Part shown: positions 1 through 64,000 of the stretch, piece by piece
How the letters are laid out: the number at the start of each line of letters is the position of its first letter
How positions within the stretch are numbered: position 1 is the stretch's first letter
Assembly: GCA_000092065.1 (NCBI GenBank)
Contig: CP000585.1
Origin: Ostreococcus lucimarinus
Taxonomy: Eukaryota
Reading direction: 5' to 3' (one strand)
DNA length: 64,000 bases
Translations under genes and position numbers: made by a program
The notes under the pieces: generated by a model
Told to the model about the DNA's origin: nothing
Database searches by the model: none
What the model saw: the letters and a program-made list of their open reading frames with translations, nothing else

Positions 1-30
1 CCAATCAATCGAATGGAATGGAATCGAATC

Positions 31-63
31 GTTCGTTCGTTCGTTCGTTCGTTCGTTCGTTCG
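31..63. repeat. (GTTC)n microsatellite, ~8 units, following a GAATG/GAATC-rich stretch at positions 9-30
   Basis: Direct reading: gttcgttcgttcgttc... from position 31. There is no TTTAGGG-type telomere unit here. Confidence 0.8.
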
Positions 64-694
64 CGCGTTCGCGCTTCCCGCGTCGTGAATCTCCCGCGAC
101 GCACCGTCGCCGTTCGCCGTCGCCGTTCGCCGCGCCGCGCGAAGCCGCGAATGCCGCGCGCGCGCGCCCATCCATCCATCGCGCCATCGTGCGCGCGCGC
201 GTCGAGCGAGGTGCGCACACCGAGACGGGATTTCATGATTCAGACCTGTCGCACGGTTCGGAAGCACGCACAGCCATAAAAGTCACTCGAATACGTATTA
301 AACATCGATAAAAGTCACCGCGACGCGCCGCGCGCGATCCGATCGCGCGCGCGCGATCTCCGTCCATCGCGGCGATGGATATACGTATCGATAGATGGCG
401 TTAAAACGGACTCGAATGCGGGAACCGGTTAACGATAAACACCCCGCACGTCGCGATCGACGCCGCGTTCGTCGCCGTGGATCGCGCGCGCGGCACACCC
501 GACCACGATGCACGCCGCGCTCACGCAATCGACGACCCTCGCCGCGACCGCGGTCGCCGCGACGCGCGCGACGACGTCGAAGACGACGCGCCGATCGTTG
601 GTGATCATGAATAACTCCTCGGGGCCGAAGCGGGTGCGCGACGCGACGCGACGACGGGAGACGCGACGGGAGACGCGCGAACGACGCGCGCGCG

Positions 695-734
695 GATCGA
701 TCGATCGATCGATCGCGGGCGAGCGATCGATCGC
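695..734. repeat. (GATC)n / CGATCG-rich low-complexity tract
   Basis: Direct reading: ggatcgatcgatcgatcgatcgcgggcgagcgatcgatcgcg. Confidence 0.7.
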
Positions 735-1103
735 GACGGGCGACGCGAGAAGCGCGCGAACGGAGGCGTGAGGGGGGAGAGCGGACGATGGGAAATTCGG
801 CGATCGGTCGCGCGGGAGACTGGGCGCGGGCGGGACTCGGGGAAACGGCGAGGGGGGGGCGATCGCGACGCGCGGGGTTGGGGCGCGAACGAGGGCGCGC
901 GAGGGGACGCGGGGAGACGGGGGGCGTGGAGCGACGACTGACGACGAGGCGCGCGCGCGCGTGATGTGTAGGGCACGAAGTCTGCGCCGGCGCAACGCGC
1001 GGTCGGCTACAAGGGCTCCACCGATGCCGGATCGGCGCCGAAGACGTGCGTGATGCGATGCGATGCGACGCGAGCGTATCTGGACGTTATCTCGCGCGCG
1101 ATA

Positions 1104-1174
1104 TGGCGGGAAGACGCGCGGCTGGGGGTGTGGCGACGATTGCGGGGCGCGCGAAGGCGAAAAAAATGGAAGAG
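1104..1174 (+). CDS. psbR: Candidate 5' exon of psbR (MAGRRAAGGVATIAGRAKAKKME + 2 nt)
   Basis: It begins at an ATG in AAAAAATGG context and ends at a GTAAAG donor. An ACTGAC branch lies ~35 nt before the CAG acceptor at 1251-1253, and the phase (exon ends +2 nt) matches the downstream exon. There is no obvious transit peptide, so further 5' exons may exist. Confidence 0.35.
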
Positions 1175-1253
1175 GACGTAAAGATTAAGGCGCGCGCGCG
1201 CGATGGGTTGAGAGACTGACGACGACGACGACGACGACGCGTGACGCGCGCAG

Positions 1254-1458
1254 GCGAAGCGGCAAGGCTGGCTACGTCTACAAGCTCGGCTTGCGCAACG
1301 GCAAGGCGAACGTCGACGAGTACTCCCCGATCTGGGTGCCGCAAGACTTCAAGTCCGATGGTGATAAGTACGAAGGTAACTTGGTGTACTGGGCGGCGAC
1401 TTTGGCCGGTATCATCGGTACGGGCGCGCTCGCGATTTACCTCACCTCTGCGCTCTAA
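1254..1458 (+). CDS. psbR: Photosystem II 10 kDa protein PsbR, C-terminal exon
   Basis: The translation is ...RSGKAGYVYKLGLRNGKANVDEYSPIWVPQDFKSDGDKYEGNLVYWAATLAGIIGTGALAIYLTSAL*. It aligns with plant PsbR ([24 protein letters not shown]...[33 protein letters not shown]). The reading frame is open upstream only to 1189 and contains no ATG, so the gene is spliced. Confidence 0.8.
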
Positions 1459-1623
1459 GCGCGAGGCGACTTCATCGCGGGAGCGAATCCAAGTGATGTT
1501 TCGAGCGACGCTCGGCGACGGCATTATTCGGCGTCGGACGTCGGCGAATCAAAACTTTCACCTCCCATTTAGAACTTTGGCGAAACGGACGATAGAAAGC
1601 GAACGACCGCAACGAACACAACA

Positions 1624-1628
1624 TGTAA
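1624..1628 (+). promoter_or_regulatory. TGTAA candidate poly(A) signal for psbR
   Basis: TGTAA lies ~166 nt downstream of the psbR stop. UGUAA is the canonical poly(A) signal in chlorophyte algae. Confidence 0.35.
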
Positions 1629-1869
1629 TCCCACACAACGCGTGGATCTTAACGCCTCTTTCGAAACGACTTTCGCCGCGACGGCACATCGCTCGAATTC
1701 GCGCGCGTTTGAGGAGACGACAGTGATTAACTAGTACTGTGTGTGTTCATTGACATCATCACGAAGTCGGAGTTGTGTGGTGTTATTGGCTTTCGGCGTT
1801 TTTTTGTTTGTTTTCTGGTGGGTGGGTATTTGGGATGTTTTTTTTGTTTTCGTATCGGCTCGAGTGCGC

Positions 1870-4449
1870 TCACTCCGAGCCTTGCTTGAGCTTGCTCGGA
1901 TCGATGGATCCGATCATTCCGCCCATACCGTCGCCTCCGAACTGCTTCATCGCGATGCGTTGTTCCTCGAGATCGATGGTTTGCTCTTGGTTTTCGAGCG
2001 CCTCTCGCGCCTTGGCGCGCGCCTCTTCTCGCGCCTTGGCCTCGGCTTGCTTTGCGGCTTCTTCGGCAACTTTTTTCGCCTCTTCAGCTGCTTTCTTTTC
2101 CGCTTCCAGTCGCTCGCGCTCGGCTTGCGCCTGCGCCTCGTCCTCTTTTCTGGATTCGTCGAGTTGTTGCTTTTGTTGAGCCGCGGCTTCGAACTCATTC
2201 CACAAGTCATCCGGAATGGCATCCTGCGTCGCCGCTTGCGCGCTCGCGTTCACTGGCGCGTCAGAACTCGCCAGATTTTCCCAACCTGACGGATTTTGGA
2301 CGTTCACCGCCGCCTTGGAGACGTTTTGTTTGATGCCCGGAGCCTCCTTGGCGAACTGGTTAGACGACTGGTCGACGGGCGCGGCGGCACCGGTGACGGC
2401 GGCGCGCTTCTCCGGATTACTGCCAGCACCTTCCGCGCTATCCATGCTCGAAGTGTCTGAATCCGAATCTCCGGAATCGGTGTCGGTATCGGAGTCGTCG
2501 TCGACCGGTTTCTTTTCTGGCTTTTGAGCCGACGGCCCGGCGCTGTTGAGATGAACGACGTCTTGGTAGCTTCCTCCGGTCTCTTGAACCTGCTGCAATG
2601 TTTGCTCGACAGCCGCAAGCTCGCGCGCGGCTTGCGCTTCACGCATTTTCGCCTCAAGAAGCTGCTCAGCGGCGTTGAGCTTACGCTTCTTCGGACGAAG
2701 CACGCCATTGACGTATTTGTGAAGTTTCCAGAGCGTGGCCGCGGGAAGCTCTTCGATGTTGATTTCGATCTCATCTTCCTCCCCTTGGCCCAAAGCTTGT
2801 TTCGCTTCACTAACAATTTGTACGACTCGATCCTGCTTGTCTTCGGGAAGTTCTCCAAGCAACATTGTGAGCTCAGACTTTTCATCAAAAGTCATATCGC
2901 GCGAGGGCGTCGGCGCCGGTCGCGGACGCGAGTAGCCTCCTTCGCTCCTGAATCCACGCTCTCGCTTGATTTCCTTTCGAATCCGGCCTTCCTCCTTGTA
3001 CTCCTTGTAAGTGTCTTCATCCATGCGCGCGTCATCGAAGTCGAAGTCGGGATCTTCATCTGGGTCTCTTTGTCTTTTGACCGCCCCGCGAGACCGAGAC
3101 TTTGGTCGCGGCATCGGTTCGTCGTCCCAATCATCTTCGTCGTCTTCCTTGTATATAACTTCTTGCTTGGCGCGCTTCAGTTCCTCAATCTCGCGTCTGA
3201 CCTTTTCGAGTTCCGCTCTAGCGTCTTCGAGGACAGCCACCTCAAGACTGATGGGCGTGGCGGGCGTGTTGCGAATTTCAATGTCCTCGTGCTCTCGAAT
3301 TTCGTTTTCGATTGAGACGTAGTCTTCGAGATCGCTATTCAACCACGCGGTTTCGAATAACTGGCGGACGGTTTCAGTCATGACGCCAGCATCTGACGCC
3401 GTGCCGTTGTACAGAAGGCCGTTGGAGAAGATTAAGCGCATGTCGGCGCAAAACTCAGCGGGGTTGAGATATGCCTTGGTGTCGAGCTTCGTCTTCACCG
3501 TGCCCATATCCATCGGGTTCTTGATGATGTCAAAGTAGTCTGGCACCCCATGCTTTTTCGGGTCGACCGGCACAAGGAAAATCTTGTGATACTTGTGCTT
3601 CTTCGACGCTATTAAAACTTCACGGCAACGTCTTATCATTTCCTTGCGTCGAGCGTCGCGCGCCTGCTCAACTTCGTACTCCTTTTGCAAACGCTGCGTC
3701 GTGACAGCGCGGCCATCCCTTAACTTCTTGACGCCCGCAAGATTTGCCGCGGAGCCCTTCTTCTTCGACCCGTAGGACGAGACGCCGTAACCATCGTACG
3801 GTTGCGTCGCCTTGATCGGTCGCGCCGACGCCGGACGCGGCGGAGGTAACCTGGCGAATTGTAACTGCTTCTTCGCCTCGATTTCCGCCACCTTGGTCTT
3901 GGCCTCCTCGATGGCCGCGAGACGCTTCGCCAACTCTTCCTTCTTACGACGCTTTTGCTCTTTGCGTTGCAGCTTCCGCAAAGCAAGCTCCTCTTCCGTA
4001 CACTCTTCGTCCGGTTTTTCTGGAAGCTTTGCCGAATCGTCGCCCGGCGCCGCAAACATCCCGCCGCCCTCGTCGTCGCCCGACGCGAACATCCCGTCAT
4101 CTACCTTGGCCGACGGTCTACGCACGCGTTTCTTACTCTCCAACCAATTCGAGTCAAACGCCGCGTAATCACCCGCCGGCATGTACGCGTACCCTTTCGG
4201 CGCCTTCATCGACTGATTCAGCGTCAACAAGATCTCCCCGCGGGCCGCCGACACCGCGTTCGCCGGCCACGTCGCCGCCGCCGCGTTCGCACCCGCGGCC
4301 GCCGCCGCCTCCGTGATCGCCCCATCCTCCGCGGGCGTATTCGGCGCGTCCGTCATCGCCCCATCTCCCGCCTCCGTCGCGCGCGCGTCTGGTTTTTCCC
4401 CATCCGCCGCCCCCGCTGGCGCCGTCGCCGCCGCCGCCACCGCCGTCAT
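1870..4449 (-). CDS. BET-family bromodomain protein (bromodomain plus ET/NET domain; GTE-like transcription factor)
   Basis: Bromodomain block: YHKIFLVPVDPKKHGVPDYFDIIKNPMDMGTVKTKLDTKAYLNPAEFCADMRLIFSNGLLYNGTASDAG. ET-like block: EINIEELPAATLWKLHKYVNGVL. The protein has acidic/Ser-rich linkers and a K/E-rich coiled-coil tail. The ATG at 4447-4449 was verified. Confidence 0.8.
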   Translation of the reverse strand: MTAVAAAATAPAGAADGEKPDARATEAGDGAMTDAPNTPAEDGAITEAAAAAGANAAAATWPANAVSAARGEILLTLNQSMKAPKGYAYMPAGDYAAFDSNWLESKKRVRRPSAKVDDGMFASGDDEGGGMFAAPGDDSAKLPEKPDEECTEEELALRKLQRKEQKRRKKEELAKRLAAIEEAKTKVAEIEAKKQLQFARLPPPRPASARPIKATQPYDGYGVSSYGSKKKGSAANLAGVKKLRDGRAVTTQRLQKEYEVEQARDARRKEMIRRCREVLIASKKHKYHKIFLVPVDPKKHGVPDYFDIIKNPMDMGTVKTKLDTKAYLNPAEFCADMRLIFSNGLLYNGTASDAGVMTETVRQLFETAWLNSDLEDYVSIENEIREHEDIEIRNTPATPISLEVAVLEDARAELEKVRREIEELKRAKQEVIYKEDDEDDWDDEPMPRPKSRSRGAVKRQRDPDEDPDFDFDDARMDEDTYKEYKEEGRIRKEIKRERGFRSEGGYSRPRPAPTPSRDMTFDEKSELTMLLGELPEDKQDRVVQIVSEAKQALGQGEEDEIEINIEELPAATLWKLHKYVNGVLRPKKRKLNAAEQLLEAKMREAQAARELAAVEQTLQQVQETGGSYQDVVHLNSAGPSAQKPEKKPVDDDSDTDTDSGDSDSDTSSMDSAEGAGSNPEKRAAVTGAAAPVDQSSNQFAKEAPGIKQNVSKAAVNVQNPSGWENLASSDAPVNASAQAATQDAIPDDLWNEFEAAAQQKQQLDESRKEDEAQAQAERERLEAEKKAAEEAKKVAEEAAKQAEAKAREEARAKAREALENQEQTIDLEEQRIAMKQFGGDGMGGMIGSIDPSKLKQGSE

Positions 4450-5266
4450 CGCCTCGGAATCCGCAAGATCTGATCAAACAGTCACGACTTCGCCAACTTC
4501 TCCTACGCGTTCGATCGCACAACGTCGCGCCGTCAGTATTCGTTCGTTCCGCGGAAAATTCCACCGCCGCTTCGCCCTCGCGCGCGCCCCGCGTCGCGTT
4601 TCCCGCGCGATGAATGTTTCAGAAATTCAACCCTCGGAATCGCATTCGCGCGCCCCGCGCCCTCGCGCGCGCGTCCCGCGCCCGCCGACGCGTCGCGCGC
4701 GCCGGATCGCGCGATTTCGGATCGCGCGCGTCCGCGTCGCGCGCCCGCGACGCGCGCGCGCGGCGTAAACCGCGACGAATCGTCGACGATAATTCTTTGA
4801 GAGAATGACGTCGGCGCGACGATCTCGACGCCGTGTCGCCGCGCGCGCGCGCCGTCGCGCGTTGCGGACGTCGCGCGCGCGACGCGCTCTTCGCGTTTCG
4901 CGCGCGCGCTTCGCGCGGCGATCGAACGGCGCACCTTTGGACGGAGAGGAGGGGAAAAGAAGTGGCGCGAGGCGGCGGAGGGCGCCGCATCTGGACGAGC
5001 TCGCGAGCGACGGGCTCGACGCGACTCGACGCGCGATCCAGGTCGCGCCAGAGCGCGCGCGCGAAGTCCTGAGCGTAAAATACAATACAACGACGCGAGA
5101 AGCGTCGATGAGCGACGAGACGCGACGCGAACGCGCCGCGCGCGTCGATGGACGAGACGCTATCGAGCGGCGCCGAAGCGCGCCGCGAAGGAGCCGAGGC
5201 GGCGGTTCGGCCGAGGCGACGAAACCGCGCGTCCGAACGAACGATCGGCGACGCGGCGCATCGTCA

Positions 5267-5797
5267 TTACCGATGTCTCGTCTCGAGATACGCCAACGCT
5301 TCGTTCGCTTTCGCGCTCCACGGTTCGCCCGCGGCGTCGAAGCACTCGACGAGTTCCCACACCGCGGCGTCGGGAACGGGACCGGCGCGAAGCGCGTCCG
5401 CGAACGCCCGTTCGGCCAACGCGGGAAGGACGCCTCGGCAGTACATGGACACGAGCGCCAGGTGGGCGTCGAGCGGCACGGCCTCGATCGTGAGCGCGCT
5501 GACGATTTCCTTCTTTAACTCTTGCGCTCGGCGCGTCTCGTCTCGCGCGCACGCGCCTATCAACGCGTCCACGCGCGGTTTGGCGCGAAGCGCCAGGTCG
5601 CGCGCGCGCAGCGCCTCGAGCCGCGCGCGTTTTTCTTCCTCGCTCAGGCGCCGCGAAGGCCCGTCGGTGGGGCGTCGAACGACGCGTCGGCGCGGCGCGG
5701 ACGCGTCGGCGGCGTCGTCGCGCGTCGCCGCGCGCGATTGACGCGCCGCGCGCGCCGCGACGGGCGCCGCGCGCGGCGCCGCGCGCGGCGTCGCCAT
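5267..5797 (-). CDS. Hypothetical 176-aa protein with an R/A-rich N-terminal presequence
   Basis: Clean ORF starting at a verified ATG with coding-like codon usage (GC3-rich, mixed composition in the C-terminal half). It lies in the gap between the bromodomain gene and the DnaJ gene. No recognisable domain. Confidence 0.35.
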   Translation of the reverse strand: MATPRAAPRAAPVAARAARQSRAATRDDAADASAPRRRVVRRPTDGPSRRLSEEEKRARLEALRARDLALRAKPRVDALIGACARDETRRAQELKKEIVSALTIEAVPLDAHLALVSMYCRGVLPALAERAFADALRAGPVPDAAVWELVECFDAAGEPWSAKANEALAYLETRHR

Positions 5798-5802
5798 CGC
5801 GG

Positions 5803-5840
5803 CGACGCGACGCGACGCGACGCGACGCGACGCGACGCGG
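5803..5840. repeat. (GACGC)n microsatellite, ~7 units
   Basis: Direct reading: gacgcgacgcgacgcgacgcgacgcgacgcg, immediately upstream of the 5267..5797 gene. Confidence 0.75.
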
Positions 5841-5872
5841 TGTGTCGAACGCGACGATTGGGCGTGGGGCGC

Positions 5873-7666
5873 TTACAGCTCGCGTTCGTCGAAACGCGCG
5901 GGATCTAAATCGTACAACTTCCGTTGCTTGGCGTCGCTCAGGGTGGCGTACGCGCGTTGCACGGATTTAAACGTCGCTTCAGCCTTGGCGGCGTCCTCGG
6001 GAGAGGCGCGGGTCCATTTGTCGGGATGCCACACGGCGGCGAGCTTGCGATACGCGGATTTCACGGCGCGGACGTCGGCGCCGGGCTTGACGCCGAGAAT
6101 GTCGTAGAACTTGCCCCGGCGTCGCGCGTTGCCGTCTTCGACGGTGTAATCTCTTGATTCAGGGTCGTCGGCGTCGGCGCTCGAGCCGCGAAGCGCGCGA
6201 GCGGCGGCGCGACGAACGGCGTCGTCGACGCCCGGATGCGTCGGCGCGATTGTTTGCGCCGCGCGCAAATCAGTAAACGCGCCTTGGTGATCGCCGCGCG
6301 CCGTGCGTATCGCTGCGCGTAACGCATACGCCTCGTAATCGTTACCATTGAGTGATAAACACTCCGCCAGGTCTTGCGTCGCTGTGGCGAGGTCTGCGCA
6401 CGCGTCAGGATCGTCGACGGCGGCGTACTCGTGCCGCTTGAATTGACACTCGGCGCGAACGCGTAAGATTCTACCACGGAATCTCGTCGTCATCTCGCCT
6501 TCGGGCGTTTGCAACAGTTTACTCAGTAGACGGATCGCGTTCGAATGCTGTTCGTCCTCGACGTCGCGCTCAGCACGCTTGATCAAATCTTGGAGATGCA
6601 GTAAACGCGCGCCGAGCTCGATGCATTTTTTGCTCGCAAATTCGTCGTACGAGTCTCGAAAGGATGCGCTTGATATCTCCGCCAGCGCGCCGTCGACGTC
6701 GCCCATGCGCCACCGTGTCTCGGCAACGATGTATTTGCGATCGAGCGAGTCTTCAAGTAAGGTTTCACACTGTTTGATCGCCGCCTCATATCTCTGACAG
6801 CACACGAGCGCCTCTGCGACGTTGGCTCGGGCGCCTTCCAAACTCGGATTCGCGCGTAAAAGAGCCTCCGCGCTCAGGAGCGCTTCTGCCGCGGTTTCTC
6901 GATCCACGTCGTGTCTCGGTAAAGCCGTTCGAGCGCCACGTTTCGCCGCATCACGCTGTCGCTCGACCTCAGCTTTCGCCGCCGCCGCCGCGCGCTCGGC
7001 TTCTAGTCTCCCTCGCGAAGCGCTCTCGTCCTCTGGATCGATCTCCAGCACCGCCTCAAACAGCTCCAGCGCTTTTTCTGGGCACCTCAACTTCAATTGC
7101 GCCGAAGCACCGCGCAAAAGCGCCTTGACGTAGCGTGAATCGCGTTCTATCGCGCACGCCGCGTCCTCCGCAGCCGCTCGAAACCGCTCCAATTTGAGCG
7201 CCGCCGCGGAACGGTTCGCGTGATACACCGCCTTCCGCGGCTCGAGCCTGATCGCCTCCGTGAACTCATCGAACGCATTCTCGTACTCTTTCTTCTTCAT
7301 CCGCGCCATCCCTCGATCGTTCGCCTCCTCCGCTCGCGTCTCGTCGTACTCCCCGTCGCGCCACCAAGGCGCCGTCGTCCCGTCCTCCCGTTGTTTCGCA
7401 TCCATCTCCGCCAACTCGCGCGTCAAGCCTCCCATGCGATTCAATATCTCGACGAACCTCGGTTCGCCCTCGAGTCCCGCGCACCGCACGCGCCATCGAA
7501 ACTCACGAAACCGTTCCGCGCGCCACATCTCCCCCGCCTTGCGCTCATCCGTCACGAGCTCCACCTCCGCGCACGTCCCGATTCGCGCCGTCTCGCCGTC
7601 TTTCTCGGGACGCCGCGCCGCGTCTCCGTCCCTCGTCGCCGCGTCGCGCGCGCGCGCGCGCACCAT
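5873..7666 (-). CDS. TPR-repeat DnaJ co-chaperone (DNAJC7/TPR2-like; J domain at C-terminus)
   Basis: C-terminal J domain: [33 protein letters not shown]...[17 protein letters not shown]. Upstream TPR units include [60 protein letters not shown]. The ORF-track start at 7762 is a TTG, so I used the first in-frame ATG at 7666. Confidence 0.8.
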   Translation of the reverse strand: [597 protein letters not shown]

Positions 7667-7918
7667 CGCGCGTCGCCGTGTCCGAGGCGCGCCGACGACC
7701 GCGTCGGAAACGCTCGCCGTTTTCGAGCGTTTTCGCGAAAAATAAAATCTCAAGATGCACAACCCTCGCGTATTGCGTCACTCTCGAGCCAGATCATAGA
7801 ATCAAGCGAAAAGTGAGGCTGGACGTCGTCGCCAGCGCGTGCGCTTTTTGTCCCGAGCGACGATCGACGCCGCACAGCGACGCGCTGGACGCGCACCGCG
7901 CGCGCGACGCCCGCGAGC

Positions 7919-9673
7919 ATGCGCGCCGTGACGTTCCCGAACGCGCGCCCGACGGGCGCGACGCGAACGGCGCGAGCGCGCGCGCAGGCGGCGAAACGCG
8001 CGACGCGGGGCGGCGATCATCAACGCAATCCGCGAAATGTCGAGAGGCATCGACGGCTGAGCGTCGTGATGCGACGCGATCGCGACGTCGCGATGCGCGG
8101 GGGGGTGAACGAAACGTTCGTGGATCTCGGAACGGCCTCGGGAGGGGTCGAGGAGGAGAAGGTGAGGGCGTCGGGGAAGACTCGGGACGACGAAGGGGAG
8201 ATGCTGTCGTTCGTGGTCTTCGGCGCGAGCGGGGACTTGGCGAAGAAGAAAATCTACCCGGCGCTGTTCGCGCTGTATTACGAGGGACGGTTGCCGAAGA
8301 ATTTCATGATTTACGGCTACGCGCGATCGAGCATGACGACGGAGGAGTTTCGGAATAAAATCGCGGAGTCGTTGACGTGTCGCATCGACTGGAGTAAGGC
8401 GGGGGAGAGCGACTGCGCGGCAAAGTCGGAAGAATTCTTCGCGCGGTGCGTGTACGTGCCGGGTCAATACGATCAAGCGAAGGACTTCAAGGCGTTGGAC
8501 GCGTTGATGTGCGAAAACGAACGCGCGGTTAGCAGCGTAAAGCGCGTGTTTTACCTGAGCATTCCGCCGAGCATCTTTGTACCGGTGGCGCAAAACGCGG
8601 CGCGCGAGTGCCAAAGCAAGACTGGGGACACGAGAGTCATCGTAGAGAAACCGTTCGGGAGAGACTTGACGAGCTCTCGCGAGTTGACCGCGGCGCTCGC
8701 GCAAGACTTGAGCGAGGAGCAAACGTATCGCATCGATCACTACCTCGGGAAGGAGTTGATTGAGAATCTCACCGTCATGCGCTTTTCGAACATCATGTTC
8801 CAACCGCTTTGGAACAGAAACTACATCCGCAACGTGCAAATCAACTTTAGTGAAAACTTTGGCACCGAAGGTCGCGGTGGTTATTTCGATAACTACGGCA
8901 TCATTCGCGACATTATGCAGAACCACTTGCTGCAAATCTTGGCGCTCTTTGCGATGGAGGAACCGGCGAGCCTGGACGCGGAGGACATTCGCAACGAAAA
9001 GGTCAAGGTGATTCGCTGCATGCGTCCGATTGAGATGGATAATGTCGCGTTGGGTCAGTACAAAGGACGAGAAACCGATGGGAAGAAGTATCCGGCGTAT
9101 TTGGACGACGAGACAGTGCCGAAGGGGTCGCTTTGCCCGACGTTCGCCGCGATGGCTTTGTTCATCGATAACGCGCGTTGGGACGGCGTACCGTTTTTGC
9201 TCAAGGCGGGTAAGGCCTTGCACAAGCGTCAAGCGGAGATTCGCGTGCAGTTCCGTCACGCACCTGGTAACTTGTACGGGGAAAGACAAGGTAGAGTTGA
9301 GCACGTCACCAACGAGCTCGTGATTCGCATTCAACCAGACGAAGCGATCTACTTGCGTATCAACAACAAAGTCCCGGGTTTGGGGCAGCGATTGGATCAA
9401 ACGATTTTAGATCTCCAATACAAGAACGCGTACGGTCAAGTTGAGCTTCCGGATGCGTACGAGCGTTTGATTTTGGACGTCATCAACGGCGACAAGCGTC
9501 TCTTCATTCGCAACGACGAACTCGAAGCGGCTTGGAAGCTCTTCACCCCGCTCTTAGACAAAATCGAAGAGCAAAAGATCGCACCGGAGCTTTACCCGTA
9601 CGGATCTCGTGGTCCGATCGGCGCTCACTACCTGGCTTCGCGTTTCAACGTGCGATGGGGAGACACCGAATAA
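7919..9673 (+). CDS. G6PD: Glucose-6-phosphate 1-dehydrogenase (long N-terminal extension, probably plastid-targeted)
   Basis: NADP-binding motif [23 protein letters not shown], active-site signature [14 protein letters not shown], and a C-terminal dimer domain. The ATG at 7919 was verified. Confidence 0.92.
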
Positions 9674-9701
9674 GCCCGCGCCCGCGCCGCAGCAGCAATT
9701 T

Positions 9702-9706
9702 TGTAA
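9702..9706 (+). promoter_or_regulatory. TGTAA poly(A) signal downstream of G6PD
   Basis: TGTAA lies 29 nt after the TAA stop, in an AT-richer convergent 3' region. Confidence 0.45.
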
Positions 9707-9813
9707 AACTTACGCAAGCTCGCAAGTATAAATAAAAACAACTTCATTAGATTTCATTAGTAATATTGGTTACGTGTGTTTTTCGACGGTGTTCGCGCTT
9801 CGTACGAGCTTGA

Positions 9814-10788
9814 TCAATCACTAATCTCGTACAAGACCTTTCCGCGAGATTTACCGGCTTCGAGGTAGTTGTGACCCTCAACGCACTGCTCAAGCGGGAA
9901 GCAGCGGTCGACGGCGACTTGAAGCTCGCCAGAAGAAATCCAGCCGAAGATGTCGTTCGCACGTTCCATGAGCTCTTCGCGAGTGACGGTGTAGTCGTTC
10001 AACTTCGGGCGGGTCAAGTAACCAGACTTGTTGATGAAGCGAAGCGGCGGGAACGCCGGGACGGCGCCGGAGGCATTGCCGAAGGAAACGAAGATACCGC
10101 GGCGAGCCAAGACGTCGATGGAGGTCTCGTACGTGGCGAGGCCGATGCCATCGATGACAGCCTTGACACCTTCGCCCTTGGTGATTTCCATCACTCGCGG
10201 CACGAGGTCGACCGAGGTGTAGTCTTCGTAGGACGTACCCGGCGCTTCATCGTACACGATGAGCTCATCGACGCCCGTGGCGCGCGCGATGTCCTCCTTG
10301 CTCTTAGAGCACGTTCCAATGACCTTGTATCCTCGAAGTTTGGCCATTTGCGCCGCCCATTGGCACGTGCCCGAGCCGGTGCCGTGAATCAACATCCACT
10401 CGCCCGGCTTCACCAGCCCGGCGTGCGCCGAGTGCGTGAGGTAGTGCGCCGTCATTCCTTGCACCCCGCACGACACCGCGACGTCCAAAGGAATAGACTC
10501 CGGTACCGTGATCACCTTGCTCGCCGGCACCGCCGTATACTGCGCGTACGTTTGAAACACAGACGAGTAGCTCACGCGGTCGCCGACCTTGACGCCTTGC
10601 GCTATGGCTTCGTCGCTCGCTGCCGCGATGTATCCACCACCCTCTTGACCGCCGATAAAGGGTAACTCGCGCTTGTACAAACCACTTCGATGGTAGGTAT
10701 CGATAAAGTTAATACCGGAGTACTTATTCTTCACGATGACGCCCCCCGCCGTGAGCTTCGGCGTGGGGTAATCCTTCTCGATCTTCAT
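9814..10788 (-). CDS. NADPH:quinone oxidoreductase (zeta-crystallin/QOR, medium-chain dehydrogenase family)
   Basis: MKIEKDYPTPKLTAGGVIVKNKYSGINFIDTYHRSGLYK...GGQEGGGYIAAASDEAI...HGTGSGTCQWAAQMAKLRGYKVIGTCSKSKEDIARATG. The track start at 10818 is GTG. The ATG at 10788 was verified. Confidence 0.8.
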   Translation of the reverse strand: MKIEKDYPTPKLTAGGVIVKNKYSGINFIDTYHRSGLYKRELPFIGGQEGGGYIAAASDEAIAQGVKVGDRVSYSSVFQTYAQYTAVPASKVITVPESIPLDVAVSCGVQGMTAHYLTHSAHAGLVKPGEWMLIHGTGSGTCQWAAQMAKLRGYKVIGTCSKSKEDIARATGVDELIVYDEAPGTSYEDYTSVDLVPRVMEITKGEGVKAVIDGIGLATYETSIDVLARRGIFVSFGNASGAVPAFPPLRFINKSGYLTRPKLNDYTVTREELMERANDIFGWISSGELQVAVDRCFPLEQCVEGHNYLEAGKSRGKVLYEISD

Positions 10789-11174
10789 GTTCGACGCCGG
10801 TCCCGTCTCGCGGATCACCGCCGCGGTCTATATCGCGCGTCGCGTGCGTACGCATATCGTCAGTCGTCGATCTCGTCGCGCCACGCCGCCGCGCGGGGCG
10901 CGCGCGACGCGCACGCGTCGGTTTTCGTCGTCAAAAAGTGTCCCGGTGGATAAGCCGCCGCCAGACACTCTTTCGCGTCGCGTATTCGGTCGTTTCGAGC
11001 GCGCGCGCGCACCATGACATCGGGGACGCCCGACGCGAACGCGCGAACGCCCGTGAGGGTCTTGCGGAGCGAACGAGCCGATCGAGCGAGCATCGTGCGA
11101 GGCGAAGAGTGAGGTCGGGCCGGAGGGTTACAACCGGGCTGGCGCTCTGCGCGCGCGCTCTATGATACATACAT

Positions 11175-13085
11175 TTACTCGTCGTCATCCGTGAACGAGA
11201 CGGCGGATTCGGCGTCGGAATAGCTCGCTAGGTATGACGCTTCGTCGCGATCGGGCGCGGTGGGACGAGACCGACGCTTGGCGTCTCGAGAGGCGACGAT
11301 CGCGCGTCTGGTGGATTCGAGCGCGCGTCTGTTTTCGGCGCTCAAGCCGTCGTACGCTGTTTCTCCGGCGGCGTTCGTGACACGCTCGTCGGCGCCTTTG
11401 CTAACCAGATACTCGCCGAGCTCGAAGTACCCGTAACCGTAGCAATAGTGCAACGCGGTGTTGCCTTGCTTGTTTCGAGCGTCGAGCGGGACGCCGGCGC
11501 GAACGCACATCTTGGTGACGCGCTTGCGGTTGTTTTGCGCAGCGACGATGAGAACGGTGTTTCCGAACGAATCTCGCGTGTCGACGTCAAATTCGGTGCT
11601 ATTGTGCACAAGGATTTCTTGTGCTTCGCTTACGCGCCCGTTACGAACGGCGCTGAAGATGGGATGCTGAACGCCGTTCTCTCTGAGCGTCTTTGGGGCA
11701 TCTTTCTCGATCGACGTCTTGGAAGACGCTTCCTCGGGAATGATCAACTTTGCGGGAGAAAACTTTTTGTACGTCGGAGACACAGAATCTGGTCCAACCG
11801 GGGACCCGAGATTCGTGTCTCGTCGCGCTGGCTCGGGCGAACGCAGCCACTCGGGCAAATCTCTGTCGTCGAGCGTCGTCCGCGCCGGGCTCGGCGAGCT
11901 CTCCGCTGGACTCTGCGCCGCCACCGACGAGTACTTACGCTCCGTTGCCTTCTCTTCCTTGGACCACATCTCGTAGTCTTTCTTCGTGTCCTTTAATTCG
12001 TCCGCGAGCGAGCGCACGCGCGCCTCGCTCGCGTCTCGAGCTCGACGCAGCGCGTTTATTTGCTCAATCATCGCGCGCTCTTTTTCGGTGAACTGCTTCG
12101 TCGTCTTTCGCATTCGACCGAGCTCCGTCTTCAACCCCGCTTCGCCGACGTCGCTCAAATCACCCTCTGGCGCCGCCGTGGCGTTCGTGGACGAATCCTG
12201 CCGCCTCTGCGATTGCGAGACGTTTAGCAATCGCTTTTCCTCAATCTGCAACTCGGCCAACCGACGCTCCGCCTCCGTCTCCTTATCCGCGGCGAGCCGC
12301 TCGCGCTCGGCGATTCGATTTTCCCTCTCGACGAGCGATCTTTCGCGCGCACGCAGCGCGTCTTCTTCCGAACGCAACCTAATTTCAAGCTCGCGCACCT
12401 CGCGTTCCATTCGCGCCCGGTCGAGCGCGACGCGTTCCCGCTCGCTCGAATCCGCGTCCTCTCCTTCGGCGACGCGCGTCGCCGTCACCACCGGCTCGAC
12501 CACCGCTTCGACCGCGCGCGACGTCGACGCGAACGTTTCCGCGCCCTCGCGCGCCGCCTCGTCGTCTAAATCCTCCAAAGTCCGCGTCTCCTCGTCCCCC
12601 GCGCTCGCGAAACAAAAGCAACGCGCCGCCGCCGACGCCCTCCGACCCGTCGCCACCGTCGCCACCGACGTCTCCCGTCGCGCGCGCGTCGCCGCCTCCT
12701 CGCGCGTCGTCTCGTTCGCCCTCGCCTTTTCGCGCGCGTCCGTCGCGTCCGCCCTCCCTTCCGTCCCGTTCGCCGTCTCGCCTCGTCGTCGTCCTCGCGC
12801 GTCGTCGTCCCGCGCGCCCGCCTCGCGCCTCCCTCCCGCGCCTTTCGCCGTCTCCCTCGCCCGTCGCGACTCCGCCCGCGCGCGCGCCATCGCCCGCCAC
12901 CCCTCGTCGCCCTCGCGCCGCCGCGCGTCGACGCCTCGCGCCTCCGCGCGTCGTCGCGCGCGCGCGTTCGCGTCCTCCGTCGCCGCGCGTCCCGCGTCCC
13001 GCCGCGTCTCTTCCCTCGCTCCGCGTCCCGCGCGGTGTCGCGCCATCGCGCGTCGAAGCGCCTCCGAGCGCTCGCGCGACGCCAT
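11175..13085 (-). CDS. Coiled-coil protein with C-terminal ankyrin repeats
   Basis: C-terminal ANK units: GNTVLIVAAQNNRKRVTKMCVRAGVPLDARNKQGNTALHYCYGYGYFELGEYLVSKGADERVTNAAGETA. The middle region has long heptad-like E/R-rich helices. The track start at 13193 is TTG and lies inside the tandem repeat. The first ATG is at 13085. Confidence 0.7.
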   Translation of the reverse strand: MASRERSEALRRAMARHRAGRGAREETRRDAGRAATEDANARARRRAEARGVDARRREGDEGWRAMARARAESRRARETAKGAGGRREAGARDDDARGRRRGETANGTEGRADATDAREKARANETTREEAATRARRETSVATVATGRRASAAARCFCFASAGDEETRTLEDLDDEAAREGAETFASTSRAVEAVVEPVVTATRVAEGEDADSSERERVALDRARMEREVRELEIRLRSEEDALRARERSLVERENRIAERERLAADKETEAERRLAELQIEEKRLLNVSQSQRRQDSSTNATAAPEGDLSDVGEAGLKTELGRMRKTTKQFTEKERAMIEQINALRRARDASEARVRSLADELKDTKKDYEMWSKEEKATERKYSSVAAQSPAESSPSPARTTLDDRDLPEWLRSPEPARRDTNLGSPVGPDSVSPTYKKFSPAKLIIPEEASSKTSIEKDAPKTLRENGVQHPIFSAVRNGRVSEAQEILVHNSTEFDVDTRDSFGNTVLIVAAQNNRKRVTKMCVRAGVPLDARNKQGNTALHYCYGYGYFELGEYLVSKGADERVTNAAGETAYDGLSAENRRALESTRRAIVASRDAKRRSRPTAPDRDEASYLASYSDAESAVSFTDDDE

Positions 13086-13116
<31 letters not shown>

Positions 13117-13159
13117 ACGACGCGCGGCGACGGCGCGTCGCGCGATGCCGCGCGACGGA

Positions 13160-13440
13160 TCGTCGTCGTCGCGAATCCTGTCTGATCCCTCAAACATCTC
13201 TTTAAATGCGTTGAATCGTTCGTACTTTAACATGGCGCACGTGGAGGCGCGTGCTGCCGTCGTCGCGAATCCTGTCTGATCCCTCAAACGTCTCTTAGAA
13301 TGCGTTGAATCGTTCGTACTTTAACATGGCGCACGCGGAGGCGCGCGATGCCGTCGTCGCGAATCCCGTCTGATCCCTCGAACATCTCTTGAAATGCGTT
13401 GAATCGTTCGTACTTTAACATGGCGCACGTGTAGGAGCGT
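13160..13440. repeat. Minisatellite: 94-bp unit x3 (period measured as 13171 to 13265 to 13359)
   Basis: Three near-identical copies of ...cgtcgtcgcgaatcctgtctgatccctcaaacatctctt(t/a/g)aa(a)tgcgttgaatcgttcgtactttaacatggcgcacgtggaggcgcgtg.... The array sits in the divergent spacer between the ankyrin/CC gene (ATG 13085, minus) and the GATA gene (ATG 13545, plus). Confidence 0.9.
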
Positions 13441-13544
13441 GGATATTTTCGTCGTCCGACGTCGTGGTCGGTCGGACGGGCGATCGCGCGGGATCGCGAT
13501 CGCGCGCGGCGCGGGGAGTTCGGCGCGCGCGAACGCGGCGCGCG

Positions 13545-14396
13545 ATGATCGTCTCGCGGCGCGCGCGAGCGGACGACGGCGGGCGCGCGGCGCGCGACGC
13601 GAGCGCGCGCGACGGGGGGAGTTCGGCGACGGGGATCCTGAGCGGCGCGGAGATCGCGACGCTGAGCGAGCACTCGTACGATCGCTTGCTGCGGTTGAAA
13701 CCGCGAGAGATCGGACGAGGGGATCGGTTGACGGCGGAGGAGACGGCGGTGACGTTCGATACGTTCGGGCCGGCGAGCGTGTCGGTGGACATCGTGAGCG
13801 TGGAGAGGGACGAGGGAGGGACGGGGGAGGGACGAGGGCGAGGGACGGCGGACGCGTTTGAGTTTTTTGAAAAGCGGGCGTTTTTGAAGGAGAGTTCGAA
13901 GAGGAACGCGATGGATTTGGCGCGGTTGCGACGGACGCGGATCGCGGACGAGCGCGCGAAGGTGCGGGAACGAGAGCGGGAGCGCGCGGCGAGCGCGCGA
14001 CCGCCGGGAGGACCGGGCGCGAACGGAGCGCCGCCAGAGGTTCGAAGGAAGAAGAGAGGTCGAGGACGGCCGCGAAAGGATGCCGTTAACGCCGCGTCGC
14101 GCCAGCGCGACGCGCGCGGGCGAAAACGGATGTACGACCGATCGACGGAGACGTGCGCGGAGTGCGGGACGCACCAGACGCCGCAGTGGCGAAGTCTTTC
14201 GGCGCAGTTCGCCGTGCTCGAGCGCGCGGGCATGCTCAACGCCGTCGTGTGTAACAGGTGTTACGCCCGCGCGAAGCGCAGAAGCCAACGTCTGGCTCAC
14301 CCTCAAACGACCACGTCGCTCGAGAAGGTCGACGGCGCGTCCGCGCCCGCCGACGCCGACGCCCTCGGCGCTCTGTGCGCCGCCGTCGACCTGTGA
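13545..14396 (+). CDS. GATA-type zinc-finger transcription factor with AT-hook
   Basis: CAECGTHQTPQWRSLSAQFAVLERAGMLNAVVCNRCYARAKRR matches the C-x2-C...TPxWR...CNxC GATA finger but with a 28-residue loop. There is an AT-hook (KKRGRGRPRK) upstream. The track start at 13464 is GTG. The first ATG at 13545 was verified. Confidence 0.65.
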   Translation: MIVSRRARADDGGRAARDASARDGGSSATGILSGAEIATLSEHSYDRLLRLKPREIGRGDRLTAEETAVTFDTFGPASVSVDIVSVERDEGGTGEGRGRGTADAFEFFEKRAFLKESSKRNAMDLARLRRTRIADERAKVRERERERAASARPPGGPGANGAPPEVRRKKRGRGRPRKDAVNAASRQRDARGRKRMYDRSTETCAECGTHQTPQWRSLSAQFAVLERAGMLNAVVCNRCYARAKRRSQRLAHPQTTTSLEKVDGASAPADADALGALCAAVDL

Positions 14397-14584
14397 CCGC
14401 GCGCGCGCGCGCTCTGTACGAATACCGCTCGCTTTGTTGAGTCGAATCGTAAATTCGCTCTTTGTTGTTCTTTTGTTTTGTATTGTAGAGAACGCTTCAC
14501 GTCGTGTACGGCTCCGCGTCGTCTCGTCGCGCCCGAGCAACGAACTCGGTCGCGAACGCGCCAGACGCCGCCCGCGCGCGCGCG

Positions 14585-15373
14585 ATGGCGTCGCCGCCCG
14601 GAGGGCTATCGGGCGTCCGCGCGACGCTCGAGCGCGCGCGCGCGATGCTCCACGACGCCGTGCGTCGCGCGCGCGCGGGGAAACGCGACGCGACGGCGGT
14701 CGAGGCGGCGACGGCGAACGAGGCGCGACGACGCGACGCGGACGCGCGCGCGACGACGACGACGGGACGACGCGCGGACGGCTCGCCGTCACCGCCGAAG
14801 ACACCGACGGAATCGACGGAGAAGCGCGCGAAGAGGTCGTCGCCGACGTCGTCGCCCGAGGAGGCGCGCGAAGAGGCGGCGGCGGGACGCGCGAAGCGGA
14901 CGAAGCGGCCGCCGCCCGAACGCGGTGGAGCCGTGCGCGCACCGCTCGAACGCGACGAACCCGCGCGTGGTGTGTATTTCAACTCTTCGTCGTTTACGAT
15001 GATGTCTGCGACGCCAGAGGTGGATTCAGACGACGATGGAGCTCGACGGGAAATCGACGAGAGCGCGCGGTTGATTCACGAATTTACAGACCTCGCCGAG
15101 GAGGAGCTCCAATACATGGTCAAGTGGAATTCCATCGCGCTGAGGTTTCGGTGCTTGGGACGTCACGAAAGCCCGGCGCTGTGTGAGGCATTCGCTAGAA
15201 CGCACTGGCGCTCGCTGCGTGAGAAGGATTTCTTCTCGTATTATCTCAGAACCGTTCTGGCGATGTACGAATTCGGCGCAATCGACCGCGCGGGCGTCGT
15301 GCACGCCCTCAGGGTGGCCGCACATGTCACCGGACAAAAGCGCGTGGGTTGGAGGAGACATTCGATTCATTAG
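14585..15373 (+). CDS. Hypothetical protein (262 aa) with a conserved-looking C-terminal half and no recognised domain
   Basis: The track start at 14504 is GTG, so I used the first ATG at 14585. The C-terminus (EELQYMVKWNSIALRFRCLGRHESPALCEAFARTHWRSLREKDFFSYYLRTVLAMYEFGAI) is compositionally normal. The gene is convergent with Piezo and ends 45 bp from it. Confidence 0.35.
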   Translation: MASPPGGLSGVRATLERARAMLHDAVRRARAGKRDATAVEAATANEARRRDADARATTTTGRRADGSPSPPKTPTESTEKRAKRSSPTSSPEEAREEAAAGRAKRTKRPPPERGGAVRAPLERDEPARGVYFNSSSFTMMSATPEVDSDDDGARREIDESARLIHEFTDLAEEELQYMVKWNSIALRFRCLGRHESPALCEAFARTHWRSLREKDFFSYYLRTVLAMYEFGAIDRAGVVHALRVAAHVTGQKRVGWRRHSIH

Positions 15374-15418
15374 TCCTAGATTTGTTGTCGCTCACTAAAT
15401 TTGCTCGCGAAATGCTCG

Positions 15419-18400
15419 CTAAATTTCATCGGCGTTTCGACTGATGACTCTTCGCAGAGACGACTCACGCATCATCCTCATGAGGGAGTAGTACATCTTC
15501 ATTTCATCCCGTCGTCTTCCGGGATAATCTAACGACCGAATTAAACGCAAACCTCGACAGACGTTGATCAGCTCATCAGTGTTGGCGATTTCGTTCACGA
15601 AGACGTCGGAGAGTTTGAAATTGTACATCGTGCGAACAAAAAAGCCGACGGTGACGAAAACAAAGCCGTACAGCGCGCGAAGACTGTAGCTCGATAAGCC
15701 CAAGCTCGACACTAAACCGACGAGGTATCGATCGCTTATGGTGGCGTATAAAACCCCGTAATCTGAAGGCGGTAGCGTCGAGTCAATTCCACAGAAATCC
15801 GGCGCAGCGGTTGGGAAAGAGGGCGACGTCGGAGTCACTTCCCACAAATTCGCCGTCGGCGTCGATCCTAGCGTCATGTTTAAGCCGATGTACGCCGACG
15901 TGTTGAAATCCAAGATCTCGACCATGGTCTCAGGTGTGAGATGAAAGCCGCGCGGTATCACGTTTGCGAACTGGATACTCCCTTGACCGTTGGTGATGAC
16001 GCCGGCGAGCGCGGCGCAATGCGCGTTGGTGAGCGTCGCCACCAAGTCTTGCGAAACCGTCTTCGCCTTCAGCGGGCCGAGTCTAGTGAACTCCGTCGTG
16101 ATAGTCATCTTGGCCGTGCACGTGGATGCTGCTGCTGCTGTGTTGAGCGACTGTGCGAGAGCTAGTTTCGAACTTTGCGGCAAAATCCAAGCGCTTTGAG
16201 AATACTTTGGAAACCGCACGCAGTCGGAGTCAATGCTGCGAAAGGAAAGACCTCTGAGAAGTTCTGACTTCATTGCCTCTTGCGAGATCGAAGACATCCC
16301 GTAACCGGTCGCGAACCCAGAGTATATCCTGTGACGCTCCGTCTTTTCATCCGCGTAGAAGTCTAATTGCACCTGCATCGTCGCAGCTTCTATTCTGTTG
16401 CTCGTCAACGCCGGATTGAATGTGCTAAAGATGAAAATCGGCCCGGTGAGCAACAGCATGATGATGGCGATGATGCCGCCGCCGAGTAGAATCTTAAGGG
16501 GCCAAGGCACAGGTTTTGCTCCGCTGTAATACTGGCGTCTGTTCCGTCTCCACGAGATGAGCATGTCCGTTTTGTGCAACAGGTAGTAAAGCGTCTCGTA
16601 CCGGAACCACATGACGTAATCTATGCTCGTGTCGCACACGACCCAGTCCAAAAGAGTTCGTATTTCGAACAAGAATGGCAACGTGTTGATGAGGTTGTAC
16701 ACGAATCGTCCTACAGGGGTATTCCCGAAACGCATGAGGACGATTTTGAACTGATACCCCTCCCTAAAACCTTCTCGAAGTTGCAACGCGCTGACGATGA
16801 ATTGGAAGAGCATCAAAACCGTAAACGCCTTGAGATGCGAGTTATGTCGCGGAGACACGAATGAACGCGTGTCCAGTAACGGAAGGAAAATGAAAACCAG
16901 TGAGACGTATAGCACGACTTGTGCAAAGTGCAAGTAGAACTTCAACTTGATGTTCTGCGAAAGATACACCAAGCGCATCACAATTATCCACATCACAGAC
17001 GACACGATGGAAATCGTCAGTCCCGTTCCAAAGGACTCCGTCGAACTCAGCGCCGTGCCAGACTCGAAGACTAAGTTACGGTAACCCGTGACAAACCAAC
17101 AAGTAATGATTAATTGTAAGAAAATCTCCAAGGAGTAAAGGTCGACGCCCGGTTTGCCGACATTCCTTTTCGGCATTTTGGCGGAATTGCTAAGACAAAT
17201 CTGCGTCACCAATTCTCTGAAACGAGTTTGTGCAACGTGTATACCCCTAGTGAAGAGGCCGAACGTCCTCATATACGCCCTTCTCCGTTCACGTCGTCTC
17301 AAAGCACGAGTGCGTTCCTTACTAGTGCGTCCTTCTAGATGGTGCGTCTCGACTTGCCGTGTTTTTCCTGTCGCGACATCCTCAAGCGGCGGCGACGTCA
17401 ACGCCGCCAAGTCGATGTCGTCCTTGAATTCACCAGCATGGTACGTCTGATAATCTTCTCGAGGAGCTAGCGGGATGGCATCGCGCCTCGTGCATTGACC
17501 CAAACTATGCATGTGTGACATGTGTAAGACGAGCGTGACAATGAGAAATATGTCTGTCCAGACTTCATCGCGAACCAAATTTCGAGCGCGTGGGACGGTG
17601 AGAAGAGTCGCACTCAACGTGCTAAACTCACTGTCCGCGGCCGGGTCATACAACGTCATCGTCGGACAATACGGTTGCGCACTGATGTACCACTTGTTGC
17701 GGTTGTCAAACTTTGCGTTCGCATCAAGTTCCATGCAGAACGCCTTGCTTCGGAGCAAAATCCGTGCGTAAAAGCACGCGACGGAATACCAGAAGATGAA
17801 ACGCCACATCTCCGGCAGTGGCTGCGGATTCCACATCGCCGCGAACGCCAAAATGAAGATCACGAGACATGCACTCATCAAATCGACGTGATCGATGAAG
17901 TTACACACCAAAGCGATGTACAACAAGCGCTCGCTTTGAGAATAGATGATCTTTCCGAAGCCGGTAATGATATTCGCGCCGCCCCAGTCTCCTTTTCGAG
18001 TCCACTCGCTTTCGCCGCCTTTGTCGTTGGGCAACGGATATAGCGCGGGATCGAGCAAGTAAGCGGCAGAATTTCTCGCAGCGTGGACAACCTTGGCAAC
18101 GCCATTTATCAACTTGTCTTTGCCCGATAAAACCTCTTCACCTTCCTCGTCGTCTTGCGGCATTGGCATGGTGACGACGTCGGATGGCTCTGACGGAGGT
18201 CCGTAACCAATCGACCTTGAACACGATTGCACGGTGAAGGAGTAGCTCATACCCGGAGTTAGACCAGAGATCACATGTGATGACGGTGCCCGTGACTCTG
18301 CATCAACGTCCACTTTCACTGGGTTCACGTGATGTGGAAATATCGTTGTCCGCGGCGAACGCTCGCGCTTTATAGTGAATTGTTCGATGTCGTCAGTCGA

Positions 18401-21400
18401 GCCGCGCATCTTCCACTTCACCTCGACGGTGGTTGAGTTTTGTGCCCGCACAGTGACATGTTCAGGAACATATTTTTCCGCCGCCGTCTCTTCGTCGATT
18501 GTGTGCCTGAACTTTTGGAAATGAGTCCATTCAGACGCTTGCAAGGCGCTCGCTCGAACTTTGTCGGTGATCATTTTGTACTCTTCATCAATCTCCTGTT
18601 GAATCTTTGCTCGCCATCCAAGAATGTATTTGCGATACAAGATGGAACGGCGAGCACGCTTGTCCATTGCGTTTTTTTCTAATCGCAAGACTTCACGGAC
18701 GTATCGTTCGTTGGAGAAAAGTTGCGCTTGAACCGAGCAAAGAATGAATAGCGCGACGTCGACGCCTATGGAACCAGAGCTGTAACCCAACACAGACACA
18801 CAGTCTGCAGCGAGCATGGTAGCGTCACACGCCGAGCCGAGTTTACGGACACCGAACAAGGAGTTAATTGTTTCGCACATGCGCGTACCCACAACACATG
18901 ACCCAAGTCGCGCAGTGCGACCATTGAGAAGTATCGGCTTGATATAGGGGATCTGATACACAAGTTTCGCCGCGAGGACGGTGAAGACGTACACGGGCAA
19001 GAGACGGAACAACTCGCCATTCCACCATTTGTGGGCGCGACTCGGGAATATTCGAGTGTTTATTCGCAACTCATTGAAGCGCATCGAAAACAAAATCGTG
19101 ATTCCCGCATAGCACAGTGATATGAAATCACTATCGTGCTGCGCCACGGCAGCCGTCGTAGTGAGAATAACGATGACCAAAAGTAGATACTTGTAGAAGA
19201 ACTTCAAGAAGAATTGACCCATGATCTCTTCAATTCTCCGTCGCACAGTCGTTCGTCGCTCGTGAATCGCCATCGAAGCGATTTGGCTGAAAGTGTAGTG
19301 CTCTTGAATGACTTGCAATTCTTCCTTAATTGAAACTTGCCTCGATAGATTTCGATTCGTCCAATTGGCGCGCTTCATTTCTTCCCTTTGAAGGTCTGCG
19401 TCCACGCTCGGAACGTACTCTTGGAGTTGCACGTTTACCGCGTCCCATCGCTTTATTTTGTCATCGTAGGAAAGTTCTGATGTTTCATCGAGCTTGCGCC
19501 GTTCTGCGAGGCGAGTATTGACTTTGTTTGCGAGAGATGTAAACGCCTCTGACTGCACCCACTCGCTACCCATCTTTTGGCCTTTCGCTTTCACGTAGCC
19601 GCGCATCCATGCCGTGCGGACGTCGTCCCGAACCATGTTTTTGTGTCCTTTTCGCACGTAATGTCCCACGAGTAACATCACGAGGATGTCAGATATTATT
19701 TCGTACTCATGTACAAAAACTGGCCTCGAGTTGCAATCCAAATACGCTGACGGCGCAGGCGCTGCGGCAGCGGAGGACGGACAGTCCCAAATATCGAGCC
19801 AAAACCGTTTTTCAGGGCACGTCTCACAGTAATTTGTATTGAGCCAACTCGGCGGCAGGCGCAAGGCGGCCATGATGTGTATCGCCAAGATGGCGCCGAT
19901 GATGAGAAGTATTGCGTAACCTTGAGACTGAAATCTCACAACTCCTGCGCGATTGTTGAAGGCCAAAAAGTATCCAAGGATGATGATATATATAGAACTC
20001 GTCACATCTGATTTTAAGAAGGCATTGATCAGTAACACGGCCATCGCGAGCAGATACTTCAAGCTCGCGAGCTGCTCAATCGCGGAATCTAGTGTCTCGA
20101 AGGTATTCTTGACATCCCACTTCACGAATCGATAAACCATCCTTATGACGATTGGGCGCCATCCGTACAGTGCGATTTTACTTTTGCTATGCTTCAAACT
20201 CCCGGCATTCACCTGTTTGACGAGATTGGCGAATATATCTTCTTCTGCGCGAATCGGCGTCTGCTGCACCATGGGGGACATGCCTTCATCCGTCGTGACG
20301 ATTTTCTTCTTGCCCACTGGCGTTTCGATGTTTTTGTTTTTCATGCGCTCGGCGACGATGAGCAATTTCAACTTCTTTGCCACATCGCATCCCTGAACTT
20401 CACCGCGAAGCTTTGCCCAATAACTCGCTCGCGGAACTGCGGTCGCCGTCGTCGATTTTGCTTTCCGTTGCACCTTGACATTGTGTCGTCTCTGCAAGAA
20501 TCCGTGTAAAACGGCGAAAATGATCACCGCATAATGCGCTCCAAAAATGTACCAGTTTGTCGTAAAAGTCAAGCACGCTTGCGTCGGGAACTGGTTTGAT
20601 GATGACGCCGCAACACTAGCATCCTGACAAAATGTCTTGGTGGAATCGAGAACGTAAGGCCACGCACAACAACTCGTGGTGGTTTGCAAGTCATCGCCGA
20701 GACGTGGATCGTAAAGTGAAATCAAGCCAAGCCAACTCCCCCAATTTTCGTTTACTAACGTGTTCAGCGATCCCGATTGGAAGATCGTCAAGAGCGTGAG
20801 CTGTTTGAACACGATGGAAATCGTCGCCAGTAGAGCCAAATAAAATCCGTAGTCATTCACCTCAGTGTGAATTGATACTGGCGCGGCATGATGATAGTCT
20901 GATTCCCTCAGGTGACGCCTGAACCACCCAGACGATCCAGATGGACTGCGCCTTGTCTGAATCGGCGGCGGCGTTATGTCGGCGGCCGTGATAACATTGC
21001 TTCGTATCCGACGCATTCGGTTCAAGAATCGCCATGAATCCGTCAAAATTCTCATCGACGTTCCAATGACGCTAAAAGTTCCATACCGAAGCGGTACGGG
21101 AGCCTTGCCGCGGATTGTTGGCACAGCGAGTTCTATGCATGCAAACATTATAACCACGACGTAGAGCATACTCACGACTTCGACTCGAAACGCCACACAG
21201 ATTGTTGCCACGAGTAAAAGCAGCTCCATGGATACGCCGTGTAACGCGGATTCGAATTCATCACCTACCGAGTCTTTCACGTGCTTTAATACCGTAGCGG
21301 TAGCGTGATACAGAAAGATAGACGGACGCATGGTGTTGATGTCCTCGACCTTCGTCGACTCGGATTCCTTACTCATATCGAGACGACGAATCGGTGTTCC

Positions 21401-22777
21401 CTCAGGCAGCCCATCTTCGTACCAGTCACTGTCGTAATCTTCACTATCGCGCTGCAAACGCTCGTTAAGCCAGTAATACAACATCACGCACATGACCAGT
21501 GTAAGGTAACGCGGCCACATGTACTTCCAAGAAAGGAGCGCCGGCGTCTGCAGTAAACCAAAGTCGAGCGGGGTGAGCTGTCGACTCAAACTACTCGGCC
21601 ACGCGTCCATGAGACTACCGGCGACCTCTGGTATGTTATAGACGTACAAAAGCGAGATGTACACGTACTGAAATGCGATATAATACCAAAGCGTATTTCG
21701 CAAACGCACCAGCCACTTATCTTGGAACTTCTTGGCGTCAACATCGGCGCCTCTCGTACCACTGAGGTTTCTCGCTGACGCCAGCATTCGCAAAATGGTC
21801 ACCAAAACTGTGACTATGTCCACAACTTGAATCATACTCATGGGCAATCCTCCAACGGTTGCTAAACCAGTGAACGTGATTGCGGCGGCTAAGATTGGAG
21901 CGTAGAGCAAAGGTCGATACCCTCCCACGCGGACTCTGAATCCCATCAGCTCTTGAAACTTGAATGAACTATCTATATCGCCGTGTGACACAGCCAAGGC
22001 GAAGCATGCGTTGGCCAACAGAGCGAAAATGAACCCAACAGTTTGCGCCGGTTTCATGCAACAAAGCCGTCCATTCCTACCCAAGGTCCAAAAGCCAAAG
22101 ATGTTTGCGACTTTGGACGTTTCTAATTCCTGCGACGTCGCCCCGAGCGAAGTAAACACATACGACCCGAATATGATCAATCCCGTCAGGAATTGCATTT
22201 TACCCGTGGTTGAAATTGCGTGCTCAAGTCGCGTCAAACGTGACGTGCGTGGATCACCGCGCCCGCCGACGAAACGCGTGTGCACCGCGACGAAGAGGAG
22301 AAACTGCAACACTCCGTTTGCCGAGTATCCCACGACGCCGCAACAAATGAAACCGAGCAGACGCCACCATTTCTGTATCGTATTCCGCAAATCTTCCTCT
22401 GTCAGCCCGACGACGAACATCAAACCTCGTCGCAAGTACTTCGCAATCGCTGTGGTTCTTCTCGACCCGCCAGCCTCCAAATGAGCCAACTCTCGTCTCA
22501 ATTCGCCTCGCGCCCACAGCGACGTCAAAGCCACGAACGCATCCGGAATGAGCGAACGCGTGCCGACCGTCGCTTCATCGAACTTTTGCAACCCGAACAC
22601 TTCCAGCCATTTCGTTGGGACTCGTTCCGCCCCGATCGCGGCGTACGACGTTTGAAAAACGACCTGCACGAACAAAAATCCTCCGGCGACGAACGTCGTA
22701 AACGTCACCGCCTTTGTCGACCGTAACACCGCCCTCGCCACCGGTCGCGTCGACGCGCACAGCGCGAGGTAACACAT
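15419..22777 (-). CDS. PIEZO: Piezo-type mechanosensitive cation channel homolog (~2450 aa, intronless in this model)
   Basis: Anchor-domain PF(x2)E(x6)W motif: PFLFEIRTLLDW. The C-terminal block GFVFVTVGFFVRTMYNFKLSDVFVNEIANTDELINVCRGLRLIR aligns to the Piezo1 inner helix/CTD (IGKFVRGFFSEISHSIMFEELPCVDRILKLCQDIFLVR). There are dozens of TM segments across 2.4k residues, consistent with the Piezo blade architecture. The track start at 22795 is GTG. The first ATG is at 22777. The N-terminus could be spliced. Confidence 0.85.
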   Translation of the reverse strand: MCYLALCASTRPVARAVLRSTKAVTFTTFVAGGFLFVQVVFQTSYAAIGAERVPTKWLEVFGLQKFDEATVGTRSLIPDAFVALTSLWARGELRRELAHLEAGGSRRTTAIAKYLRRGLMFVVGLTEEDLRNTIQKWWRLLGFICCGVVGYSANGVLQFLLFVAVHTRFVGGRGDPRTSRLTRLEHAISTTGKMQFLTGLIIFGSYVFTSLGATSQELETSKVANIFGFWTLGRNGRLCCMKPAQTVGFIFALLANACFALAVSHGDIDSSFKFQELMGFRVRVGGYRPLLYAPILAAAITFTGLATVGGLPMSMIQVVDIVTVLVTILRMLASARNLSGTRGADVDAKKFQDKWLVRLRNTLWYYIAFQYVYISLLYVYNIPEVAGSLMDAWPSSLSRQLTPLDFGLLQTPALLSWKYMWPRYLTLVMCVMLYYWLNERLQRDSEDYDSDWYEDGLPEGTPIRRLDMSKESESTKVEDINTMRPSIFLYHATATVLKHVKDSVGDEFESALHGVSMELLLLVATICVAFRVEVVSMLYVVVIMFACIELAVPTIRGKAPVPLRYGTFSVIGTSMRILTDSWRFLNRMRRIRSNVITAADITPPPIQTRRSPSGSSGWFRRHLRESDYHHAAPVSIHTEVNDYGFYLALLATISIVFKQLTLLTIFQSGSLNTLVNENWGSWLGLISLYDPRLGDDLQTTTSCCAWPYVLDSTKTFCQDASVAASSSNQFPTQACLTFTTNWYIFGAHYAVIIFAVLHGFLQRRHNVKVQRKAKSTTATAVPRASYWAKLRGEVQGCDVAKKLKLLIVAERMKNKNIETPVGKKKIVTTDEGMSPMVQQTPIRAEEDIFANLVKQVNAGSLKHSKSKIALYGWRPIVIRMVYRFVKWDVKNTFETLDSAIEQLASLKYLLAMAVLLINAFLKSDVTSSIYIIILGYFLAFNNRAGVVRFQSQGYAILLIIGAILAIHIMAALRLPPSWLNTNYCETCPEKRFWLDIWDCPSSAAAAPAPSAYLDCNSRPVFVHEYEIISDILVMLLVGHYVRKGHKNMVRDDVRTAWMRGYVKAKGQKMGSEWVQSEAFTSLANKVNTRLAERRKLDETSELSYDDKIKRWDAVNVQLQEYVPSVDADLQREEMKRANWTNRNLSRQVSIKEELQVIQEHYTFSQIASMAIHERRTTVRRRIEEIMGQFFLKFFYKYLLLVIVILTTTAAVAQHDSDFISLCYAGITILFSMRFNELRINTRIFPSRAHKWWNGELFRLLPVYVFTVLAAKLVYQIPYIKPILLNGRTARLGSCVVGTRMCETINSLFGVRKLGSACDATMLAADCVSVLGYSSGSIGVDVALFILCSVQAQLFSNERYVREVLRLEKNAMDKRARRSILYRKYILGWRAKIQQEIDEEYKMITDKVRASALQASEWTHFQKFRHTIDEETAAEKYVPEHVTVRAQNSTTVEVKWKMRGSTDDIEQFTIKRERSPRTTIFPHHVNPVKVDVDAESRAPSSHVISGLTPGMSYSFTVQSCSRSIGYGPPSEPSDVVTMPMPQDDEEGEEVLSGKDKLINGVAKVVHAARNSAAYLLDPALYPLPNDKGGESEWTRKGDWGGANIITGFGKIIYSQSERLLYIALVCNFIDHVDLMSACLVIFILAFAAMWNPQPLPEMWRFIFWYSVACFYARILLRSKAFCMELDANAKFDNRNKWYISAQPYCPTMTLYDPAADSEFSTLSATLLTVPRARNLVRDEVWTDIFLIVTLVLHMSHMHSLGQCTRRDAIPLAPREDYQTYHAGEFKDDIDLAALTSPPLEDVATGKTRQVETHHLEGRTSKERTRALRRRERRRAYMRTFGLFTRGIHVAQTRFRELVTQICLSNSAKMPKRNVGKPGVDLYSLEIFLQLIITCWFVTGYRNLVFESGTALSSTESFGTGLTISIVSSVMWIIVMRLVYLSQNIKLKFYLHFAQVVLYVSLVFIFLPLLDTRSFVSPRHNSHLKAFTVLMLFQFIVSALQLREGFREGYQFKIVLMRFGNTPVGRFVYNLINTLPFLFEIRTLLDWVVCDTSIDYVMWFRYETLYYLLHKTDMLISWRRNRRQYYSGAKPVPWPLKILLGGGIIAIIMLLLTGPIFIFSTFNPALTSNRIEAATMQVQLDFYADEKTERHRIYSGFATGYGMSSISQEAMKSELLRGLSFRSIDSDCVRFPKYSQSAWILPQSSKLALAQSLNTAAAASTCTAKMTITTEFTRLGPLKAKTVSQDLVATLTNAHCAALAGVITNGQGSIQFANVIPRGFHLTPETMVEILDFNTSAYIGLNMTLGSTPTANLWEVTPTSPSFPTAAPDFCGIDSTLPPSDYGVLYATISDRYLVGLVSSLGLSSYSLRALYGFVFVTVGFFVRTMYNFKLSDVFVNEIANTDELINVCRGLRLIRSLDYPGRRRDEMKMYYSLMRMMRESSLRRVISRNADEI

Positions 22778-22846
22778 AATGTAACAACACGACACCTACA
22801 TCGCGGCATCGCCATTCATCAGTCTTTCACTCTTCGCTCGCGAATT

Positions 22847-22898
22847 GTTCGCGTTCGCGTTCGCGTTCGCGTTCGCGTTCGCGTTCGCGTTCGCGTTC
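22847..22898. repeat. (GTTCGC)n microsatellite, ~9 units, ~70 bp upstream of the Piezo ATG
   Basis: Direct reading: gttcgcgttcgcgttcgc..., in the likely 5'UTR/promoter. Confidence 0.85.
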
Positions 22899-23274
22899 AT
22901 ACCAAATCACACCGCGCCGTCGACGCCGCGATCAGCGCCGCGCCGTGCACCGCCCTCGACATCGCCATCAGCGCGTCCGCGTCGGACAGCGACACCGATG
23001 CGTCGTCATCGGCTCCATCGTCGTCGGCTCCATCGTCGAAACTCAAACTTTTATTCGTCGTCGTCGCTCGATCCGCGCGCGACGACGACGCGCGCATCGA
23101 CGACGCGACGCGCGCCAACATGGTACTTTCGCGCTCGCCCCGCGCGCCGCGCTCGCGCGCGCGCGTGTGCGGCGCTTTCGAAAGATGACGAGTTAGTTGG
23201 TTGGGTGAAAAAGGAATTTCAAACTCTGGAGCGACAAAACGCGAATACAGTTACAACAACAAAGATGATAAATA

Positions 23275-24444
23275 TTAGCGACTGGACGACGCGCGCGCGG
23301 CGGCGAGCGCGGAGGTGAACCATGAATGGGTGTCGATGCGCACGATGCCGGCGTCGGCGACGTTGGAGGCGTCGAGGGTGACGAAACTGCCCTCGGCGGC
23401 GGCGGCGACTTTGCGAGCGACTTCGTCGGCGGAACCGTGGACGAGACGCGCGCGAGCGGTCGGTGGCGCTGATTTTACGCCCTCGACGCCGTCAGCGGAG
23501 GGAAGTTGGACGATATCGTCGACGATCGCGTCGCGGTAGACGCCGATGACGTGTGGTTGGGGAGAGAAGCCGCTCGGAAAGGAGGCGTCGATGCCTCCGC
23601 CTCGAGAATTGACGTGCGCGATGTGCACGCGCTCGGCGAATTTGACAGACACGTCGCCGCCGCCTGAATCGATACCGATCATTTCTTCACCCGCACCCTC
23701 TAAACTTCCGATGGAAACGGCGCCACCACTCGTGCGCACGAGACCGAATTCACCCACGCGTAGACTCTTCGCCGTCGCGTCGCCGCCGCCGGTGTTGACG
23801 TTCACTTTATCCCCAAAAACCGCCTCAGCGTGAAACTTCCCTTCTGGTTCGGTGTCTACGTACACCACCGACCCAACAAACTTACCGCGCATCGTCACGT
23901 CCCCCCCCGCGGTGCGCACTCTGGAATCCGCGCTCACCGATCCTCGCGCGCGCACCGCGCCTCCGCTCGTATCCAGGTCCATCGTCGACCCTTTGATCGT
24001 CCCCAATTCCACGTCCCCGCCGTTCGTGCGCACTTTCACCCCCGCCTCGACGACCGATTCCACCGAAATCGTCGAATTCTCCCCCCTCAACCGCGCGTCG
24101 ACGCCGCAAAATCTCGGCGGTATCCTCGCCCGCACCGCCGCGCGCGTCCCGTCCCTCGCCCCCGTCCTCGCGTCCCGCACCAGCACCACCTCCCCTCGCC
24201 CGCCGTCGCCTCGCGCGCGCGTGATCTCGAACTCGGCGTCGTGCGCGTCGTCCGCGATCTCGATCTCGATGCGCTCCGTCGCCGACGCGTGCGGCGCGAC
24301 GACGACGTCCACGCGCGCGCGTTCGCTGTCGAACGCCACCGTCGCGCCCGGCGCGACGCCGTCGAACGTCGTCGTCGCGTGCGTCGCCGCGCGCGCGAAC
24401 GGCGCCGACCGCAGCGTCGCGCGCGCGCGCGCGAGTCGACGCAT
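23275..24444 (-). CDS. DUF4097-type (FAM185A-like) beta-helix repeat protein with an N-terminal targeting presequence
   Basis: Recurring ~20-25-aa units around GG(D/A)V: TNGGDVELGTIKGS, TSGGAVRARGSVSADSRVRTAGGDVTMRG, NTGGGDATAKS, TSGGAVSIGSLEG, DSGGGDVSVKF, NSRGGGIDASF. The R/A/T-rich N-terminus looks like a presequence. The ATG at 24442-24444 was verified. Confidence 0.4.
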   Translation of the reverse strand: MRRLARARATLRSAPFARAATHATTTFDGVAPGATVAFDSERARVDVVVAPHASATERIEIEIADDAHDAEFEITRARGDGGRGEVVLVRDARTGARDGTRAAVRARIPPRFCGVDARLRGENSTISVESVVEAGVKVRTNGGDVELGTIKGSTMDLDTSGGAVRARGSVSADSRVRTAGGDVTMRGKFVGSVVYVDTEPEGKFHAEAVFGDKVNVNTGGGDATAKSLRVGEFGLVRTSGGAVSIGSLEGAGEEMIGIDSGGGDVSVKFAERVHIAHVNSRGGGIDASFPSGFSPQPHVIGVYRDAIVDDIVQLPSADGVEGVKSAPPTARARLVHGSADEVARKVAAAAEGSFVTLDASNVADAGIVRIDTHSWFTSALAAARASSSR

Positions 24445-24530
24445 CGCGCGCGACGTCGCGCGCGCGGAGTGGCGACGCGCGACAGAGGGCGACGCGCGCG
24501 AAACGAATTCGCGACGCGTTCGATCGCGCG

Positions 24531-25652
24531 ATGGACGCGAACGCGAACGCGACGCGCGAGAGGGACGCGCCGGACGCCGTCGCGGACGCGGCGTGCGACG
24601 TCGAGCGACGCGCGCACGTGATCAGTGGACGCGTGGCGCAGTTGGATTCAAACATGAAGTCGCTGAAACTTGAACTCTCGGCGCTGAACGATGCGCTGAT
24701 GGACATGGAGGGGAAAGCGAAGGAGGGGGACGGGGCGTACGATACGATGGAGACGCGCGCGGCGCTGTACGGCGCGAGACGGGTGATACAAGGCGCGGGA
24801 CCGGGTGGAGACTTGTACGGGTACATGAAGCCGAAGACGACGCACTCGCGGTTTCTGCGACTGTTCGTCGGGGGAGCGGTGGAGATCAATTCCGTGAGAC
24901 AAGAGGCGAGATTGCGGTTGAAGGAGGAGTATTATCACTTTCGCGATCAAAATACGGTGGTTTACGTGTTGGCGCCGTTGGCGTTGTTGCTCGGATACAG
25001 CGAACGCGTGCACCCGAAGGCGCTGGACGCGACGCAGATTGGATACTTGAGGGCGTTTTATCCGATCGCACTGCAGCTGTATTGGGTGTGGCTTTTGTAC
25101 TTTTACACCGCACTCGCGCTGCGGGAGAACATTTTGCGCGTGAACGGGTCGACGATTCGTCCGTGGTGGATTAAGCACCACTACTATTCGGCGGCGATGG
25201 CGCTGTGCGTGTTGACGATGGATTTAGATTCGCCCGCGTGCGAGGCGTTCACTTTGAGATTCTTACTCTTCACCACGCTTCAGGGAGTGGTGATGTTAGT
25301 CCAAAATAGATACCAGCGTTTCCGCTTGTACACGCGCGTGGCGATGGGGAAAGCGTCGCCCATGGACGTGGCGTCGATTGAACTCTCGGGCGGACAGCTC
25401 AAGCTTTTGTACCCACTCCTGTTCGGTTTGCAGGCGATGCAACTGTACGTCGGCGCGAGCGTGCTGTTCGTGGTCATGACGACGTATCGCATAGAAAGCC
25501 ACATCATGCGAGAGTGGCAAGCGTCCGTGGCGGGCGTCTTATTCGTTCTCATGGCGGTTGGCAACTTCACCGCCACGCTCAACACGCTGCGATCCAAGCG
25601 CTCATTCGCGCACAAGAAGCGGACTCGCAGCCAAAGTTTTCATCAGGATTAA
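24531..25652 (+). CDS. TMEM120: TMEM120/TMPIT (TACAN) family membrane protein
   Basis: N-terminal coiled coil (KSLKLELSALNDALMDMEGKAKEG) followed by 6 predicted TM helices. It has the family hallmark W-W-x2-H-H-Y (IRPWWIKHHYYSAAMALCVL; compare human TMEM120A GWWVFHHYVS). Length is 373 aa. The ATG was verified. Confidence 0.65.
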   Translation: MDANANATRERDAPDAVADAACDVERRAHVISGRVAQLDSNMKSLKLELSALNDALMDMEGKAKEGDGAYDTMETRAALYGARRVIQGAGPGGDLYGYMKPKTTHSRFLRLFVGGAVEINSVRQEARLRLKEEYYHFRDQNTVVYVLAPLALLLGYSERVHPKALDATQIGYLRAFYPIALQLYWVWLLYFYTALALRENILRVNGSTIRPWWIKHHYYSAAMALCVLTMDLDSPACEAFTLRFLLFTTLQGVVMLVQNRYQRFRLYTRVAMGKASPMDVASIELSGGQLKLLYPLLFGLQAMQLYVGASVLFVVMTTYRIESHIMREWQASVAGVLFVLMAVGNFTATLNTLRSKRSFAHKKRTRSQSFHQD

Positions 25653-25717
25653 AACAACTTTAGCGCACTGTCAGTTTATTCACTGCACTACTACCATTAT
25701 AATTACTCCTTACATAA

Positions 25718-27685
25718 CTACAGCTCGTCGCGGCTCGCGATCTCCGGATCCAGGTTTGGCTTGATGTTCGCCAGCCCCTCCGGAAGCGGCAAGAAAAACT
25801 TGTGATCGCCGCACGTTTGCATGATTTGATACACGGATGACCATATATAACTGTTCGCCTCTTGAAACTGCCTGAGCATCCACGTGCGAACGATAGCGAC
25901 GTGGTACGGGTTGATGTTGTGCACACCATCTTGAGGATCGAACGGCAGTAATACGCCTTCTCTTCGCGTCTGAGCCACGGCGATGACGTAATAATCTCCT
26001 GAACTTGTCGCTTGAATCAACATCCGCTGAATCGTATCGTAATCAACTTCGACGCCCGGATGGTGGTACAGCGTCCAAGGAGTGTCCCACGTCGCGAGTC
26101 TCGGATATTCATCGGTGGTCACGGTGAAGAGCGGTCTAGTTTTGTACGTGTCGACTTGGCTCCACGGTGTACGCTTTGCGTGCGCAATCTTGGCTTCGCC
26201 GAGGAGAGATTCGAACTTTGTAAAGACCGCGCTCAAGGAAAGCTCTTCATCGATCCACTTGTACACGTCTTCGACCAGAGGAAGACTTGCCGCGCCCGTG
26301 GCAATAGCCGTCAAAGCCGCGGCGCCGCCCGGTACGCTCGGCGCTGCGAAATACGCACCTTGTATCGATTCACGTGCCCCAATTTCGACCGCTAACCCAT
26401 ATTTGGTGTAATCGCGCATCGCGGTGTAGTTCGTCGTCACTACGGGCGTACCCAGCGCTTGGCACTCGAGGACGACCATGCCGAAACCTTCCGATTTCGA
26501 CGTGTGCAAACACACGTCGGCGTGTCTTTTCAGTGCCGACGTGAAAACCTTGTCGTGCAAATTCTCATCCAGCGTGTACATGTTCGATGGAATTTGTGCG
26601 CGTTGAAGCGCGGCACGTAGGGATATACCCGTTCGCAAAACCGCGACGGGCGGCTTGCTCTTGTGGTTCAGATCGTTTTGCGTCATAGCGCTGTCCACCG
26701 TATGAATCCAGAGGTGCGTCTTTAATTTCGGGTTCGCTCGTTGAAATTCAGCGAACGCGTTGATTGACGCCACCCATCCTTTCCTGTCAGAGTTTTCGTA
26801 GTTGCCACCTTGCATGAGCACCAAGAAGGTGTCGTCGTCGACTTCGTCGATGCTCCTCGAGAACATTCTGTCGTACTTTTTAGAATCAAACACCGCGCGG
26901 CGAATGACTTTGCGTCTATTTTTGACATCGTCGGCGATTTTCAGTTTCGTCTCGAAAGAGTCCGCGAGCGCGTTGAGCGACGCGCGATCGATAAAATGAG
27001 GAATCGTGCGCGTGAGCGGCTGCTCCGTCGCGATCGCGCGACCCGTGGTGTCGGACAACGCCGCCACGCCCGAGTACGTCCGGACCACCGCCACCGACGC
27101 GTCCGCTTCTTCGTGGTGATACGGCATCCACAAAACCACGGGCACGGCGAAATCGTACCCATCGAAATACATTTGTCCGATATCCATGAGCAACACGAAG
27201 GCGTCCAGTCGGTGCGTCGACGACGCCTCGTTCACCTGCTTCATCGTCATCGACAGCTCGTTTATCCGCGCGTACGGCGCGTGCACGTCCGGCACGCCCA
27301 AAAACGTCAGGTGCTCCATCGCCTTTTGCTCCGCTTTCGTCGGCGCGCGCACGTCGCCCGCGAAGCGTTCGCGAGCGCGGCGCCAATCCGCGTACTCGCC
27401 CGGAGGCAACCGCACCCCCGGCACGCGCGGCATCCAAAACGTCTCGTACCCATTATCCGCGAACGCTTTAGAGAGTCCCAGCGCCTGCGCCTGGTACGCG
27501 CCGAACGTCCACGGAACCGTCGCCGCGACGAAGCACACGCGCCGATCGTCCGCCGCGCCCGCGCTCGCCGCGTTCGCCCCCCCCCCGCGACGTCCCCACA
27601 GCGCGTCCGCGCGCGTGACCCCGCTCGCGATCGCCCACGCGACGCACGCGACGACGACGATCGCCCGCGCGCGTCGCGTCGCCAT
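25718..27685 (-). CDS. GT4-family (GT-B fold) glycosyltransferase, type II/signal-anchored
   Basis: C-terminal GT1/GT4 motif: HTSKSEGFGMVVLECQALGTPVVTTNYTAMRDYTKYGLAVE. Signal anchor: MATRRARAIVVVACVAWAIASGVTRA. The track start at 27814 is TTG. The ATG at 27685 was verified. TGTAA (minus strand, 25710-25714) lies 4 nt past the stop. Confidence 0.65.
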   Translation of the reverse strand: MATRRARAIVVVACVAWAIASGVTRADALWGRRGGGANAASAGAADDRRVCFVAATVPWTFGAYQAQALGLSKAFADNGYETFWMPRVPGVRLPPGEYADWRRARERFAGDVRAPTKAEQKAMEHLTFLGVPDVHAPYARINELSMTMKQVNEASSTHRLDAFVLLMDIGQMYFDGYDFAVPVVLWMPYHHEEADASVAVVRTYSGVAALSDTTGRAIATEQPLTRTIPHFIDRASLNALADSFETKLKIADDVKNRRKVIRRAVFDSKKYDRMFSRSIDEVDDDTFLVLMQGGNYENSDRKGWVASINAFAEFQRANPKLKTHLWIHTVDSAMTQNDLNHKSKPPVAVLRTGISLRAALQRAQIPSNMYTLDENLHDKVFTSALKRHADVCLHTSKSEGFGMVVLECQALGTPVVTTNYTAMRDYTKYGLAVEIGARESIQGAYFAAPSVPGGAAALTAIATGAASLPLVEDVYKWIDEELSLSAVFTKFESLLGEAKIAHAKRTPWSQVDTYKTRPLFTVTTDEYPRLATWDTPWTLYHHPGVEVDYDTIQRMLIQATSSGDYYVIAVAQTRREGVLLPFDPQDGVHNINPYHVAIVRTWMLRQFQEANSYIWSSVYQIMQTCGDHKFFLPLPEGLANIKPNLDPEIASRDEL

Positions 27686-28264
27686 CTCGAGTCGAGACGA
27701 GCGTCGCGTTCTGCGGCGTCGCCCTCGCGTCCCGCCCGCGTCCCGCCCGCGTCTCCGTCTCCGCCGCGTCTCCGTCTCCGCGCGCGCCTCAAAATCCGTT
27801 ATCGCACTCCCCAAAGTAATCGTGCGTCGCCCACGTCGCCCTGTCGCCGTCGTCGCTCGTCGCGATCGCCCTCGCCGCGTCCGCGATGGCTTCGGCGCAC
27901 GCGCTCAAGCTCTCGCCCTCGTCCGGCTCCACGTCGACGCACCACGCCTCGCCGTCGCCCACGGGCGCGCACCGCGCGACGTTTCGTCGCCCGATGGCGC
28001 GCTCGACGACGCTCACCGCGTCCGCGCCGCGCGCGCCGCGCGCGATGCGCGCCGACACCCGACACCGCGCGGCGTCGGCGTCGACGCGAACGCGCAGCGA
28101 CCGCGCGCGCGCGTCGACGTCGTCGAGCGTCAGCGGACGCGCGTCGCGCTCGACGCGCGCGTCTCCGCGCGCGCGCGCGTCGCGCTCGACGACGACGACG
28201 AATCGAGGCGTCATGGGCCGGGCGCGACGCGACGTGACGGCACACGCGCGCGCGAGCGACGGCG

Positions 28265-31120
28265 ATGGCGACGACGGCGACCGGGACGACGACGACGACG
28301 CGGGCGGGCGTCGCGCGCGCGCGGCGCGCGCGCGCGACGGCGACGCGTCGAACGGCGACGCGCGTCGGGAGGGGCGTCGAAGACGCGCGACGCGATGACG
28401 AAGCCTCGGCGCGACGACGAGGGCGCGCGGTCGCGCGCGCGAGCGCGGGCGCGGGCGGGAGCGGAGGGAAGAAGATAAGCCAGAATGAGTTCACGGCGCG
28501 CGCGTGGGACGCGATCGTGCGGGCGCCGGAGGTGGCGAAACAGAGCAAACAACAAATCGTGGAGACGGAGCACGTGTGCGAGGCGCTGTGCTCGCAAAAG
28601 GACGCGTTCGCGATGCGGATATTCGCCCAAGCGGGAGTGAAGGATTTGAAATTAGTGATATCGAGAACGCGTGATTTCATCGCGGGGCAGCCGCAGGTGA
28701 GCGGGGCGGCGCAACAGGTGCTGGGGAGGTTTTTGGAGTCGCTCGTGGACGACGCGCGGACGATTTCGAGCGGCATGTCGGACGAGTTCGTGGCGGTGGA
28801 ACATTTGGTGCTCGCGCTGGCGCGAGACGAGAGATTTGGGAAAGGATTGATGGCGGATTTGGGGATCACGTACGCGAATCTCGAGGCCGCGGTGATCACG
28901 CTGCGTCGGGGAGAGAACGTGACGGATCAAGACGCCGAGGATAAGTACGAGGCGCTGAAAAAGTACTCGCGGGATTTGACGGAGGAGGCTCGGGCGGGGA
29001 AGTTGGATCCCGTCATCGGCCGAGACGATGAAATTCGTCGCACGATTCAAATCTTAAGTCGTCGCTCGAAGAATAATCCGGTGTTGATCGGAGAACCCGG
29101 GGTAGGGAAGACGGCGGTGGCGGAGGGACTGGCGCAACGCGTCGTTCGAGGCGACGTCCCGACGTCTCTCCAAGACGTGAAAATCATGTCATTGGACATG
29201 GGTTTGCTCATCGCCGGCGCAAAGTTTCGAGGGGAGTTTGAAGATAGGCTAAAGGCGGTGATGAAGGAAGTTTCCGACTCCATGGGGAAAATTATCCTTT
29301 TCATCGACGAGATTCACACCGTCGTCGGCGCCGGAGGCGGAGGCGGCGGGGGCAACGGCATGGACGCGGGTAACTTGCTCAAACCCATGCTCGGGCGAGG
29401 TGAGCTGCGATGCATCGGAGCAACGACGTTGGATGAGTATCGCACGTACATCGAGAAAGATCCCGCGCTCGAACGTCGATTCCAACAAGTTATAATCGCG
29501 CAGCCGACGGTGGAGGACACGATCAGTATCTTGCGAGGTTTACGCGAACGCTACGAGCTTCATCACGGGGTCTCGATCTCTGATTCTGCCTTGGTCGAAG
29601 CGGCGACGCTCAGCGACCGATACATCGCCGATCGCTTCTTGCCGGACAAGGCGATCGATCTCGTAGATGAGTCCGCAGCCAAGCTCAAGATGGAAATCAC
29701 GTCGAAACCGACGGTTTTGGATGAAATCGATCGCGAGATTTTGAAACTTCAAATGGAGAAGATATCGTTGTCGCGACCAGGCGCTTCGCGAGACGCGCGC
29801 TCGATCCAATCCAAAGTTGAGAAGCTCGACAGCGATCTGAAGGCGCTCACCGAAAAGCAGTCGGTGCTCAACGATCAATGGCAAGGTGAACAAAACAAGT
29901 TGAAGGCGATTCAGACTTTGAAGGAAGAAATTGATTCGGTTACGAACAGCATTCAGCGCGCCGAGCGTGAGTATGACTTGAATAAAGCGGCTGAGTTGAA
30001 GTACGGTACGCTCATGACGTTGCAGCGAAGACTAAACGAGGCAGAGGAAGTGCTCGAGCTCGCTACTTCGGAGGGACCGACTCTTTTGCGCGACGAAGTC
30101 ACCGAGGCCGACATCGCGGACGTCATCTCCAAGTGGACCGGTATTCCCGTCGCCAAGCTCCAGCAAGGCGAGCGGGAAAAACTTCTTGATTTACCCGCCG
30201 AACTTCACAAGCGAGTCGTCGGCCAAGATGAAGCCGTGCAGTCTGTGTGCGAGGCTATTCAGCGCTCTCGCGCGGGTCTCTCTGACCCGAACCGCCCGAT
30301 TGCGAGTTTCATGTTCCTCGGCCCCACGGGCGTGGGTAAAACGGAGCTGTGCAAAACATTGGCAAACTTTTTGTTCAACACCGAGGAAGCGATGATTCGC
30401 ATCGATATGAGCGAGTATATGGAAAAACACTCTGTGAGTCGCTTGATTGGCGCTCCGCCCGGGTACGTCGGTTTCGAGGAAGGCGGTCAACTCACCGAGG
30501 CGGTACGACACCGTCCGTATTCTGTCGTACTTTTCGACGAGATGGAAAAAGCACACGGTGATGTTTTCAACGTATTGCTTCAGATTTTGGACGATGGTCG
30601 CGTCACCGATTCGCAAGGGCGTTTGATCAACTTCAAAAACACTATTCTCATCATGACGTCAAACATCGGTAGTCAATATGTGCTCGACACCAACGAAGCT
30701 TCGAAAGAAACTAGACGCGAGCGTGTGATGGATGCTGTGCGTGGACACTTCCGACCGGAGTTCATCAACCGTGTGGACGAGTGGATCGTCTTTGATCCGC
30801 TTGCGAAGGATCAAGTCACCGCCATCGTTCGACAACAAGTCGAACGCGTCACCTCCCGTCTCGCTGATCGTAAGATTGGACTCCGAGTCTCCGACGAAGC
30901 CGTTGCGTTACTCTCCGACACCGGCTACGACCCCGCATTCGGCGCTCGTCCCGTGAAGCGCGCGGTGCAGAGCTTATTAGAAACCGCCGTAGCCCAAGCC
31001 ATCCTTCGAGGCGACGTCAACGAGGATCAAACCGCCGTCGTCGACGTCGACCCGTCGTCCACGGGGAAGCTTGTCGTCACCGCAAAAGATTCTCCCAAGT
31101 CTGCAAACGTCATCGCATGA
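28265..31120 (+). CDS. CLPB: ClpB/Hsp104-type AAA+ disaggregase with an organellar presequence
   Basis: Clp_N domain, NBD1 Walker [19 protein letters not shown], a long M-domain coiled coil (ClpB-specific), NBD2 [12 protein letters not shown], and a sensor/C-terminal domain. The N-terminus ([21 protein letters not shown]...) is transit-peptide-like. Confidence 0.92.
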
Positions 31121-31154
31121 CCGAGCACTGATTCTTCTCTCGCACTCGCATTGG

Positions 31155-31159
31155 TGTAA
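31155..31159 (+). promoter_or_regulatory. TGTAA poly(A) signal downstream of ClpB
   Basis: TGTAA lies 35 nt after the TGA stop. Confidence 0.45.
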
Positions 31160-31246
31160 TACGCAAAGCCTTCATTTTTGACTCCTCGCGCCTTCGAACC
31201 GCACTTCGCGCCGCGAACGCACCGCGCACAATGGGCGAAGACGACG

Positions 31247-32743
31247 ATGAATGGCGCTCGCGCGTCAATCGCGACGAGAACCGCGAGGAACTGTGCGTTT
31301 CGAAGCGTGGTGCTCCCGAGCGACGACGAACCGCGCGCGCAAAGTCAATCATCAATCATCTGGAATTGTCGACGAAAACGCGCCGACGGGCGAAGACTGA
31401 CCGCGCACGCATCGTCCGCGCTCGACAGCATGACCGCGATGCTCTCCGCGAAAGATCCGCCCTACGCGGACGCGGTCGTCACGAACGCTAGGGTGGCGGC
31501 GACGAAGCTGGAGAAGATGCTGTTCGAAAAGTGCAAGAGCGAAGAGTCGTACAAGCGCAAAGTTTTAAACAAAATAGAGTCGATCTCGGAGAAGATCATA
31601 CGCGACAGGGCGCAAAAGAATATGGAAGCGCAAGGCTTAAAAATGGCGGAAGCGCCGGCGAAGCGGGCGAAGACGGAGGGTGTGGGAGGTGGCGAAGCGG
31701 CTTCGACTTCGACGGCGCGTTCGCCGTACGAAGAGGGGCGAGCGTATTTTGAAGCGTTGTCGCCGGTGGATCAGAAAACCATGCGAAGGGACATCTTGAA
31801 GCGATGGTTGGAAGAGAATAAAGGGAAGACGGCGATCGCAAACGAGTTTCAATCGACCGAAGACGCGCAGGTGAGGAGGCAGATTTACGTTAACAAGCTC
31901 AAAGATCACCTCGATTTGCACATGTTCAAGTCGTTGACGAATCAGTTACGGGCGCAGCGTCCGACGATAATCAATCCCGAGCTTCAAGGATTTGTCGCCG
32001 ATCTCGTGGCGACGGATGCGATGGCGATGCAAGCGGAAACTAAGCGTCAAGCCATCGCCGCCGCCACCAAGTCGTCGACGGTTCAACCTACGTCAGAGTA
32101 TTGGCTCAAGGTGCACGAGTTGCACGAAAAATATCACGCCACGCTTAGCCGGGCGCTGAAGAATATTCAAAGCTTGACGAAGAGCGGAGAAAAGCTATCA
32201 GCGATTCGACAAAAGTTTGTCGACTTGCTGTCCAAGGTAATCTTGCCCGCTATCGAGCAAACTCCGAACAATCGCAACTTGAACGTCGAGGCGACGGTGA
32301 CGCATCTCGAGGAAATCGAGCGATCGATCAAGAAAGCGTTGTCATCGTACGACGTGCACGCACAGCGCATGCAAGACCAGAAACGTTTGTTGACGATGGC
32401 ACCGACGCAACGCGCCATCGTATCTCTCACCGAAGGCGTGGAGAACAAGAACAGAACCGACGCTCGTGCCGCCATCGCCGAGACGTGCTCGAAATTAAAC
32501 ATCGATTTCGACGACTTCACCGCCGATCTGTTCGACTCGGACGAGGAAGAAGACGAAGCGATCGACGTGAACGTACTCTTAAAGGACGTCTTCGCGAGCG
32601 CGGGTGATCAGGCACTCGAAATCGTCCCCGCGGGCGCGCCCGAAACCTGGACGCTCGAGCTCGGCAAGGACGTCGTCGCCGTCGGGTTTCGCGGCGACGC
32701 CATGTCTGAAACCGAGCGCATCGCCACCGTCGCCGAGTATTAA
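31247..32743 (+). CDS. Hypothetical alpha-helical protein; weak KIX/Med15-like N-terminal resemblance
   Basis: The track start at 31178 is TTG, so I used the first ATG at 31247. A later ATG (MTAMLSAKDPPY, ~31430) is also possible. The region DAVVTNARVAATKLEKMLFEKCKSEESYKRKVLNKIESISEKII resembles the KIX-like helices of Mediator Med15. The C-terminus is an acidic DSDEEEDE tail. Confidence 0.3.
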   Translation: MNGARASIATRTARNCAFRSVVLPSDDEPRAQSQSSIIWNCRRKRADGRRLTAHASSALDSMTAMLSAKDPPYADAVVTNARVAATKLEKMLFEKCKSEESYKRKVLNKIESISEKIIRDRAQKNMEAQGLKMAEAPAKRAKTEGVGGGEAASTSTARSPYEEGRAYFEALSPVDQKTMRRDILKRWLEENKGKTAIANEFQSTEDAQVRRQIYVNKLKDHLDLHMFKSLTNQLRAQRPTIINPELQGFVADLVATDAMAMQAETKRQAIAAATKSSTVQPTSEYWLKVHELHEKYHATLSRALKNIQSLTKSGEKLSAIRQKFVDLLSKVILPAIEQTPNNRNLNVEATVTHLEEIERSIKKALSSYDVHAQRMQDQKRLLTMAPTQRAIVSLTEGVENKNRTDARAAIAETCSKLNIDFDDFTADLFDSDEEEDEAIDVNVLLKDVFASAGDQALEIVPAGAPETWTLELGKDVVAVGFRGDAMSETERIATVAEY

Positions 32744-32775
32744 TCGCTTCATTAGTTCGTGAATATACAAATGTA

Positions 32776-33180
32776 CTACTTTCTCCCACTACTTCCTTCC
32801 CCATCGTCCGGGTCGTGACACGCGTGCAACCACGCGCGATCCGCCACCTGCGTCGGCTTTGCTCGCTCGCACTCGTCCACCAACCGTCCGTTTCTGTAAA
32901 ACGCCACCGTCGGCGTCCATCGCACCGCGCGCGCCGTGAACGGCAGCGCGTCCACGTCCGCGTCCACGAACGCGACCTCGCCGCCCCAGCGCTCGCGCAG
33001 CGCGTCGATCGCGGGCGTCAACTTTGCGCAGTGTTTGCACCACTCGGCGCCGTAGTTGACGACCAACAGCCTCGATTTATGCGTCCTGAGCGCGTCCGCG
33101 AACGCCGCCTCGCTCTTGATCACCGCGCGCGCGGTCGCGCCGTCGCTCGTCGACGCCTCGGCCGCGCTCGCGCGACGCAT
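32776..33180 (-). CDS. Thioredoxin-fold protein with an atypical WCKHC active site
   Basis: LLVVNYGAEWCKHCAKLTPAIDALRERWGGEVAFVDADVD...WTPTVAFYRNGRLVDE. The track start at 33207 is GTG. The first ATG is at 33180. Confidence 0.72.
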   Translation of the reverse strand: MRRASAAEASTSDGATARAVIKSEAAFADALRTHKSRLLVVNYGAEWCKHCAKLTPAIDALRERWGGEVAFVDADVDALPFTARAVRWTPTVAFYRNGRLVDECERAKPTQVADRAWLHACHDPDDGEGSSGRK

Positions 33181-33197
33181 CGCGCGCGCGACGCGAG

Positions 33198-34100
33198 ATG
33201 GCGCCACACTTCGGGACGCACCGCCTCGGGACGGCGACGCCTTTGATGGATCACGAACGAGAATTACGCGTCGCCGAGCGCGCGGCGCGCGTCGCGGGAG
33301 CGGAGATCGCGCGCGCGTGGACGCGCGATCGCTCGAACGAGACGAGCGTGGAGTACAAAGGCGCGGTGGATCTCGTGACGGCGACTGATAAACTGTGTGA
33401 AGATTTAGTCTTGAGCGCGCTGCGGGAAGCGTTTCCAGAGGATGATGTCGTCGGAGAAGAGACGCACGCGGCGAGCGGGGCGAAAGAATTGTCGAAAACG
33501 ACGTCGGTGAGGTGCTGGTACGTCGATCCGCTGGATGGGACGACGAATTTTGTGCACGGGTATCCGTTTAGTTGCGTGTCGGTGGGGTTGTGCGAGGGCG
33601 GCGAACCGACGGTGGGCGTCGTTTTTAATCCGATATCGGACGAAATGTTCACCGCGGTGCGAGGACGCGGGGCGTTTTTGAATGGGAAGAAAATTTCGTG
33701 CAGTGCGGTGCGAACGCTGGGGAAGGCGCTGATCGGAACGGAGATTGGCGTGCACAGGGACGGGAAGACGGTGGACGCGATTATGGGTCGCGTGCGAGCG
33801 TTGGTGGAAAAGTCACGCAGCGTGCGGTGCTCAGGGTCGTGTGCGATGAATATGTGCGGCGTGGCGATGGGTAGACTGGATGGGTTCTTCGAGATCGGGT
33901 TCGGCGGACCATGGGATTGCGTGGCGGGAACGATTATTGTGCGCGAAGCTGGCGGCGTCGTGTTCGATCCTTCGGGAGACGCGTTCGACATTTACGCGCG
34001 ACGAGTGCTGTGCGCGAATGGAAATATCGGTGATGAATTCGTGAAAGCGCTAAGCGAGGTCCCAGATGGGCCGGGGGAACCTCAGCGACCGGAGATCTAG
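33198..34100 (+). CDS. Inositol monophosphatase family (IMPase/VTC4-like)
   Basis: Motifs DLVTATDKLCEDLVLSALREAFPED...VGEE and WYVDPLDGTTNFVHGYPFSCVSVGL (metal-binding W-x-DP-DGT), plus a C-terminal WDCVAGTIIVREAGG. The ATG at 33198 was verified. An internal Met at 33246 is possible. Confidence 0.85.
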   Translation: MAPHFGTHRLGTATPLMDHERELRVAERAARVAGAEIARAWTRDRSNETSVEYKGAVDLVTATDKLCEDLVLSALREAFPEDDVVGEETHAASGAKELSKTTSVRCWYVDPLDGTTNFVHGYPFSCVSVGLCEGGEPTVGVVFNPISDEMFTAVRGRGAFLNGKKISCSAVRTLGKALIGTEIGVHRDGKTVDAIMGRVRALVEKSRSVRCSGSCAMNMCGVAMGRLDGFFEIGFGGPWDCVAGTIIVREAGGVVFDPSGDAFDIYARRVLCANGNIGDEFVKALSEVPDGPGEPQRPEI

Positions 34101-34252
34101 TGTGTTTTCCCGAGGCGGCGCTTGACGGCGCGCGAGCTGGCGTGCAGCGCGTGCTCGACGAAAACCGAGCACGTGTACAAGCCGCCCAAAATCGCACTGC
34201 ACCCGAGCACCCATTCGAGGAGTGGTTTGCGCGTCTCCCGTGTAATGACCTA

Positions 34253-35857
34253 TTAGCGAACGTGGTTAGTGTTTTGTAATTTTCGAGTTGAGTTTTTTAC
34301 CTGCATTGGCGACAAGTCGTACGAAAACTTCACCACGGGACCGCGAGGGCGGCGAAATTCATCATCCATCGCATGCTCTTCCACGCGATCGTAATATATC
34401 ATCTCGCGTTCTTCAGCGCTTCCGTGCACGTCGAAATGGTTGCTCGAAAATGTGTACTCGTAAATCTGAATCGGTGCCCCGTCAATCGGCGCAAACGTGC
34501 GTGGAATCACCTTCATGTAGTGTTCAAAAGCCGTTCTTCGATTTTCACGCGCGTCAAACTGGGCGCCGCCGCCGCCGTTGTCTTTCTTTGCGAATCTCCC
34601 TCCCATGTCCACTGGAATGAGGCTCCAAGCTTTGCGCAAATGTCGTGGAATGAAACTGGGTTTACCTGGAACGTGCTCGCCGAATGATAAGTGTCGAACG
34701 ACGTGCGTCATGTCCACGTCCGCGAGCGAGTGCGATCGCGATCGAGGCACAAAATAAAACGCTCCCGGCACTCGATTGACGTTGAATTGACCATTCACGG
34801 AGCAACCAGGCGTTCTCACGACGGAATCGTGCCGACCGTCACCATCGGCATCGTGTCCAAAAACCGTGCCTCGTTTCTTTGGCGATGCCTCGTCGTTGCC
34901 GTCCTCTGTCGCGGCTTCGATTTCTTTCAGCAGAGAATCTGCGAAAGCCGCGATCGCTTCAGCGCTGCGCTTGCCGTGATACACCTCGAATTGAATGTTC
35001 TCAGCCTCGCGGTGTAACTCTGCAATCGACGTTTGATTTTCTTTCGAAGGATGCAAAGACCCGGCGCGATAGACGCGCACGGATGGGTACGCTTGCACGT
35101 GCAATTTCGAGCACAACTCGTCGTTCTTTTCCGTCGAGCAGTCCACGGAGGCCATGCCGAGCGAAAGTCGGGAGCGTCCGGTGCGACGCAACTCGAGACG
35201 CACCATCTCAGCCGCGTGCTCCCAGATCGGCGCGAAATTCCGACAGTGCAAACACCACGGCGCGTGAAAGTTCACGAGGAGTAATCCATGATGAACGCGA
35301 ACCATGTGCTCGAACATGTCTAACCCCGCGATGTCGAATGCGATTCTTTTGTTGCCGTAGTGGTCGTAGTCGGTCGTAGTGCCGTACTCGAACGCGTCGT
35401 CCAGCGTCTCGGCGTTCACCGGCGCCGCGTGTTGAATGTTCATGTACTTCATAGGCCCGCTCAACGGATGTTTGTAGACGTTTTCACCGCTTATGTTCGT
35501 CTTTCGCGAGCCGATGGCGTCGACCACGTCCAGATGAAGGAACTCGCATTCGACGAATGGGAAATCCACGCGAACGTTCACTCGTAGCTTGGCGTCCGCG
35601 GTGTGATCGACGACGATGTCCGTGACGTACGTCGCCGCGAACAGCGCACTGACTTGCATCGTAAACAGCGCGATGAAGATCAACGAGACGACGATTGTGA
35701 ATAAACCACCTCCAACCGTGCGCTCGGTGAAGCCTGAGATTTCAGGCGGCGCGTGGGCGTACATGTCAAGGCGTCGAAGGGCGTTGGCGCAGCGACCATC
35801 GTCGGGATAGTCGCCGGGAAGCGATGTCGCGCCAGTGCTCGTTCGACGAACCACCAT
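34253..35857 (-). CDS. PDI-C-type protein: ERGIC_N (Erv41/46-like) + thioredoxin (WCLHC) + COPII-coated ERV domain
   Basis: N-terminal: GGLFTIVVSLIFIALFTMQVSALFAATYVTDIVVDHTADAKLRVNVRVDFPFVECEFLHLDVVDAIG. Trx domain: LLVNFHAPWCLHCRNFAPIWEHAA. The C-terminal TM is at the very N-terminus of the ORF's reading direction, i.e. near the ATG. This architecture is like plant PDIL5-3/5-4. Confidence 0.6.
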   Translation of the reverse strand: MVVRRTSTGATSLPGDYPDDGRCANALRRLDMYAHAPPEISGFTERTVGGGLFTIVVSLIFIALFTMQVSALFAATYVTDIVVDHTADAKLRVNVRVDFPFVECEFLHLDVVDAIGSRKTNISGENVYKHPLSGPMKYMNIQHAAPVNAETLDDAFEYGTTTDYDHYGNKRIAFDIAGLDMFEHMVRVHHGLLLVNFHAPWCLHCRNFAPIWEHAAEMVRLELRRTGRSRLSLGMASVDCSTEKNDELCSKLHVQAYPSVRVYRAGSLHPSKENQTSIAELHREAENIQFEVYHGKRSAEAIAAFADSLLKEIEAATEDGNDEASPKKRGTVFGHDADGDGRHDSVVRTPGCSVNGQFNVNRVPGAFYFVPRSRSHSLADVDMTHVVRHLSFGEHVPGKPSFIPRHLRKAWSLIPVDMGGRFAKKDNGGGGAQFDARENRRTAFEHYMKVIPRTFAPIDGAPIQIYEYTFSSNHFDVHGSAEEREMIYYDRVEEHAMDDEFRRPRGPVVKFSYDLSPMQVKNSTRKLQNTNHVR

Positions 35858-36039
35858 GAATATCGCGCGCTGATGTGACGCCTCGTGAGCACGAGCAGTC
35901 GCGTCAGCAAAGGCGTTTGATTGTCCGAGGAAGCAACGTCGGCGCGACGAGACGGTTCGTCTTCAAGACGGCGGAGTTTCAAGAGATATTGAGAGTTTAC
36001 AACAGAAAGATAAACTAACTAAAAAAATAGAACAAGACC

Positions 36040-37614
36040 CTACGTCGTCATCATGCTCAAGTTGTTGCGCACGTCAAAGTCGTTGTCATCGCACAGAGTG
36101 CGTCGGATGCACTTGTCCCAAATCAACAACGCCTCGTCGTTCGATTCGGGAAGCACACGGCGAAGGCGAACGGGCTCGCCCGTGGTCGTGCCGTCCGCCT
36201 CGGCGAATTCGGCGACGTTGAACTTGAAGAAGAATTTATTAGCCACCGCAGAGGTGACTTTATGAGGGTTGGTAACGATGGCGCGAACTTCGAGGTAGAC
36301 GCTCGGCTTGCCGCATCGCGCTTCCTCCGCATTCACCGTGTGCAATACTTTGCATTTGAAACGAACGAGATCACCGATGTTCACGGGAAGCGTGAAATCG
36401 ATATCGCTCATCTCAACGAACATCGGGTGCCCACCGGAGAAGAGCTGACAGTTCGCGAACGCGAGCTCGTACGCTCGGCGAAGTAGGAACCCGCCAAAGA
36501 CTCTGCCAGAGAGGTTTCTTTGCTGCGGCTGCGCGACAAACATATTTTCCGCCATTGTCTGCGTCGTCATGACTTCATTATAACCGGCAGTCAACGCTGG
36601 CATCTCTTGGTTCAAGCATGCGCGTTCACGAATCGAGCGCACCCACTCCGTTCGATGTTTTATGAGCGTCTCGTTCAACACGGCGTCGCCCTTTTTCGAT
36701 CTCAAACGCTTGCGCAAAATCGACGCTTGAATCTCTTGCGCTCGTTCTTTGTGTCGCCTCGACACGCAAACCAACGGGTTTACCGGCCATGATTTGTTTG
36801 TCTCCGGATCTCTCGCCACGAAGGTAAAATCTGCCGCCAATGCCGGTTCCGTGCGGTCGTCGTCCACCGTCGCATCCTCGACGGCGCCGTCGTCGTCCGC
36901 CTCCATACGAATCACCATACTCGACGTCCCCACGAACGCCACCTCCCCCCGCAATACCACATCCTTATCTAGCGACAAAGGTCGATTCAGTCGCACTCTA
37001 TCGACGCTCGCCGTCACCAACTGCGGCGTCTTTGTCGTATCGTCGTCGTCGTCTGCGTGAAAAAACGCGATGTTTCCCGCGAGCGAGTCCAAATCTTCCA
37101 ATATCCTCCCCATCCGCACCGCCCCACTGCCGTGCGATTTATACATTTCCCGCATTTCTTCATCGCTCTGCCACACGTACACGGCGCTGTGCGTCCTCGG
37201 TTCGCGCGGCAGAAGCTTTTCGCTCAGCTTCGTCGCCGCCTTGCCGCTCTCCGCCTTGCGCAGTCTCTCCCTCCACAGGTGTTTCGTGACGTGCGTGCGC
37301 GTGTGCGCGATGTGCACGTCCTCGGGCGTGCGCGAGGACGTCGAATACCACCGCGGAACGTCCGCTCGCGTCGCGCGATCGCTCGACGCGCGCGCGCGCG
37401 GCGACGAAACTTCCTCCGTCGACCTCGACGCGTCCGACCGCGGGACGCTTTCGAGCGATCCCGTCGCCGCGACGTCGCGCGCGCGCCAGGACGACGCCGC
37501 GCGCGACGCCGCGTGGCGTTTACGAGCGATCGCGCGCGCGAGCATGGGCGATGCGCGCGCGCGCGGGGCGTCGGAGTGTGTCGAGCGCGCGCTATCCAAA
37601 TCTCGCGGAGGCAT
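36040..37614 (-). CDS. Acyl-CoA thioesterase (double hotdog, ACOT9/BFIT-like), presequence-bearing
   Basis: Hotdog motifs: VFGGFLLRRAYELAFANCQLFSGGHPMFVEMSDIDFTLPVNIGDLVRFKCKVLH, and an N-terminal repeat with HADDDDDTTKTPQLVTASVDRVRLNRPLSLDKDVVLRGEVAFVGTSSMVIRME. The ATG at 37612-37614 was verified. Confidence 0.7.
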   Translation of the reverse strand: MPPRDLDSARSTHSDAPRARASPMLARAIARKRHAASRAASSWRARDVAATGSLESVPRSDASRSTEEVSSPRARASSDRATRADVPRWYSTSSRTPEDVHIAHTRTHVTKHLWRERLRKAESGKAATKLSEKLLPREPRTHSAVYVWQSDEEMREMYKSHGSGAVRMGRILEDLDSLAGNIAFFHADDDDDTTKTPQLVTASVDRVRLNRPLSLDKDVVLRGEVAFVGTSSMVIRMEADDDGAVEDATVDDDRTEPALAADFTFVARDPETNKSWPVNPLVCVSRRHKERAQEIQASILRKRLRSKKGDAVLNETLIKHRTEWVRSIRERACLNQEMPALTAGYNEVMTTQTMAENMFVAQPQQRNLSGRVFGGFLLRRAYELAFANCQLFSGGHPMFVEMSDIDFTLPVNIGDLVRFKCKVLHTVNAEEARCGKPSVYLEVRAIVTNPHKVTSAVANKFFFKFNVAEFAEADGTTTGEPVRLRRVLPESNDEALLIWDKCIRRTLCDDNDFDVRNNLSMMTT

Positions 37615-37682
37615 TCCGAGGCGCGCGGGCGGCGACGGAGCGGTCTGCGCGACGCCAGCGCGCGATCGAAGAGGCGCCCGCG

Positions 37683-38813
37683 ATGGGGCTTCCGACGCAT
37701 CGCGACAGCGACGCGCGCAGGCGTCGTAAGGGCGCGTCCGCGTCTTTGTTTTACGGTTCGACGTCCATCGCGACGGTGTTTCTCAACAAGTCCATCTTCG
37801 CGACGTGGAAGTTTAAGTTCCCGGCGACGCTCGTCACGGCGCAGACGATATTCACGGTGTTTGCCATCGTCGCGCTGGAGCACGTGGGCGCGATCTCGCC
37901 GCGGGGGGGGAAAGGGTTTCGCGGGAACTTTAACGCGAAGGCGTTCAAGCGCGTCGGCGTGGTGAGCGCGGTGTTTCAAATGAAACTCGTGCTCGACATG
38001 AAGGCGCTGTCGATGATAAACATCCCGATGTACGGGGTGTTGAAGTCGGCGACGACGCCGTTCGTGATGGCGATCGATTGGGTGATGATGGGGAAAGTGG
38101 CGCCGGCGCGCGTGCAGGCGGCGGTGTGGTTGACCACGCTCGGGGGAGTGTGCGCCGGTACGGGAGATTTGGAGTTTAATTTCCTAGGGTACCTAGTTGC
38201 GCTGTGCAGTGCGCTGTGCACGGCGATGTATGTTGTGTTGGTTGGTAAGATTGGGGACGAATTGCAGTTGGATTCGTTCACATTGTTGTTGTACAACTCG
38301 TTGTGGAGCGCGCCGTTGAGCTTGGCGATTTGTTTCGTGTTCGGCGAGCACCGCGGGTTATTGGATTATCCCTACCTCGGCCACTTTGGGTTTTTGATTG
38401 CTTTTTTGTGCTCGTGCTCGAGCGCGTTCATATTGAACTACGCGACGTACCTGTGCACGCAGCTGAACGAGGCGCTGACGACGTCGGTGGTGGGACGGAC
38501 GAAAGGCATAGTTCAAGGCGTCTTCGGTTTGTTTGCGTTTCACGTGCGGGCGAGCGCGACAAACGTGGCTGGTATAATTTTGAACTCAGCGGGCGTGGCT
38601 TGGTATGCGTACGAAAAGTACACCGGGGCGAAGCGCTCGAGTCCGCGTGCTATCGCGCCGGCGACGCTCAACGCCTGCGTAATTCACCGCGAAGATAGCC
38701 AGCTCACGCTCGAGTCATCGGCACGGTCGGAGGGTGCGGTCGCGAACGAAAGACCGGTGGTTCCGACGAACGGGCGCATGGCGCTGAAAAACTCGCACCA
38801 GCACGCGCATTGA
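37683..38813 (+). CDS. SLC35/TPT-family nucleotide-sugar transporter-like protein (10 TM)
   Basis: LFYGSTSIATVFLNKSIFATWKFKFPATLVTAQTIF... with a second EamA-like half. The track start at 37551 would overlap the ACOT start codon head-to-head, so I used the Met at 37683 (MGLPTHRD...). Confidence 0.6.
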   Translation: MGLPTHRDSDARRRRKGASASLFYGSTSIATVFLNKSIFATWKFKFPATLVTAQTIFTVFAIVALEHVGAISPRGGKGFRGNFNAKAFKRVGVVSAVFQMKLVLDMKALSMINIPMYGVLKSATTPFVMAIDWVMMGKVAPARVQAAVWLTTLGGVCAGTGDLEFNFLGYLVALCSALCTAMYVVLVGKIGDELQLDSFTLLLYNSLWSAPLSLAICFVFGEHRGLLDYPYLGHFGFLIAFLCSCSSAFILNYATYLCTQLNEALTTSVVGRTKGIVQGVFGLFAFHVRASATNVAGIILNSAGVAWYAYEKYTGAKRSSPRAIAPATLNACVIHREDSQLTLESSARSEGAVANERPVVPTNGRMALKNSHQHAH

Positions 38814-38905
38814 CGGGTTTCTAGAATAAGCGATTTAATACATTCGTTGGCACATTGTTTTACTGTTACATGCTCGGTGTTTGAAAGAATCGTTTCGTAA
38901 GTTCA

Positions 38906-40308
38906 TCAATCTTGGTGCTCGCGCACGGCCGCTCGCGCGTCGCGTGCCTCGTGCAACCGAGGGGGCAACCACGATGGGAAGATGGACGCAAACAAGCTAT
39001 ACACGAAAATTTTGATCTCGCCTATGTACGATGTCGGCATCGTCGTGTGCCCCGCCGCGTGCGTCGCCCTGAAAGGGGCGACGATCGGTTGATCTTCGTT
39101 CGCTGCACCGTCGGCGTTTCTTCCCTCGCCGCCGTTTCGTCTCGCATTTTGTCGCTCTAATCCGTTTCTACCGATGTTATCGTTGCCGGTGATCCACCGC
39201 GCGACCGGCGCCAGGGCGCCGGTTTGCTGCAGGTACACTAAGATCGCGACGCCAACGTACATGGCCGTCTTTGCCGCGCTCGCATCCTGCGACATAAAGA
39301 AAACCATCATGGCGAGCTTTAGGATGAGTTTCAAGTCGATGCGAATGTGAATCACTCGCACGCGCGCGCCCGGGGGAATGTTTAGCTCTGGCGGCAGCCC
39401 GTTCTCCATGCGTTGTCGCTGCTGCGCGTCGTCTACTCCGGTGCGCTCGTTCGCAGCATGTTCGCCGCTCGAAGCCGCATCGACGCGTAAAAAGTTGCCC
39501 ACTCCCACGAGCGGTGGTGGACCCGGCGGCGTGGACGACGGCGATAAAGCCGCGAACGCGGCGTAGTACGCGGCTTGATACGTCGCGTTCATCAAAGGCG
39601 ACGTCGCGTGCTCCAGGGCACTCGGCGACGCGCGCGGTGCGTCTTCGCGAAACATCGACACCGGTGATGCGAACGCGTTCGCCGAAACGTCTCCCCGAAA
39701 CATCGCGGGCGTTCCCGGATCGGACGCGCCCGCGTCTCGCGCGTCGCCCCGCGTCGCCGTCGTCTCCCGCGCCTCGCTCGCCGGCACCGCAGTCTCGTGA
39801 CCGCCCTCTTCGCGCGCGTCGCCCTCGCCGCCGCGCGCGTTCACCGCGCCCTCCGCCGTCGTCGTCGTCGTCGCCCGCGAATCCTCCGCCGACGTCTCCC
39901 GCGCGCTTCGCACCACGATGTGCACCACGTACTCCTCCGCCGCGCGCGCCTCTCCCTCCGTCCCCGACTCGTCTACCGTCGCCATTTCCGTTCGCCCGTC
40001 CCCCTCCCCCGCCGTCTCTCCGTACGCCGCGACGCTCTCTCGTCCCCGCGCGAACGCGTCTCGCAGCGTCTCGTCGTCTCGCAAAACCTTCCCCCCGTAA
40101 ATCAGCACCACCGACTCCGCGTTCGGCGCGTCCCACACCGCGTTCACCACGAATCGTCGCTTCAGCGTCCCCACGTCCACGTCCAGGCTCCGCACGCGCA
40201 CCGTGACGTCCGCGTTTTCGCCTCGCGCGTCCGGCGTCGCGCGTTTCAGCGTGATTTTGATCTCGCGTTCGCGTCGTCCCGGTGACGCGTCGCCGCTTCG
40301 CGTCGCCA
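38906..40308 (-). CDS. Ubiquitin-like-domain membrane protein (Herp/Usa1-like architecture); start approximate
   Basis: N-terminal UBL: REIKITLKRATPDARGENADVTVRVRSLDVDVGTLKRRFVVNAVWDAPNAESVVLIYGGKVLRDDETLRDA. A long acidic/Ala-rich linker follows, then C-terminal TM helices (LAMMVFFMSQDASAAKTAMYVGVAILVYL). The track start at 40573 is TTG. The probable start is MATRSGD (~40308, +/-2 nt). Confidence 0.5.
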
Positions 40309-41051
40309 TCGCGCCGTCGGAAACGCGTCGGAAACGGGCCCGCGCGCGCGCGCGTCGCGCGCTCGCGCGCGCGTCGACGCGCGTCGCGTCGCGTCGCGTC
40401 GCGTCGCCGTCTGCGTCTCTTTTCTGACACACGGACGCAAAGAGGCGACGCCACGCATGAGATATCACACGGACCCAAAGAGGCGACGCGACGCGTGCGT
40501 CCGAGACGCGACGCATGCGTCTGACACACGGACCACACGCGCGCGCCGACGCGCCGCCTCCGCCGCGACGCAATCCGCGACGCGCGAACCGACGCGACGA
40601 ACGACGCAGAATGATCTCGCGCGCGACGACGGTGGCGATCGCGCCGAACGCACGCGCGCAAACCCACGCGCGCCAACGACGCGCGCCGAGCGTGCGGGCG
40701 TCGACGTCGGCGCCGACGCTGGGCGGACGACGATCGGCGATCGTCGGCGGCGGCGCGGTGGCGCTCGAACAGCGCGCGATGGCGACGCGCGCGGAGCGAC
40801 GACGGGTGGTGACGTGCGTGAAAACGAAGCGATGCGCGCGAGAGGGGTCGGACGCGACGAAAACGGCGACGGGCGAACGCGGGGGGGGGGGGATGAGTGA
40901 ACGCGCGCGAGAGAGAGAGAGGGTTTGCCGTCGACGCGAGAGAGAGAGAGGGCGCGAGGGCGAGACGCGGTGCGGGAGAGACGCGGTGCCGGAGGGTGCG
41001 AAGGAAAGGGGATGAAGACTGACGAGGAGGCGCGTTTTCGGAACGTCGCAG

Positions 41052-42051
41052 TCGCGCCGGTGGTGTGGCGAAAGCCGCGCCGGGCGAACCGAAGAAGGTG
41101 TTCGGGTTGACCTTGCCGGAGGGCGAAGGGATCTCTTTCGCGATTCTCGCCGCCGGTTCCCTCGGTTCCGCGCTCGGTTTCGCCGCGCTTCAAGAGGGCG
41201 TGTTCCGCATTCCGGGCTTCAAGTTCTCGGCGTGGATGACGGTTTTGACGACGTTTACGTACTTTTTGTGCGGCGCGCTCGAGATGAAGCTCACCAAAGA
41301 CTCCCGTAAGGGTTCTTGGAAGAACTACGGTATTCTTTCCGTGTACACCTACGGTGGTATGGCTTTGACCAACTACGCGTTGTCCTACTTGAACTACGCC
41401 ACCCGCATCGTGTTCAAGTCCGCGAAGATCATCCCCGTCATGGCCTTCTCCGTCTTGATCGTCGGCAAGAAGTACAACTGGAAGGAGTGGTTGTCGGCGG
41501 CGATTCTCGTCGCGGGCATCGTCCTCTTCACCCTCGGTGACGTCGCGTCCTCCCCGGCGTTCGCGCCGATCGGTGTTGCGCTCATCGCCGCCGCCTTGTG
41601 CGTCGATGCGATCTGCGCTAACTTCGAGGAGAAGAACTTCTTCCGTTGCGAAACCCCGTCGACGACGCAGGAAGTGCTCTGCTACGCGTCCTTGATCGGT
41701 ACCGCGTACGGTCTCGTCCCGCTCATCGCGTCCGGTGGCCTCGCTCCGGCGCTCGCTTTCTCTCAAGCGAACCCGCAAGTGGTGCCGATGATCATGGCCT
41801 TCTCCGTCATGGGCTACTCTTCCGTGTCTTTCATCCTCTCCCTCATCAAGTACTTCGGTGCCACCGAGGCTGAAATCGTGAAGTCGCTCCGCAAGGTGCT
41901 CTCCATCGTGATCTCCTTCGCCCTCTTCCCGAAGGAACTCAACTGGAAGTACATCGCTGGTTTCGCCGCCGTCGTCGTCTCCACGGTCTACACCTTCTAC
42001 CTCAAGCAACAAAAGAACGCCGCCAAGGCTGCCGCCAAGGCTGCGGAATAA
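41052..42051 (+). CDS. SLC35B-type (UAA family) nucleotide-sugar/PAPS transporter; 3' exon, first exon not located
   Basis: FAILAAGSLGSALGFAALQEGVFRIPGFKFSAWMTVLTTFTYFLCGALEMKL...YGGMALTNYALSYLNYATRIVFKSAKIIPVMAFSVLIVGKKY aligns with human SLC35B1. The frame is open only from 41023 and the 'M' at 41065 is a GTG with no in-frame ATG. An ACTGAC branch at 41016-41021 plus CAG at 41049-41051 implies an intron acceptor here. The stop at 42049-42051 is a clean TAA. Confidence 0.7.
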
Positions 42052-42463
42052 TTCCGCCCGTCTTTCTCGCCGAGAAGGAGTGCGTTTTTTTTTCGAAGGG
42101 ACAATTGAAATTTATCGACCACTTCGTTTAGCACGAAGTTTATTAGGGCAAACGATGGATTGGGTCGTCCGCTTTCTCGTCCGATCGAGCAAGCGCTTTC
42201 GAGTCATCGTTCGTCAATCGATTTAATTATGATGCATCACAAACACAGTTTTCGGTTCGTTCGCGTTCGCTTTTTCGTCGAGGTTTCTTGAAGTAAATAT
42301 TGATTGCAGAATTCTATGTGTGCAATTAATCAACGCAACGCGGCGCATCATTACGATGCCCGCGCCGTCACTTCTCGCTAGGGAAGTGCGAGCCACAAAC
42401 GCTCGGCGGAAGATCGAACGTCCTCGACGCGTATGTTTAGGCCAAAACTTGCGCCGGCTTGAC

Positions 42464-44053
42464 TTAGGCGACGGCGTCGAAGTCAACCGGGTCGGACTTC
42501 CAGATGAGGAAGACGAACACGGAAACCAATTGAAGGGCAGCGATCGGGAAGAACAAGGAGTACGCCCAGTTGCCGCCGGTCATGGAAAGGAAAAGACCGG
42601 TGAAGAAGGTGGAAAGAGTCGACGCGATGGCCGCCGCCGTGTTGGTGACGCCCAACATGATGGACGCGTACTTCGGCGAAAGGTCTTGGTGACCGCAGAA
42701 CAAACCAGTGCGGATGAACGCGGCGAAGCCGAAGGTGACGGACAGGAGACCGACAACCATGCCGATGGTTTGGTTCGTCACCGCGGCCACCGGGGTGGCG
42801 TTCACGATCAAGCCAATCATCGTGAGCGTCACGGCGCCGACGCCAAAGCAGAGCGTCTGCGAGCCCTTGCGAATTTGCGTTCGCGTGAGCTTCTTCTTCG
42901 CCTCGAGTTCACCGGCGAGTGGGGCGATGAGCGCGGTCACGATGACGGTGGACAAGTAAGGAAGAATGGAGAGGAAAGACGACTTGGACAAAGTCACGCC
43001 CATGGCGCTCGCCAAGAAGGACGGCAACCACGCGAGCAAGCCGTAGGAAAAGTAGTTCCACGTAAAGTGCGCGACGGTGAGCGCCCAAAACTGCGGGTTG
43101 CGCACAAAGGCGGCCCACGGGATGGAGAGACCCTTCTTAGCGCCGGTGGTTTCGACTTCCTTCATGTCCGTGGAGGAATCGCGCATGTAGGAGATGAACC
43201 ACCACGCGCCCCAGAAGAAGCCGAGGGCGCCGAACAAGTAAAAGACGGCGGCCCAGCCGCCGAGGTGGAAGATGATCGGCGGCGCGATGAGCAAACCCAA
43301 CAACGAGCCGACGTCGAGACCGCCGAAGGCGGAGGTCACGGCCTTCGATCGCTGGCTCGGCGGAACGCCCTTCGCCAACACGCCGGTCGCCGCGGACGGC
43401 GCGACGCCTTCGCCGAGACCGACCAAGAATCTCGACGCGAGCAGCGCCGGCATGCCGAGCGCCGCGCACCACGGCGCGATGAGCGTACCGAACGACCAGA
43501 GCATGACGCCCCAGAACAAGACGGCTTTACCGCCGTACTTACTCGCCAACCACCCACCCGGGATCTGCGTGAACGAATAACCCCAGAAGAACGCGGACGC
43601 GACCAAGCCCTTTTGCGTCGCCGTCCACCCGAACGACTCCGCCATCGGCACGATGGCCACCGACATGTTCACCTTGTCCAAGTTACACAGCACGAACGCG
43701 ATGAACAGCGCGAACACCATCCCCCATCGCTTCTTTTGCCCTCCCTCGGTCATATCGAACACCTCTTCCTCCGGCGGATCGTTCGGGTTGATCTCGATCG
43801 CCCCGCCCCCCGCGCGTCTCGCCGCGCGCGCCGCGCGCTTTTGCCCTAAGCCGATCGCCGATCGCGTCTCTCGCGCGCTTTTCGCGCCCACCGTCGACGC
43901 GCGCGAGGCGCGCGCCCCCTCACATCGCGCGATCGTCACCGTCTCCGCCCGCATCGCCCGCGCGCGCGTCCCTCGTCGTCGCCTCGTCGTCGTCGTCGTC
44001 GCCCGCGCCGTCGCGTTCGCCATCGCCGTCGCGTTCGCCATCGCCGACATCAT
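42464..44053 (-). CDS. MFS anion/phosphate transporter (PHT4/ANTR, SLC17-like) with a plastid-type transit peptide
   Basis: 12-TM MFS with GWLASKYGGKAVLFWGVMLWSFGTLIAPW. N-terminus: MMSAMANATAMANATARATTTTTRRRRGTRARA... The ATG was verified. Confidence 0.8.
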   Translation of the reverse strand: MMSAMANATAMANATARATTTTTRRRRGTRARAMRAETVTIARCEGARASRASTVGAKSARETRSAIGLGQKRAARAARRAGGGAIEINPNDPPEEEVFDMTEGGQKKRWGMVFALFIAFVLCNLDKVNMSVAIVPMAESFGWTATQKGLVASAFFWGYSFTQIPGGWLASKYGGKAVLFWGVMLWSFGTLIAPWCAALGMPALLASRFLVGLGEGVAPSAATGVLAKGVPPSQRSKAVTSAFGGLDVGSLLGLLIAPPIIFHLGGWAAVFYLFGALGFFWGAWWFISYMRDSSTDMKEVETTGAKKGLSIPWAAFVRNPQFWALTVAHFTWNYFSYGLLAWLPSFLASAMGVTLSKSSFLSILPYLSTVIVTALIAPLAGELEAKKKLTRTQIRKGSQTLCFGVGAVTLTMIGLIVNATPVAAVTNQTIGMVVGLLSVTFGFAAFIRTGLFCGHQDLSPKYASIMLGVTNTAAAIASTLSTFFTGLFLSMTGGNWAYSLFFPIAALQLVSVFVFLIWKSDPVDFDAVA

Positions 44054-44426
44054 CGTCGCGCGCGTCGCGCGTTTTGACGCCCGCGGTCCGGTGCGCCGTC
44101 GCGCGTTCGAACGCCGTTCGATCGACGGTCTCGCGAGTCGGGTCGATCGCGATTCGCACGTCGCGCGCCGTCGTCTCGCGTCGCGTCGCGTCGATCGCGC
44201 GATCGCGCGATCCGCCGCCGGCGCGCCGAGCCGTTCGAACGCGCGTTTCAGTACACCTAAACCCTATACTTTTTTATGTATTTCGCGCGCGCGTCGTGAT
44301 CTTTGATGCGGTCGAACAGGCGTCGAAGGCGACGATGCGAGACGACGCGAGACGACGCGGCGTCGCGGTCGGTCGCGCGCGGCGATCGGCGTTCGCGACG
44401 TCACTCGACGGGCGACGACGACGACG

Positions 44427-44897
44427 ATGATGATGGCGATGACGACGACGACGACGACGTCGATGAACGCGGGACGACGACGAGACGCGAGGACGTCGTT
44501 CGGACGCGCGACGACGACGCGGGCGACGCGGGCGACGCGCGCGACGACGACGACGACGACGGCGTTCCTGAACTTTGGCGGGAACAGGGCCGCCGCGGGG
44601 GGGGCGGTGGACGCGACGCCGTACGTGTGCGTCGACTGCGGGTACGTGTACAGGGGGGGGGACTTTAAGAAGTTGCCGAACTCGTACCGGTGCCCGACGT
44701 GCAACGTCGGGAAGAATCGATTCAAGGCGCAGGGAGGGTCGTCGATGCTGGCGCAAAAGAAGGCGAACAAGGCGGCGTTTCGGGCGAGACGCGAGGCGGC
44801 GAGCAAGGGAGGGAAGGCGACGAGCGGACGCGAGGCGTTGAAGCAAAAGATGATGGACGCGCAGGCGGAGAAGGATAAAAAGCGCGGGTGGTTTTAA
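44427..44897 (+). CDS. Rubredoxin-domain protein with a transit peptide
   Basis: YVCVDCGYVYRGGDFKKLPNSYRCPTCNVGKNRF (CxxCG...CPxC rubredoxin knuckles). The N-terminus is T/R/A-rich. The ATG was verified. Confidence 0.75.
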   Translation: MMMAMTTTTTTSMNAGRRRDARTSFGRATTTRATRATRATTTTTTAFLNFGGNRAAAGGAVDATPYVCVDCGYVYRGGDFKKLPNSYRCPTCNVGKNRFKAQGGSSMLAQKKANKAAFRARREAASKGGKATSGREALKQKMMDAQAEKDKKRGWF

Positions 44898-44995
44898 ACG
44901 TCGATCGAACGGACGCCGAGGCGCGAAAATCGAAGCGCTTCTCGCTTTTAATTAAAGACCTCTTCTACTCGAGCGCGCGACGATCGTCGTCTCGT

Positions 44996-45929
44996 CTAGT
45001 CCAAAACCTTGGCGACGACGCCCGCGCCGACGGTGCGACCGCCCTCGCGAAGGGCGAAGCGCAAACCGGGCTCCATCGCCACCGGATGGATGAGCTCGAA
45101 GACGGCGGTGACGTTGTCGCCCGGCATGACCATCTCCGTGCCCTCGGGCAAGGTGATGTTGCCGGTGATGTCAGCCGTGCGCATGAAAAATTGCGGGCGA
45201 TAGTTGGAGAAAAACGGCGTGTGTCGACCGCCCTCTTCCTTCTTCAGCACGTAAATCTCAGCCTCGAACTTGCTGTGCGGCTTGATCGACCCGGGCTTGC
45301 ACAAGACTTGCCCGCGCAAAATTTCGTCGCGCTTCAACCCGCGAAGCAACAACCCGCAGTTGTCGCCGGCTTGACCTTCGTTGAGCGTCTTCTTGAACAT
45401 CTCCACCCCGGTCACCGTGGTCTTCTTCGTGGGCGTGATGCCGACGACGTCGACGTCGTCACCGGTGCGAATGATGCCTTGCTCGACGCGACCGGTGGCG
45501 ACGGTGCCGCGGCCTTGAATGCTAAACACGTCTTCGACGGGCATCGAGAACGGCTTGTCCAAAGCGCGCGCGGGTTCGGGGATGTATTCATCGATCGCCT
45601 TCATCAATTCAACGATCTTGTCTTTCCCGATCGCGGGCTCCGTGCCCTTCAACGCGTGCAAAGCCGAGCCTTTAATGATCGGAATGTCGTCGCCGGGAAA
45701 CTTGTAAAAGCTCAACAATTCGCGAAGCTCCATCTCGACCAACTCCACGAGCTCTTCGTCGTCCACCATGTCCACCTTATTCATGAACACCACGAGCGAT
45801 GGCACGCCAACTTGTCGGGCGAGCAAAATGTGTTCCCGCGTCTGCGGCATCGGCCCATCCGCCGCGCTCACGACGAGAATCCCGCCGTCCATCTGCGCCG
45901 CCCCGGTGATCATATTCTTCACGTAATCC

Positions 45930-45963
<34 letters not shown>

Positions 45964-46363
45964 TCGTCGCCGTCTCGTACTCCACGTGCGAGGTCGAGAT
46001 CGTGATCCCTCTCGCCTTCTCCTCGGGCGCCTTATCGATCTGATCGAACGCGATCTCCTTCGCGCCTCCGATCTCCGCCATCACCTTCGTGATCGCCGCC
46101 GTGAGCGTCGTCTTCCCGTGATCGACGTGTCCGATCGTCCCCACGTTCAGGTGCGGCTTCGATCGCGTGTTGATGTCGTACGCCGCGTACGTTCGCCGCA
46201 TCTCGCCTCGTCCCAGCGCGCGTCGCGCCGTCGCCGTCGCCGTCGCCGTCCCCGTCCCCGTCGTCCCCATCATCGCCGCCGCCGAGGTTTCCATCGTCGC
46301 GTGCGGCGCGCGTCGCGTCGCCGTCACCTTCGCGAGGCGCGTCATCGCGCGTCGCATCGCCAT
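44996..46363 (-). CDS. Elongation factor Tu, mitochondrial type (nuclear-encoded)
   Basis: [26 protein letters not shown]...[26 protein letters not shown]...[11 protein letters not shown] plus domains II/III. The presequence is [20 protein letters not shown]. The ATG at 46361-46363 was located by reverse-complement match. The 5' remainder of the track ORF is junk. Confidence 0.92.
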
Positions 46364-46639
46364 CGTCGAGACGCGCGAGCCGTCGCGGTGTGACGCGCGT
46401 CGGTCGCGCCGCGCATCCGATTCCCATCGTTCGCGCGATTCGCGTCGACGCTTTCGTCGGCGCGTCGCGGACGCGTCTCGTGCGCGTCTCGGGACGGGAT
46501 TTGGTGCGACGTGTCCGAATGTCCGAACGTGCGCATCCAACCGATCGTGTGGGTAAACAGTCCGCGGTGTGGATCGCGCGCGACGGTCCGCGGCGCGGAT
46601 TCGAATCCGCGGCATCGCGCGTCGCGACGGACGACGACG

Positions 46640-47650
46640 ATGGCGAACGCGACGCGACGACGAAAAAGCCGCGACGACGAAAGAGACGACGCCGAGAGCG
46701 ACGAAAAAGACGCGCGGACGACGACGACGCGGACGCGGACGGCGACGACGCGGAAAGGCGGAGACGAGGCGGACGCGCGGACGCGCGATGGGAAAAAAGA
46801 TGCGGACGACGACGGCGCGGAAGACGACGGACGGGACGAGACGCTGGAGCGAGGGAACAGCGAGTACGTGGGGGTGCGAGACGAGGACGCGGCGGCGCTG
46901 TCGCGACGGTACGCGGAAAACGCGGAGGCGCGGTTGACGCGAGCGGGGAAGGACGCGGAGACGATGAGCGCGGAGGAACGGGAACGGTTGACGAGCGAGG
47001 TGATGCGGTACGTGCTGTTCGCGTCGCATCAAAATCGAGGCGCGCCGGTGCTGCGAAGCAAGATCGGGGAGGCGATGAGCGCGATCGGGGGGGCGGGAAC
47101 GAAGAAGGGGGCGGGATCGTACATCGTGGCGCTGGCGCAAAAGAAATTTTTGGATATTTTTGGGTTTGAAATGATAGAGCTCTCGCGGGCGCAAAGTCGG
47201 AATAAGAGACCGGCCAAGACGGTGAACGAATCGCAAGCGGCTTCGGCGAAGTGCTACGCGTTGCGAAGCGTTCTTCCGGCGCAGATGCGAAGGAAATTCG
47301 TGGACGATCCGTCGGCGACGGCGGCGCGCGGATTCGCCATCGTCGTCGCCGCGCTCGTGCAAATCTCAAACGGTTGCATTCGCGAGGAAACGCTGTTCGA
47401 GCAACTCGCCCAGCTCGGCGTGGTGTCGGGTGAGCATCTCAGCGAAAATCACGCCGAACTTGGCGATGTGCGTGCATTAATGGCGCTGCTCGTAAAGCGA
47501 CGCATCTTCATGCGCGAGCACTCGAGTTACGACGATCCGACGATGGGGTACTCCTACGAGCTCGCCGAAGGTGCGGAAGCCATCATCGGCTACGAAAACA
47601 TCGATAAATTCATCAACGAGTCCATGCGCTCGCAAATTGCGACGGTTTAG
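46640..47650 (+). CDS. MAGE-homology-domain protein (NSE3/non-SMC element 3-like)
   Basis: [34 protein letters not shown]...[21 protein letters not shown]... resembles a MAGE winged-helix pair. The N-terminus is an acidic/basic low-complexity tail. The track start at 46511 is GTG. The ATG at 46640 was verified. Confidence 0.45.
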
Positions 47651-47744
47651 CTGTAATTGTTCGTTTTTAACGCGAACCGAAACTCCTCTTCCATTTCGAC
47701 GTGCTCGCCCCTCGAGTCTTCAAACGTCCGCGCGTCGACGAATC

Positions 47745-48575
47745 ATGGCCTTCTTCGCCCGCGCGGCGAAAGAAATCCCTCCGGGGATCACGAGTGACGA
47801 CGTGCGATACATCTCGATCACCATCGTCGCCCTGACGTGCGTTTTCGTGACGTTGAATCGGTTCCTCTGTCCCAAGTTTGCCCCGAGGTTCATGCGTAAA
47901 GAGCCGTTCTTGCTCGCGTTTGAGCTCACGTGCTTCGCGCCGTTGGCGTATTGCGCGTACGTCGGCACCCGTGGATGGTTGTACGACCTCAACGTCGGCT
48001 ACGAGACGCCGCATCAGCGGCTGCACAAACCCCTTCCGTTGAGCTCGCGGAAGATGATTTTGTGCAACTGCGCGTTTCAAATCTGGGACTTCATTATTTC
48101 GCTGCGACACGCGCAGTTGAACTCGATCGAGATGTTGATGCATCACGCCCTAGCCGCGGCGTTGTGCTTGGCGGGTTTGCACATTGGATTTGGGCAGTAT
48201 TACGGCTTGTTCTTTATGGGCGTCACGGAGACGTCTTCGCTCCCGCTCGTGTGGGTGGATCTCGGAAAGTATTATCCAGAGCTCGCGAAGCGATGTTCCG
48301 GCATGGATTTACTCGCGAAGGTGATATTCGGTCTGATGTTTATAGCCGTTCGTGACGTTTTGTTCATGAAACATTCCATCACGCTTTGGAAGGATTCGTT
48401 CGCGGTGCTCGCCGCGGGCACGGCTAAATTCCCAGGCGTCACGAAGGCGTTCTTGGTGACCAATCTCTTCTTCAACGTCTTGCAAATCGCTTGGACGAAG
48501 AAGCTGCTCGATGGACTATTTGAACTGATCAACGGGGGCGGCAAGGACGAGGCGGACAAGGACAAGGAAGAGTAG
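47745..48575 (+). CDS. TLC-domain (TRAM/LAG1/CLN8 homology) membrane protein
   Basis: MAFFARAAKEIPPGITSDDVRYISITIVALTCVF... with 6 TM helices, a conserved HHALAAALCLAGLH, and a lysine-rich KDEADKDKEE C-terminus. The ATG at 47745 was verified, 95 bp after the previous gene's stop. Confidence 0.55.
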   Translation: MAFFARAAKEIPPGITSDDVRYISITIVALTCVFVTLNRFLCPKFAPRFMRKEPFLLAFELTCFAPLAYCAYVGTRGWLYDLNVGYETPHQRLHKPLPLSSRKMILCNCAFQIWDFIISLRHAQLNSIEMLMHHALAAALCLAGLHIGFGQYYGLFFMGVTETSSLPLVWVDLGKYYPELAKRCSGMDLLAKVIFGLMFIAVRDVLFMKHSITLWKDSFAVLAAGTAKFPGVTKAFLVTNLFFNVLQIAWTKKLLDGLFELINGGGKDEADKDKEE

Positions 48576-48587
48576 ACTAAACGACTT

Positions 48588-48592
48588 GTAAA
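48588..48592 (+). promoter_or_regulatory. TGTAA poly(A) signal downstream of the TLC gene
   Basis: TGTAA lies 13 nt after the TAG stop. Confidence 0.45.
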
Positions 48593-48611
48593 TATTGAAA
48601 GTGTGAGCGCG

Positions 48612-50171
48612 TTATTGCACTCGACATCCGTGCGTACCCGGTGAGTCTAATCTATCAATCACTCTGCTCGCGTCGAGGTGCTTACCCGGTGACCGCGTCG
48701 AGCGATCGAATAACGCGCGACGCGTGCCATCCGGAGTGGCATCCGGTTCCGGATGCGACGCGTATGACCGTGGCGTCCTCGGCGAATCGCGCGCGAGGTG
48801 TACTCTCGACGCTTGAGAATCCTTAAACGTCACTCGTCGCGGAGACGAGGAGACTTGCCCGAGTCTCGAGGGCGTCGTCGGCATCGAAACAGTTCTCACT
48901 CGCGATGGCGTCGATGGTGCGCTGGCACCAGTTTGATGGGTGGAGTCTCGACTCGTGTTCAATACGGTTTCGTACCCTTCTCTGCGCATCCTCGCGAGCT
49001 CGCTCAGCAAGCGATCTCGACTGAGCAAAAGCTCTTGCTCTGTCGCGCTCGCGACGGCCACGGCGTGAGATGAGCGACGACGAACGTCCGCTAATTCGCC
49101 CTCGTGCTTTAACTCCAGCTCTTCTATTCGATTTTTAGCCTCATTCAACTGCGACTCTAGCTGTCGCTGGCGTTGGAACTCTTCCGCCTCGCGTTGGCGC
49201 AGGTAGTCTCCCTCGCTCATCAGGGCCTCTTCCATGCGTTCGCGCGTTGATCTAGCGTCCGCCAGCTCTCTATCTAGACGCTCGATTTCCATCGTCGCCG
49301 CCGCCGCTGTATCTTCCATCTCAGTCGCGTGCACGAGCGCCTCGTCGAGCTGCTCCCTGAGCTCGGACGAGTACGCTTTTTCGACTTGTAAATTCTCTCG
49401 TACCAACTTCAACTCCTTCTCCCTGTTCTCTAATCTCTCCTTCAGCGAACTCACGCGTTTCTGCAACTCCGCGCTGAGCTTGGTCTCCGACCGCAGCGCG
49501 CTCTCGAGCGATTCCCGCCCCGCGGCCTCGGCCGCCAGAAGTTCATCCTTTGCTTGCAGAGCGATTTCCATAGCGCCAAAGGTATCGATGATTCTCCCTC
49601 GCGTGTCCATCGTCGACCCCGAGTGCTGCGGAGAGTCGATATAGGCACCAGAATTAACCTCGCCCGGCGATGCCGCCGTCGGTATCAGCGCTCGCACGCG
49701 CGCGTCTCGAGGCTTTTCCGCCCGCGCGTTCGCCCGCTTCGTCCCGTTCGCTCGCGCGTCCCGAAACGCTTCCACGAACGCCGTCGCCTCCCCGGGCGTC
49801 TCCGCGCACAAAAACACACCATCATTCACATTCTTCACCTCGATGTACACCCCACATCCCGCCTTCCCTCGTTCGCCGTGTATGTTCAACGACGACGCGA
49901 CGCACCCGCGCACGTCGTCGAGCGCCACCGACGAGCTCGCCTTATCGCTCGTCGCGTCCTTCCGAAACTCCAATCGATCGCCCACGACGCGCGCGAAGCG
50001 ACGATTCCAGCACTTCGTCACGTCGTTGCGCTTCGAGATCCACATCCCTCGCCGCAGGCATCCGTCGTCGTCGCCGTCGTCCGCGGCGTCGTTCGCGACG
50101 TCATCGCCTCTCGCGCGCGCGCCGTCGACGCTCGACGCGCGCGCGTTCGCCGTCGACGCCGCGTTGGGCAT
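48612..50171 (-). CDS. PH-domain protein with a long C-terminal coiled coil
   Basis: PH-like block: GMWISKRNDVTKCWNRRFARVVGDRLEFRKDATSDKASSSVALDDVRGCVASSLNIHGERGKAGCGVYIEVKNVNDGVFLCAETPGEATAFVEAFRDA. It is followed by ~250 aa of heptad-rich E/L/R sequence. The ATG was verified. Confidence 0.6.
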   Translation of the reverse strand: MPNAASTANARASSVDGARARGDDVANDAADDGDDDGCLRRGMWISKRNDVTKCWNRRFARVVGDRLEFRKDATSDKASSSVALDDVRGCVASSLNIHGERGKAGCGVYIEVKNVNDGVFLCAETPGEATAFVEAFRDARANGTKRANARAEKPRDARVRALIPTAASPGEVNSGAYIDSPQHSGSTMDTRGRIIDTFGAMEIALQAKDELLAAEAAGRESLESALRSETKLSAELQKRVSSLKERLENREKELKLVRENLQVEKAYSSELREQLDEALVHATEMEDTAAAATMEIERLDRELADARSTRERMEEALMSEGDYLRQREAEEFQRQRQLESQLNEAKNRIEELELKHEGELADVRRRSSHAVAVASATEQELLLSRDRLLSELARMRREGYETVLNTSRDSTHQTGASAPSTPSRVRTVSMPTTPSRLGQVSSSPRRVTFKDSQASRVHLARDSPRTPRSYASHPEPDATPDGTRRALFDRSTRSPGKHLDASRVIDRLDSPGTHGCRVQ

Positions 50172-50285
50172 CGTCGGTGACGCCGCGCGCGCGCGCGACG
50201 CCGTCGCCGTCGCGCGCGCGCGACCGGAGTCGCCGTCTGACGCCGCGACGCAACGGTCGGTCCCGCGTCAGACGGCGACGCGCGA

Positions 50286-51179
50286 ATGGACGACGACGGC
50301 GACGGCGACGACGCGCTCGCGGCGCGACGATGCGAATCGAACGCGAGCATGCGCTCGATCGATTACCTCGTGCGCGGCGAGCGGGTGAAGACGAACGCGC
50401 GGCTGCGCGCGTTCGCCGAGACGGAGGTGTGTCGAAAAATGCTGCGCGACGAAAACTACGCGAGCTGGGCGCGGCGCAAGGGGCGCGCGCTGCGAAAAGA
50501 GATCGCGGAGGCCATGGTGACGTGCGCGTTCATTCGTGAGGAGCTGGTGGCGATGGATGGGAGCGCGCGCGGGGAGAAATCTATCGTGGTGTTTGACTTG
50601 TGCAGCGGTAAAGGTTTGACGTCGAGCGTGTGCGCGGAAACGTTGGGGAAGAATTGTGAGGTAATCATGGTTGACAGCGATCGTAAAATGAAGTTGACGC
50701 ATTTGGATAGCGAGAGACAGGTGGTCCACTTCGCGCTGGACGTGTACGACGAGGCGTTGGACGAGATGATGGCGCGAGCGCGAGCGAGCGGCGCTCGGGT
50801 CGTCGTGTGCGGCGTACACCTGTGCGGCGATTTGTCGCGAAGAAGCATCGAGTTGTGGTCGAAATACGGGGATATTTTAGTATTGTCGCCGTGCTGCTTA
50901 GTGCGCGAGGTTCGTTCGCAGAAGCGCCCGCACGGGACGTTTGGGTACGGCTTGCCCGAGGTGGCGACGCGCGTCGGCGGAGATTCGTACGATTTGTGGA
51001 ACAAATTGCTCTTCGCGCACGTCCCCACGCACGTCGGGCCGTTTTTCGCGCGCGTCATTAAACGTCAAGCCGTGGTCGAGGATATGTTGACCGAAAAGAA
51101 TCGATTCATCATCTGTCGACGATGCGAAGACGTCTCGGTGGAGCGTTGCGAAGTCGCCGTGGCGCGCGCGAGCGTCTGA
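50286..51179 (+). CDS. Class I SAM-dependent methyltransferase (Methyltransf_32/METTL25-like)
   Basis: SIVVFDLCSGKGLTSSVCAETLG...VIMVDSD...VVCGVHLCGDLS...VLSPCC. The ATG was verified. Confidence 0.55.
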   Translation: MDDDGDGDDALAARRCESNASMRSIDYLVRGERVKTNARLRAFAETEVCRKMLRDENYASWARRKGRALRKEIAEAMVTCAFIREELVAMDGSARGEKSIVVFDLCSGKGLTSSVCAETLGKNCEVIMVDSDRKMKLTHLDSERQVVHFALDVYDEALDEMMARARASGARVVVCGVHLCGDLSRRSIELWSKYGDILVLSPCCLVREVRSQKRPHGTFGYGLPEVATRVGGDSYDLWNKLLFAHVPTHVGPFFARVIKRQAVVEDMLTEKNRFIICRRCEDVSVERCEVAVARASV

Positions 51180-51330
51180 AAATGTCTGAGAAATTACAAC
51201 ACATCATCGTCATGGTAGATTTAGAGTAAGTAGTCGTATAAGATGTTGTTAGCAGCTTAGCATCCACGCGACTTTGAGCGTCGGCGTGGAGCACGTCGCG
51301 TCACTTCGCTCGCGGCGGCTGAATCATCGT

Positions 51331-51930
51331 TTAAAATCGACGTTCGCTCTCGAAAATGTGATCCATGTTCATGGACACCCCCGACACAAGCTGGGACAAA
51401 TCCTCACCGGGTTGGTCCGCCAACTTCCAAACGCGCTTATCCGCAGCCGTGAGCGGGAATTCCTTGAAGTACGCCTCGGAGCCGCCTTGAATAATCTTGC
51501 ACTGGGTGTACCCAGCCTTCGTGATCCCTCGCCACGCGATCTCGCTTCGCTCCGTGCCGTCATCGCACACCAACAAAATTCGGCTCAGCGTGTTCGGGAA
51601 CTCGTCTCTGATCTGGCCCATGAAGTACGGGTTCATCTCGACTTCGCCCGTCTCTTCGTCGAACACCGCCAGGCAAATCTTCTTCCACGTCGACTTGCTC
51701 CCCTCTTGCCACTCCTCGGGCGAGCGAATGTCGACGATGACGAAACCGCGTCCGATGGTGTCTTTGACGTCCGCGATCGGGCACTGCGCCTTGGCGAGCG
51801 CTTCGTCCACGTCCGCGGACGCGCGCGCGATGTGTCTCGCGGGGCGGCGCGCGTTCGCGCGCGACTTGGACGTCTTGAAGGCGGTCGTGCGCGCGATGGC
51901 GCGCGCGCTGAGCGTGGCGATGGAAGACAT
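51331..51930 (-). CDS. Rhodanese-domain protein with a transit peptide
   Basis: GFVIVDIRSPEEWQEGS...ILLVCDDGTERSEIAWRGITKAGYTQCKIIQGGSEAY (catalytic Cys in CDDG loop). The N-terminus is MSSIATLSARAIARTTAFKTSKSRANARRPA. The ATG was verified. Confidence 0.7.
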   Translation of the reverse strand: MSSIATLSARAIARTTAFKTSKSRANARRPARHIARASADVDEALAKAQCPIADVKDTIGRGFVIVDIRSPEEWQEGSKSTWKKICLAVFDEETGEVEMNPYFMGQIRDEFPNTLSRILLVCDDGTERSEIAWRGITKAGYTQCKIIQGGSEAYFKEFPLTAADKRVWKLADQPGEDLSQLVSGVSMNMDHIFESERRF

Positions 51931-52141
51931 GGTGCTTCGTACGGTTTAGGGAATTGGTCCGGTGCGGAGAGTGGCGCGGGCGACGTCGACGCGTCGCGTA
52001 AGGGCCGGCGCGATGTCGACGTCTCGACTTGGGATGCGCGTACATTTAGATGGCGTTTAAAATTCTAGAATATTGCATCCAGGGACATTTATGACCATTA
52101 TCCAAAACGAGGCCCCCCTGAGTCGCGAGCGCGCGCGAGCC

Positions 52142-53878
52142 TCACGACGCGCTCGAGCGCTCCTTCGACGCGGCGTCGACGCGGTCGTCGCGCAAGATGG
52201 ACTTGAACGCGATGCCGTTGATGCGGCAAAATAATATAAAGCTCGCCAAACCGTAGTACGCGAATGTGATCCACCAGATGTAGGAATACTTGGCGAGGCC
52301 GAAGACGTGCGTGTTGAGATACGACATCGCCGCGCCGAAACCGAGCAACCCGATGGCGGTGAGACCGGCGAGGAAATTCAGCGCTCGAGCGGCGACCATG
52401 ACGCCGTAGAGCGATTTGGAGATGATGTTTGCGGAAACCGCGGCGGACATGGGGAGAACGACGGAATGGAGCTGCGCGATGACGGCGGCGTCGGTGGTGA
52501 AGACGCCGGCGCAGAGGTAACAGCACGCGGCGAAACCGGAGGAACAGGTGGCGGCGGTGAACAGACCGAACTGGAACAGGATCATCGCCATCTTACGTGC
52601 GTTCGCCTTCGAGGGCGTGATTATGTGCTCGGGCATGAACGCTTGCCCGGCTTGCACCAAAGGATCGCCGCAGAGGACGGTGAAGGAGAAGAGCGTCGCC
52701 GCGATTCTGTGCGCCGCGGAGACAGTGACACCGAGCGAGTTTGCCTGGAGGATCTGCGTGGTATAAATAGCCAACAACGCTGCGACCAAAAACGTGATCG
52801 GGCCGAAGAACGCCATAGTCGGCGCCATTTGCGCCTTGGTGGGAATCATCGCTCGAAGAAACGAACGCGAACCGTCGCCAAAATTTTGCCTCGGTGGAAA
52901 CTTTAAGAGTCCGCGTCGATGAAGCAAGACCGTGATGGCGATCAAACCGGTGTATAATGACGCCGTCGTCGCCCACGCGGCGCCCGCGGCGCCGGTTTTA
53001 AACACCGCCACCATGAGATAATCACCCACGAAATTCACCACCGCCGCGAGCGCGACGCAGAGCAGCGGCCCCACGGTGTCTTTTCTCGCCACCAAAGTCG
53101 CGTACGCCGACGCCGTCAAGAACGCCGCGGGCATCGCCAAGCCACGAATGCGCGTGTATCCCGCCGCGATCGTTTTCACCTCTCCCGTGACGCTCAGTAA
53201 ATCTAACAGCGCGTCCGTGCGAGCGAGCAACAGCGCGCCCACGGCGAGCGAGCTCGCGCCGGCGATGAACAGCGCGCCGTACACCTTCCCGTTCAGCTCA
53301 TCTTCGTCCTCGCCGCTCGCCACGCCTCGACTCACGATGGACGTCAAACCAGCGGTGATGAACGCGAACAACGACACCGAATAATCCGTCAACGGCGTCG
53401 ACACCCCCAACGCCGCCAGCGCCACCGCGCTCGCCTCCCCCGCGCACCGTCCCACGAACGCCGTGTCCGTCATCGTCAGCAGCGGCGATATCAAATTCGA
53501 CGCCAACAGAGGCGCGCAAAATCCCATCAGCGCTCGCAGCTCTCGTCTCGCGTTCAGCGTCCGTCCGTCCGTCCCCTCGTTCGCGCTCGCCGCTCGCGTC
53601 CGCTCGCGCGCGCGTCGCCCCGCCTCCTCGCGCGCGCGCGCGCGCGTCGCCCGTCCCGCGCCCGATCTCGTTCCCGTTTTCACCGTCGCCGCGATCGCGT
53701 CTCGCGTCGACGCGCGCGCGACGCGTCCGCGCCGTCGCGTCGTCGTCTCTCTCGTCGTCGTCGCCGTCCCCGTCGTCGTCGTCGTCCCCGTCGTCGCGCG
53801 CCGTCGTCCCCGCGCCGCGCGCGCGACGCCCGCGGTCGCCGCGGTCGCCGGCGTCGTCGTCGCCGCCGTCGTCGCCAT
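52142..53878 (-). CDS. MATE-family efflux transporter (DinF/EDS5-like) with a plastid-type transit peptide
   Basis: GFCAPLLASNLISPLLTMTDTAFVGRCAGEASAVALAALGVSTPLTDYSVSLFAFITAGLTSIVSRGVASGE and 12 TM. The track start at 54037 is TTG. The ATG at 53878 (MATTAATTTPATAATAG...) was verified. Confidence 0.8.
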   Translation of the reverse strand: MATTAATTTPATAATAGVARAARGRRRATTGTTTTTGTATTTRETTTRRRGRVARASTRDAIAATVKTGTRSGAGRATRARAREEAGRRARERTRAASANEGTDGRTLNARRELRALMGFCAPLLASNLISPLLTMTDTAFVGRCAGEASAVALAALGVSTPLTDYSVSLFAFITAGLTSIVSRGVASGEDEDELNGKVYGALFIAGASSLAVGALLLARTDALLDLLSVTGEVKTIAAGYTRIRGLAMPAAFLTASAYATLVARKDTVGPLLCVALAAVVNFVGDYLMVAVFKTGAAGAAWATTASLYTGLIAITVLLHRRGLLKFPPRQNFGDGSRSFLRAMIPTKAQMAPTMAFFGPITFLVAALLAIYTTQILQANSLGVTVSAAHRIAATLFSFTVLCGDPLVQAGQAFMPEHIITPSKANARKMAMILFQFGLFTAATCSSGFAACCYLCAGVFTTDAAVIAQLHSVVLPMSAAVSANIISKSLYGVMVAARALNFLAGLTAIGLLGFGAAMSYLNTHVFGLAKYSYIWWITFAYYGLASFILFCRINGIAFKSILRDDRVDAASKERSSAS

Positions 53879-54063
53879 CGCGTCGACCGACGCGCGTCCG
53901 ACGACGACCGCGACCGGCCGCGCGCGGGTCGTTATGAAACCCGAGGGTTCGCGCGCGCCGCGTCGTCGGGAATGCAAAGCGTCATTTCGAGGCTGAGCGA
54001 TTGAAGGCGGGCGAACGGAGGACGACGAGCGATTCAACGAGAGACGCGGGCGAGTCCGGAGCG

Positions 54064-54777
54064 ATGCGCGACGCGGTGGAGGACGCGATGGCGCGCGCGA
54101 CGCGAACGCGGGCGCGAAGGCGCGCGACGCGGGACGCGCGAAAGGGGGAACGACGGACGTTCGGGACGGCGGCGAACGCGCGGGACGACGCGGGGCGCGA
54201 GCGCGGGTACCTGAAGAAGAACGAAGGCGCGTGGGCGGCGATCGGGGCGGCGATCGCGCGCGAGGAAGACGCGGTGAGGCGGGAGGCGCGAGTGAGACGC
54301 AAGGCGGCGACGCCGGGACGGGGAGAGACGTGGACGGCGCGAAGAGACGGCGAGGCGAGGAATTGGGTGCGGGAAAACGCGCTCGAGGCGATTCGCGGCG
54401 AGGCGTCGACGGCGCGCGGCGCGCGAAAGGGATCGAGCGAAGGCGCGTTCGCGAAGGAAGACTACGGTCGAGTGCCGGCGTATTTGGTGGAGTTTAATCG
54501 CGAGAGAGAGCGCTCGGAACGTCTCGAACGCGAGACGCGCGATAAAAATAGTCGCGAGCGCGAAGCCGCCGGGAGAATGCGAGACGACGAACGTCGAGCG
54601 CTGATCGAGGGTCTGCGCGCCGAGCACGCGAAAATCAGTTCTTCGTATCAGAAACTTCCCTTCGTCGTGGACACGCCGAACAGGCGCGCGCGAAAGGAGG
54701 CGCACGAGCTCAAGCTCGCGCGCATCGAATCCGACATCAACCTTCTCGGCGCGCGAACGGTGTTCATCGAAGGCTGA
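54064..54777 (+). CDS. Enkurin-domain protein (flagellar/ciliary)
   Basis: C-terminal block PAYLVEFNRERERSERLERE...RMRDDERRALIEGLRAEHAKISSSYQKLPFVVDTPNRRARKEAHELKLARIESDINLLGARTVFIEG parallels the human enkurin domain (...EEERQAVLEGLKKNWEEVNKEFQSLSVFIDS..KKIRKQKLEEEMKQLEHDIGIIEKHKIIYIA). Length is 237 aa versus 256 for human. The track start at 54001 is TTG. The ATG at 54064 was verified. Confidence 0.5.
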   Translation: MRDAVEDAMARATRTRARRRATRDARKGERRTFGTAANARDDAGRERGYLKKNEGAWAAIGAAIAREEDAVRREARVRRKAATPGRGETWTARRDGEARNWVRENALEAIRGEASTARGARKGSSEGAFAKEDYGRVPAYLVEFNRERERSERLERETRDKNSREREAAGRMRDDERRALIEGLRAEHAKISSSYQKLPFVVDTPNRRARKEAHELKLARIESDINLLGARTVFIEG

Positions 54778-54949
54778 GCGCGCGCGCGAGGCCAAGACCG
54801 CGACGCGCCCTCGCGCTGGATTTGAAATCATCATCGCCATCGTCGTTCTCTTCTCTTCTCTTCTCGATCACGCGCACCCGATCGGCGGCGCCGCCCAACC
54901 GCCGCGCGGCGCCCGGCGCGGCGCCACACGCCGACGCGCCGGTCGCGCC

Positions 54950-57274
54950 ATGTCCGCCCTGTTCGACCACGTCGAGCGCGCGTCGAAACCGACCGATGTC
55001 GCGTCGAGCAGACCCGTGAACGCTCGCTTCGCGTGCGCGTGCGAGGACGAGCGCGGTTCGTTTTACGTTTTAAATCACCGAGGCGAAATTCGATCGACGC
55101 TCAGTCGCGACGTCGTGCGCTACGCCGTCGATCTCGACGCGAACGACGGCGCGCGCGCGCGCGTGGTCAAGCACGTCCCCGCGTACGGTAAGCCGTTCGA
55201 CGCCGAGCGCGTGAGCGTGAGTCCGAGCGGGAGACACGCGTGCGCGAGCGGGGAGCGAGACGAGGGTTCGGGAGCGCGCGTCGTCGCGGCGTGTTACGTC
55301 GCCTGTCTCAGCGCTGGCGTCTCCACGGGGTTTACGGGTGATGACGACTCGATTCGTCAAGCGAAAGAGCTCGATGATGGCGTGGAGACGCGCGCGTGCG
55401 CGGCGATAGGGGTGTGCGAGGAGGAATTCGAGGCGGTACCAAACGTGCGCGTCGTGCGGTGCGCGTGGCACCCGAGCGCGGACGCCACGCTGGCTATGTT
55501 GACCACGGATGGCGTCTTTCGCTTGATTAATTGCGATAACGTCGCCGCTGGGGGTAAACCCGTGGTGGAACGGTGCTGGAAGTTGGATTTGAACGGGTCG
55601 TTTCCCGAGGCTTCGCCGTTGCGGCCAGACGTCGTGGACTTCGCGTTCGCGCCTGCGAACGGTTGGGGAGCTTTCACGGTGTATTTTCTCGCCAAGACCG
55701 GCGATTTGCACGCCATGTGCCCCGTGGTCCCGCGTGGCGCGAAGTATCCGCGAGTCACGCTCAAGCATTTGGCGGCGGAGAACGCCGCCGCCGCGGCGTG
55801 GCTCGATGAAACGTTTCCCGAACTCGACGACACGCGTGTGCCCATGCTCGCCGCGCACGTGAGCAAGGACGAGGGAAGACCTGTGGCTTTGCAAGGACCG
55901 TTACCGAGATCTGTTTCTTCCACGCAAGGTGCGTCCGAGGGTGAGGATGCCCTCGCGCTCGCGGTGTCGCCTGCGTTTTTCGATCTCGGCGTCGGTGGCA
56001 CGGTGGCGACGCTCCACGCAAACGCCGCGCACGTGCACATTCTACCGAGCGAGGTGAAGCCGTCCTGGTGTGATGGCCCACATAGAAACGTCCGCGGATA
56101 TACCTTCGTGATGAGTGATGCGTCGCCGTCGGCTCCCGATCTCCCCAAACTACTCACGGTGGACACCGTTCGTCTGAGCGCAACGCCGGGCGAACAAAGT
56201 TTGGCAAAGGTAAAATTTGCCAGTGTCACGTGGGATCCGGCTTTGCGAGAAAGAGTCTTCGTGTGTGTCAACGGTATCGTGCACTCCATAGTTTTAACAT
56301 GGCTTCCCGTCCTCGAAACTGCGGCCGAGGACGCGGTGGATGAAAATCACGCCGACTATGGCGCGTTGCCGATGCCTCAAGTTGCGGCGTTGTGCGACTT
56401 TGACGCCCCGCTCGTCGGTCTGCAACCGCTCGGTGATCCCCTGGCCGAGGGAGTCGTTGTGACTATTAGGAGCGATGGTACACACAGAATGCTCATCCCG
56501 CCCCCAGCGAGCGCTATGGCGGAGTCCGGAGGCGATCTGGCAACGTCCGCCGTCGCCGTGCAGCCGCAAACGCTCGAGGCGGGCTCTAGGAGCGAGCTGC
56601 GGGCGCTGTCCGAAGGTATTCGTAAAGATAAGATGAAGGGGGTAGACGAAATCATGAAAGAGTGCGGCGTGACGCCCGAGATGAAAACTGGAGATCCCGG
56701 CTCGAATGAGGCGCTCGCAAAGTGCGCGAGAGCGTTGAAGGAAATTTACGTCGACTACGCGAGAGACGTGCACGACGAAGTTCGCACGACAGCGCTTAGA
56801 TTGACGGCGGAGATCAAAAGGCAAAAAGAAGAGGTTACCTCTCTTTTGAAAAGCGCCAATGATGCCATCGAACGCCACAACGCGCTCGTCGAGCGCATAG
56901 AAGACTCGGCTGCGACGCACGAAAGTATTCGAGAGCGCCTACGGGATTTAGCCGAGCAGGAAAAGACCATTCCTCATCCACTCTCCAAGGCGGAAAAGTT
57001 GCTCAGATCACAAATGGAAGCGTACGAAGCGGATCTGCCGCTCTTGAAACAGCGCATCGACGAACTAAACGAGCGAGCGTCGGTGGCGACGGAACGAGAC
57101 GACGACGACATCGGATACGTCGGCTCGCGGCGCGTCGTCGGTCAGTCCACCCCCACCGACGAGTGCGGCGAAGACGAGCGCAAAGTTCGAAAGGCACTCA
57201 CAGCGCAGGGTGATTCGATCAAAGAAAACGTCGCGAAAGCCAAATTAATTCGCGAATTGTTGCTAGATGACTAG
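54950..57274 (+). CDS. Hypothetical 774-aa protein with an N-terminal beta-rich region and a C-terminal coiled coil; possibly Nup88/MOS7-like
   Basis: The architecture (~520 aa propeller-like followed by ~200 aa coiled coil, EIKRQKEEVTSLLKSANDAIERHNALVERIED...) and length fit Nup88. I could not confirm any signature motif. The ATG was verified. Confidence 0.3.
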   Translation: MSALFDHVERASKPTDVASSRPVNARFACACEDERGSFYVLNHRGEIRSTLSRDVVRYAVDLDANDGARARVVKHVPAYGKPFDAERVSVSPSGRHACASGERDEGSGARVVAACYVACLSAGVSTGFTGDDDSIRQAKELDDGVETRACAAIGVCEEEFEAVPNVRVVRCAWHPSADATLAMLTTDGVFRLINCDNVAAGGKPVVERCWKLDLNGSFPEASPLRPDVVDFAFAPANGWGAFTVYFLAKTGDLHAMCPVVPRGAKYPRVTLKHLAAENAAAAAWLDETFPELDDTRVPMLAAHVSKDEGRPVALQGPLPRSVSSTQGASEGEDALALAVSPAFFDLGVGGTVATLHANAAHVHILPSEVKPSWCDGPHRNVRGYTFVMSDASPSAPDLPKLLTVDTVRLSATPGEQSLAKVKFASVTWDPALRERVFVCVNGIVHSIVLTWLPVLETAAEDAVDENHADYGALPMPQVAALCDFDAPLVGLQPLGDPLAEGVVVTIRSDGTHRMLIPPPASAMAESGGDLATSAVAVQPQTLEAGSRSELRALSEGIRKDKMKGVDEIMKECGVTPEMKTGDPGSNEALAKCARALKEIYVDYARDVHDEVRTTALRLTAEIKRQKEEVTSLLKSANDAIERHNALVERIEDSAATHESIRERLRDLAEQEKTIPHPLSKAEKLLRSQMEAYEADLPLLKQRIDELNERASVATERDDDDIGYVGSRRVVGQSTPTDECGEDERKVRKALTAQGDSIKENVAKAKLIRELLLDD

Positions 57275-57350
57275 GGCAAAAGACTGTAAGAAGAGACTGC
57301 GAGCTCGACGATTCCTCACACCTCCCTCACTCGGACGCGCGCGCGCGGTG

Positions 57351-57551
57351 ATGCCACCGACGGGGCCCTCGACGTCTGGGAAACTCGTCGTAGGTGTTCT
57401 AGTGACGGTTGCGACGTGCGCGGCGCTTGCGTCGAGCATTTATCCAGTGCTCATCGCCCCAGAGAAGCAGAGTGACAAAGCGCGCGCGCAGACGACTGGG
57501 CTCAAACGCGCCGGGATGTGGGACACCGTCGATCGCAAAGCCAAATCGTGA
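57351..57551 (+). CDS. Small single-pass membrane protein (67 aa), hypothetical
   Basis: MPPTGPSTSGKLVVGVLVTVATCAALASSIYPVLIAPEK... starts at an ATG. It lies in the gap between the Nup88-like gene and the 57630 gene. Confidence 0.25.
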   Translation: MPPTGPSTSGKLVVGVLVTVATCAALASSIYPVLIAPEKQSDKARAQTTGLKRAGMWDTVDRKAKS

Positions 57552-57629
57552 CGTGTCGTTTGCGTTCGATGCGAGCGATGCAGTGTAGATAATGTAGAAT
57601 AACAACGCACGCGTAGCTCAACGCGTCAA

Positions 57630-58121
57630 TCAAATGCCCAAACGCTTACGCATCTCTAACATGCGCTTCTGGTTCGTGTCAAACTCTCCTTCGTACGCGT
57701 CGAACGGCACCGATAAGTCCGAAATATCGATACCCTTTTCACTGCATCGCTTGGAGAGATCGTGCATCTTATTTCGCAACTGCACGTTCCCCAACATTCG
57801 CGACGGCAAGAAACGAGCGTCGCCCTTCTTCGGCGGTTTCCAATCCTTCGGCACCCAATCCATCCCTTCGGCGTCTCCGAATGGGTACGCATCACCCGGG
57901 AGGTCGAAATCGTAATACAAATCGTCCAGTTCGATCCCATTCGCCTTGGCTAAGGCGATCTCTCGCTCCAAATTTTTCTCGATGGCTTTCTGGCTGAGCA
58001 CCGTCGCCCCGACTGCGACGCCGGTGAGGGCGAAGAACGCCGTCATTCCACCCGCACGCGTGGTGACCGTCGACGCTCTCCTTGCAGAGCTCGAAGTCGG
58101 CGCGACGTTCGGCGTCGTGCG
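57630..58121 (-). CDS. Exon 2 of a presequence-bearing single-TM protein (hypothetical)
   Basis: ...RTTPNVAPTSSSARRASTVTTRAGGMTAFFALTGVAVGATVLSQKAIEK...KRLGI*. The frame is closed just upstream by a TAG that doubles as the 3' splice acceptor. Confidence 0.55.
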   Translation of the reverse strand, partial: RTTPNVAPTSSSARRASTVTTRAGGMTAFFALTGVAVGATVLSQKAIEKNLEREIALAKANGIELDDLYYDFDLPGDAYPFGDAEGMDWVPKDWKPPKKGDARFLPSRMLGNVQLRNKMHDLSKRCSEKGIDISDLSVPFDAYEGEFDTNQKRMLEMRKRLGI

Positions 58122-58259
58122 CTACGTGAGCGTCAAGCCAAAATTTTCGTCGTCAGTCGGTGGTTGGATACGATCGTCGTCGTGCGCGCGTTCGGCGTGT
58201 ATATCACGCCTGGGGGTCTCGAGAGCACCGCGCGCGCGAATACAATCGACTTTACGTAC

Positions 58260-58322
58260 CTTGACCGCGAGGGCTCGAGGCGCGGCGGCGATGCGCGCGT
58301 TCGCGGTGACGGTGAAGGACAT
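58260..58322 (-). CDS. Exon 1 of the same gene (MSFTVTANARIAAAPRALAVK)
   Basis: It begins at an ATG and ends exactly at a GTACGT donor (58259-58254). The 138-nt intron has ACTGAC ~37 nt before the TAG acceptor, and both exons are phase 0. Spliced, the N-terminus reads as a typical organellar presequence. The track's 'MRTMSF' start is a GTG. Confidence 0.5.
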
Positions 58323-58609
58323 CGTACGCACGAGGCAAGATATGCGGCGCGCGCGCGGAGAACGCGCGTTCGAATCTTAGTTTCTTCCCGCCGGTGACGA
58401 AGACGCAGACGTAGATACACGCGCACGTCACGTGCTCATGACACTGGTGACGGCGCAAAGTTCGCGCGCGTTTTGAAATGATGAACAGATCTCCTCCGTT
58501 ACAAGTTACGACACAAACGCGGCTATGAACACGTTTGTCGCCTGACACAACCCCCGACCCTCTAAGAACTTTAATTCAAACTCGTACGCATCCTAAGCGT
58601 TCGAAATTT

Positions 58610-58926
58610 TTACAATTTCGCAAGCTTGGCGGCTTCCTCCGCGTCCTTTTCGGCTTTGATAGCCTTGAGAATGCGCGGGCCGACTTGGCGCACGTTCATG
58701 CGCTCGACGCGAAGCTTTCTGTAAGCGCCGAAGTTCTTCATCTCATCGGTAACCGCGACCATCTCAACCGCCTTCTCAACCTTCTCAATCGGCATGATGA
58801 CAGAGCCCTTGTGTTGCGTCGCCGTGGCGAGGTCAGCCGCCGGGCTATCGCCGTGCTTCGGCTTGGAGTTCTTGCGCGGGAACAAGATCAACTTGGCCTT
58901 GTATTCCTCGAGGCGCTTCTTGTTGA
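58610..58926 (-). CDS. RPL13: 60S ribosomal protein L13 (eL13), exon 4 (coordinates +/-1)
   Basis: [50 protein letters not shown]... matches human RPL13 ([42 protein letters not shown]). The stop overlaps a TTGTAA, so the poly(A) signal sits on the stop codon. Confidence 0.8.
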
Positions 58927-59018
58927 GCTGCGTAATCGTAAAACGTAATATCATCAGTCTCGCGTTCGTCGTCGTTTCTCATCCCTCGCGCGTCGTCTCG
59001 CGCTCATCGCATCCTTCA

Positions 59019-59066
59019 TCGGCGCTCAGTTAGGGTCTGCGCGCGCGGACCCTAACTGAGCGCCCC
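59019..59066. repeat. Perfect inverted repeat/hairpin (16-bp stem, 10-nt GC loop) inside RPL13 intron 3
   Basis: gcgctcagttagggtc-tgcgcgcgcg-gaccctaactgagcgc. The stem contains a TTAGGG / CCCTAA hexamer. Confidence 0.85.
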
Positions 59067-59110
59067 CGTCTCGCGTGAGCTCCCGCGCCGTCGCGCTCGA
59101 ATGTACGCAC

Positions 59111-59197
59111 CGCCAAAGACTCCTCACTGCGGTTACGACGACGGTGGTCGACGCAGATCCCGATCGTCGGGGCCATCTTCTTGGAGATACCAGCCGC
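59111..59197 (-). CDS. RPL13: RPL13 exon 3 ([29 protein letters not shown])
   Basis: Matches human [29 protein letters not shown]. Flanked by a CAG acceptor and a GTGCGT donor. Confidence 0.75.
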
Positions 59198-59329
59198 CTG
59201 TCGCGCGTACACGATCGGTCCGTCAGTCTCGGTTCGCGATCGAGGGTCGCATCGCACGCGCGTTCGTGCGGCGCCTGTCGTCGTCCGTGACGCCCGTCGA
59301 GCATCGACGCGCGAAAGCTCAATACGTAC

Positions 59330-59490
59330 CTTCAATTCCTCGAGCGTGAACCCACGACCGAGACGGGTCTTGAAGTTGTACCGCTGCGTCGGCGGGTGCA
59401 CGAGCGGGCGGAGCGAGCCCGCGACGGGGCGCGGGAACGTCTTCTTCGCCTTCAACTCACGCGCGTTACGGCGAGACTTCTTGCGACCGG
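59330..59490 (-). CDS. RPL13: RPL13 exon 2 (..[54 protein letters not shown])
   Basis: Matches human [54 protein letters not shown]. It spans 161 nt starting in phase 2, with a GTACGT donor. Confidence 0.75.
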
Positions 59491-59644
59491 CTGCGTGCGA
59501 GGTAAAACGTAATTCGTTCGTCAGTGTGCGTTCGTCGAGATCGCGTCGTCGTCGCGCACGGCGTCGCATCGAGCGTCATGAGACGTCGTGACCGATGAAA
59601 GACCTAATCACGCAGCCGCGTCTCGGATCGCGCGCGCGACGCAC

Positions 59645-59744
59645 CTTGGTTGAGCCACGTGCGCACGCGGCATTGGCCGTTGATGGTGTTACCCTGCCAA
59701 TCCTTCTTGAAGTGCGCGTTGGGTAATTGGTTGTTGCCCTTCAT
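59645..59744 (-). CDS. RPL13: RPL13 exon 1 (MKGNNQLPNAHFKKDWQGNTINGQCRVRTWLNQ + 1 nt)
   Basis: Matches human [28 protein letters not shown]. The ATG sits in caagATGa context and the exon ends at a GTGCGT donor. Confidence 0.75.
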
Positions 59745-59922
59745 CTTGACGCGTCGGTAAAAGGCGGAGGCTGCACGCGCTCGATCGGGCATGGGCGAAA
59801 ATTCCCAAACCCTCGCGCGCGCGCTCGCGATCGAAGGCAAGGGCGAAGAGTGCGTTTCAAATCTATCATAACAACAACGCGTGCGTGCGAAATGCGAGCA
59901 AATAATGGTTTTGTGTGCGTGA

Positions 59923-62376
59923 CTACGCGGATGCACCGCCGAAAACGTCGCGAATGGCTCGAGCGGCGACGCGCGAACTGAGCCGGCGGGCGAGCTCGGG
60001 GACGATTTCGGTGGCCACGGCGGGCAAGAGTGGTGAGATTTCGTTGAATGCACGCGCGTTGACGCGGGAGGATGCATCGGCAAAGTTGAAATCTCGAACA
60101 TCGAATTGGACTTCGTCACTTCGCTTGCCGCGAAGAAGGAAATTCAAGAGCTTGGTCGTGCTCGCGAGCGTCTCCTTGTCCGCGTTCGTCATCTTCGGTG
60201 ACAGCGGCACGAAGCTCGGGAAACCAGGTAAGAACACGGGGATGCTGGTGTTTTGGAGCCCAAACGCGGTTAAGAGCCGGATGACGTTATCTCGACTCAA
60301 CGCATCGATCCCCTTGACGGCTTCATCGAGTAAGAACTCCCGGAAGAAGGAGCCGTCGGCGGAGAGGACGAATTGCAGCGCGTCGCGCGTCGCCTTTTCC
60401 TCAGCCGTCGCTGGCGCTGGAGCGTTCAGCGCCAAACGCGGGCTCGCCGCTTGTTTCGTCGGGTCACCTTGCGACATCACGCTCGCCGCGCGGAACGTTT
60501 CCAACGCTTCGAGGAGATCAATCATTCTGTCGGCGTCGAAGACTTCTTTTTTGCCGTACACCATGTAACGAAGCGCCTCGCGAAGACGCGGAGAGTCGTC
60601 CGTTAACAATCGCTTAGCGATGTACGGATACGCTTCGTCGACGAGCGCAAACTCAGGGTTGCCCACGAGCGCGATACCCTCCAACACGCCGATGGCTCGA
60701 ATGATGAGCGCAAAGTACGGCGGGATGCGGAACGGGTAATCGAACGTGATTTGCGCCAAGTCCGCCGCCAACTCTTGGAAGTTGATGTTTTTCGCCCCAC
60801 CACCCTCGAGCGCTTGGTCGAACACGCGACCGAGGACGGGTAGGATCGGTCGTAAATCCGTGCCTTCGGGAATGAAATCGAGGGTGACGAAATCCTTCAC
60901 AATGGCTTCGTAGTCACGATGGATGAGATGCGAAATCGCCTCAATCATCCCGTACTTGATGTTGTCGTCGATGTCCGTCATCAGACCAAAATCGAGAATC
61001 GCGAGTCGTCCATCGGGGGTGCGAATCAGGTTTCCAGGATGTGGATCTGCGTGGAAAAACCCGGTGTCTAGCAGTTGCTTCAAGTAGCAAATGACGCCGA
61101 TGTTCACCAAGTCGCCCACGTCGTCCGCCGTGCTCTGCGAAAGTTTTTCACCCTCGAGCCATTCGGAGGTGATGACTTTACGGCGCGTATACTTGGCGAA
61201 AGTCTTAGGAACGACGACTTGCGGCAAATCCTTGGCGATGCTCGCCGCGAATTTGGTTTGATTTTCGCCTTCGAGGTTGTAATCGAGCTCTTCGAAGAAA
61301 CGCGCAGCCCACTCGTCGAGCAAGCCGACGACATCCGTCGTGATGGCGGGAAACCGCTTCAGGAACATTCCAATTTTTCTCAAAACGTACAAATCAACCG
61401 AGACCGTCTCCAACACTGCCGGTCGCTGCACCTTGACGGCGACGATGTCGCCAGTCTCCTTGAGCACGCCTTTGTACACTTGTCCGAGCGACGCCGCGGC
61501 GACGGGTTCGGGGCCGAGCTCGGTGTAGACGTCTTGCCACTTGCATCCGAGTTCATCCTCGAGCGTGGCGAACGCCAATCCGTTATCGAAACTCGGAACC
61601 TTATCGCAAAGCTTTTGCAACTCATTCATCGCCGCCGGGGTCAAAATGTCTGGACGAATGGACAACGCCTGACCCAACTTGATGTACGCCGGTCCGAGCG
61701 ACGTGACGATTTCTCTCAACTGAATCGCCCGCTTCACCGCGTTCTCCTCCACGCTCTTCGTCACGAAATCACTGATGATGCCCGTGATGAAAGAGCCACC
61801 GATCGTGGATAACTGTGCCACGCGCTGCGCCACCGCCGCGGGACGTCTCGACCAATAATTCGCGATGAGCTCTGGGTCGTAATACAACGGCAGCTCGTCC
61901 CCGAGCTCGTCGTTCTTCAATTTGTCCACGTCCACCACCTTCATCCGCACCCCATCCGCGGCGAAATCGCTCGCATCGATGTTCGTTCCTCGCAATCCAG
62001 CCATGAGCACGCTCAAATCCTCATCCTCTTCCATCTGTCTCCGCACGTCGCTCATCTGTTTCTTCATATCCGCCACGGACGACGACGACGACGACGACGA
62101 TTGCGTCGCCCCGCGTCGCCCGCCCTCCGCGCCTTCCCGCGCCGTCTCCACCTCCGGTTCCCGTATCGCTCGCGTTCGCGCGTCTCGCGTCGTCGTCCGT
62201 CTTCCTCGCGCGCCGTCCGCGCCGTCGCGCGTCGCCCCGTCGCCCCGTCCCGCGCGCGTCGACGTCGACGCGCGCGCGCGCGTCTCTCTCGCGCCCGCCG
62301 CGCGCGCGCGTCGCCCGATCGCGCGCGTCGTCGTCGGCGTCGTCGCCATCGTCGTCGACGTCGCCATCGTCGCCAT
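59923..62376 (-). CDS. ABC1/ADCK/UbiB-family atypical kinase (plastoglobule-type ABC1K) with a long transit peptide
   Basis: AAASLGQVYKGVLKETGDIVAVKVQRP...FHADPHPGNLIRTPDGRLAILDFGLMTDI (ABC1 domain). The upstream region is MATMATSTTMATTPTTTRAIGRRARAAG... The track start at 62631 is TTG. The ATG at ~62376 was verified. Confidence 0.85.
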   Translation of the reverse strand: MATMATSTTMATTPTTTRAIGRRARAAGARETRARASTSTRAGRGDGATRDGADGARGRRTTTRDARTRAIREPEVETAREGAEGGRRGATQSSSSSSSSVADMKKQMSDVRRQMEEDEDLSVLMAGLRGTNIDASDFAADGVRMKVVDVDKLKNDELGDELPLYYDPELIANYWSRRPAAVAQRVAQLSTIGGSFITGIISDFVTKSVEENAVKRAIQLREIVTSLGPAYIKLGQALSIRPDILTPAAMNELQKLCDKVPSFDNGLAFATLEDELGCKWQDVYTELGPEPVAAASLGQVYKGVLKETGDIVAVKVQRPAVLETVSVDLYVLRKIGMFLKRFPAITTDVVGLLDEWAARFFEELDYNLEGENQTKFAASIAKDLPQVVVPKTFAKYTRRKVITSEWLEGEKLSQSTADDVGDLVNIGVICYLKQLLDTGFFHADPHPGNLIRTPDGRLAILDFGLMTDIDDNIKYGMIEAISHLIHRDYEAIVKDFVTLDFIPEGTDLRPILPVLGRVFDQALEGGGAKNINFQELAADLAQITFDYPFRIPPYFALIIRAIGVLEGIALVGNPEFALVDEAYPYIAKRLLTDDSPRLREALRYMVYGKKEVFDADRMIDLLEALETFRAASVMSQGDPTKQAASPRLALNAPAPATAEEKATRDALQFVLSADGSFFREFLLDEAVKGIDALSRDNVIRLLTAFGLQNTSIPVFLPGFPSFVPLSPKMTNADKETLASTTKLLNFLLRGKRSDEVQFDVRDFNFADASSRVNARAFNEISPLLPAVATEIVPELARRLSSRVAARAIRDVFGGASA

Positions 62377-62760
62377 CGTCGTCGTCACCGCGTCGTCGTC
62401 GCCCTCGTCGTCGTCGTCGTCGTCGCGCGGTGTGCCGTCGCCGCGGGACCGCGCGACCGCGCGACCGCGGGACCGACGGACGGCGAAGACGCGCGCGCGA
62501 GGCCGGCGCGATGCCGGCGCGGCCTGCGCGTTTACCGTCCGACTGTTTGCGCGTGCGATCGAACGTGGACGAAAATACCGTATTGAAGCGCCCAAAAGCG
62601 CGATGTCGCGCGTCGATCGGCGATCGCGCAATCGCGTCGGTCGACCGCGCGTCCGCCCGACGCGACGCCGGCCGCGTCGGGCGCGTCGGACGCGCGCGCG
62701 CGATTCGACGCGACCGCGACGCGCGCGATTCGACGCCGGGGGGGGGCGTCGAGGCGACGA

Positions 62761-62812
62761 CGCGACCGCGACCGCGACCGCGACGACGACCGCGACCGCG
62801 ACCGCGACCGCG
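62761..62812. repeat. (GACCGC)n microsatellite with one GACGAC interruption
   Basis: cgcgaccgcgaccgcgaccgcgacgacgaccgcgaccgcgaccgcgaccgcgacg, in the spacer between the ABC1K and RSH genes. Confidence 0.85.
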
Positions 62813-63132
62813 ACGCGACGCGACGACGCGCGACCGACGCGCGCGCGATTCGCGTCGCGCGACGCGATTGCGCGAATCGCATCGACCGCTCGAGACGAAA
62901 CGAAACGAAACGACGACGACGCGGTCGCGCGGTCGAAGACGGACGACGGACGACGCCGAACGGTGCGACGAGATCGACGGTCGCGCGTGACGGGGGCTCG
63001 AGATGCGGGCGACGTCGTGCGCCGCGGCGGGCACGAGCGGGACGTCGAGCGAGAGACGCGCGACGGGGACGCGGCGAACGCGAGGAGCGAGTCGAAGGTG
63101 CGGATGCGGGACGACGACGACGAAGACGACGA

Positions 63133-64000
63133 TGCGCCCGCGCACGCCCACGCGCACGCGCGCGGTGGCGCCGAAACCGAACGACGATCCCGAAACCGCC
63201 ACGGGTTGGGAACACATCACGCCAGAGTTTTTGTGGAACACCGAGCTCGCGAGACGGGTTCGGTACTTGGACGAATTCGAGCGCGCGGAGGTGCGAGACG
63301 CGCTGGAAGTGGCGTTCAACGCGCACGATGGACAAGCTCGAAAGAGCGGGGAGCCGTACATCACGCATCCGGTTGCCGTGGCGGCCATCTTGGCGGAGAT
63401 GGAACTCGACCACGAGAGTCTCGTCGCGGGTTTGTTGCACGACACGGTGGAGGACACGGACGCGGTGACGTTTGAATCGCTCGAGAAGCGCTACGGCACC
63501 GCAGTGCGAAGGATCGTCGAGGGTGAGACCAAGGTGAGTAAGGTGAGTTCGTCGCTGAGCAAAGAGTCGCAGCAGATCAACGGAACTTCTGCGGAGGACG
63601 TCAAGTCGGAGGATTTGGCGCAAATGTTTCTCGCCATGACGGAGGAAGTTCGCATCATCATCGTCAAGCTCGCCGATCGCTTGCATAACATGCGCACGCT
63701 GGAAGGTTTGAAGCCGGAGAAGCGAGTGAAGATCGCAAACGAGACGTTACTCGTTTTCGCGCCCCTGGCCAAGCTTCTCGGGATGTACAAGGTTAAGAAT
63801 GAATTGGAGGATTTGTCCTTTCGGTACGCCAACCCGGACGCGTACGCGGAGATGTCGCGACGTTGCGACGAGCTGAGCAAACAGCAAGAGAGTGTGATCC
63901 AAAGGGCAGCGGTCACATTGCAAGAAACAATGCAAGGCGACGATTTCTTGCGCGGGAACACGGTGGGTGTGACGATTCAAGCCAAGGCTAAAGAGTTGTA
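63133..64000 (+). CDS. RelA/SpoT homolog (RSH) (p)ppGpp hydrolase/synthetase, 5' part (HD domain), truncated by the window end
   Basis: Frame +1 relative to 63475-ending ORF reads MRPRTPTRTRAVAPKPNDDPETATGWEHITPEFLWNTELARRVRYLDEFERAEVRDALEVAFNAHDGQARKSGEPYITHPVAVAAILAEMELDHESLVAGLLHDTVEDTD...KLADRLHNMRTL..., the canonical HD-domain motifs (HD...EDT, DRLHNMRT). It is absent from the ORF track because it has no stop in the window. 63133 is the first ATG, but the frame stays open for >300 nt upstream (R/D/T-rich), so the true start may lie 5' of it or be spliced. Confidence 0.8.

Follow-up and report, generated by a model that had tools for sequence, protein, structure and literature searches.

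The window analyzed here is a stretch of 64,000 nt of Ostreococcus lucimarinus DNA (contig CP000585.1). In an earlier sequence-only reading, made without database searches, two divergent ATGs were placed at positions 13085 and 13545, and the present analysis agrees, with the former on the minus strand and the latter on the plus strand. The two genes therefore start less than 1 kb apart and in opposite directions, as in a bidirectional promoter, and the same head-to-head arrangement was observed in the sister lineages L003 and L004 and in L020–L022. The features of the locus are as follows.

11175–13085, minus strand: ankyrin-repeat gene, 636 aa from ATG 13085, with a Pfam Ank_2 match (E=1.4e-11) and a coiled-coil-looking middle region.
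13085–13114: perfect (TCGCG)6 microsatellite that abuts the ankyrin ATG and is length-polymorphic (left spacer of 66, 71 or 76 nt among alleles).
13164–13257: repeat copy 1, on the ankyrin-gene side, with CACGTG at 13238–13243.
13211–13233: TTGAATCGTTCGTACTTTAACAT, the least variable block of the unit, present again at 13305–13327 and 13399–13421 and also in the single unit of L003.
13258–13351: repeat copy 2, 94% identical to copy 1, with CACGCG at the G-box position.
13352–13445: repeat copy 3, on the GATA-gene side, 90% identical to copy 1, with CACGTG at 13426–13431.
13468–13475: TCGGTCGG, target site of a 972-bp insertion in one natural allele (L035), where it forms an 8-bp perfect duplication.
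13545–14396, plus strand: gene of a 283-aa GATA-type protein identical to XP_001417869.1 (O. lucimarinus CCE9901), on an 847,696-bp record.

In the alignment of ankyrin orthologues the N-terminal ~150 aa are poorly conserved. The orthologues begin no more than about 25 residues from the start at ATG 13085, and this start is therefore plausible. Within the N-terminal coding region, a low-complexity segment (12944–13028) is polymorphic for insertions and deletions, with 18 gapped columns and, in one 100-bp bin, a π of 0.015; it is unalignable to the sister lineages.

The product of the plus-strand gene had been called a GATA factor. The family name is retained in UniRef ('GATA-type domain-containing'), but the Pfam GATA match of XP_001417869.1 reaches 18.7 bits against a curated cut-off of 26.8 and covers 14 of the 36 profile positions, and its zinc finger has an atypical CX2C-X27-CX2C spacing. 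On the same strand, 3′ of this open reading frame, lies a VEFS-box gene (Su(z)12/EMF2-type Polycomb; probable ATG at 14585, 262 aa). In a distant relative (L020:2450–4054) a single called product of 534 aa matches both VEFS-Box and GATA, in an order reversed relative to that of the window (13545–15373). The VEFS-box neighbor and the joint product of the distant relative suggest that the zinc-finger protein may be linked to chromatin rather than being a classical GATA factor. The idea that the GATA and VEFS-box reading frames form one spliced gene found no support: they are separated by an AT-rich gap of about 190 bp, the separate ATG at 14585 matches gene calls of 262 aa, and L020 has the two domains in the opposite order.

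TRF detected one array at 13164–13441 (period 94, 3.0 copies, 91% matches, 0 indels, score 479). Five other entries of the window reached the score threshold of 95; these are low-complexity repeats, CG-rich or of short period, with a top score of 122. The sequence-only reading had described three head-to-tail copies, more than 90% identical, with nothing comparable in the window, and both statements hold: the period is 94, copies 2 and 3 share 94% and 90% identity with copy 1, and the array is by far the top tandem repeat. An 18-nt core occurs exactly three times in the window (0.02 expected), as does a 23-nt core (0.00 expected). A head-to-tail tandem unit of this length lies within the range of about 10–100 bp that defines a minisatellite or VNTR. 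The final bases of copy 3 merge into the unique sequence GGATATTTTCGTCGTCC, in which the CGTCGTC microhomology of the unit starts is found again.

Other details of that reading had to be corrected. The array was said to take up almost the whole 460-bp spacer, whereas it covers 278 of the 459 inter-ATG bases (61%). The GC content of the window is 60.4%, not 65%; that of the array is 53%, and its flanks reach 81% and 75%. CACGTG, which had been assigned to each unit, is present in copies 1 and 3 only, copy 2 carrying CACGCG. Finally, the supposed quasi-palindromic core, TTTAACATGGCGCACGTG, is on inspection palindromic in the CACGTG hexamer only, and no listed inverted repeat spans it.

Related loci were fetched from public assemblies through the orthologues of the ankyrin and GATA proteins. 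The choice of O. lucimarinus alleles by the near-identity of their GATA proteins makes the population sample narrower; their GATA coding sequences differ by 0–3 of 852 bases (6 in L015, a contig found by pattern). Most alleles come from short-read metagenome assemblies, in which tandem copies may collapse and co-occurring strains may be spliced, so that the count of one-copy alleles and the number of haplotypes given below could be inflated.

Twenty-eight complete alleles span the spacer, and of these 10 carry one copy, 15 carry two and 3 carry three. The comparison of copy number between strains that had been proposed as a check thus revealed variation between 1, 2 and 3, as expected of a VNTR, with most of the alleles taken from metagenome assemblies. 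Two copies each, vs. three in the reference, were found in the long contigs of 100–837 kb (L007, L029, L033, L035 and L037). Another 14 contigs have Ns or break off within or next to the array. This is to be expected of a repeat, but assemblers evidently struggle at this site, and the assemblies call for caution.

The repeat varies in sequence as well as in number. The 28 complete alleles represent 24 distinct array haplotypes, and 45 distinct unit sequences were counted among the 65 copies of the loci found through proteins. Variant units are interspersed differently among alleles, and 59 of 190 biallelic site pairs show the four-gamete pattern within 95 bp. Nucleotide diversity (π) was 0.079 in the gene-proximal copies of the array, 0.059 in the first copies and 0.032 in the single-copy alleles; it was 0.0016 in the non-repeat spacer on either side of the array, 0.0012 in the GATA coding sequence, 0.0021 in the ankyrin 5′ coding sequence and 0.0057 in the next intergenic spacer. 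The excess is 30–50-fold and is confined to the repeat. For O. tauri, a synonymous π of 0.01 has been reported (PMC5498103).

Near 13180–13195, about a quarter of the natural copies (16–21 of 65, depending on the site) have five tightly linked changes in a span of 13 nt (GTCTGATCCCTCAAAC replaced by GGCTGATGGCGCGAAC). The cluster looks like the outcome of a single multi-base or templated event and not of independent point mutations. Deamination of CpG alone was rejected as the source of the variable sites, since CpG transitions make up about a third of the polymorphic columns (inspection of the column table).

To place the array in time, sister and distant lineages can be compared. L003, at 4.0% four-fold divergence, has one diverged unit that keeps ...GAATCGTTCGTGACTTTAACATCGGCGCACGTG; the presence of a single diverged unit in this lineage points to a single-copy ancestor. 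L004, at 8.2% four-fold divergence, lacks the unit and has an unrelated array (L004:2344–2533, 103 bp x1.9, score 262). The distant species L020 likewise has an unrelated 17–21/46-bp array in the orthologous spacer (L020:4424–4589). Both the unit and CACGTG are absent from the orthologous spacer of L004 and of four distant Ostreococcus lineages (L019–L022). Within O. lucimarinus, the alleles L016, L030 and L032 have a different junction, in which GGATATTTT abuts CGTCGCGAATCC, with a start-to-start spacing of 95–96 bp; this is an independent duplication via the same CGTCG microhomology.

In L035 the 972-bp insertion (L035:452–1423) separates the array from the GATA ATG. Its terminal inverted repeats match at 10 of 12 positions (TAGGGGTGCAGC and TAGGCCTGCAGC), it contains an internal repeat, CTGGTACGAG, of 4.8 copies, and it is absent from the window. 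By its sequence it looks like a non-autonomous DNA transposon of the hAT type. With the unrelated arrays of L004 and L020 and the transposon of L035 in the same spacer, the spacer emerges as a recurrent site of structural change.

The proposal that the array expanded recently survives in part. It fits the single diverged copy of L003; the copies, however, differ from each other by 6–10%, which exceeds the 4% four-fold divergence from L003, and a simple recent duplication is therefore insufficient. Either the duplication is older and L003 has lost copies, or the array evolves faster than synonymous sites.

In the metagenome records, viral contigs and window searched, the repeat unit is restricted to this locus. 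When 241 million metagenome records were scanned for exact matches to a 21–22-nt core, 4 contigs matched, all 4 of which carry a flank anchor of the window locus, and no viral contig (IMG/VR) matched the array core. Whether the unit is dispersed or forms a local array had been singled out as a point to check, and these searches, together with the three core copies in the window, show that it is local. A dispersed or transposon-derived repeat was accordingly rejected, as the metagenome, viral-contig and window searches did not place the unit at many unrelated sites. On inspection, neither terminal inverted repeats nor a target-site duplication were found around the array, whereas the insertion of L035 has both.

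Candidate RNA and coding identities were also considered. At E<=10, Rfam gave no credible match to the array within 12800–13800 (one 17-bit chance match to a CRISPR-DR) and only chance miRNA-type matches in the GC-rich flank, and a tRNA search of the window with ARAGORN was negative. Folding of the copies as RNA, in either orientation, was no better than that of their shuffles (z of +0.2 to +2.7). A C/D snoRNA was rejected on inspection: each unit has one CTGA, no UGAUGA is conserved, and the would-be C box differs between copies. An upstream open reading frame from the ATG in AACATGGCG, which starts in every unit of the window (translated there as MAHVEARAAVVANPV*), was discarded because this ATG is ATC in 41 of the 65 natural copies. 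A unit of 94 bp is not a multiple of three, which rules against a coding repeat.

The sequence-only reading had offered selection, for example on arrayed transcription-factor sites, as the alternative to recent expansion. Upkeep of similar copies as E-box/G-box sites is not supported: the array is the most variable stretch of the locus (π of 0.06–0.08 vs. about 0.001–0.006), and a strict G-box array, with CACGTG in every unit, is contradicted both by copy 2 of the window and by the natural copies, 56 of 65 of which have the hexamer and 9 of which lack it. Across the window CACGTG is found 22 times (22.2 expected). It is kept in the spacer of L003, and it occurs in 35 of 37 gene-proximal copies vs. 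21 of 28 upstream copies (Fisher P=0.03, with copies that are not independent). A block of 25 columns, CGTTGAATCGTTCGTACTTTAACAT, accounts for 8 of 307 minor-allele counts (permutation P=0.026; P=0.05–0.11 in the run-length version; P=0.03–0.11 over the range of versions). These patterns are weak hints of constraint on the gene-proximal CACGTG and on the block of about 25 nt. Together with the 10 of 28 alleles that have one unit, such marginal constraint leads us to read the proximal unit as the likely working module and the extra units as redundant.

The array is repeated, confined to one locus, polymorphic, derived from a single-copy state and devoid of the features of RNA genes or transposons. 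We consider it likely that it is a locus-specific 94-bp minisatellite (VNTR), young and shuffled by recombination, in a head-to-head promoter spacer of about 460 bp. It is an ordinary kind of element that is unusually variable, not a new kind. As a promoter VNTR it is probably near neutral or weakly modulatory.

A plausible course of events starts from one ancestral stretch of the promoter, with a GC content below that of its flanks, in which a block of about 25 nt would have been followed by a G-box-like CACGTG. This segment would have been duplicated in tandem by slippage or unequal exchange, with the junction at CGTCGTCG, a short direct repeat found on both sides of the unit. Copy numbers of 1, 2 or 3 would later have arisen as copies and alleles underwent unequal crossing-over, deletion and gene conversion among themselves, and the same processes would have shuffled the variant sites. 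This history would account for a polymorphism of the array far above that of the DNA around it. In the shared promoter, one or more working cis-elements probably reside in the gene-proximal unit. The additional units would be redundant copies under relaxed constraint that are not required, and at most they might alter the dose of sites and the spacing of the two gene starts, acting as a weak 'tuning knob' of expression.

Four other explanations were weighed against a shuffled, near-neutral minisatellite. The variation in copy number and sequence might be mostly an assembly artefact, with the true array fixed at about three copies. Many contigs break within the array, the scaffold L023 has an N gap in it, and most alleles come from assemblies labeled metagenome or METAG or with MEGAHIT-style contig names, all of which would fit an artefact. 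Collapse, on the other hand, cannot create variant bases, and the copies differ enough for assembly at k=127–141 to resolve them; the 100–837 kb contigs consistently have two copies, of differing unit types; and different datasets gave identical arrays (L010/L026/L028, L006/L039 and L025/L041). The recovery of identical arrays from different datasets argues that the alleles are real, although chimeric assembly could still inflate the haplotype count, and we regard an artefact as very improbable. Even further from the evidence is the idea of tandem small-RNA genes, such as a snoRNA cluster, or of a fragment of a dispersed or mobile element. A unit of about 94 nt has a snoRNA-like length, each unit contains one CTGA, and the GC content of the array is below that of its flanks. 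Yet the array has no match to an Rfam family and no tRNA, neither strand out-folds its shuffles, the single CTGA per unit is accompanied by a candidate C box that differs among copies, and the unit is found at the window locus only; inspection revealed neither terminal inverted repeats nor a target-site duplication at the array, and the sole transposon is a separate insertion in one allele. An identity of this kind is extremely unlikely.

The array could instead be a selected set of transcription-factor sites, in which multiple G-box/E-box modules are needed for the proper or co-ordinated expression of both divergent genes. The prevalence of CACGTG (56 of 65 copies, 35 of 37 gene-proximal ones; P=0.03), the under-variable adjoining block of about 25 nt (P=0.026) and the retention of this block in L003 are consistent with such selection, and the unrelated arrays in the spacer of L004 and L020 could mean that repeated sites were selected repeatedly. 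Ten of the 28 complete alleles are nevertheless single-copy, so that multiple copies are not required. Moreover, no part of the locus varies more than the array, CACGTG is as frequent in the window as chance predicts, L004 (8% four-fold divergence) and four distant lineages have neither unit nor CACGTG in the spacer, and the statistics of constraint are marginal and in part post hoc, with copies that are not independent. Selection for multiple sites is therefore unlikely in our judgment. Somewhat more doubtful is that the spacer itself is a hotspot or contingency locus, with unusually frequent initiation of recombination or mutation, for example in open chromatin at a bidirectional promoter, and that the array is a by-product of this instability or a switch, born of it, that is exploited. 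In its favor are the 30–50-fold excess of diversity with sharp edges, the pervasive four-gamete violations within 95 bp, the divergence between copies in excess of that to the sister lineage, the three unrelated arrays in the same spacer of three lineages, the transposon insertion and the polymorphic (TCGCG)n in the same spacer, and the lack of a comparable array elsewhere in the 64 kb. In small repeat families, gene conversion that shuffles old paralogous differences raises diversity, as is established in the theory of duplicated genes, and this would produce the excess without a hotspot. The non-repeat spacer 1–100 nt from the array has a π of 0.0016, which speaks against a regional mutagenic effect, and recurrence is equally explained by the tolerance of a non-essential spacer to insertions. 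A bolder form would make the spacer a hypermutable or recombination-initiating 'contingency' promoter, in which fast gain, loss and conversion of repeats generate heritable diversity of expression within blooms, affecting the zinc-finger gene (chromatin-linked in this reading, with its VEFS-box neighbor), the ankyrin gene or both, through arrays recruited independently in three Ostreococcus lineages; this we hold to be speculative and quite improbable.

The preferred reading, a recombination-shuffled minisatellite, has close parallels. Classical human minisatellites contain internal variant repeats and have been analyzed by variant-repeat mapping. Like such hypervariable minisatellites, the Ostreococcus array consists of head-to-tail units of tens of bases, its copy number differs between individuals, and it exists as many haplotypes of interspersed variant units with conversion-like shuffling. 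It differs from the human arrays in having 1–3 units rather than tens to hundreds, and its mutation process is read here from natural alleles. The host differs too: O. lucimarinus is a haploid picoalga with a 13-Mb genome and tiny intergenic regions. The genomes of Ostreococcus are among the most compact of eukaryotes, with very short intergenic regions and few repeats, so that a VNTR of 94 bp in a promoter, with 28 wild alleles falling into 24 haplotypes, stands out as a rare and sharply bounded island of variation.

The G-box CACGTG of plants is a cis-element bound by bZIP/bHLH factors. Most Ostreococcus units hold this hexamer, and the gene-proximal one is nearly fixed; unlike plant-type G-box elements, the hexamer is no commoner in the window than expected by chance, variable in the upstream copies and conserved no further than the closest sister lineage, and it is best described as a putative site. 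Polymorphic repeats in yeast promoters, which are AT-rich micro- and mini-repeats, modify expression. Tandem repeats of human promoters have been reported as expression QTLs (PMC4857002). The Ostreococcus array resembles the yeast and human promoter repeats in its location in the promoter region of two genes and in its natural copy-number variation. Compared with the yeast repeats its unit is much longer, and its effect on transcription is a putative one.

In O. tauri, the hypervariable small outlier chromosome (chromosome 19) has tandem duplications of 2.5-kb gene-containing units in 6–13 copies (PMC5498103). There, as here, tandem duplication is a source of strain-level variation in Ostreococcus; the O. 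lucimarinus unit differs in being 94 bp long, non-coding and located in an ordinary gene-dense region of 60% GC. We found nothing specific in the literature on an Ostreococcus minisatellite or a G-box at this locus, and nothing usable on linker methylation in O. lucimarinus. The array offers a ready-made marker of O. lucimarinus strains in cultures and metagenomes, and the natural series of one, two and three copies is a tractable test of the effect of promoter repeat number on two divergent genes. It would also illustrate how repeat-mediated conversion raises local diversity 30–50-fold.

Further along the window, a Piezo-like channel gene occupies 15419–22795 on the minus strand (2458 aa, fn3 domain present). 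At about 50%, it is lower in GC than the neighbor genes, which have 60–70%. About 50 bp upstream of the start of this reading frame, at 22847–22898, lies a perfect hexanucleotide repeat, (GTTCGC) x8.7.

Follow-up and report, generated by a model that had tools for sequence, protein, structure and literature searches.

The window, a 64,000-nucleotide stretch of Ostreococcus lucimarinus contig CP000585.1 (assembly GCA_000092065.1), carries a single-copy nuclear gene that encodes a Piezo homologue of 2,531 residues in two exons. The product is probably a tension-gated trimeric cation channel, and the probability of this reading as a whole is roughly 0.85. The protein belongs to the Piezo family (TCDB 1.A.75). 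An earlier note, made from the letters of the window, had proposed a Piezo channel in a compact algal genome. The reading as a compact algal genome was right, and the open reading frame at 34253-35857 is identical to XP_001418112.1 of O. lucimarinus CCE9901. There is no novelty in the gene as such. XP_001418409.1 is its existing annotation, and published trees and alignments (PMC6395819, PMC7796506) have already included this accession as the Piezo orthologue of O. lucimarinus ('OluPiezo/OlPiezo'), so the core finding was known. The claim that Piezos of unicellular phototrophs are uncharacterised stands insofar as literature searches found no functional study of any algal Piezo, but the novelty it implied was overstated with XP_001418409.1 already in both papers.

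The open reading frame at 15419-22777 on the minus strand has 2,452 codons counted from its first ATG at 22777. The profile HMM check proposed for it gave two matches far above the Pfam cut-offs, Piezo_THU9_anchor (PF24874; 1.4e-34, 120 bits against a 28-bit cut-off) and Piezo_cap (PF12166; 2.4e-28, 100 bits against 26.9 bits). A PDB sequence search with the product matched Piezo1/2 and C. elegans PEZO-1 chains only. At the level of sequence, the Piezo identity rests decisively on these two profiles and on the PDB chains as the sole sequence matches. The Pfam models Piezo_TM1-24 and Piezo_TM25-28 found no match in the Ostreococcus protein. AlphaFold2 models of the two halves were built from shallow alignments and had mean pLDDT values of 55 (C-half) and 46 (N-half), the latter being used for secondary structure only. 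The C-half model was compared to the PDB with Foldseek, and the top 19 matches were Piezo cryo-EM chains with E values of 2e-17 to 1e-6 and Piezo alignments spanning 880-985 columns. The TM-scores to the solved Piezos were about 0.2 because the monomer model packed poorly. The parts of the C-half model appear in the order long helix, fibronectin type III (fn3) domain, 4+4 helices, anchor, outer helix, beta-rich cap, inner helix, and helical C-terminal domain. Profiles, PDB sequence search, and predicted fold thus bear out the assignment to the Piezo family.

The gene is spliced, and its minus-strand features are as follows.

22903..23121, minus strand: exon 1, 73 codons (MLARV...STARCDL), beginning at the first ATG after an in-frame stop
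22796..22902, minus strand: intron, 107 nt, phase 0, GTATGA...ACTGAT...GATGTAG
15419..22795, minus strand: exon 2, 2,458 codons from the preceding stop, with the stop codon at 15419-15421

Exon 1 encodes an acidic N-terminal tail and the first predicted transmembrane helix (SRAVHGAALIAASTARCDL), and 11 Mamiellales homologues with 52-100% identity align colinearly with exon 2. The upstream exon and intron mean that the gene spans 15419-23121 on the minus strand, with a spliced product of 2,531 amino acids, and that the ATG at 22777 is not the start. The description of the locus as a single, apparently intronless reading frame therefore fails. Translation of an intronless gene from ATG 22777, with 'exon 1' as non-coding DNA, corresponds to what prokaryote-style gene callers report in metagenomes, but it is very improbable in view of the comparative evidence. 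The exon 1 product, including its helix, aligns with the continuous N-termini of P0003 and P0004 and of P0131, an O. mediterraneus protein derived from an MMETSP transcript. Splicing is confirmed in the latter species, where P0131 reads '..VRVDL|VTMTYAVLFF'. In two other Ostreococcus lineages, represented by the genomic contigs L001 and L003, an intron interrupts the gene at this codon boundary (..DL|), so that the GT..AG borders and a CTGAY branch-like site recur in three lineages. The ATG at 22777 also falls within the second predicted N-terminal helix, and with a start there, the helices preceding the beam would be odd in number. The exact 2,531-residue spliced protein was not found in the protein collection searched; therefore, the GenBank model either differs or was not indexed. 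The corrected gene model is one point of practical value, for a clone that begins at ATG 22777 would lack both the N-terminal tail and the first of the predicted transmembrane helices, its product starting within the second. The intron also contains a perfect (GAACGC)x8.7 microsatellite at 22847-22898.

Horizontal transfer was considered as the source of the gene's lower GC content and rejected. The drop extends across all codon positions (GC1 0.50, GC3 0.61), the locus is syntenic across Ostreococcus, and the composition is in keeping with a hydrophobic gene of weak codon bias. The neighboring TMEM120 gene was considered as a functional partner and also rejected, as the adjacency is absent from a Micromonas-like contig.

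The spliced protein downstream of the exon 1 helix is divided into the following regions.

18716..22795, minus strand: distal and middle blade, spliced residues 74-1433, about 23 predicted helices
18473..18709, minus strand: beam, residues 1436-1514, one lysine/arginine-rich helix of about 79 residues
18176..18466, minus strand: fn3 domain, residues 1517-1613, directly after the beam
17504..17935, minus strand: THU8-equivalent four-helix unit, residues 1694-1837
16424..17146, minus strand: THU9, anchor, and outer helix, residues 1957-2197, Pfam PF24874 (1.4e-34)
15731..16393, minus strand: cap (C-terminal extracellular domain), residues 2208-2428, PF12166, beta-rich with 4 cysteines
15422..15682, minus strand: inner (pore) helix and C-terminal domain, residues 2445-2463 and 2464-2531

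Repeated four-helix blade units are recognizable, as are the beam, anchor, cap, inner helix, and C-terminal domain. Family-averaged hydropathy and AlphaFold2 secondary structure place the exon 1 helix and the approximately 23 blade helices, about 24 in all, in six four-helix units before the beam. The mouse Piezo has nine such units and 38 helices. The same method gave seven units before the beam and 7+2 in all for fish Piezo2 (P0303), which replaced P0224 and P0278 as the vertebrate-like calibration reference after these two proved to be distant Piezos. The Ostreococcus count is 6+2, and these 8 units with the outer and inner helices give about 34 helices, a crude and uncertain figure given the poor N-half model. 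The 36-38 helices that had been expected were not reproduced. The Ostreococcus blade may be one unit short, with six units before the beam compared to seven in vertebrates. The profile of its unit 1 matches units 1 and 4 of fish Piezo2, and the loops between the third and fourth helices are cysteine-rich in several blade units. After the beam, THU_Piezo1 (PF23188) scored 25.7 bits on the THU8-equivalent unit, just below its 27.2-bit cut-off, and residues 1685-1754 of the Mamiellales profile map onto the PF23188 region of fish Piezo2.

The beam corresponds to helix 105-183 of the C-half model, between the 24th predicted helix, which it follows directly, and the THU8 equivalent. In the predicted topology, the outer loops and cap contain 4, 4, 4, 2, and 4 cysteines compared to 0-1 in the lysine/arginine-rich inner loops, the beam and fn3 included. 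This distribution of charge and cysteines points to a cytosolic beam. The fn3 domain was identified by PF00041 (1.9e-9, 38 bits against a 25-bit cut-off) and also matches fn3 sequences in the PDB. It is modeled as a seven-strand beta sandwich with pLDDT values of 72-81, and its Foldseek TM-scores against solved fn3 domains are 0.7-0.84. The domain, the most unusual feature of this Piezo, had gone unmentioned in the earlier note. It lies in the loop that is intracellular in mouse Piezo1. The corresponding loop of the mammalian Piezos holds the clasp, latch, and lateral plug, which are gating elements. Precomputed annotation lists fn3 for each of the 11 close homologues and for five oomycete proteins, and PF00041 scores 44-56 bits in Saprolegnia P0152 and in two further proteins, P0153 and P0164. 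An fn3 profile search detected no such domain in fish Piezo2, Riccia, or Coccomyxa, and Tripterygium P0014 lacked a match both to the Pfam fn3 model and to this profile. The domain marks a provisional Piezo subgroup of Mamiellales, oomycetes, and further relatives, and no description of an fn3-bearing Piezo subgroup was found in the literature searched. Fused to the end of the beam, it is most likely a module for docking or bracing in this loop.

The THU9/anchor region aligns to the C. elegans PEZO-1, Piezo2, and Piezo1 chains. The PF(x2)E(x6)W signature that had been put forward as the mark of a Piezo anchor is present as PFLFEIRTLLDW at 16643-16678 (spliced residues 2113-2124), and all four of its fixed residues (P, F, E, and W) are unchanged in every aligned sequence, out to plant and unassigned algal Piezos. 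The motif arose by chance in 87 of 20,000 shuffles of the protein (0.4%) and has a spurious match in P0176; therefore, it is suggestive and is insufficient as stand-alone evidence. The residue-by-residue alignment claimed for the C terminus proved nearly gapless, with a single 1-residue gap between the inner helix/C-terminal domain and mouse Piezo1 2457-2516. Taken by itself, this stretch gives a weak match (E about 0.4), although it is colinear with the significant one. A profile search with a six-sequence C-terminal alignment returned four fragments only and no taxonomic breadth. Residues kept with respect to mouse Piezo1 are L2448 (L2469), G2457 (G2478), F2459 (F2480), R2461 (R2482), and E2475 (E2496) along with the anchor glutamate. 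Residues that differ are T2455 for V2476, F2458 for K2479, F2472/V2473 for M2493/F2494, and N2474 for E2495. These pore and gate substitutions mean that conductance, selectivity, and gating cannot simply be assumed.

Across the Ostreococcus lineages, full-length orthologues are 52-93% identical, and marine metagenomes contribute 335 members to the closest cluster, a pattern that reflects purifying selection. The mouse and human PIEZO1/2 structures (5Z10, 6B3R, 6KG7) have the same order of blade units, beam, THU8, THU9, and anchor to C-terminal domain, and are 13-15% identical to the Ostreococcus protein in the fold alignment. The Ostreococcus protein differs from them in its post-beam fn3 and in having about six rather than seven units before the beam. 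The oomycete Piezos (Saprolegnia parasitica SPRG_20361, Achlya, Aphanomyces, Thraustotheca) share a colinear TM24-beam-fn3 segment with it (E 1e-14 to 1e-22) and are about 30% identical in the C-terminal half. For the pore module they rank among the named relatives with the highest scores, 170-196 bits, where land plants, Coccomyxa, and fish reach 75-94 bits. They exceed the Ostreococcus protein in length and have more hydrophobic groups ahead of the beam, and some carry a PH-like domain after fn3. The land-plant PIEZOs (AtPIEZO/ESC1 and PpPIEZO1/2, represented here by Tripterygium P0014 and Riccia P0302) are likewise members of the green lineage and have the same pore-module Pfam families, but they are about 20-22% identical to the Ostreococcus protein, lack fn3, and carry the plant-specific PF25288 that the Ostreococcus protein lacks. 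Published trees place the O. lucimarinus and land-plant Piezos together (PMC6395819, PMC7796506), whereas a crude neighbor-joining tree clusters Ostreococcus with the oomycete Piezos, apart from a land-plant and Coccomyxa clade. We tentatively suggest, at slightly less than even odds, that the Mamiellales Piezos represent an ancient beam-fn3 lineage shared with oomycetes and several protists and separate from the land-plant/Coccomyxa/animal lineage.

Homology makes it most likely that the protein forms a trimeric, propeller-shaped cation channel that opens under membrane tension. The blade, with about eight four-helix units, would curve the membrane, and the long intracellular beam would connect it to the pore module. 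The central pore would be built from the anchor (PFLFEIRTLLDW), outer helix, cap, inner helix, and C-terminal domain. Ostreococcus is wall-less and about 1 micrometer across, and a likely role at the cell surface would be calcium or cation entry upon swelling or shear; alternatively, the protein may be an endomembrane channel as in plants.

A Piezo-fold protein of an internal membrane (vacuole, ER, or contractile compartment) that acts in organelle shape or ion release is a less likely but serious possibility. Plant Piezos reside in the tonoplast, and plant PIEZO homologues regulate vacuole morphology (preprint 10.1101/2020.08.27.269282), an internal-membrane role reported for the moss and Arabidopsis PIEZO, so a plasma-membrane role is not assured. 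The weak codon bias (GC3 0.61 compared to 0.65-0.86 in neighboring genes) fits low expression, and no targeting information is readable from the sequence, which favors neither membrane. However, Ostreococcus groups with the oomycetes and not with the land-plant/Coccomyxa clade in the crude tree; therefore, the plant localization need not transfer. It is unlikely that the protein is instead a degenerate Piezo relative devoid of channel function, a large curved membrane scaffold whose fn3 recruits partners. The gate and selectivity substitutions (V2476T, K2479F, M2493F, F2494V, E2495N) and the seemingly missing blade unit are compatible with such a scaffold. Retention of the anchor motif, the pore-helix glycine, phenylalanine, and arginine, and the E2496 equivalent argues against it, as does the strong conservation of the pore module across the 52-93% identical orthologues and out to the oomycetes. 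A tension-gated cation channel remains the preferred reading.

If the beam-fn3 lineage is real, a cytosolic fn3 at the beam end would be a lineage-specific gating or tethering module placed where the mammalian Piezos keep gating elements. The Ostreococcus version would then be a natural short form with about 8 blade units, and the published trees would be mistaken in treating 'OluPiezo' as a simple orthologue of plant PIEZO. A compact Piezo, possibly one blade unit short, from a genetically tractable, wall-less picoalga could help to examine the influence of blade length and of the beam loop on mechanogating.

The minus-strand frame from 22795 to 15419 contains 2,458 codons when counted from the stop ahead of it, or 2,452 from the first ATG at 22777, and the anchor motif that the earlier note reported in it, PFLFEIRTLLDW, lies at 16643–16678. 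The motif by itself is weak evidence of Piezo identity, because it is found in 87 of 20,000 shuffles of the O. lucimarinus Piezo (OlPiezo) protein and a spurious match turned up in an unrelated region of another Piezo. Pfam profile matches settle the homology: OlPiezo contains Piezo_THU9_anchor (1.4e-34) and Piezo_cap (2.4e-28), and THU_Piezo1 scores 25.7 bits, slightly below its cut-off of 27.2. A PDB sequence search with the ORF matched no solved structures other than those of Piezo1, Piezo2, and PEZO-1 from C. elegans. The ORF is a real Piezo gene, rightly recognized as such, and we place the probability that the protein is of Piezo type in family and architecture at about 0.85.

The gene had been described as a single, apparently intronless ORF, but this rival model fails at its 5' end, where an intron and an upstream exon were found. 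The close homologs P0003 and P0004 (62–63% identity) and the O. mediterraneus protein P0131 have 65–105 additional N-terminal residues, including a hydrophobic helix that ends in ...ARCDLVS or ...VRVDLVT. The matching sequence is located in the window upstream of the ORF, in a different frame, and gives the following structure.

23121–22903, minus strand: exon 1, ATG at 23121, 73 codons, ending ...STARCDL
22902–22796, minus strand: 5' intron, 107 nt, GTATGA...ACTGAT...GATGTAG
22795, minus strand: start of exon 2, GTG TCG TGT (VSC...)

The TAG stop that opens the intronless ORF belongs to the 3' splice site, and the ATG at 22777 falls within the second predicted N-terminal helix. Exactly the same codon boundary carries an intron in two further Ostreococcus genomic contigs, L001 and L003. 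For L001, the transcript-derived P0131 confirms the junction by reading DL|VT across it. The spliced product has 2,531 residues and its N terminus aligns well to the homologs; a search of the protein collection for this exact sequence gave no match. The intron also holds a perfect hexanucleotide microsatellite, (GAACGC)x8.7 on the gene strand, at 22847–22898, and a 15-nt repeat in exon 1 (23003–23038) encodes a DDGAD repeat.

The C-terminal 1,200 residues were modeled with AlphaFold2. The overall confidence is low (pLDDT 55), and the order of the predicted elements is clear.

Residues 1436–1514: beam, a 79-residue helix
Residues about 1518–1607: seven-stranded beta sandwich (fn3), pLDDT 72–81
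Residues 1694–1837: four helices, followed by a long loop
Residues 1960–2081: four helices
Between these helices and the outer helix: anchor helices with the motif
Residues 2171–2199: long outer helix
Residues 2208–2428: cap, a beta-rich domain
Residues 2445–2463: inner helix
After the inner helix: helical C-terminal domain

The top 19 Foldseek matches of this model in the PDB are Piezo1, Piezo2, and PEZO-1 chains (E 2e-17 to 1e-6), with 880–985 aligned columns at a TM-score of only about 0.2, followed by isolated fn3 domains with TM-scores of 0.7–0.84. A Mamiellales profile matches residues 1685–1754 to the region of fish Piezo2 that Pfam assigns to THU8; thus, OlPiezo has two units after the beam, as does mouse Piezo.

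The claimed alignment of the inner helix and C-terminal domain was reproduced against mouse Piezo1 2457–2516 with one single-residue gap. Mouse L2469, Y2470, G2478, F2480, V2481, R2482, and E2496 are conserved as OlPiezo L2448, Y2449, G2457, F2459, V2460, R2461, and E2475, and the anchor glutamate is likewise conserved. Five residues are substituted: V2476 by T2455, K2479 by F2458, M2493 by F2472, F2494 by V2473, and E2495 by N2474. The mouse residues in this set are usually credited with roles in the hydrophobic gate, the C-terminal constriction, and selectivity.

The earlier expectation of 36–38 helices was not reproduced. Family-averaged hydropathy and predicted helices give six four-helix groups (24 helices) before the beam, several with long, cysteine-rich loops between the third and fourth helices; applied to fish Piezo2, this method finds all seven groups known to precede the beam. 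The estimate is therefore eight units and about 34 helices instead of nine and 38, and it is uncertain because the model of the N-terminal half has a pLDDT of only 46. The OlPiezo unit-1 profile matches units 1 and 4 of fish Piezo2. The predicted outer loops and cap contain 4, 4, 4, 2, and 4 cysteines, and the lysine/arginine-rich inner loops, including the beam and fn3, contain 0–1. This distribution suggests that fn3 is cytosolic.

The fn3 domain scores 38 bits in Pfam (cut-off 25), also matches fn3 structures in a PDB sequence search, and is present in 11 of 11 close homologs. HMMER, run exhaustively over 1.84 billion representatives, returned 834 relatives. A Mamiellales fn3 profile located a domain in the same place in P0149, P0152, P0153, P0158, P0160, P0164, P0168, and P0219, with Pfam confirmation in P0152 (Saprolegnia parasitica SPRG_20361), P0153, and P0164. 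P0153 has a PH-like match after fn3, slightly below the Pfam cut-off. The Achlya, Aphanomyces, and Thraustotheca homologs (P0297–P0300) also have fn3; Thraustotheca P0300 carries a precomputed PH domain. The TM24-beam-fn3 stretch of the oomycete proteins is colinear with that of Ostreococcus (E 1e-14 to 1e-22), the same beam-fn3 module. The profile did not detect fn3 in fish Piezo2, a liverwort, or Coccomyxa, and a eudicot protein (P0014) had neither a Pfam fn3 nor a profile match. In a neighbor-joining tree of 528 pore-module columns, crude and without support values, the Piezos with fn3 all fall into a single clade, separate both from fish Piezo2 and from land plants plus Coccomyxa. Because the O. 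mediterraneus and oomycete proteins bear the UniProt name 'Fibronectin type-III domain-containing protein', the domain is visible in databases; papers discussing it in these Piezos were not found in the literature searches. A Micromonas-like Piezo (P0012, 4,226 residues; locus L002 10001–22681) is greatly enlarged by low-complexity alanine-, glycine-, and acidic-rich inserts; one lies inside fn3, which is why precomputed Pfam annotation missed the domain.

OlPiezo most likely works as a Piezo-type cation channel, trimeric and gated by tension; we infer the trimer, gating, selectivity, and membrane location. Within the beam loop, the fn3 domain would probably be a cytosolic module for docking or bracing. 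Rival readings are a non-conducting scaffold and an endomembrane role as in plants, where the Arabidopsis and moss homologs shape vacuoles (10.1101/2020.08.27.269282). Functional studies of Piezos from any algal species were not found in the literature.

The description of a compact algal genome was correct: neighboring ORFs are eukaryotic (bromodomain-BET, ERGIC/thioredoxin protein, TMEM120, G6PD, and ClpB), and ORF 34253–35857 is identical to O. lucimarinus CCE9901 XP_001418112.1. Two genes lie upstream of Piezo.

24531–25652, plus strand: TMEM120A/B (TACAN-family) gene, Pfam 5e-64
23275–24444, minus strand: DUF4097 gene, the sole gene between TMEM120 and Piezo

TMEM120 is two genes upstream, about 1.4 kb from the Piezo start, and mammalian TMEM120A has been reported to inhibit PIEZO2 (PMC9280072). 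Because L001 and L003 share the order TMEM120-DUF4097-Piezo and the Micromonas-like contig L002 lacks it, the adjacency is probably ordinary synteny. The Piezo coding sequence (15419–22795) has a GC of 0.51 and GC3 of 0.61, compared to 0.55–0.68 and 0.65–0.86 in its neighbors. Hydrophobic amino-acid composition and weak codon bias best explain the difference, and a foreign origin was set aside in their favor. ORF 34253–35857 is also identical to GenBank MDA9599333.1. MDA9599473.1 (TMEM120 family) and MDA9599335.1 (inositol monophosphatase), both labeled '[bacterium]', share 90%-identity clusters with ORFs 24531–25652 and 33198–34100; a bacterial metagenome-assembled genome seems to include a misbinned Ostreococcus contig. 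The glucose-6-phosphate dehydrogenase (G6PD) ORF at 7919–9673 (plus strand) encodes 584 residues, the same length on 184 contigs, and the GenBank model XP_001417868.1 only 490; the deposited model may therefore be truncated N-terminally, possibly with loss of a transit peptide.

The OlPiezo gene is already known. Zhang et al. 2019 (PMC6395819) built their Piezo tree from 18 sequences that included it as XP_001418409.1, and Fang et al. 2021 (PMC7796506) aligned 'OlPiezo' across the beam, inner helix, and C-terminal domain. Fresh interest is confined to three points, all of which call for proper phylogenetic and structural work: the fn3 domain on the beam, its presence in oomycetes as well, and a blade that may be shortened.

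What the first reader, a model, noticed from the sequence alone, without database searches (positions are those of the whole stretch)
58122..59644. Short introns with a rigid GTRCGT donor, ACTGAC branch and YAG acceptor in a minority of genes
The four introns I could delimit share one architecture. These are RPL13 introns 1-3 (~154, 132 and ~180 nt) and the 138-nt intron at 58122..58259. Each has donor GT[AG]CGT and an ACTGA[CT] ~28-37 nt upstream of a CAG/TAG acceptor. The same branch-plus-acceptor pair appears before the psbR 3' exon (1216-1253) and before the SLC35B frame (41016-41051). This is how I inferred hidden 5' exons there. Almost every other gene in the window reads as a single uninterrupted ORF. 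The split between intronless genes and genes with yeast-like constrained introns is worth quantifying.
Basis: seen in the sequence. Interest (0 to 1): 0.5.

Follow-up and report, generated by a model that had tools for sequence, protein, structure and literature searches.

The report
Known Ostreococcus constrained spliceosomal introns
The window is nuclear DNA of the tiny green alga Ostreococcus lucimarinus, and the flagged sequences are real spliceosomal introns with the strict GTGCGT / GACTGACG / YAG signals that were already described for this genome in 2008, so the finding is correct but ordinary.

Summary
All four introns sit at the stated coordinates: RPL13 59644..59491, 59329..59198 and 59110..58928, and the neighbouring gene 58259..58122, all on the minus strand. 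One 100%-identical cDNA-like contig has all four removed at exactly these GT..AG borders.

The spliced RPL13 is 221/221 identical to O. lucimarinus CCE9901 XP_001418121.1, so the source genome is known. The inferred 5' exons of psbR and SLC35B are also real. The SLC35B junction is confirmed by cDNA, and psbR in fact has two introns.

- a quinone oxidoreductase (cDNA-confirmed);
- a KIX/Med15-like gene (probable);
- a Piezo homologue (probable).

My count is 10 introns in 7 of about 38 genes. Eight of the nine best-supported introns carry ACTGAC, six carry GACTGACG, and their mean length is 190 nt. These figures match the published genome-wide values (87%, 66.5%, 187-188 nt).

The donor is strong but not rigid: GTGCGT x5, GTACGT x2, GTGCGC x2, GTATGA x1.

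Irimia & Roy 2008 described this architecture in this species. Lanier et al. 2008 showed that introns there are more common in highly expressed genes. Roy & Bowser 2022 found a standard U1 snRNA. Verdict: real, already known, low interest.

The parts
59491..59644 (-). RPL13 (eL13) intron 1: 154 nt, phase 1, donor aag|GTGCGTCG, branch CACTGACG, 30 nt from branch A to the intron end, acceptor CGCAG
   Evidence: Sequence. Absent from cDNA-like contigs L012/L013 at 100% identity and from sister-species cDNA contigs L001-L006. Homologues align across the junction without a gap.
59198..59329 (-). RPL13 intron 2: 132 nt, phase 0, donor aag|GTACGTAT, branch GACTGACG, 25 nt, acceptor GACAG
58928..59110 (-). 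RPL13 intron 3: 183 nt, phase 0, donor gcg|GTGCGTAC, branch GACTGATG, 26 nt, acceptor CGCAG. Contains a perfect TTAGGGTC/GACCCTAA palindrome at about 59021-59064.
   Evidence: Palindrome and fold.
58610..59744 (-). RPL13 gene: four coding exons 59744-59645, 59490-59330, 59197-59111 and 58927-58610, giving a 221-aa product
   Evidence: Spliced translation is 221/221 identical to O. lucimarinus CCE9901 XP_001418121.1. Homologues carry Pfam Ribosomal_L13e.
58122..58259 (-). Intron of the neighbouring conserved Mamiellales gene ('g2', function unknown): 138 nt, phase 0, donor aag|GTACGTAA, branch GACTGACG, 31 nt, acceptor CGTAG
   Evidence: L012 joins 58260 to 58121 at 100% identity. The 184-aa spliced product exists verbatim in transcript-derived collections as P0200. 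The orthologous intron is at the same place in sister-species locus L008.
57630..58322 (-). g2 gene: exon 1 58322-58260 (21 codons) and exon 2 58121-57630, giving 184 aa with an N-terminal presequence and one predicted hydrophobic helix
   Evidence: The reference protein XP_001418120.1 (138 aa) starts inside exon 2 and so lacks exon 1.
634..971 (+). psbR intron 1: 338 nt, phase 0, donor cgg|GTGCGCGA, branch GACTGACG, 30 nt, acceptor TGTAG
   Evidence: Contig L019 (and its product P0244) joins 633 to 972. Homologues are continuous across GPKR|GTK.
1046..1253 (+). psbR intron 2: 208 nt, phase 2, donor gac|GTGCGTGA, branch GACTGACG, 34 nt, acceptor CGCAG
   Evidence: The frame is restored, and six full-length Mamiellales PsbR proteins align without a gap across SAPKT|RSGK. 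Pfam PsbR matches residues 54-134. No fully spliced transcript of this species was retrieved.
10828..11012 (-). Quinone oxidoreductase intron: 185 nt, phase 0, donor atg|GTGCGCGC, branch GACTGACG, 32 nt, acceptor TATAG.
   Evidence: The spliced model equals XP_001418107.1. Four independent cDNA-like contigs, L015-L018, join 11013 to 10827.
22796..22902 (-). Probable intron after exon 1 of the Piezo homologue: 107 nt, phase 0, non-consensus donor ttg|GTATGAAC, branch GACTGATG, 23 nt, acceptor TGTAG. Contains a (GAACGC)n microsatellite.
   Evidence: The ORF starts exactly at the acceptor. In relative L032 the upstream ORF is kept with in-frame indels (-6 and +18 nt), the donor reads GTACGA, the branch and acceptor are identical, and the first exon-2 ATG is lost. 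There is no transcript evidence.
31293..31428 (+). Probable intron of a KIX/Med15-like gene: 136 nt, phase 2, donor act|GTGCGTTT, branch GACTGACC, 28 nt, acceptor GACAG.
   Evidence: Exon 1 is in frame with an ATG at 31231. Weak KIX_2, KIX and Med15_N profile matches run across the junction. In relatives L032/L033 all three exon-1 changes are at third codon positions and the intron has a 1-nt indel.
40814..41051 (+). SLC35B-type (UAA/DMT) transporter intron: 238 nt, phase 2, donor gac|GTGCGTGA, branch GACTGACG, 29 nt, acceptor CGCAG
   Evidence: The spliced model equals XP_001417875.1. cDNA-like contig L014 joins 40813 to 41052.
9016..9263 (-). Chance match to the composite motif (GTGCGT...TACTGACC...CAG) on the antisense strand of the G6PD coding sequence. 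Not an intron.

Best explanation
These are ordinary U2-type (major-spliceosome) introns of the nuclear genome of Ostreococcus lucimarinus CCE9901. They belong to the well-described constrained class found everywhere in this genome except the low-GC half of chromosome 2.

Their features are:
- a strong 5' splice site GTGCGT(G), with GTACGT and GTGCGC as common variants;
- a near-invariant branch site (G)ACTGAC(G);
- a fixed spacing of about 23-34 nt from the branch A to a YAG acceptor;
- no polypyrimidine tract, and a length of about 100-340 nt.

The inferred mechanism is the standard one. U1 and U6 read the donor, and SF1 and then U2 read the branch site. ACUGAC pairs with the U2 GUAGUA box with one G-U wobble and a bulged A. 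The first YAG at the preferred distance is used as the acceptor.

Because the genome keeps few introns, signal strength is concentrated in these core motifs, as in other intron-poor eukaryotes. The introns sit in the 5' half of coding sequences and interrupt only about one gene in five.

Shown here: the intron borders, their removal from transcripts, the source species, and the motif statistics. Inferred from the literature: snRNA pairing, the actual use of the branch A, and why these introns are retained.
For: Species identity: the spliced RPL13, QOR and SLC35B models equal XP_001418121.1, XP_001418107.1 and XP_001417875.1.

Removal from RNA: L012 and L013 for RPL13 x3 and g2, L014 for SLC35B, L015-L018 for QOR, and L019 for psbR intron 1, all at 99.6-100% identity with breaks exactly at GT..AG.

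Protein continuity across junctions.

Motif table:
- donors: GTGCGT x5, GTACGT x2, GTGCGC x2, GTATGA x1;
- branches: GACTGACG x6, GACTGACC, CACTGACG, GACTGATG x2;
- branch A to intron end: 23-34 nt;
- mean length of the nine best-supported introns (all but the Piezo candidate): 190 nt.

Enrichment over shuffles.

Orthologous introns in sister-species locus L008 keep position, donor, branch and acceptor, while the interiors are only 41-52% identical; the exons are 84-93% identical against that species' cDNA contigs.

Literature for this same genome:
- 87.15% of EST-confirmed non-chromosome-2 introns contain ACTGAC, 66.5% contain GACTGACG, and the donor consensus is GTGCGTG (PMC2483917).
- Mean intron length is 187-188 bp, 16% of EST clusters are spliced, and introns are commoner in highly expressed genes (PMC2367439).
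- Mamiellales prefer GTGCGY donors, with an unmodified U1 snRNA (bioRxiv 10.1101/2022.06.08.495308).
Against: Nothing contradicts this explanation. The limits are:
- psbR intron 2, the KIX intron and the Piezo intron rest on homology and comparative logic, not on a spliced transcript of this species.
- The Piezo donor GTATGA departs from the consensus.
- Use of the branch A, and U1/U2/U6 pairing, were not tested here; no snRNA gene lies in the window.
- I assume the Logan and JGI contigs are RNA-derived because introns are precisely missing. The sample types could not be looked up.
Confidence: 0.96

Rival explanations
1. The introns are copies of a mobile 'introner element' family, as in Micromonas pusilla CCMP1545. 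Their shared architecture would then reflect common descent by recent insertion rather than selection on the splice signals.
For: They look uniform at first glance. Introners do occur in a related genus (PMC4540971).
Against: - An all-against-all comparison of the ten introns finds only the splice motifs and low-complexity (CG)n and (GAC)n runs, with no extended similarity, and there are no other copies in the window.
- RPL13 and g2 introns are at identical positions in a sister species, yet the interiors are only 41-52% identical. This points to old, independently evolving introns.
Confidence: 0.02
2. The motif combination is a chance by-product of a CG-rich genome, and the apparent introns are artefacts of ORF reading.
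For: GTGCGT is common (68 copies on the two strands). ACTGAC as such is not enriched. One full composite match is demonstrably spurious (9263..9016).
Against: - The composite motif occurs 8 times against 2.05 expected, and none of 200 shuffles reached that.
- Seven introns are precisely excised in cDNA-like contigs.
- The spliced products equal reference proteins.
Confidence: 0.01
3. The introns persist because they carry functional cargo, either an intronic snoRNA or a cis-regulatory element such as a telo-box. Under this reading the uniform signals are secondary.
For: - The only conserved interior blocks of RPL13 introns 1 and 3 between two species are TTAGG(G)TC(TTT) motifs. These resemble the plant telo-box of ribosomal-protein genes (PMC3022908).
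- Intron 3 folds into a very stable hairpin (z = -4.65).
- Introns are commoner in highly expressed genes in this species (PMC2367439).
Against: - There is no Rfam match in the window, even at E <= 1 in the RPL13/g2 region.
- The motif is seen only in RPL13, not in the other six intron-bearing genes.
- The palindrome itself is not conserved in the sister species.
- This idea concerns why introns are retained, not what they are, so it is compatible with the best explanation.
Confidence: 0.15

Closest known systems
Constrained introns of Ostreococcus lucimarinus outside chromosome 2 (Irimia & Roy 2008, PLoS Genet, PMC2483917)
   Same: Same organism. Same donor (GTGCGTG-type) and same branch motif (ACTGAC / GACTGACG). 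The motif frequencies match: 8/9 here against 87.15% published, and 6/9 against 66.5%. Same low intron density.
   Different: Nothing substantive. The window adds individual examples and shows minor variants (GTGCGC, GTACGT, GTATGA, ACTGAT).
Intron excess in highly expressed O. lucimarinus genes (Lanier et al. 2008, PLoS One, PMC2367439)
   Same: Mean intron size (190 nt here against 187-188 nt). Share of spliced genes (7/38, about 18%, against 16% of EST clusters and an estimated 20-25% of transcripts). Intron-bearing genes here include a ribosomal-protein gene and a photosystem gene.
   Different: A 64-kb window cannot test enrichment. It also holds intron-bearing genes with no obvious high-expression role (QOR, SLC35B, KIX-like, Piezo) and a gene expected to be highly expressed that has no intron (EF-Tu).
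Hemiascomycete yeast introns (GTATGT / TACTAAC)
   Same: It works the same way. An intron-poor genome has near-invariant donor and branch motifs, a constrained branch-to-3'ss distance, a 5' positional bias, and introns in ribosomal-protein genes.
   Different: The consensus sequences differ (GTGCGT and ACTGAC). The share of spliced genes is higher (under 4% in yeast, per PMC2367439). It is an independent lineage, so this is convergence and not membership.
Mamiellales GTGCGY donors with an unchanged U1 snRNA (Roy & Bowser 2022, bioRxiv 10.1101/2022.06.08.495308)
   Same: The donor class seen here: GTGCGT or GTGCGC in 7 of the 10 introns.
   Different: The snRNAs could not be examined in this window.
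Introner elements of Micromonas pusilla (Simmons et al. 2015, PMC4540971)
   Same: Related genus. Short introns with canonical splice sites.
   Different: Introners are repeated sequence families. The introns here share no sequence beyond the splice signals.

Membership tests
U2-type (major) spliceosomal introns | GT...AG termini | tested here: met
   All ten introns begin with GT and end with YAG.
U2-type (major) spliceosomal introns | Precisely removed from mature transcripts | tested here: met
   Seven introns are absent from 99.6-100% identical cDNA-like contigs: L012/L013, L014, L015-L018 and L019. The other three rest on comparative and homology evidence only.
U2-type (major) spliceosomal introns | Removal restores a continuous conserved reading frame | tested here: met
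   RPL13, QOR and SLC35B equal the reference proteins. PsbR and eL13 alignments have no gap at the junctions.
U2-type (major) spliceosomal introns | Branch adenosine in a CTRAY context forms the lariat | not testable with these tools
   The motif is present 23-34 nt upstream of every acceptor. Lariat data are not available.
O. lucimarinus non-chromosome-2 constrained intron class (Irimia & Roy 2008) | Source genome is O. lucimarinus, in a region of normal GC content | tested here: met
   There are exact protein matches to CCE9901 reference proteins on an 847,696-nt record. Window GC is about 0.60. The chromosome number was not verified.
O. lucimarinus non-chromosome-2 constrained intron class (Irimia & Roy 2008) | Strong atypical donor GTGCGTG | tested here: met
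   Nine of ten introns fit GT[AG]CG[TC]. GTGCGT occurs five times, two of them with G at position +7. The one exception is GTATGA, the Piezo candidate.
O. lucimarinus non-chromosome-2 constrained intron class (Irimia & Roy 2008) | ACTGAC in about 87% and GACTGACG in about 66% of introns | tested here: met
   Counted over the nine best-supported introns, 8/9 carry ACTGAC and 6/9 carry GACTGACG.
Introner elements (Micromonas type) | Introns form repeated sequence families | tested here: not met
   There is no similarity among the introns, or elsewhere in the window, beyond the splice signals and low-complexity runs.
U12-type (minor) introns | Donor /RTATCCTT, with a branch TCCTTAAC 10-15 nt from the 3' splice site | tested here: not met
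   RTATCCTY occurs 4 times against 2.0 expected, and none of the copies is at an intron start. The donors here are GTRCGY.
Ostreococcus chromosome-2 atypical introns | Weak signals (GTRNGT donor, no common branch motif) in an intron-dense, low-GC region | tested here: not met
   The introns here are 107-338 nt long with GC 0.57-0.75, strong signals and low density. Published contrast: PMC2483917.
Hemiascomycete yeast-type introns | GTATGT donor and TACTAAC branch | tested here: not met
   The consensus here is different. The resemblance is functional and convergent only.

The most novel reading that the evidence does not exclude
The telomere-repeat-like blocks (TTAGGGTC, TTAGGTCTTTC) are the only interior sequence conserved between two Ostreococcus species in RPL13 introns 1 and 3, and an AGGGTTT motif lies upstream of the start codon in both species. 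They could be a green-lineage-wide 'telo-box' regulatory element acting from inside introns. That would give a concrete reason why a radically streamlined genome keeps introns in a highly expressed ribosomal-protein gene.
Probability: 0.15. Interest if true: 0.4.

Novelty: already known. Interest (0 to 1): 0.1.

Why it matters
The architecture itself has been a published textbook case since 2008. It illustrates how splice signals sharpen when a genome loses most of its introns.

The practical residue is small:
- The motif set is a reliable gene-model aid in this genome. It recovers 5' exons that ORF reading misses, and one that the reference protein set also misses: g2, where XP_001418120.1 has 138 aa against the transcript-supported 184 aa.
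- The donor is less rigid than the four flagged examples suggested.

Tried and rejected
- Rfam on the whole window at gathering thresholds, and on 57500-59900 at E <= 1, found nothing, so there is no known intron-hosted snoRNA or other RNA family.
- Introner hypothesis: rejected by the all-against-all intron BLAST.
- U12-type introns: rejected.
- A codon-usage log-odds gene map was too noisy in this GC-rich DNA to define genes. I used Pfam scans and the gene calls on syntenic contigs instead.
- A truncated GATA-finger Pfam match at 13464..14396 suggested a split domain. Reading the sequence showed a complete, long-loop finger in one ORF, so there is no intron.
The exact-sequence cluster look-up worked instead.
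- My psbR and KIX models are not in the collection verbatim. One likely reason, which I could not check, is that ORF callers extend transcript ORFs upstream of the true ATG, as in P0244.
- Loci fetched to obtain a sister species for the KIX and Piezo region (L020-L024) turned out to be the same species at 98.6-100% identity and were uninformative. The metagenome scan finally gave a more divergent relative, at 87% protein identity (L032/L033).
- A possible 5'-UTR intron of the bromodomain gene (donor GTGCGC at 4934, branch TACTGACG at 4536, acceptor at 4503) could not be tested.
Full report
**1. What is at the coordinates**

I read the minus strand of 57600-59800. It holds two genes.

RPL13 starts at 59744 and is interrupted three times:
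- 59644..59491, 154 nt;
- 59329..59198, 132 nt;
- 59110..58928, 183 nt.

A small neighbouring gene, which I call g2, starts at 58322 and is interrupted once, at 58259..58122 (138 nt).

The donors are GTGCGT, GTACGT, GTGCGT and GTACGT. The branch motifs are CACTGACG, GACTGACG, GACTGATG and GACTGACG. The acceptors are CAG, CAG, CAG and TAG, and the branch A lies 25-31 nt from the intron end. The only adjustment is that intron 3 is 183 nt rather than about 180.

**2. Are they real introns?**

Yes. Joining the four RPL13 exons gives a 221-aa protein that aligns without a gap at any junction to eL13 from other green algae and plants.

It is 221/221 identical to Ostreococcus lucimarinus CCE9901 XP_001418121.1. 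This also identifies the source of the window.

A contig assembled from a public sequencing run (L012) matches the window at 100% identity in five blocks. The block ends fall at 59645, 59492/59329, 59199/59111, 58928/58260 and 58123. So all four introns are precisely missing from one molecule that runs from RPL13 into g2.

A second contig (L013) shows the three RPL13 junctions. Six cDNA-like contigs of a sister species show the same three junctions.

The 184-aa spliced g2 product occurs verbatim in transcript-derived collections.

**3. More than chance?**

The bare hexamer ACTGAC is not enriched in the window: 15 copies against 20.8 expected.

The composite signal is enriched. I defined it as a donor, then ACTGA[CT] inside a 60-400 nt span, then a YAG starting 18-38 nt after the branch A. 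It occurs 8 times against 2.05 +/- 1.40 in 200 dinucleotide-preserving shuffles, and none of the shuffles reached 8. With the extended branch GACTGA[CT]G it occurs 7 times against 0.69, with a shuffle maximum of 4.

Eight of the 15 ACTGAC copies are branch sites of supported introns. One composite match, 9263..9016 on the minus strand, is a false positive lying antisense to the G6PD coding sequence.

**4. The other two loci named in the finding**

SLC35B:
- A donor GTGCGT at 40814 pairs with the branch and acceptor at 41018-41051.
- The resulting 400-aa model, with its ATG at 40611, is identical to XP_001417875.1.
- cDNA-like contig L014 joins 40813 to 41052.

psbR:
- The branch and acceptor at 1215-1253 pair with a donor at 1046.
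- The exon upstream of it has no start codon and is itself preceded by another branch and acceptor (937-971).
- The gene therefore has three exons, 508-633, 972-1045 and 1254-1458, and two introns.
- The 134-aa product aligns full-length and without gaps to PsbR of other Mamiellales and matches Pfam PsbR.
- Contig L019 lacks exactly 634..971 while retaining intron 2.
- Intron 1 uses GTGCGC, not GTGCGT.

**5. Census of the window**

I combined a relaxed motif scan, ORF boundaries, Pfam scans and gene calls on syntenic contigs. This gives about 38 genes.

(a) Quinone oxidoreductase, intron 11012..10828, donor GTGCGC:
- The spliced model equals XP_001418107.1.
- Four independent cDNA-like contigs show the junction.

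(b) A KIX/Med15-like gene, intron 31293..31428:
- A 21-codon first exon joins in frame.
- Weak KIX profile matches run across the junction.
- In a related species the three exon-1 differences are all at third codon positions, and the intron carries a 1-nt indel.

(c) The 2458-aa Piezo homologue (Pfam Piezo_cap and THU9_anchor), candidate intron 22902..22796:
- Its ORF begins exactly after a GACTGATG...TAG pair.
- The related species keeps the upstream ORF with in-frame indels, keeps its ATG, and has lost the first ATG of the large exon.
- This intron is therefore probable.
- Its donor is GTATGA here and GTACGA in the relative.

The total is 10 introns in 7 of about 38 genes (18%):
- Donors: GTGCGT x5, GTACGT x2, GTGCGC x2, GTATGA x1.
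- Branches: GACTGACG x6, and GACTGACC, CACTGACG and GACTGATG x2 for the other four.
- Branch A to intron end: 23-34 nt.
- Lengths: 107-338 nt, with a mean of 190 nt for the nine best-supported introns (all but the Piezo candidate).
- All lie within the first 52% of their coding sequence.
- There is no polypyrimidine tract between branch and acceptor in most of them (my reading of the intron sequences).

**6. What they are not**

- They are not introner-type repeats. The ten introns share nothing beyond the splice signals and (CG)n or (GAC)n runs.
- They are not U12-type introns.
- They host no known RNA family.

The RPL13 and g2 introns of a sister species (locus L008) sit at the same positions and have similar lengths (141, 129, 192 and 158 nt). 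Their donors are GTACGC, GTGCGT, GTACGT and GTACGC. Their branches are AACTGACC, GACTGACG, GACTGACG and GACTAACC. The intron interiors are only 41-52% identical, whereas the exons are 84-93% identical against that species' cDNA contigs. These are therefore old introns in which only the splice signals are held constant.

**7. How it works**

This is standard major-spliceosome splicing in an intron-poor genome, with recognition concentrated in the core motifs.

Shown here: the exact borders, the removal from RNA, the motif frequencies, and the conservation of the signals but not of the interiors.

Inferred from established knowledge and the literature:
- The donor is read by U1 and U6.
- ACUGAC pairs with the U2 GUAGUA box with one G-U wobble and a bulged A.
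- The first YAG at the preferred distance is used as the acceptor.

Roy & Bowser (bioRxiv 10.1101/2022.06.08.495308) report that Mamiellales prefer GTGCGY donors while their U1 snRNA keeps the standard pairing sequence. The +4 C is therefore not explained by a compensating U1 change.

**8. Comparison with what is known**

Irimia & Roy 2008 (PMC2483917) analysed this very genome.
- Among EST-confirmed introns outside chromosome 2, 87.15% contain ACTGAC and 66.5% contain GACTGACG.
- The donor consensus is the atypical GTGCGTG.
- My window gives 8/9 and 6/9 over the nine best-supported introns.

Lanier et al. 2008 (PMC2367439) report the following for the same species.
- Mean intron length is 187-188 bp.
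- Introns occur in 16% of EST clusters and in an estimated 20-25% of transcripts.
- Intron presence correlates positively with expression, and this holds after ribosomal proteins are removed.

The resemblance to yeast is functional convergence, which is the thesis of the 2008 paper. It is not membership, because the consensus sequences differ.

**9. Verdict**

- psbR has two introns.
- The donor is strong but not rigid.

Novelty: already known. Interest is low.

**10. Leftovers**

These are listed in full under "noticed in passing":
- a truncated reference model for g2;
- a conserved telo-box-like motif and a palindrome in the RPL13 introns;
- an ambiguous contig lacking psbR intron 1;
- the low GC content of the Piezo gene.

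Noticed in passing
window 57630-58322 (-): The reference protein for g2 (XP_001418120.1, 138 aa) starts at the Met inside exon 2. Transcript contig L012 and the transcript-derived protein P0200 support a 184-aa product with a 21-codon first exon and the 138-nt intron. Homologues in other Mamiellales also have a presequence of about 45 residues. The public gene model therefore appears to be truncated.
   Followed up: yes
window 59021-59064 (RPL13 intron 3), 59597-59607 (intron 1), 59807-59813 (upstream of the ATG); L008 8432, 8986, 8213: RPL13 intron 3 contains a perfect palindrome, GCGCTCAGTTAGGGTC...GACCCTAACTGAGCGC. The intron RNA folds at -77.6 kcal/mol (z = -4.65). TTAGGGT occurs nowhere else in the 64 kb. 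The sister species has TTTAGGGTCTTT in intron 3 and ATTTAGGTCTTTC in intron 1, where the window has ATTAGGTCTTTC. Both species also have AGGGTTT 60-100 nt upstream of the start codon. These are the only conserved interior blocks, and they resemble the plant telo-box of ribosomal-protein genes (PMC3022908).
   Followed up: partly
L019 (JGI 3300016797 contig) versus window 145-4305: This 3.8-kb contig lacks psbR intron 1 exactly. It retains intron 2, includes about 360 nt upstream of the ATG (where all 18 mismatches lie), and runs into the convergent bromodomain gene. It is most likely a partly spliced transcript merged with overlapping transcripts. If the sample is DNA, it would instead be an intron-less allele.
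   Followed up: partly
window 15419-22795 (-): A 2458-aa ORF encodes a Piezo-type channel homologue (Pfam Piezo_cap, THU9_anchor and fn3). Its GC content is about 0.50, against about 0.60 for the rest of the window. The putative 5' intron holds a (GAACGC)8 microsatellite whose copy number differs in a related species.
   Followed up: partly
window 4503-4934 (-): There is a donor-like GTGCGC at 4934, then a TACTGACG branch at 4536 and a TAG acceptor at 4503, all upstream of the start codon (4449) of the single-exon bromodomain/BET gene (identical to XP_001418103.1). This may be a 5'-UTR intron, but it is untested.
   Followed up: no
window 54001-54777 (+): An ORF matches the Enkurin domain clearly (E = 1e-19). 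As far as I know, this family is usually associated with cilia and flagella, and Ostreococcus has no flagellum.
   Followed up: no
window 13464-14396 (+): An ORF carries an atypical GATA-like zinc finger with a long loop (C-x2-C-x25-C-x2-C). Pfam matches only its first 14 positions.
   Followed up: partly
L001/L002 and L012: cDNA-like contigs join neighbouring genes: ABC1 with RPL13 in the sister species, and RPL13 with g2 in this species. This fits overlapping or read-through transcripts in an extremely compact genome. Contig membership alone therefore does not define transcription units.
   Followed up: no
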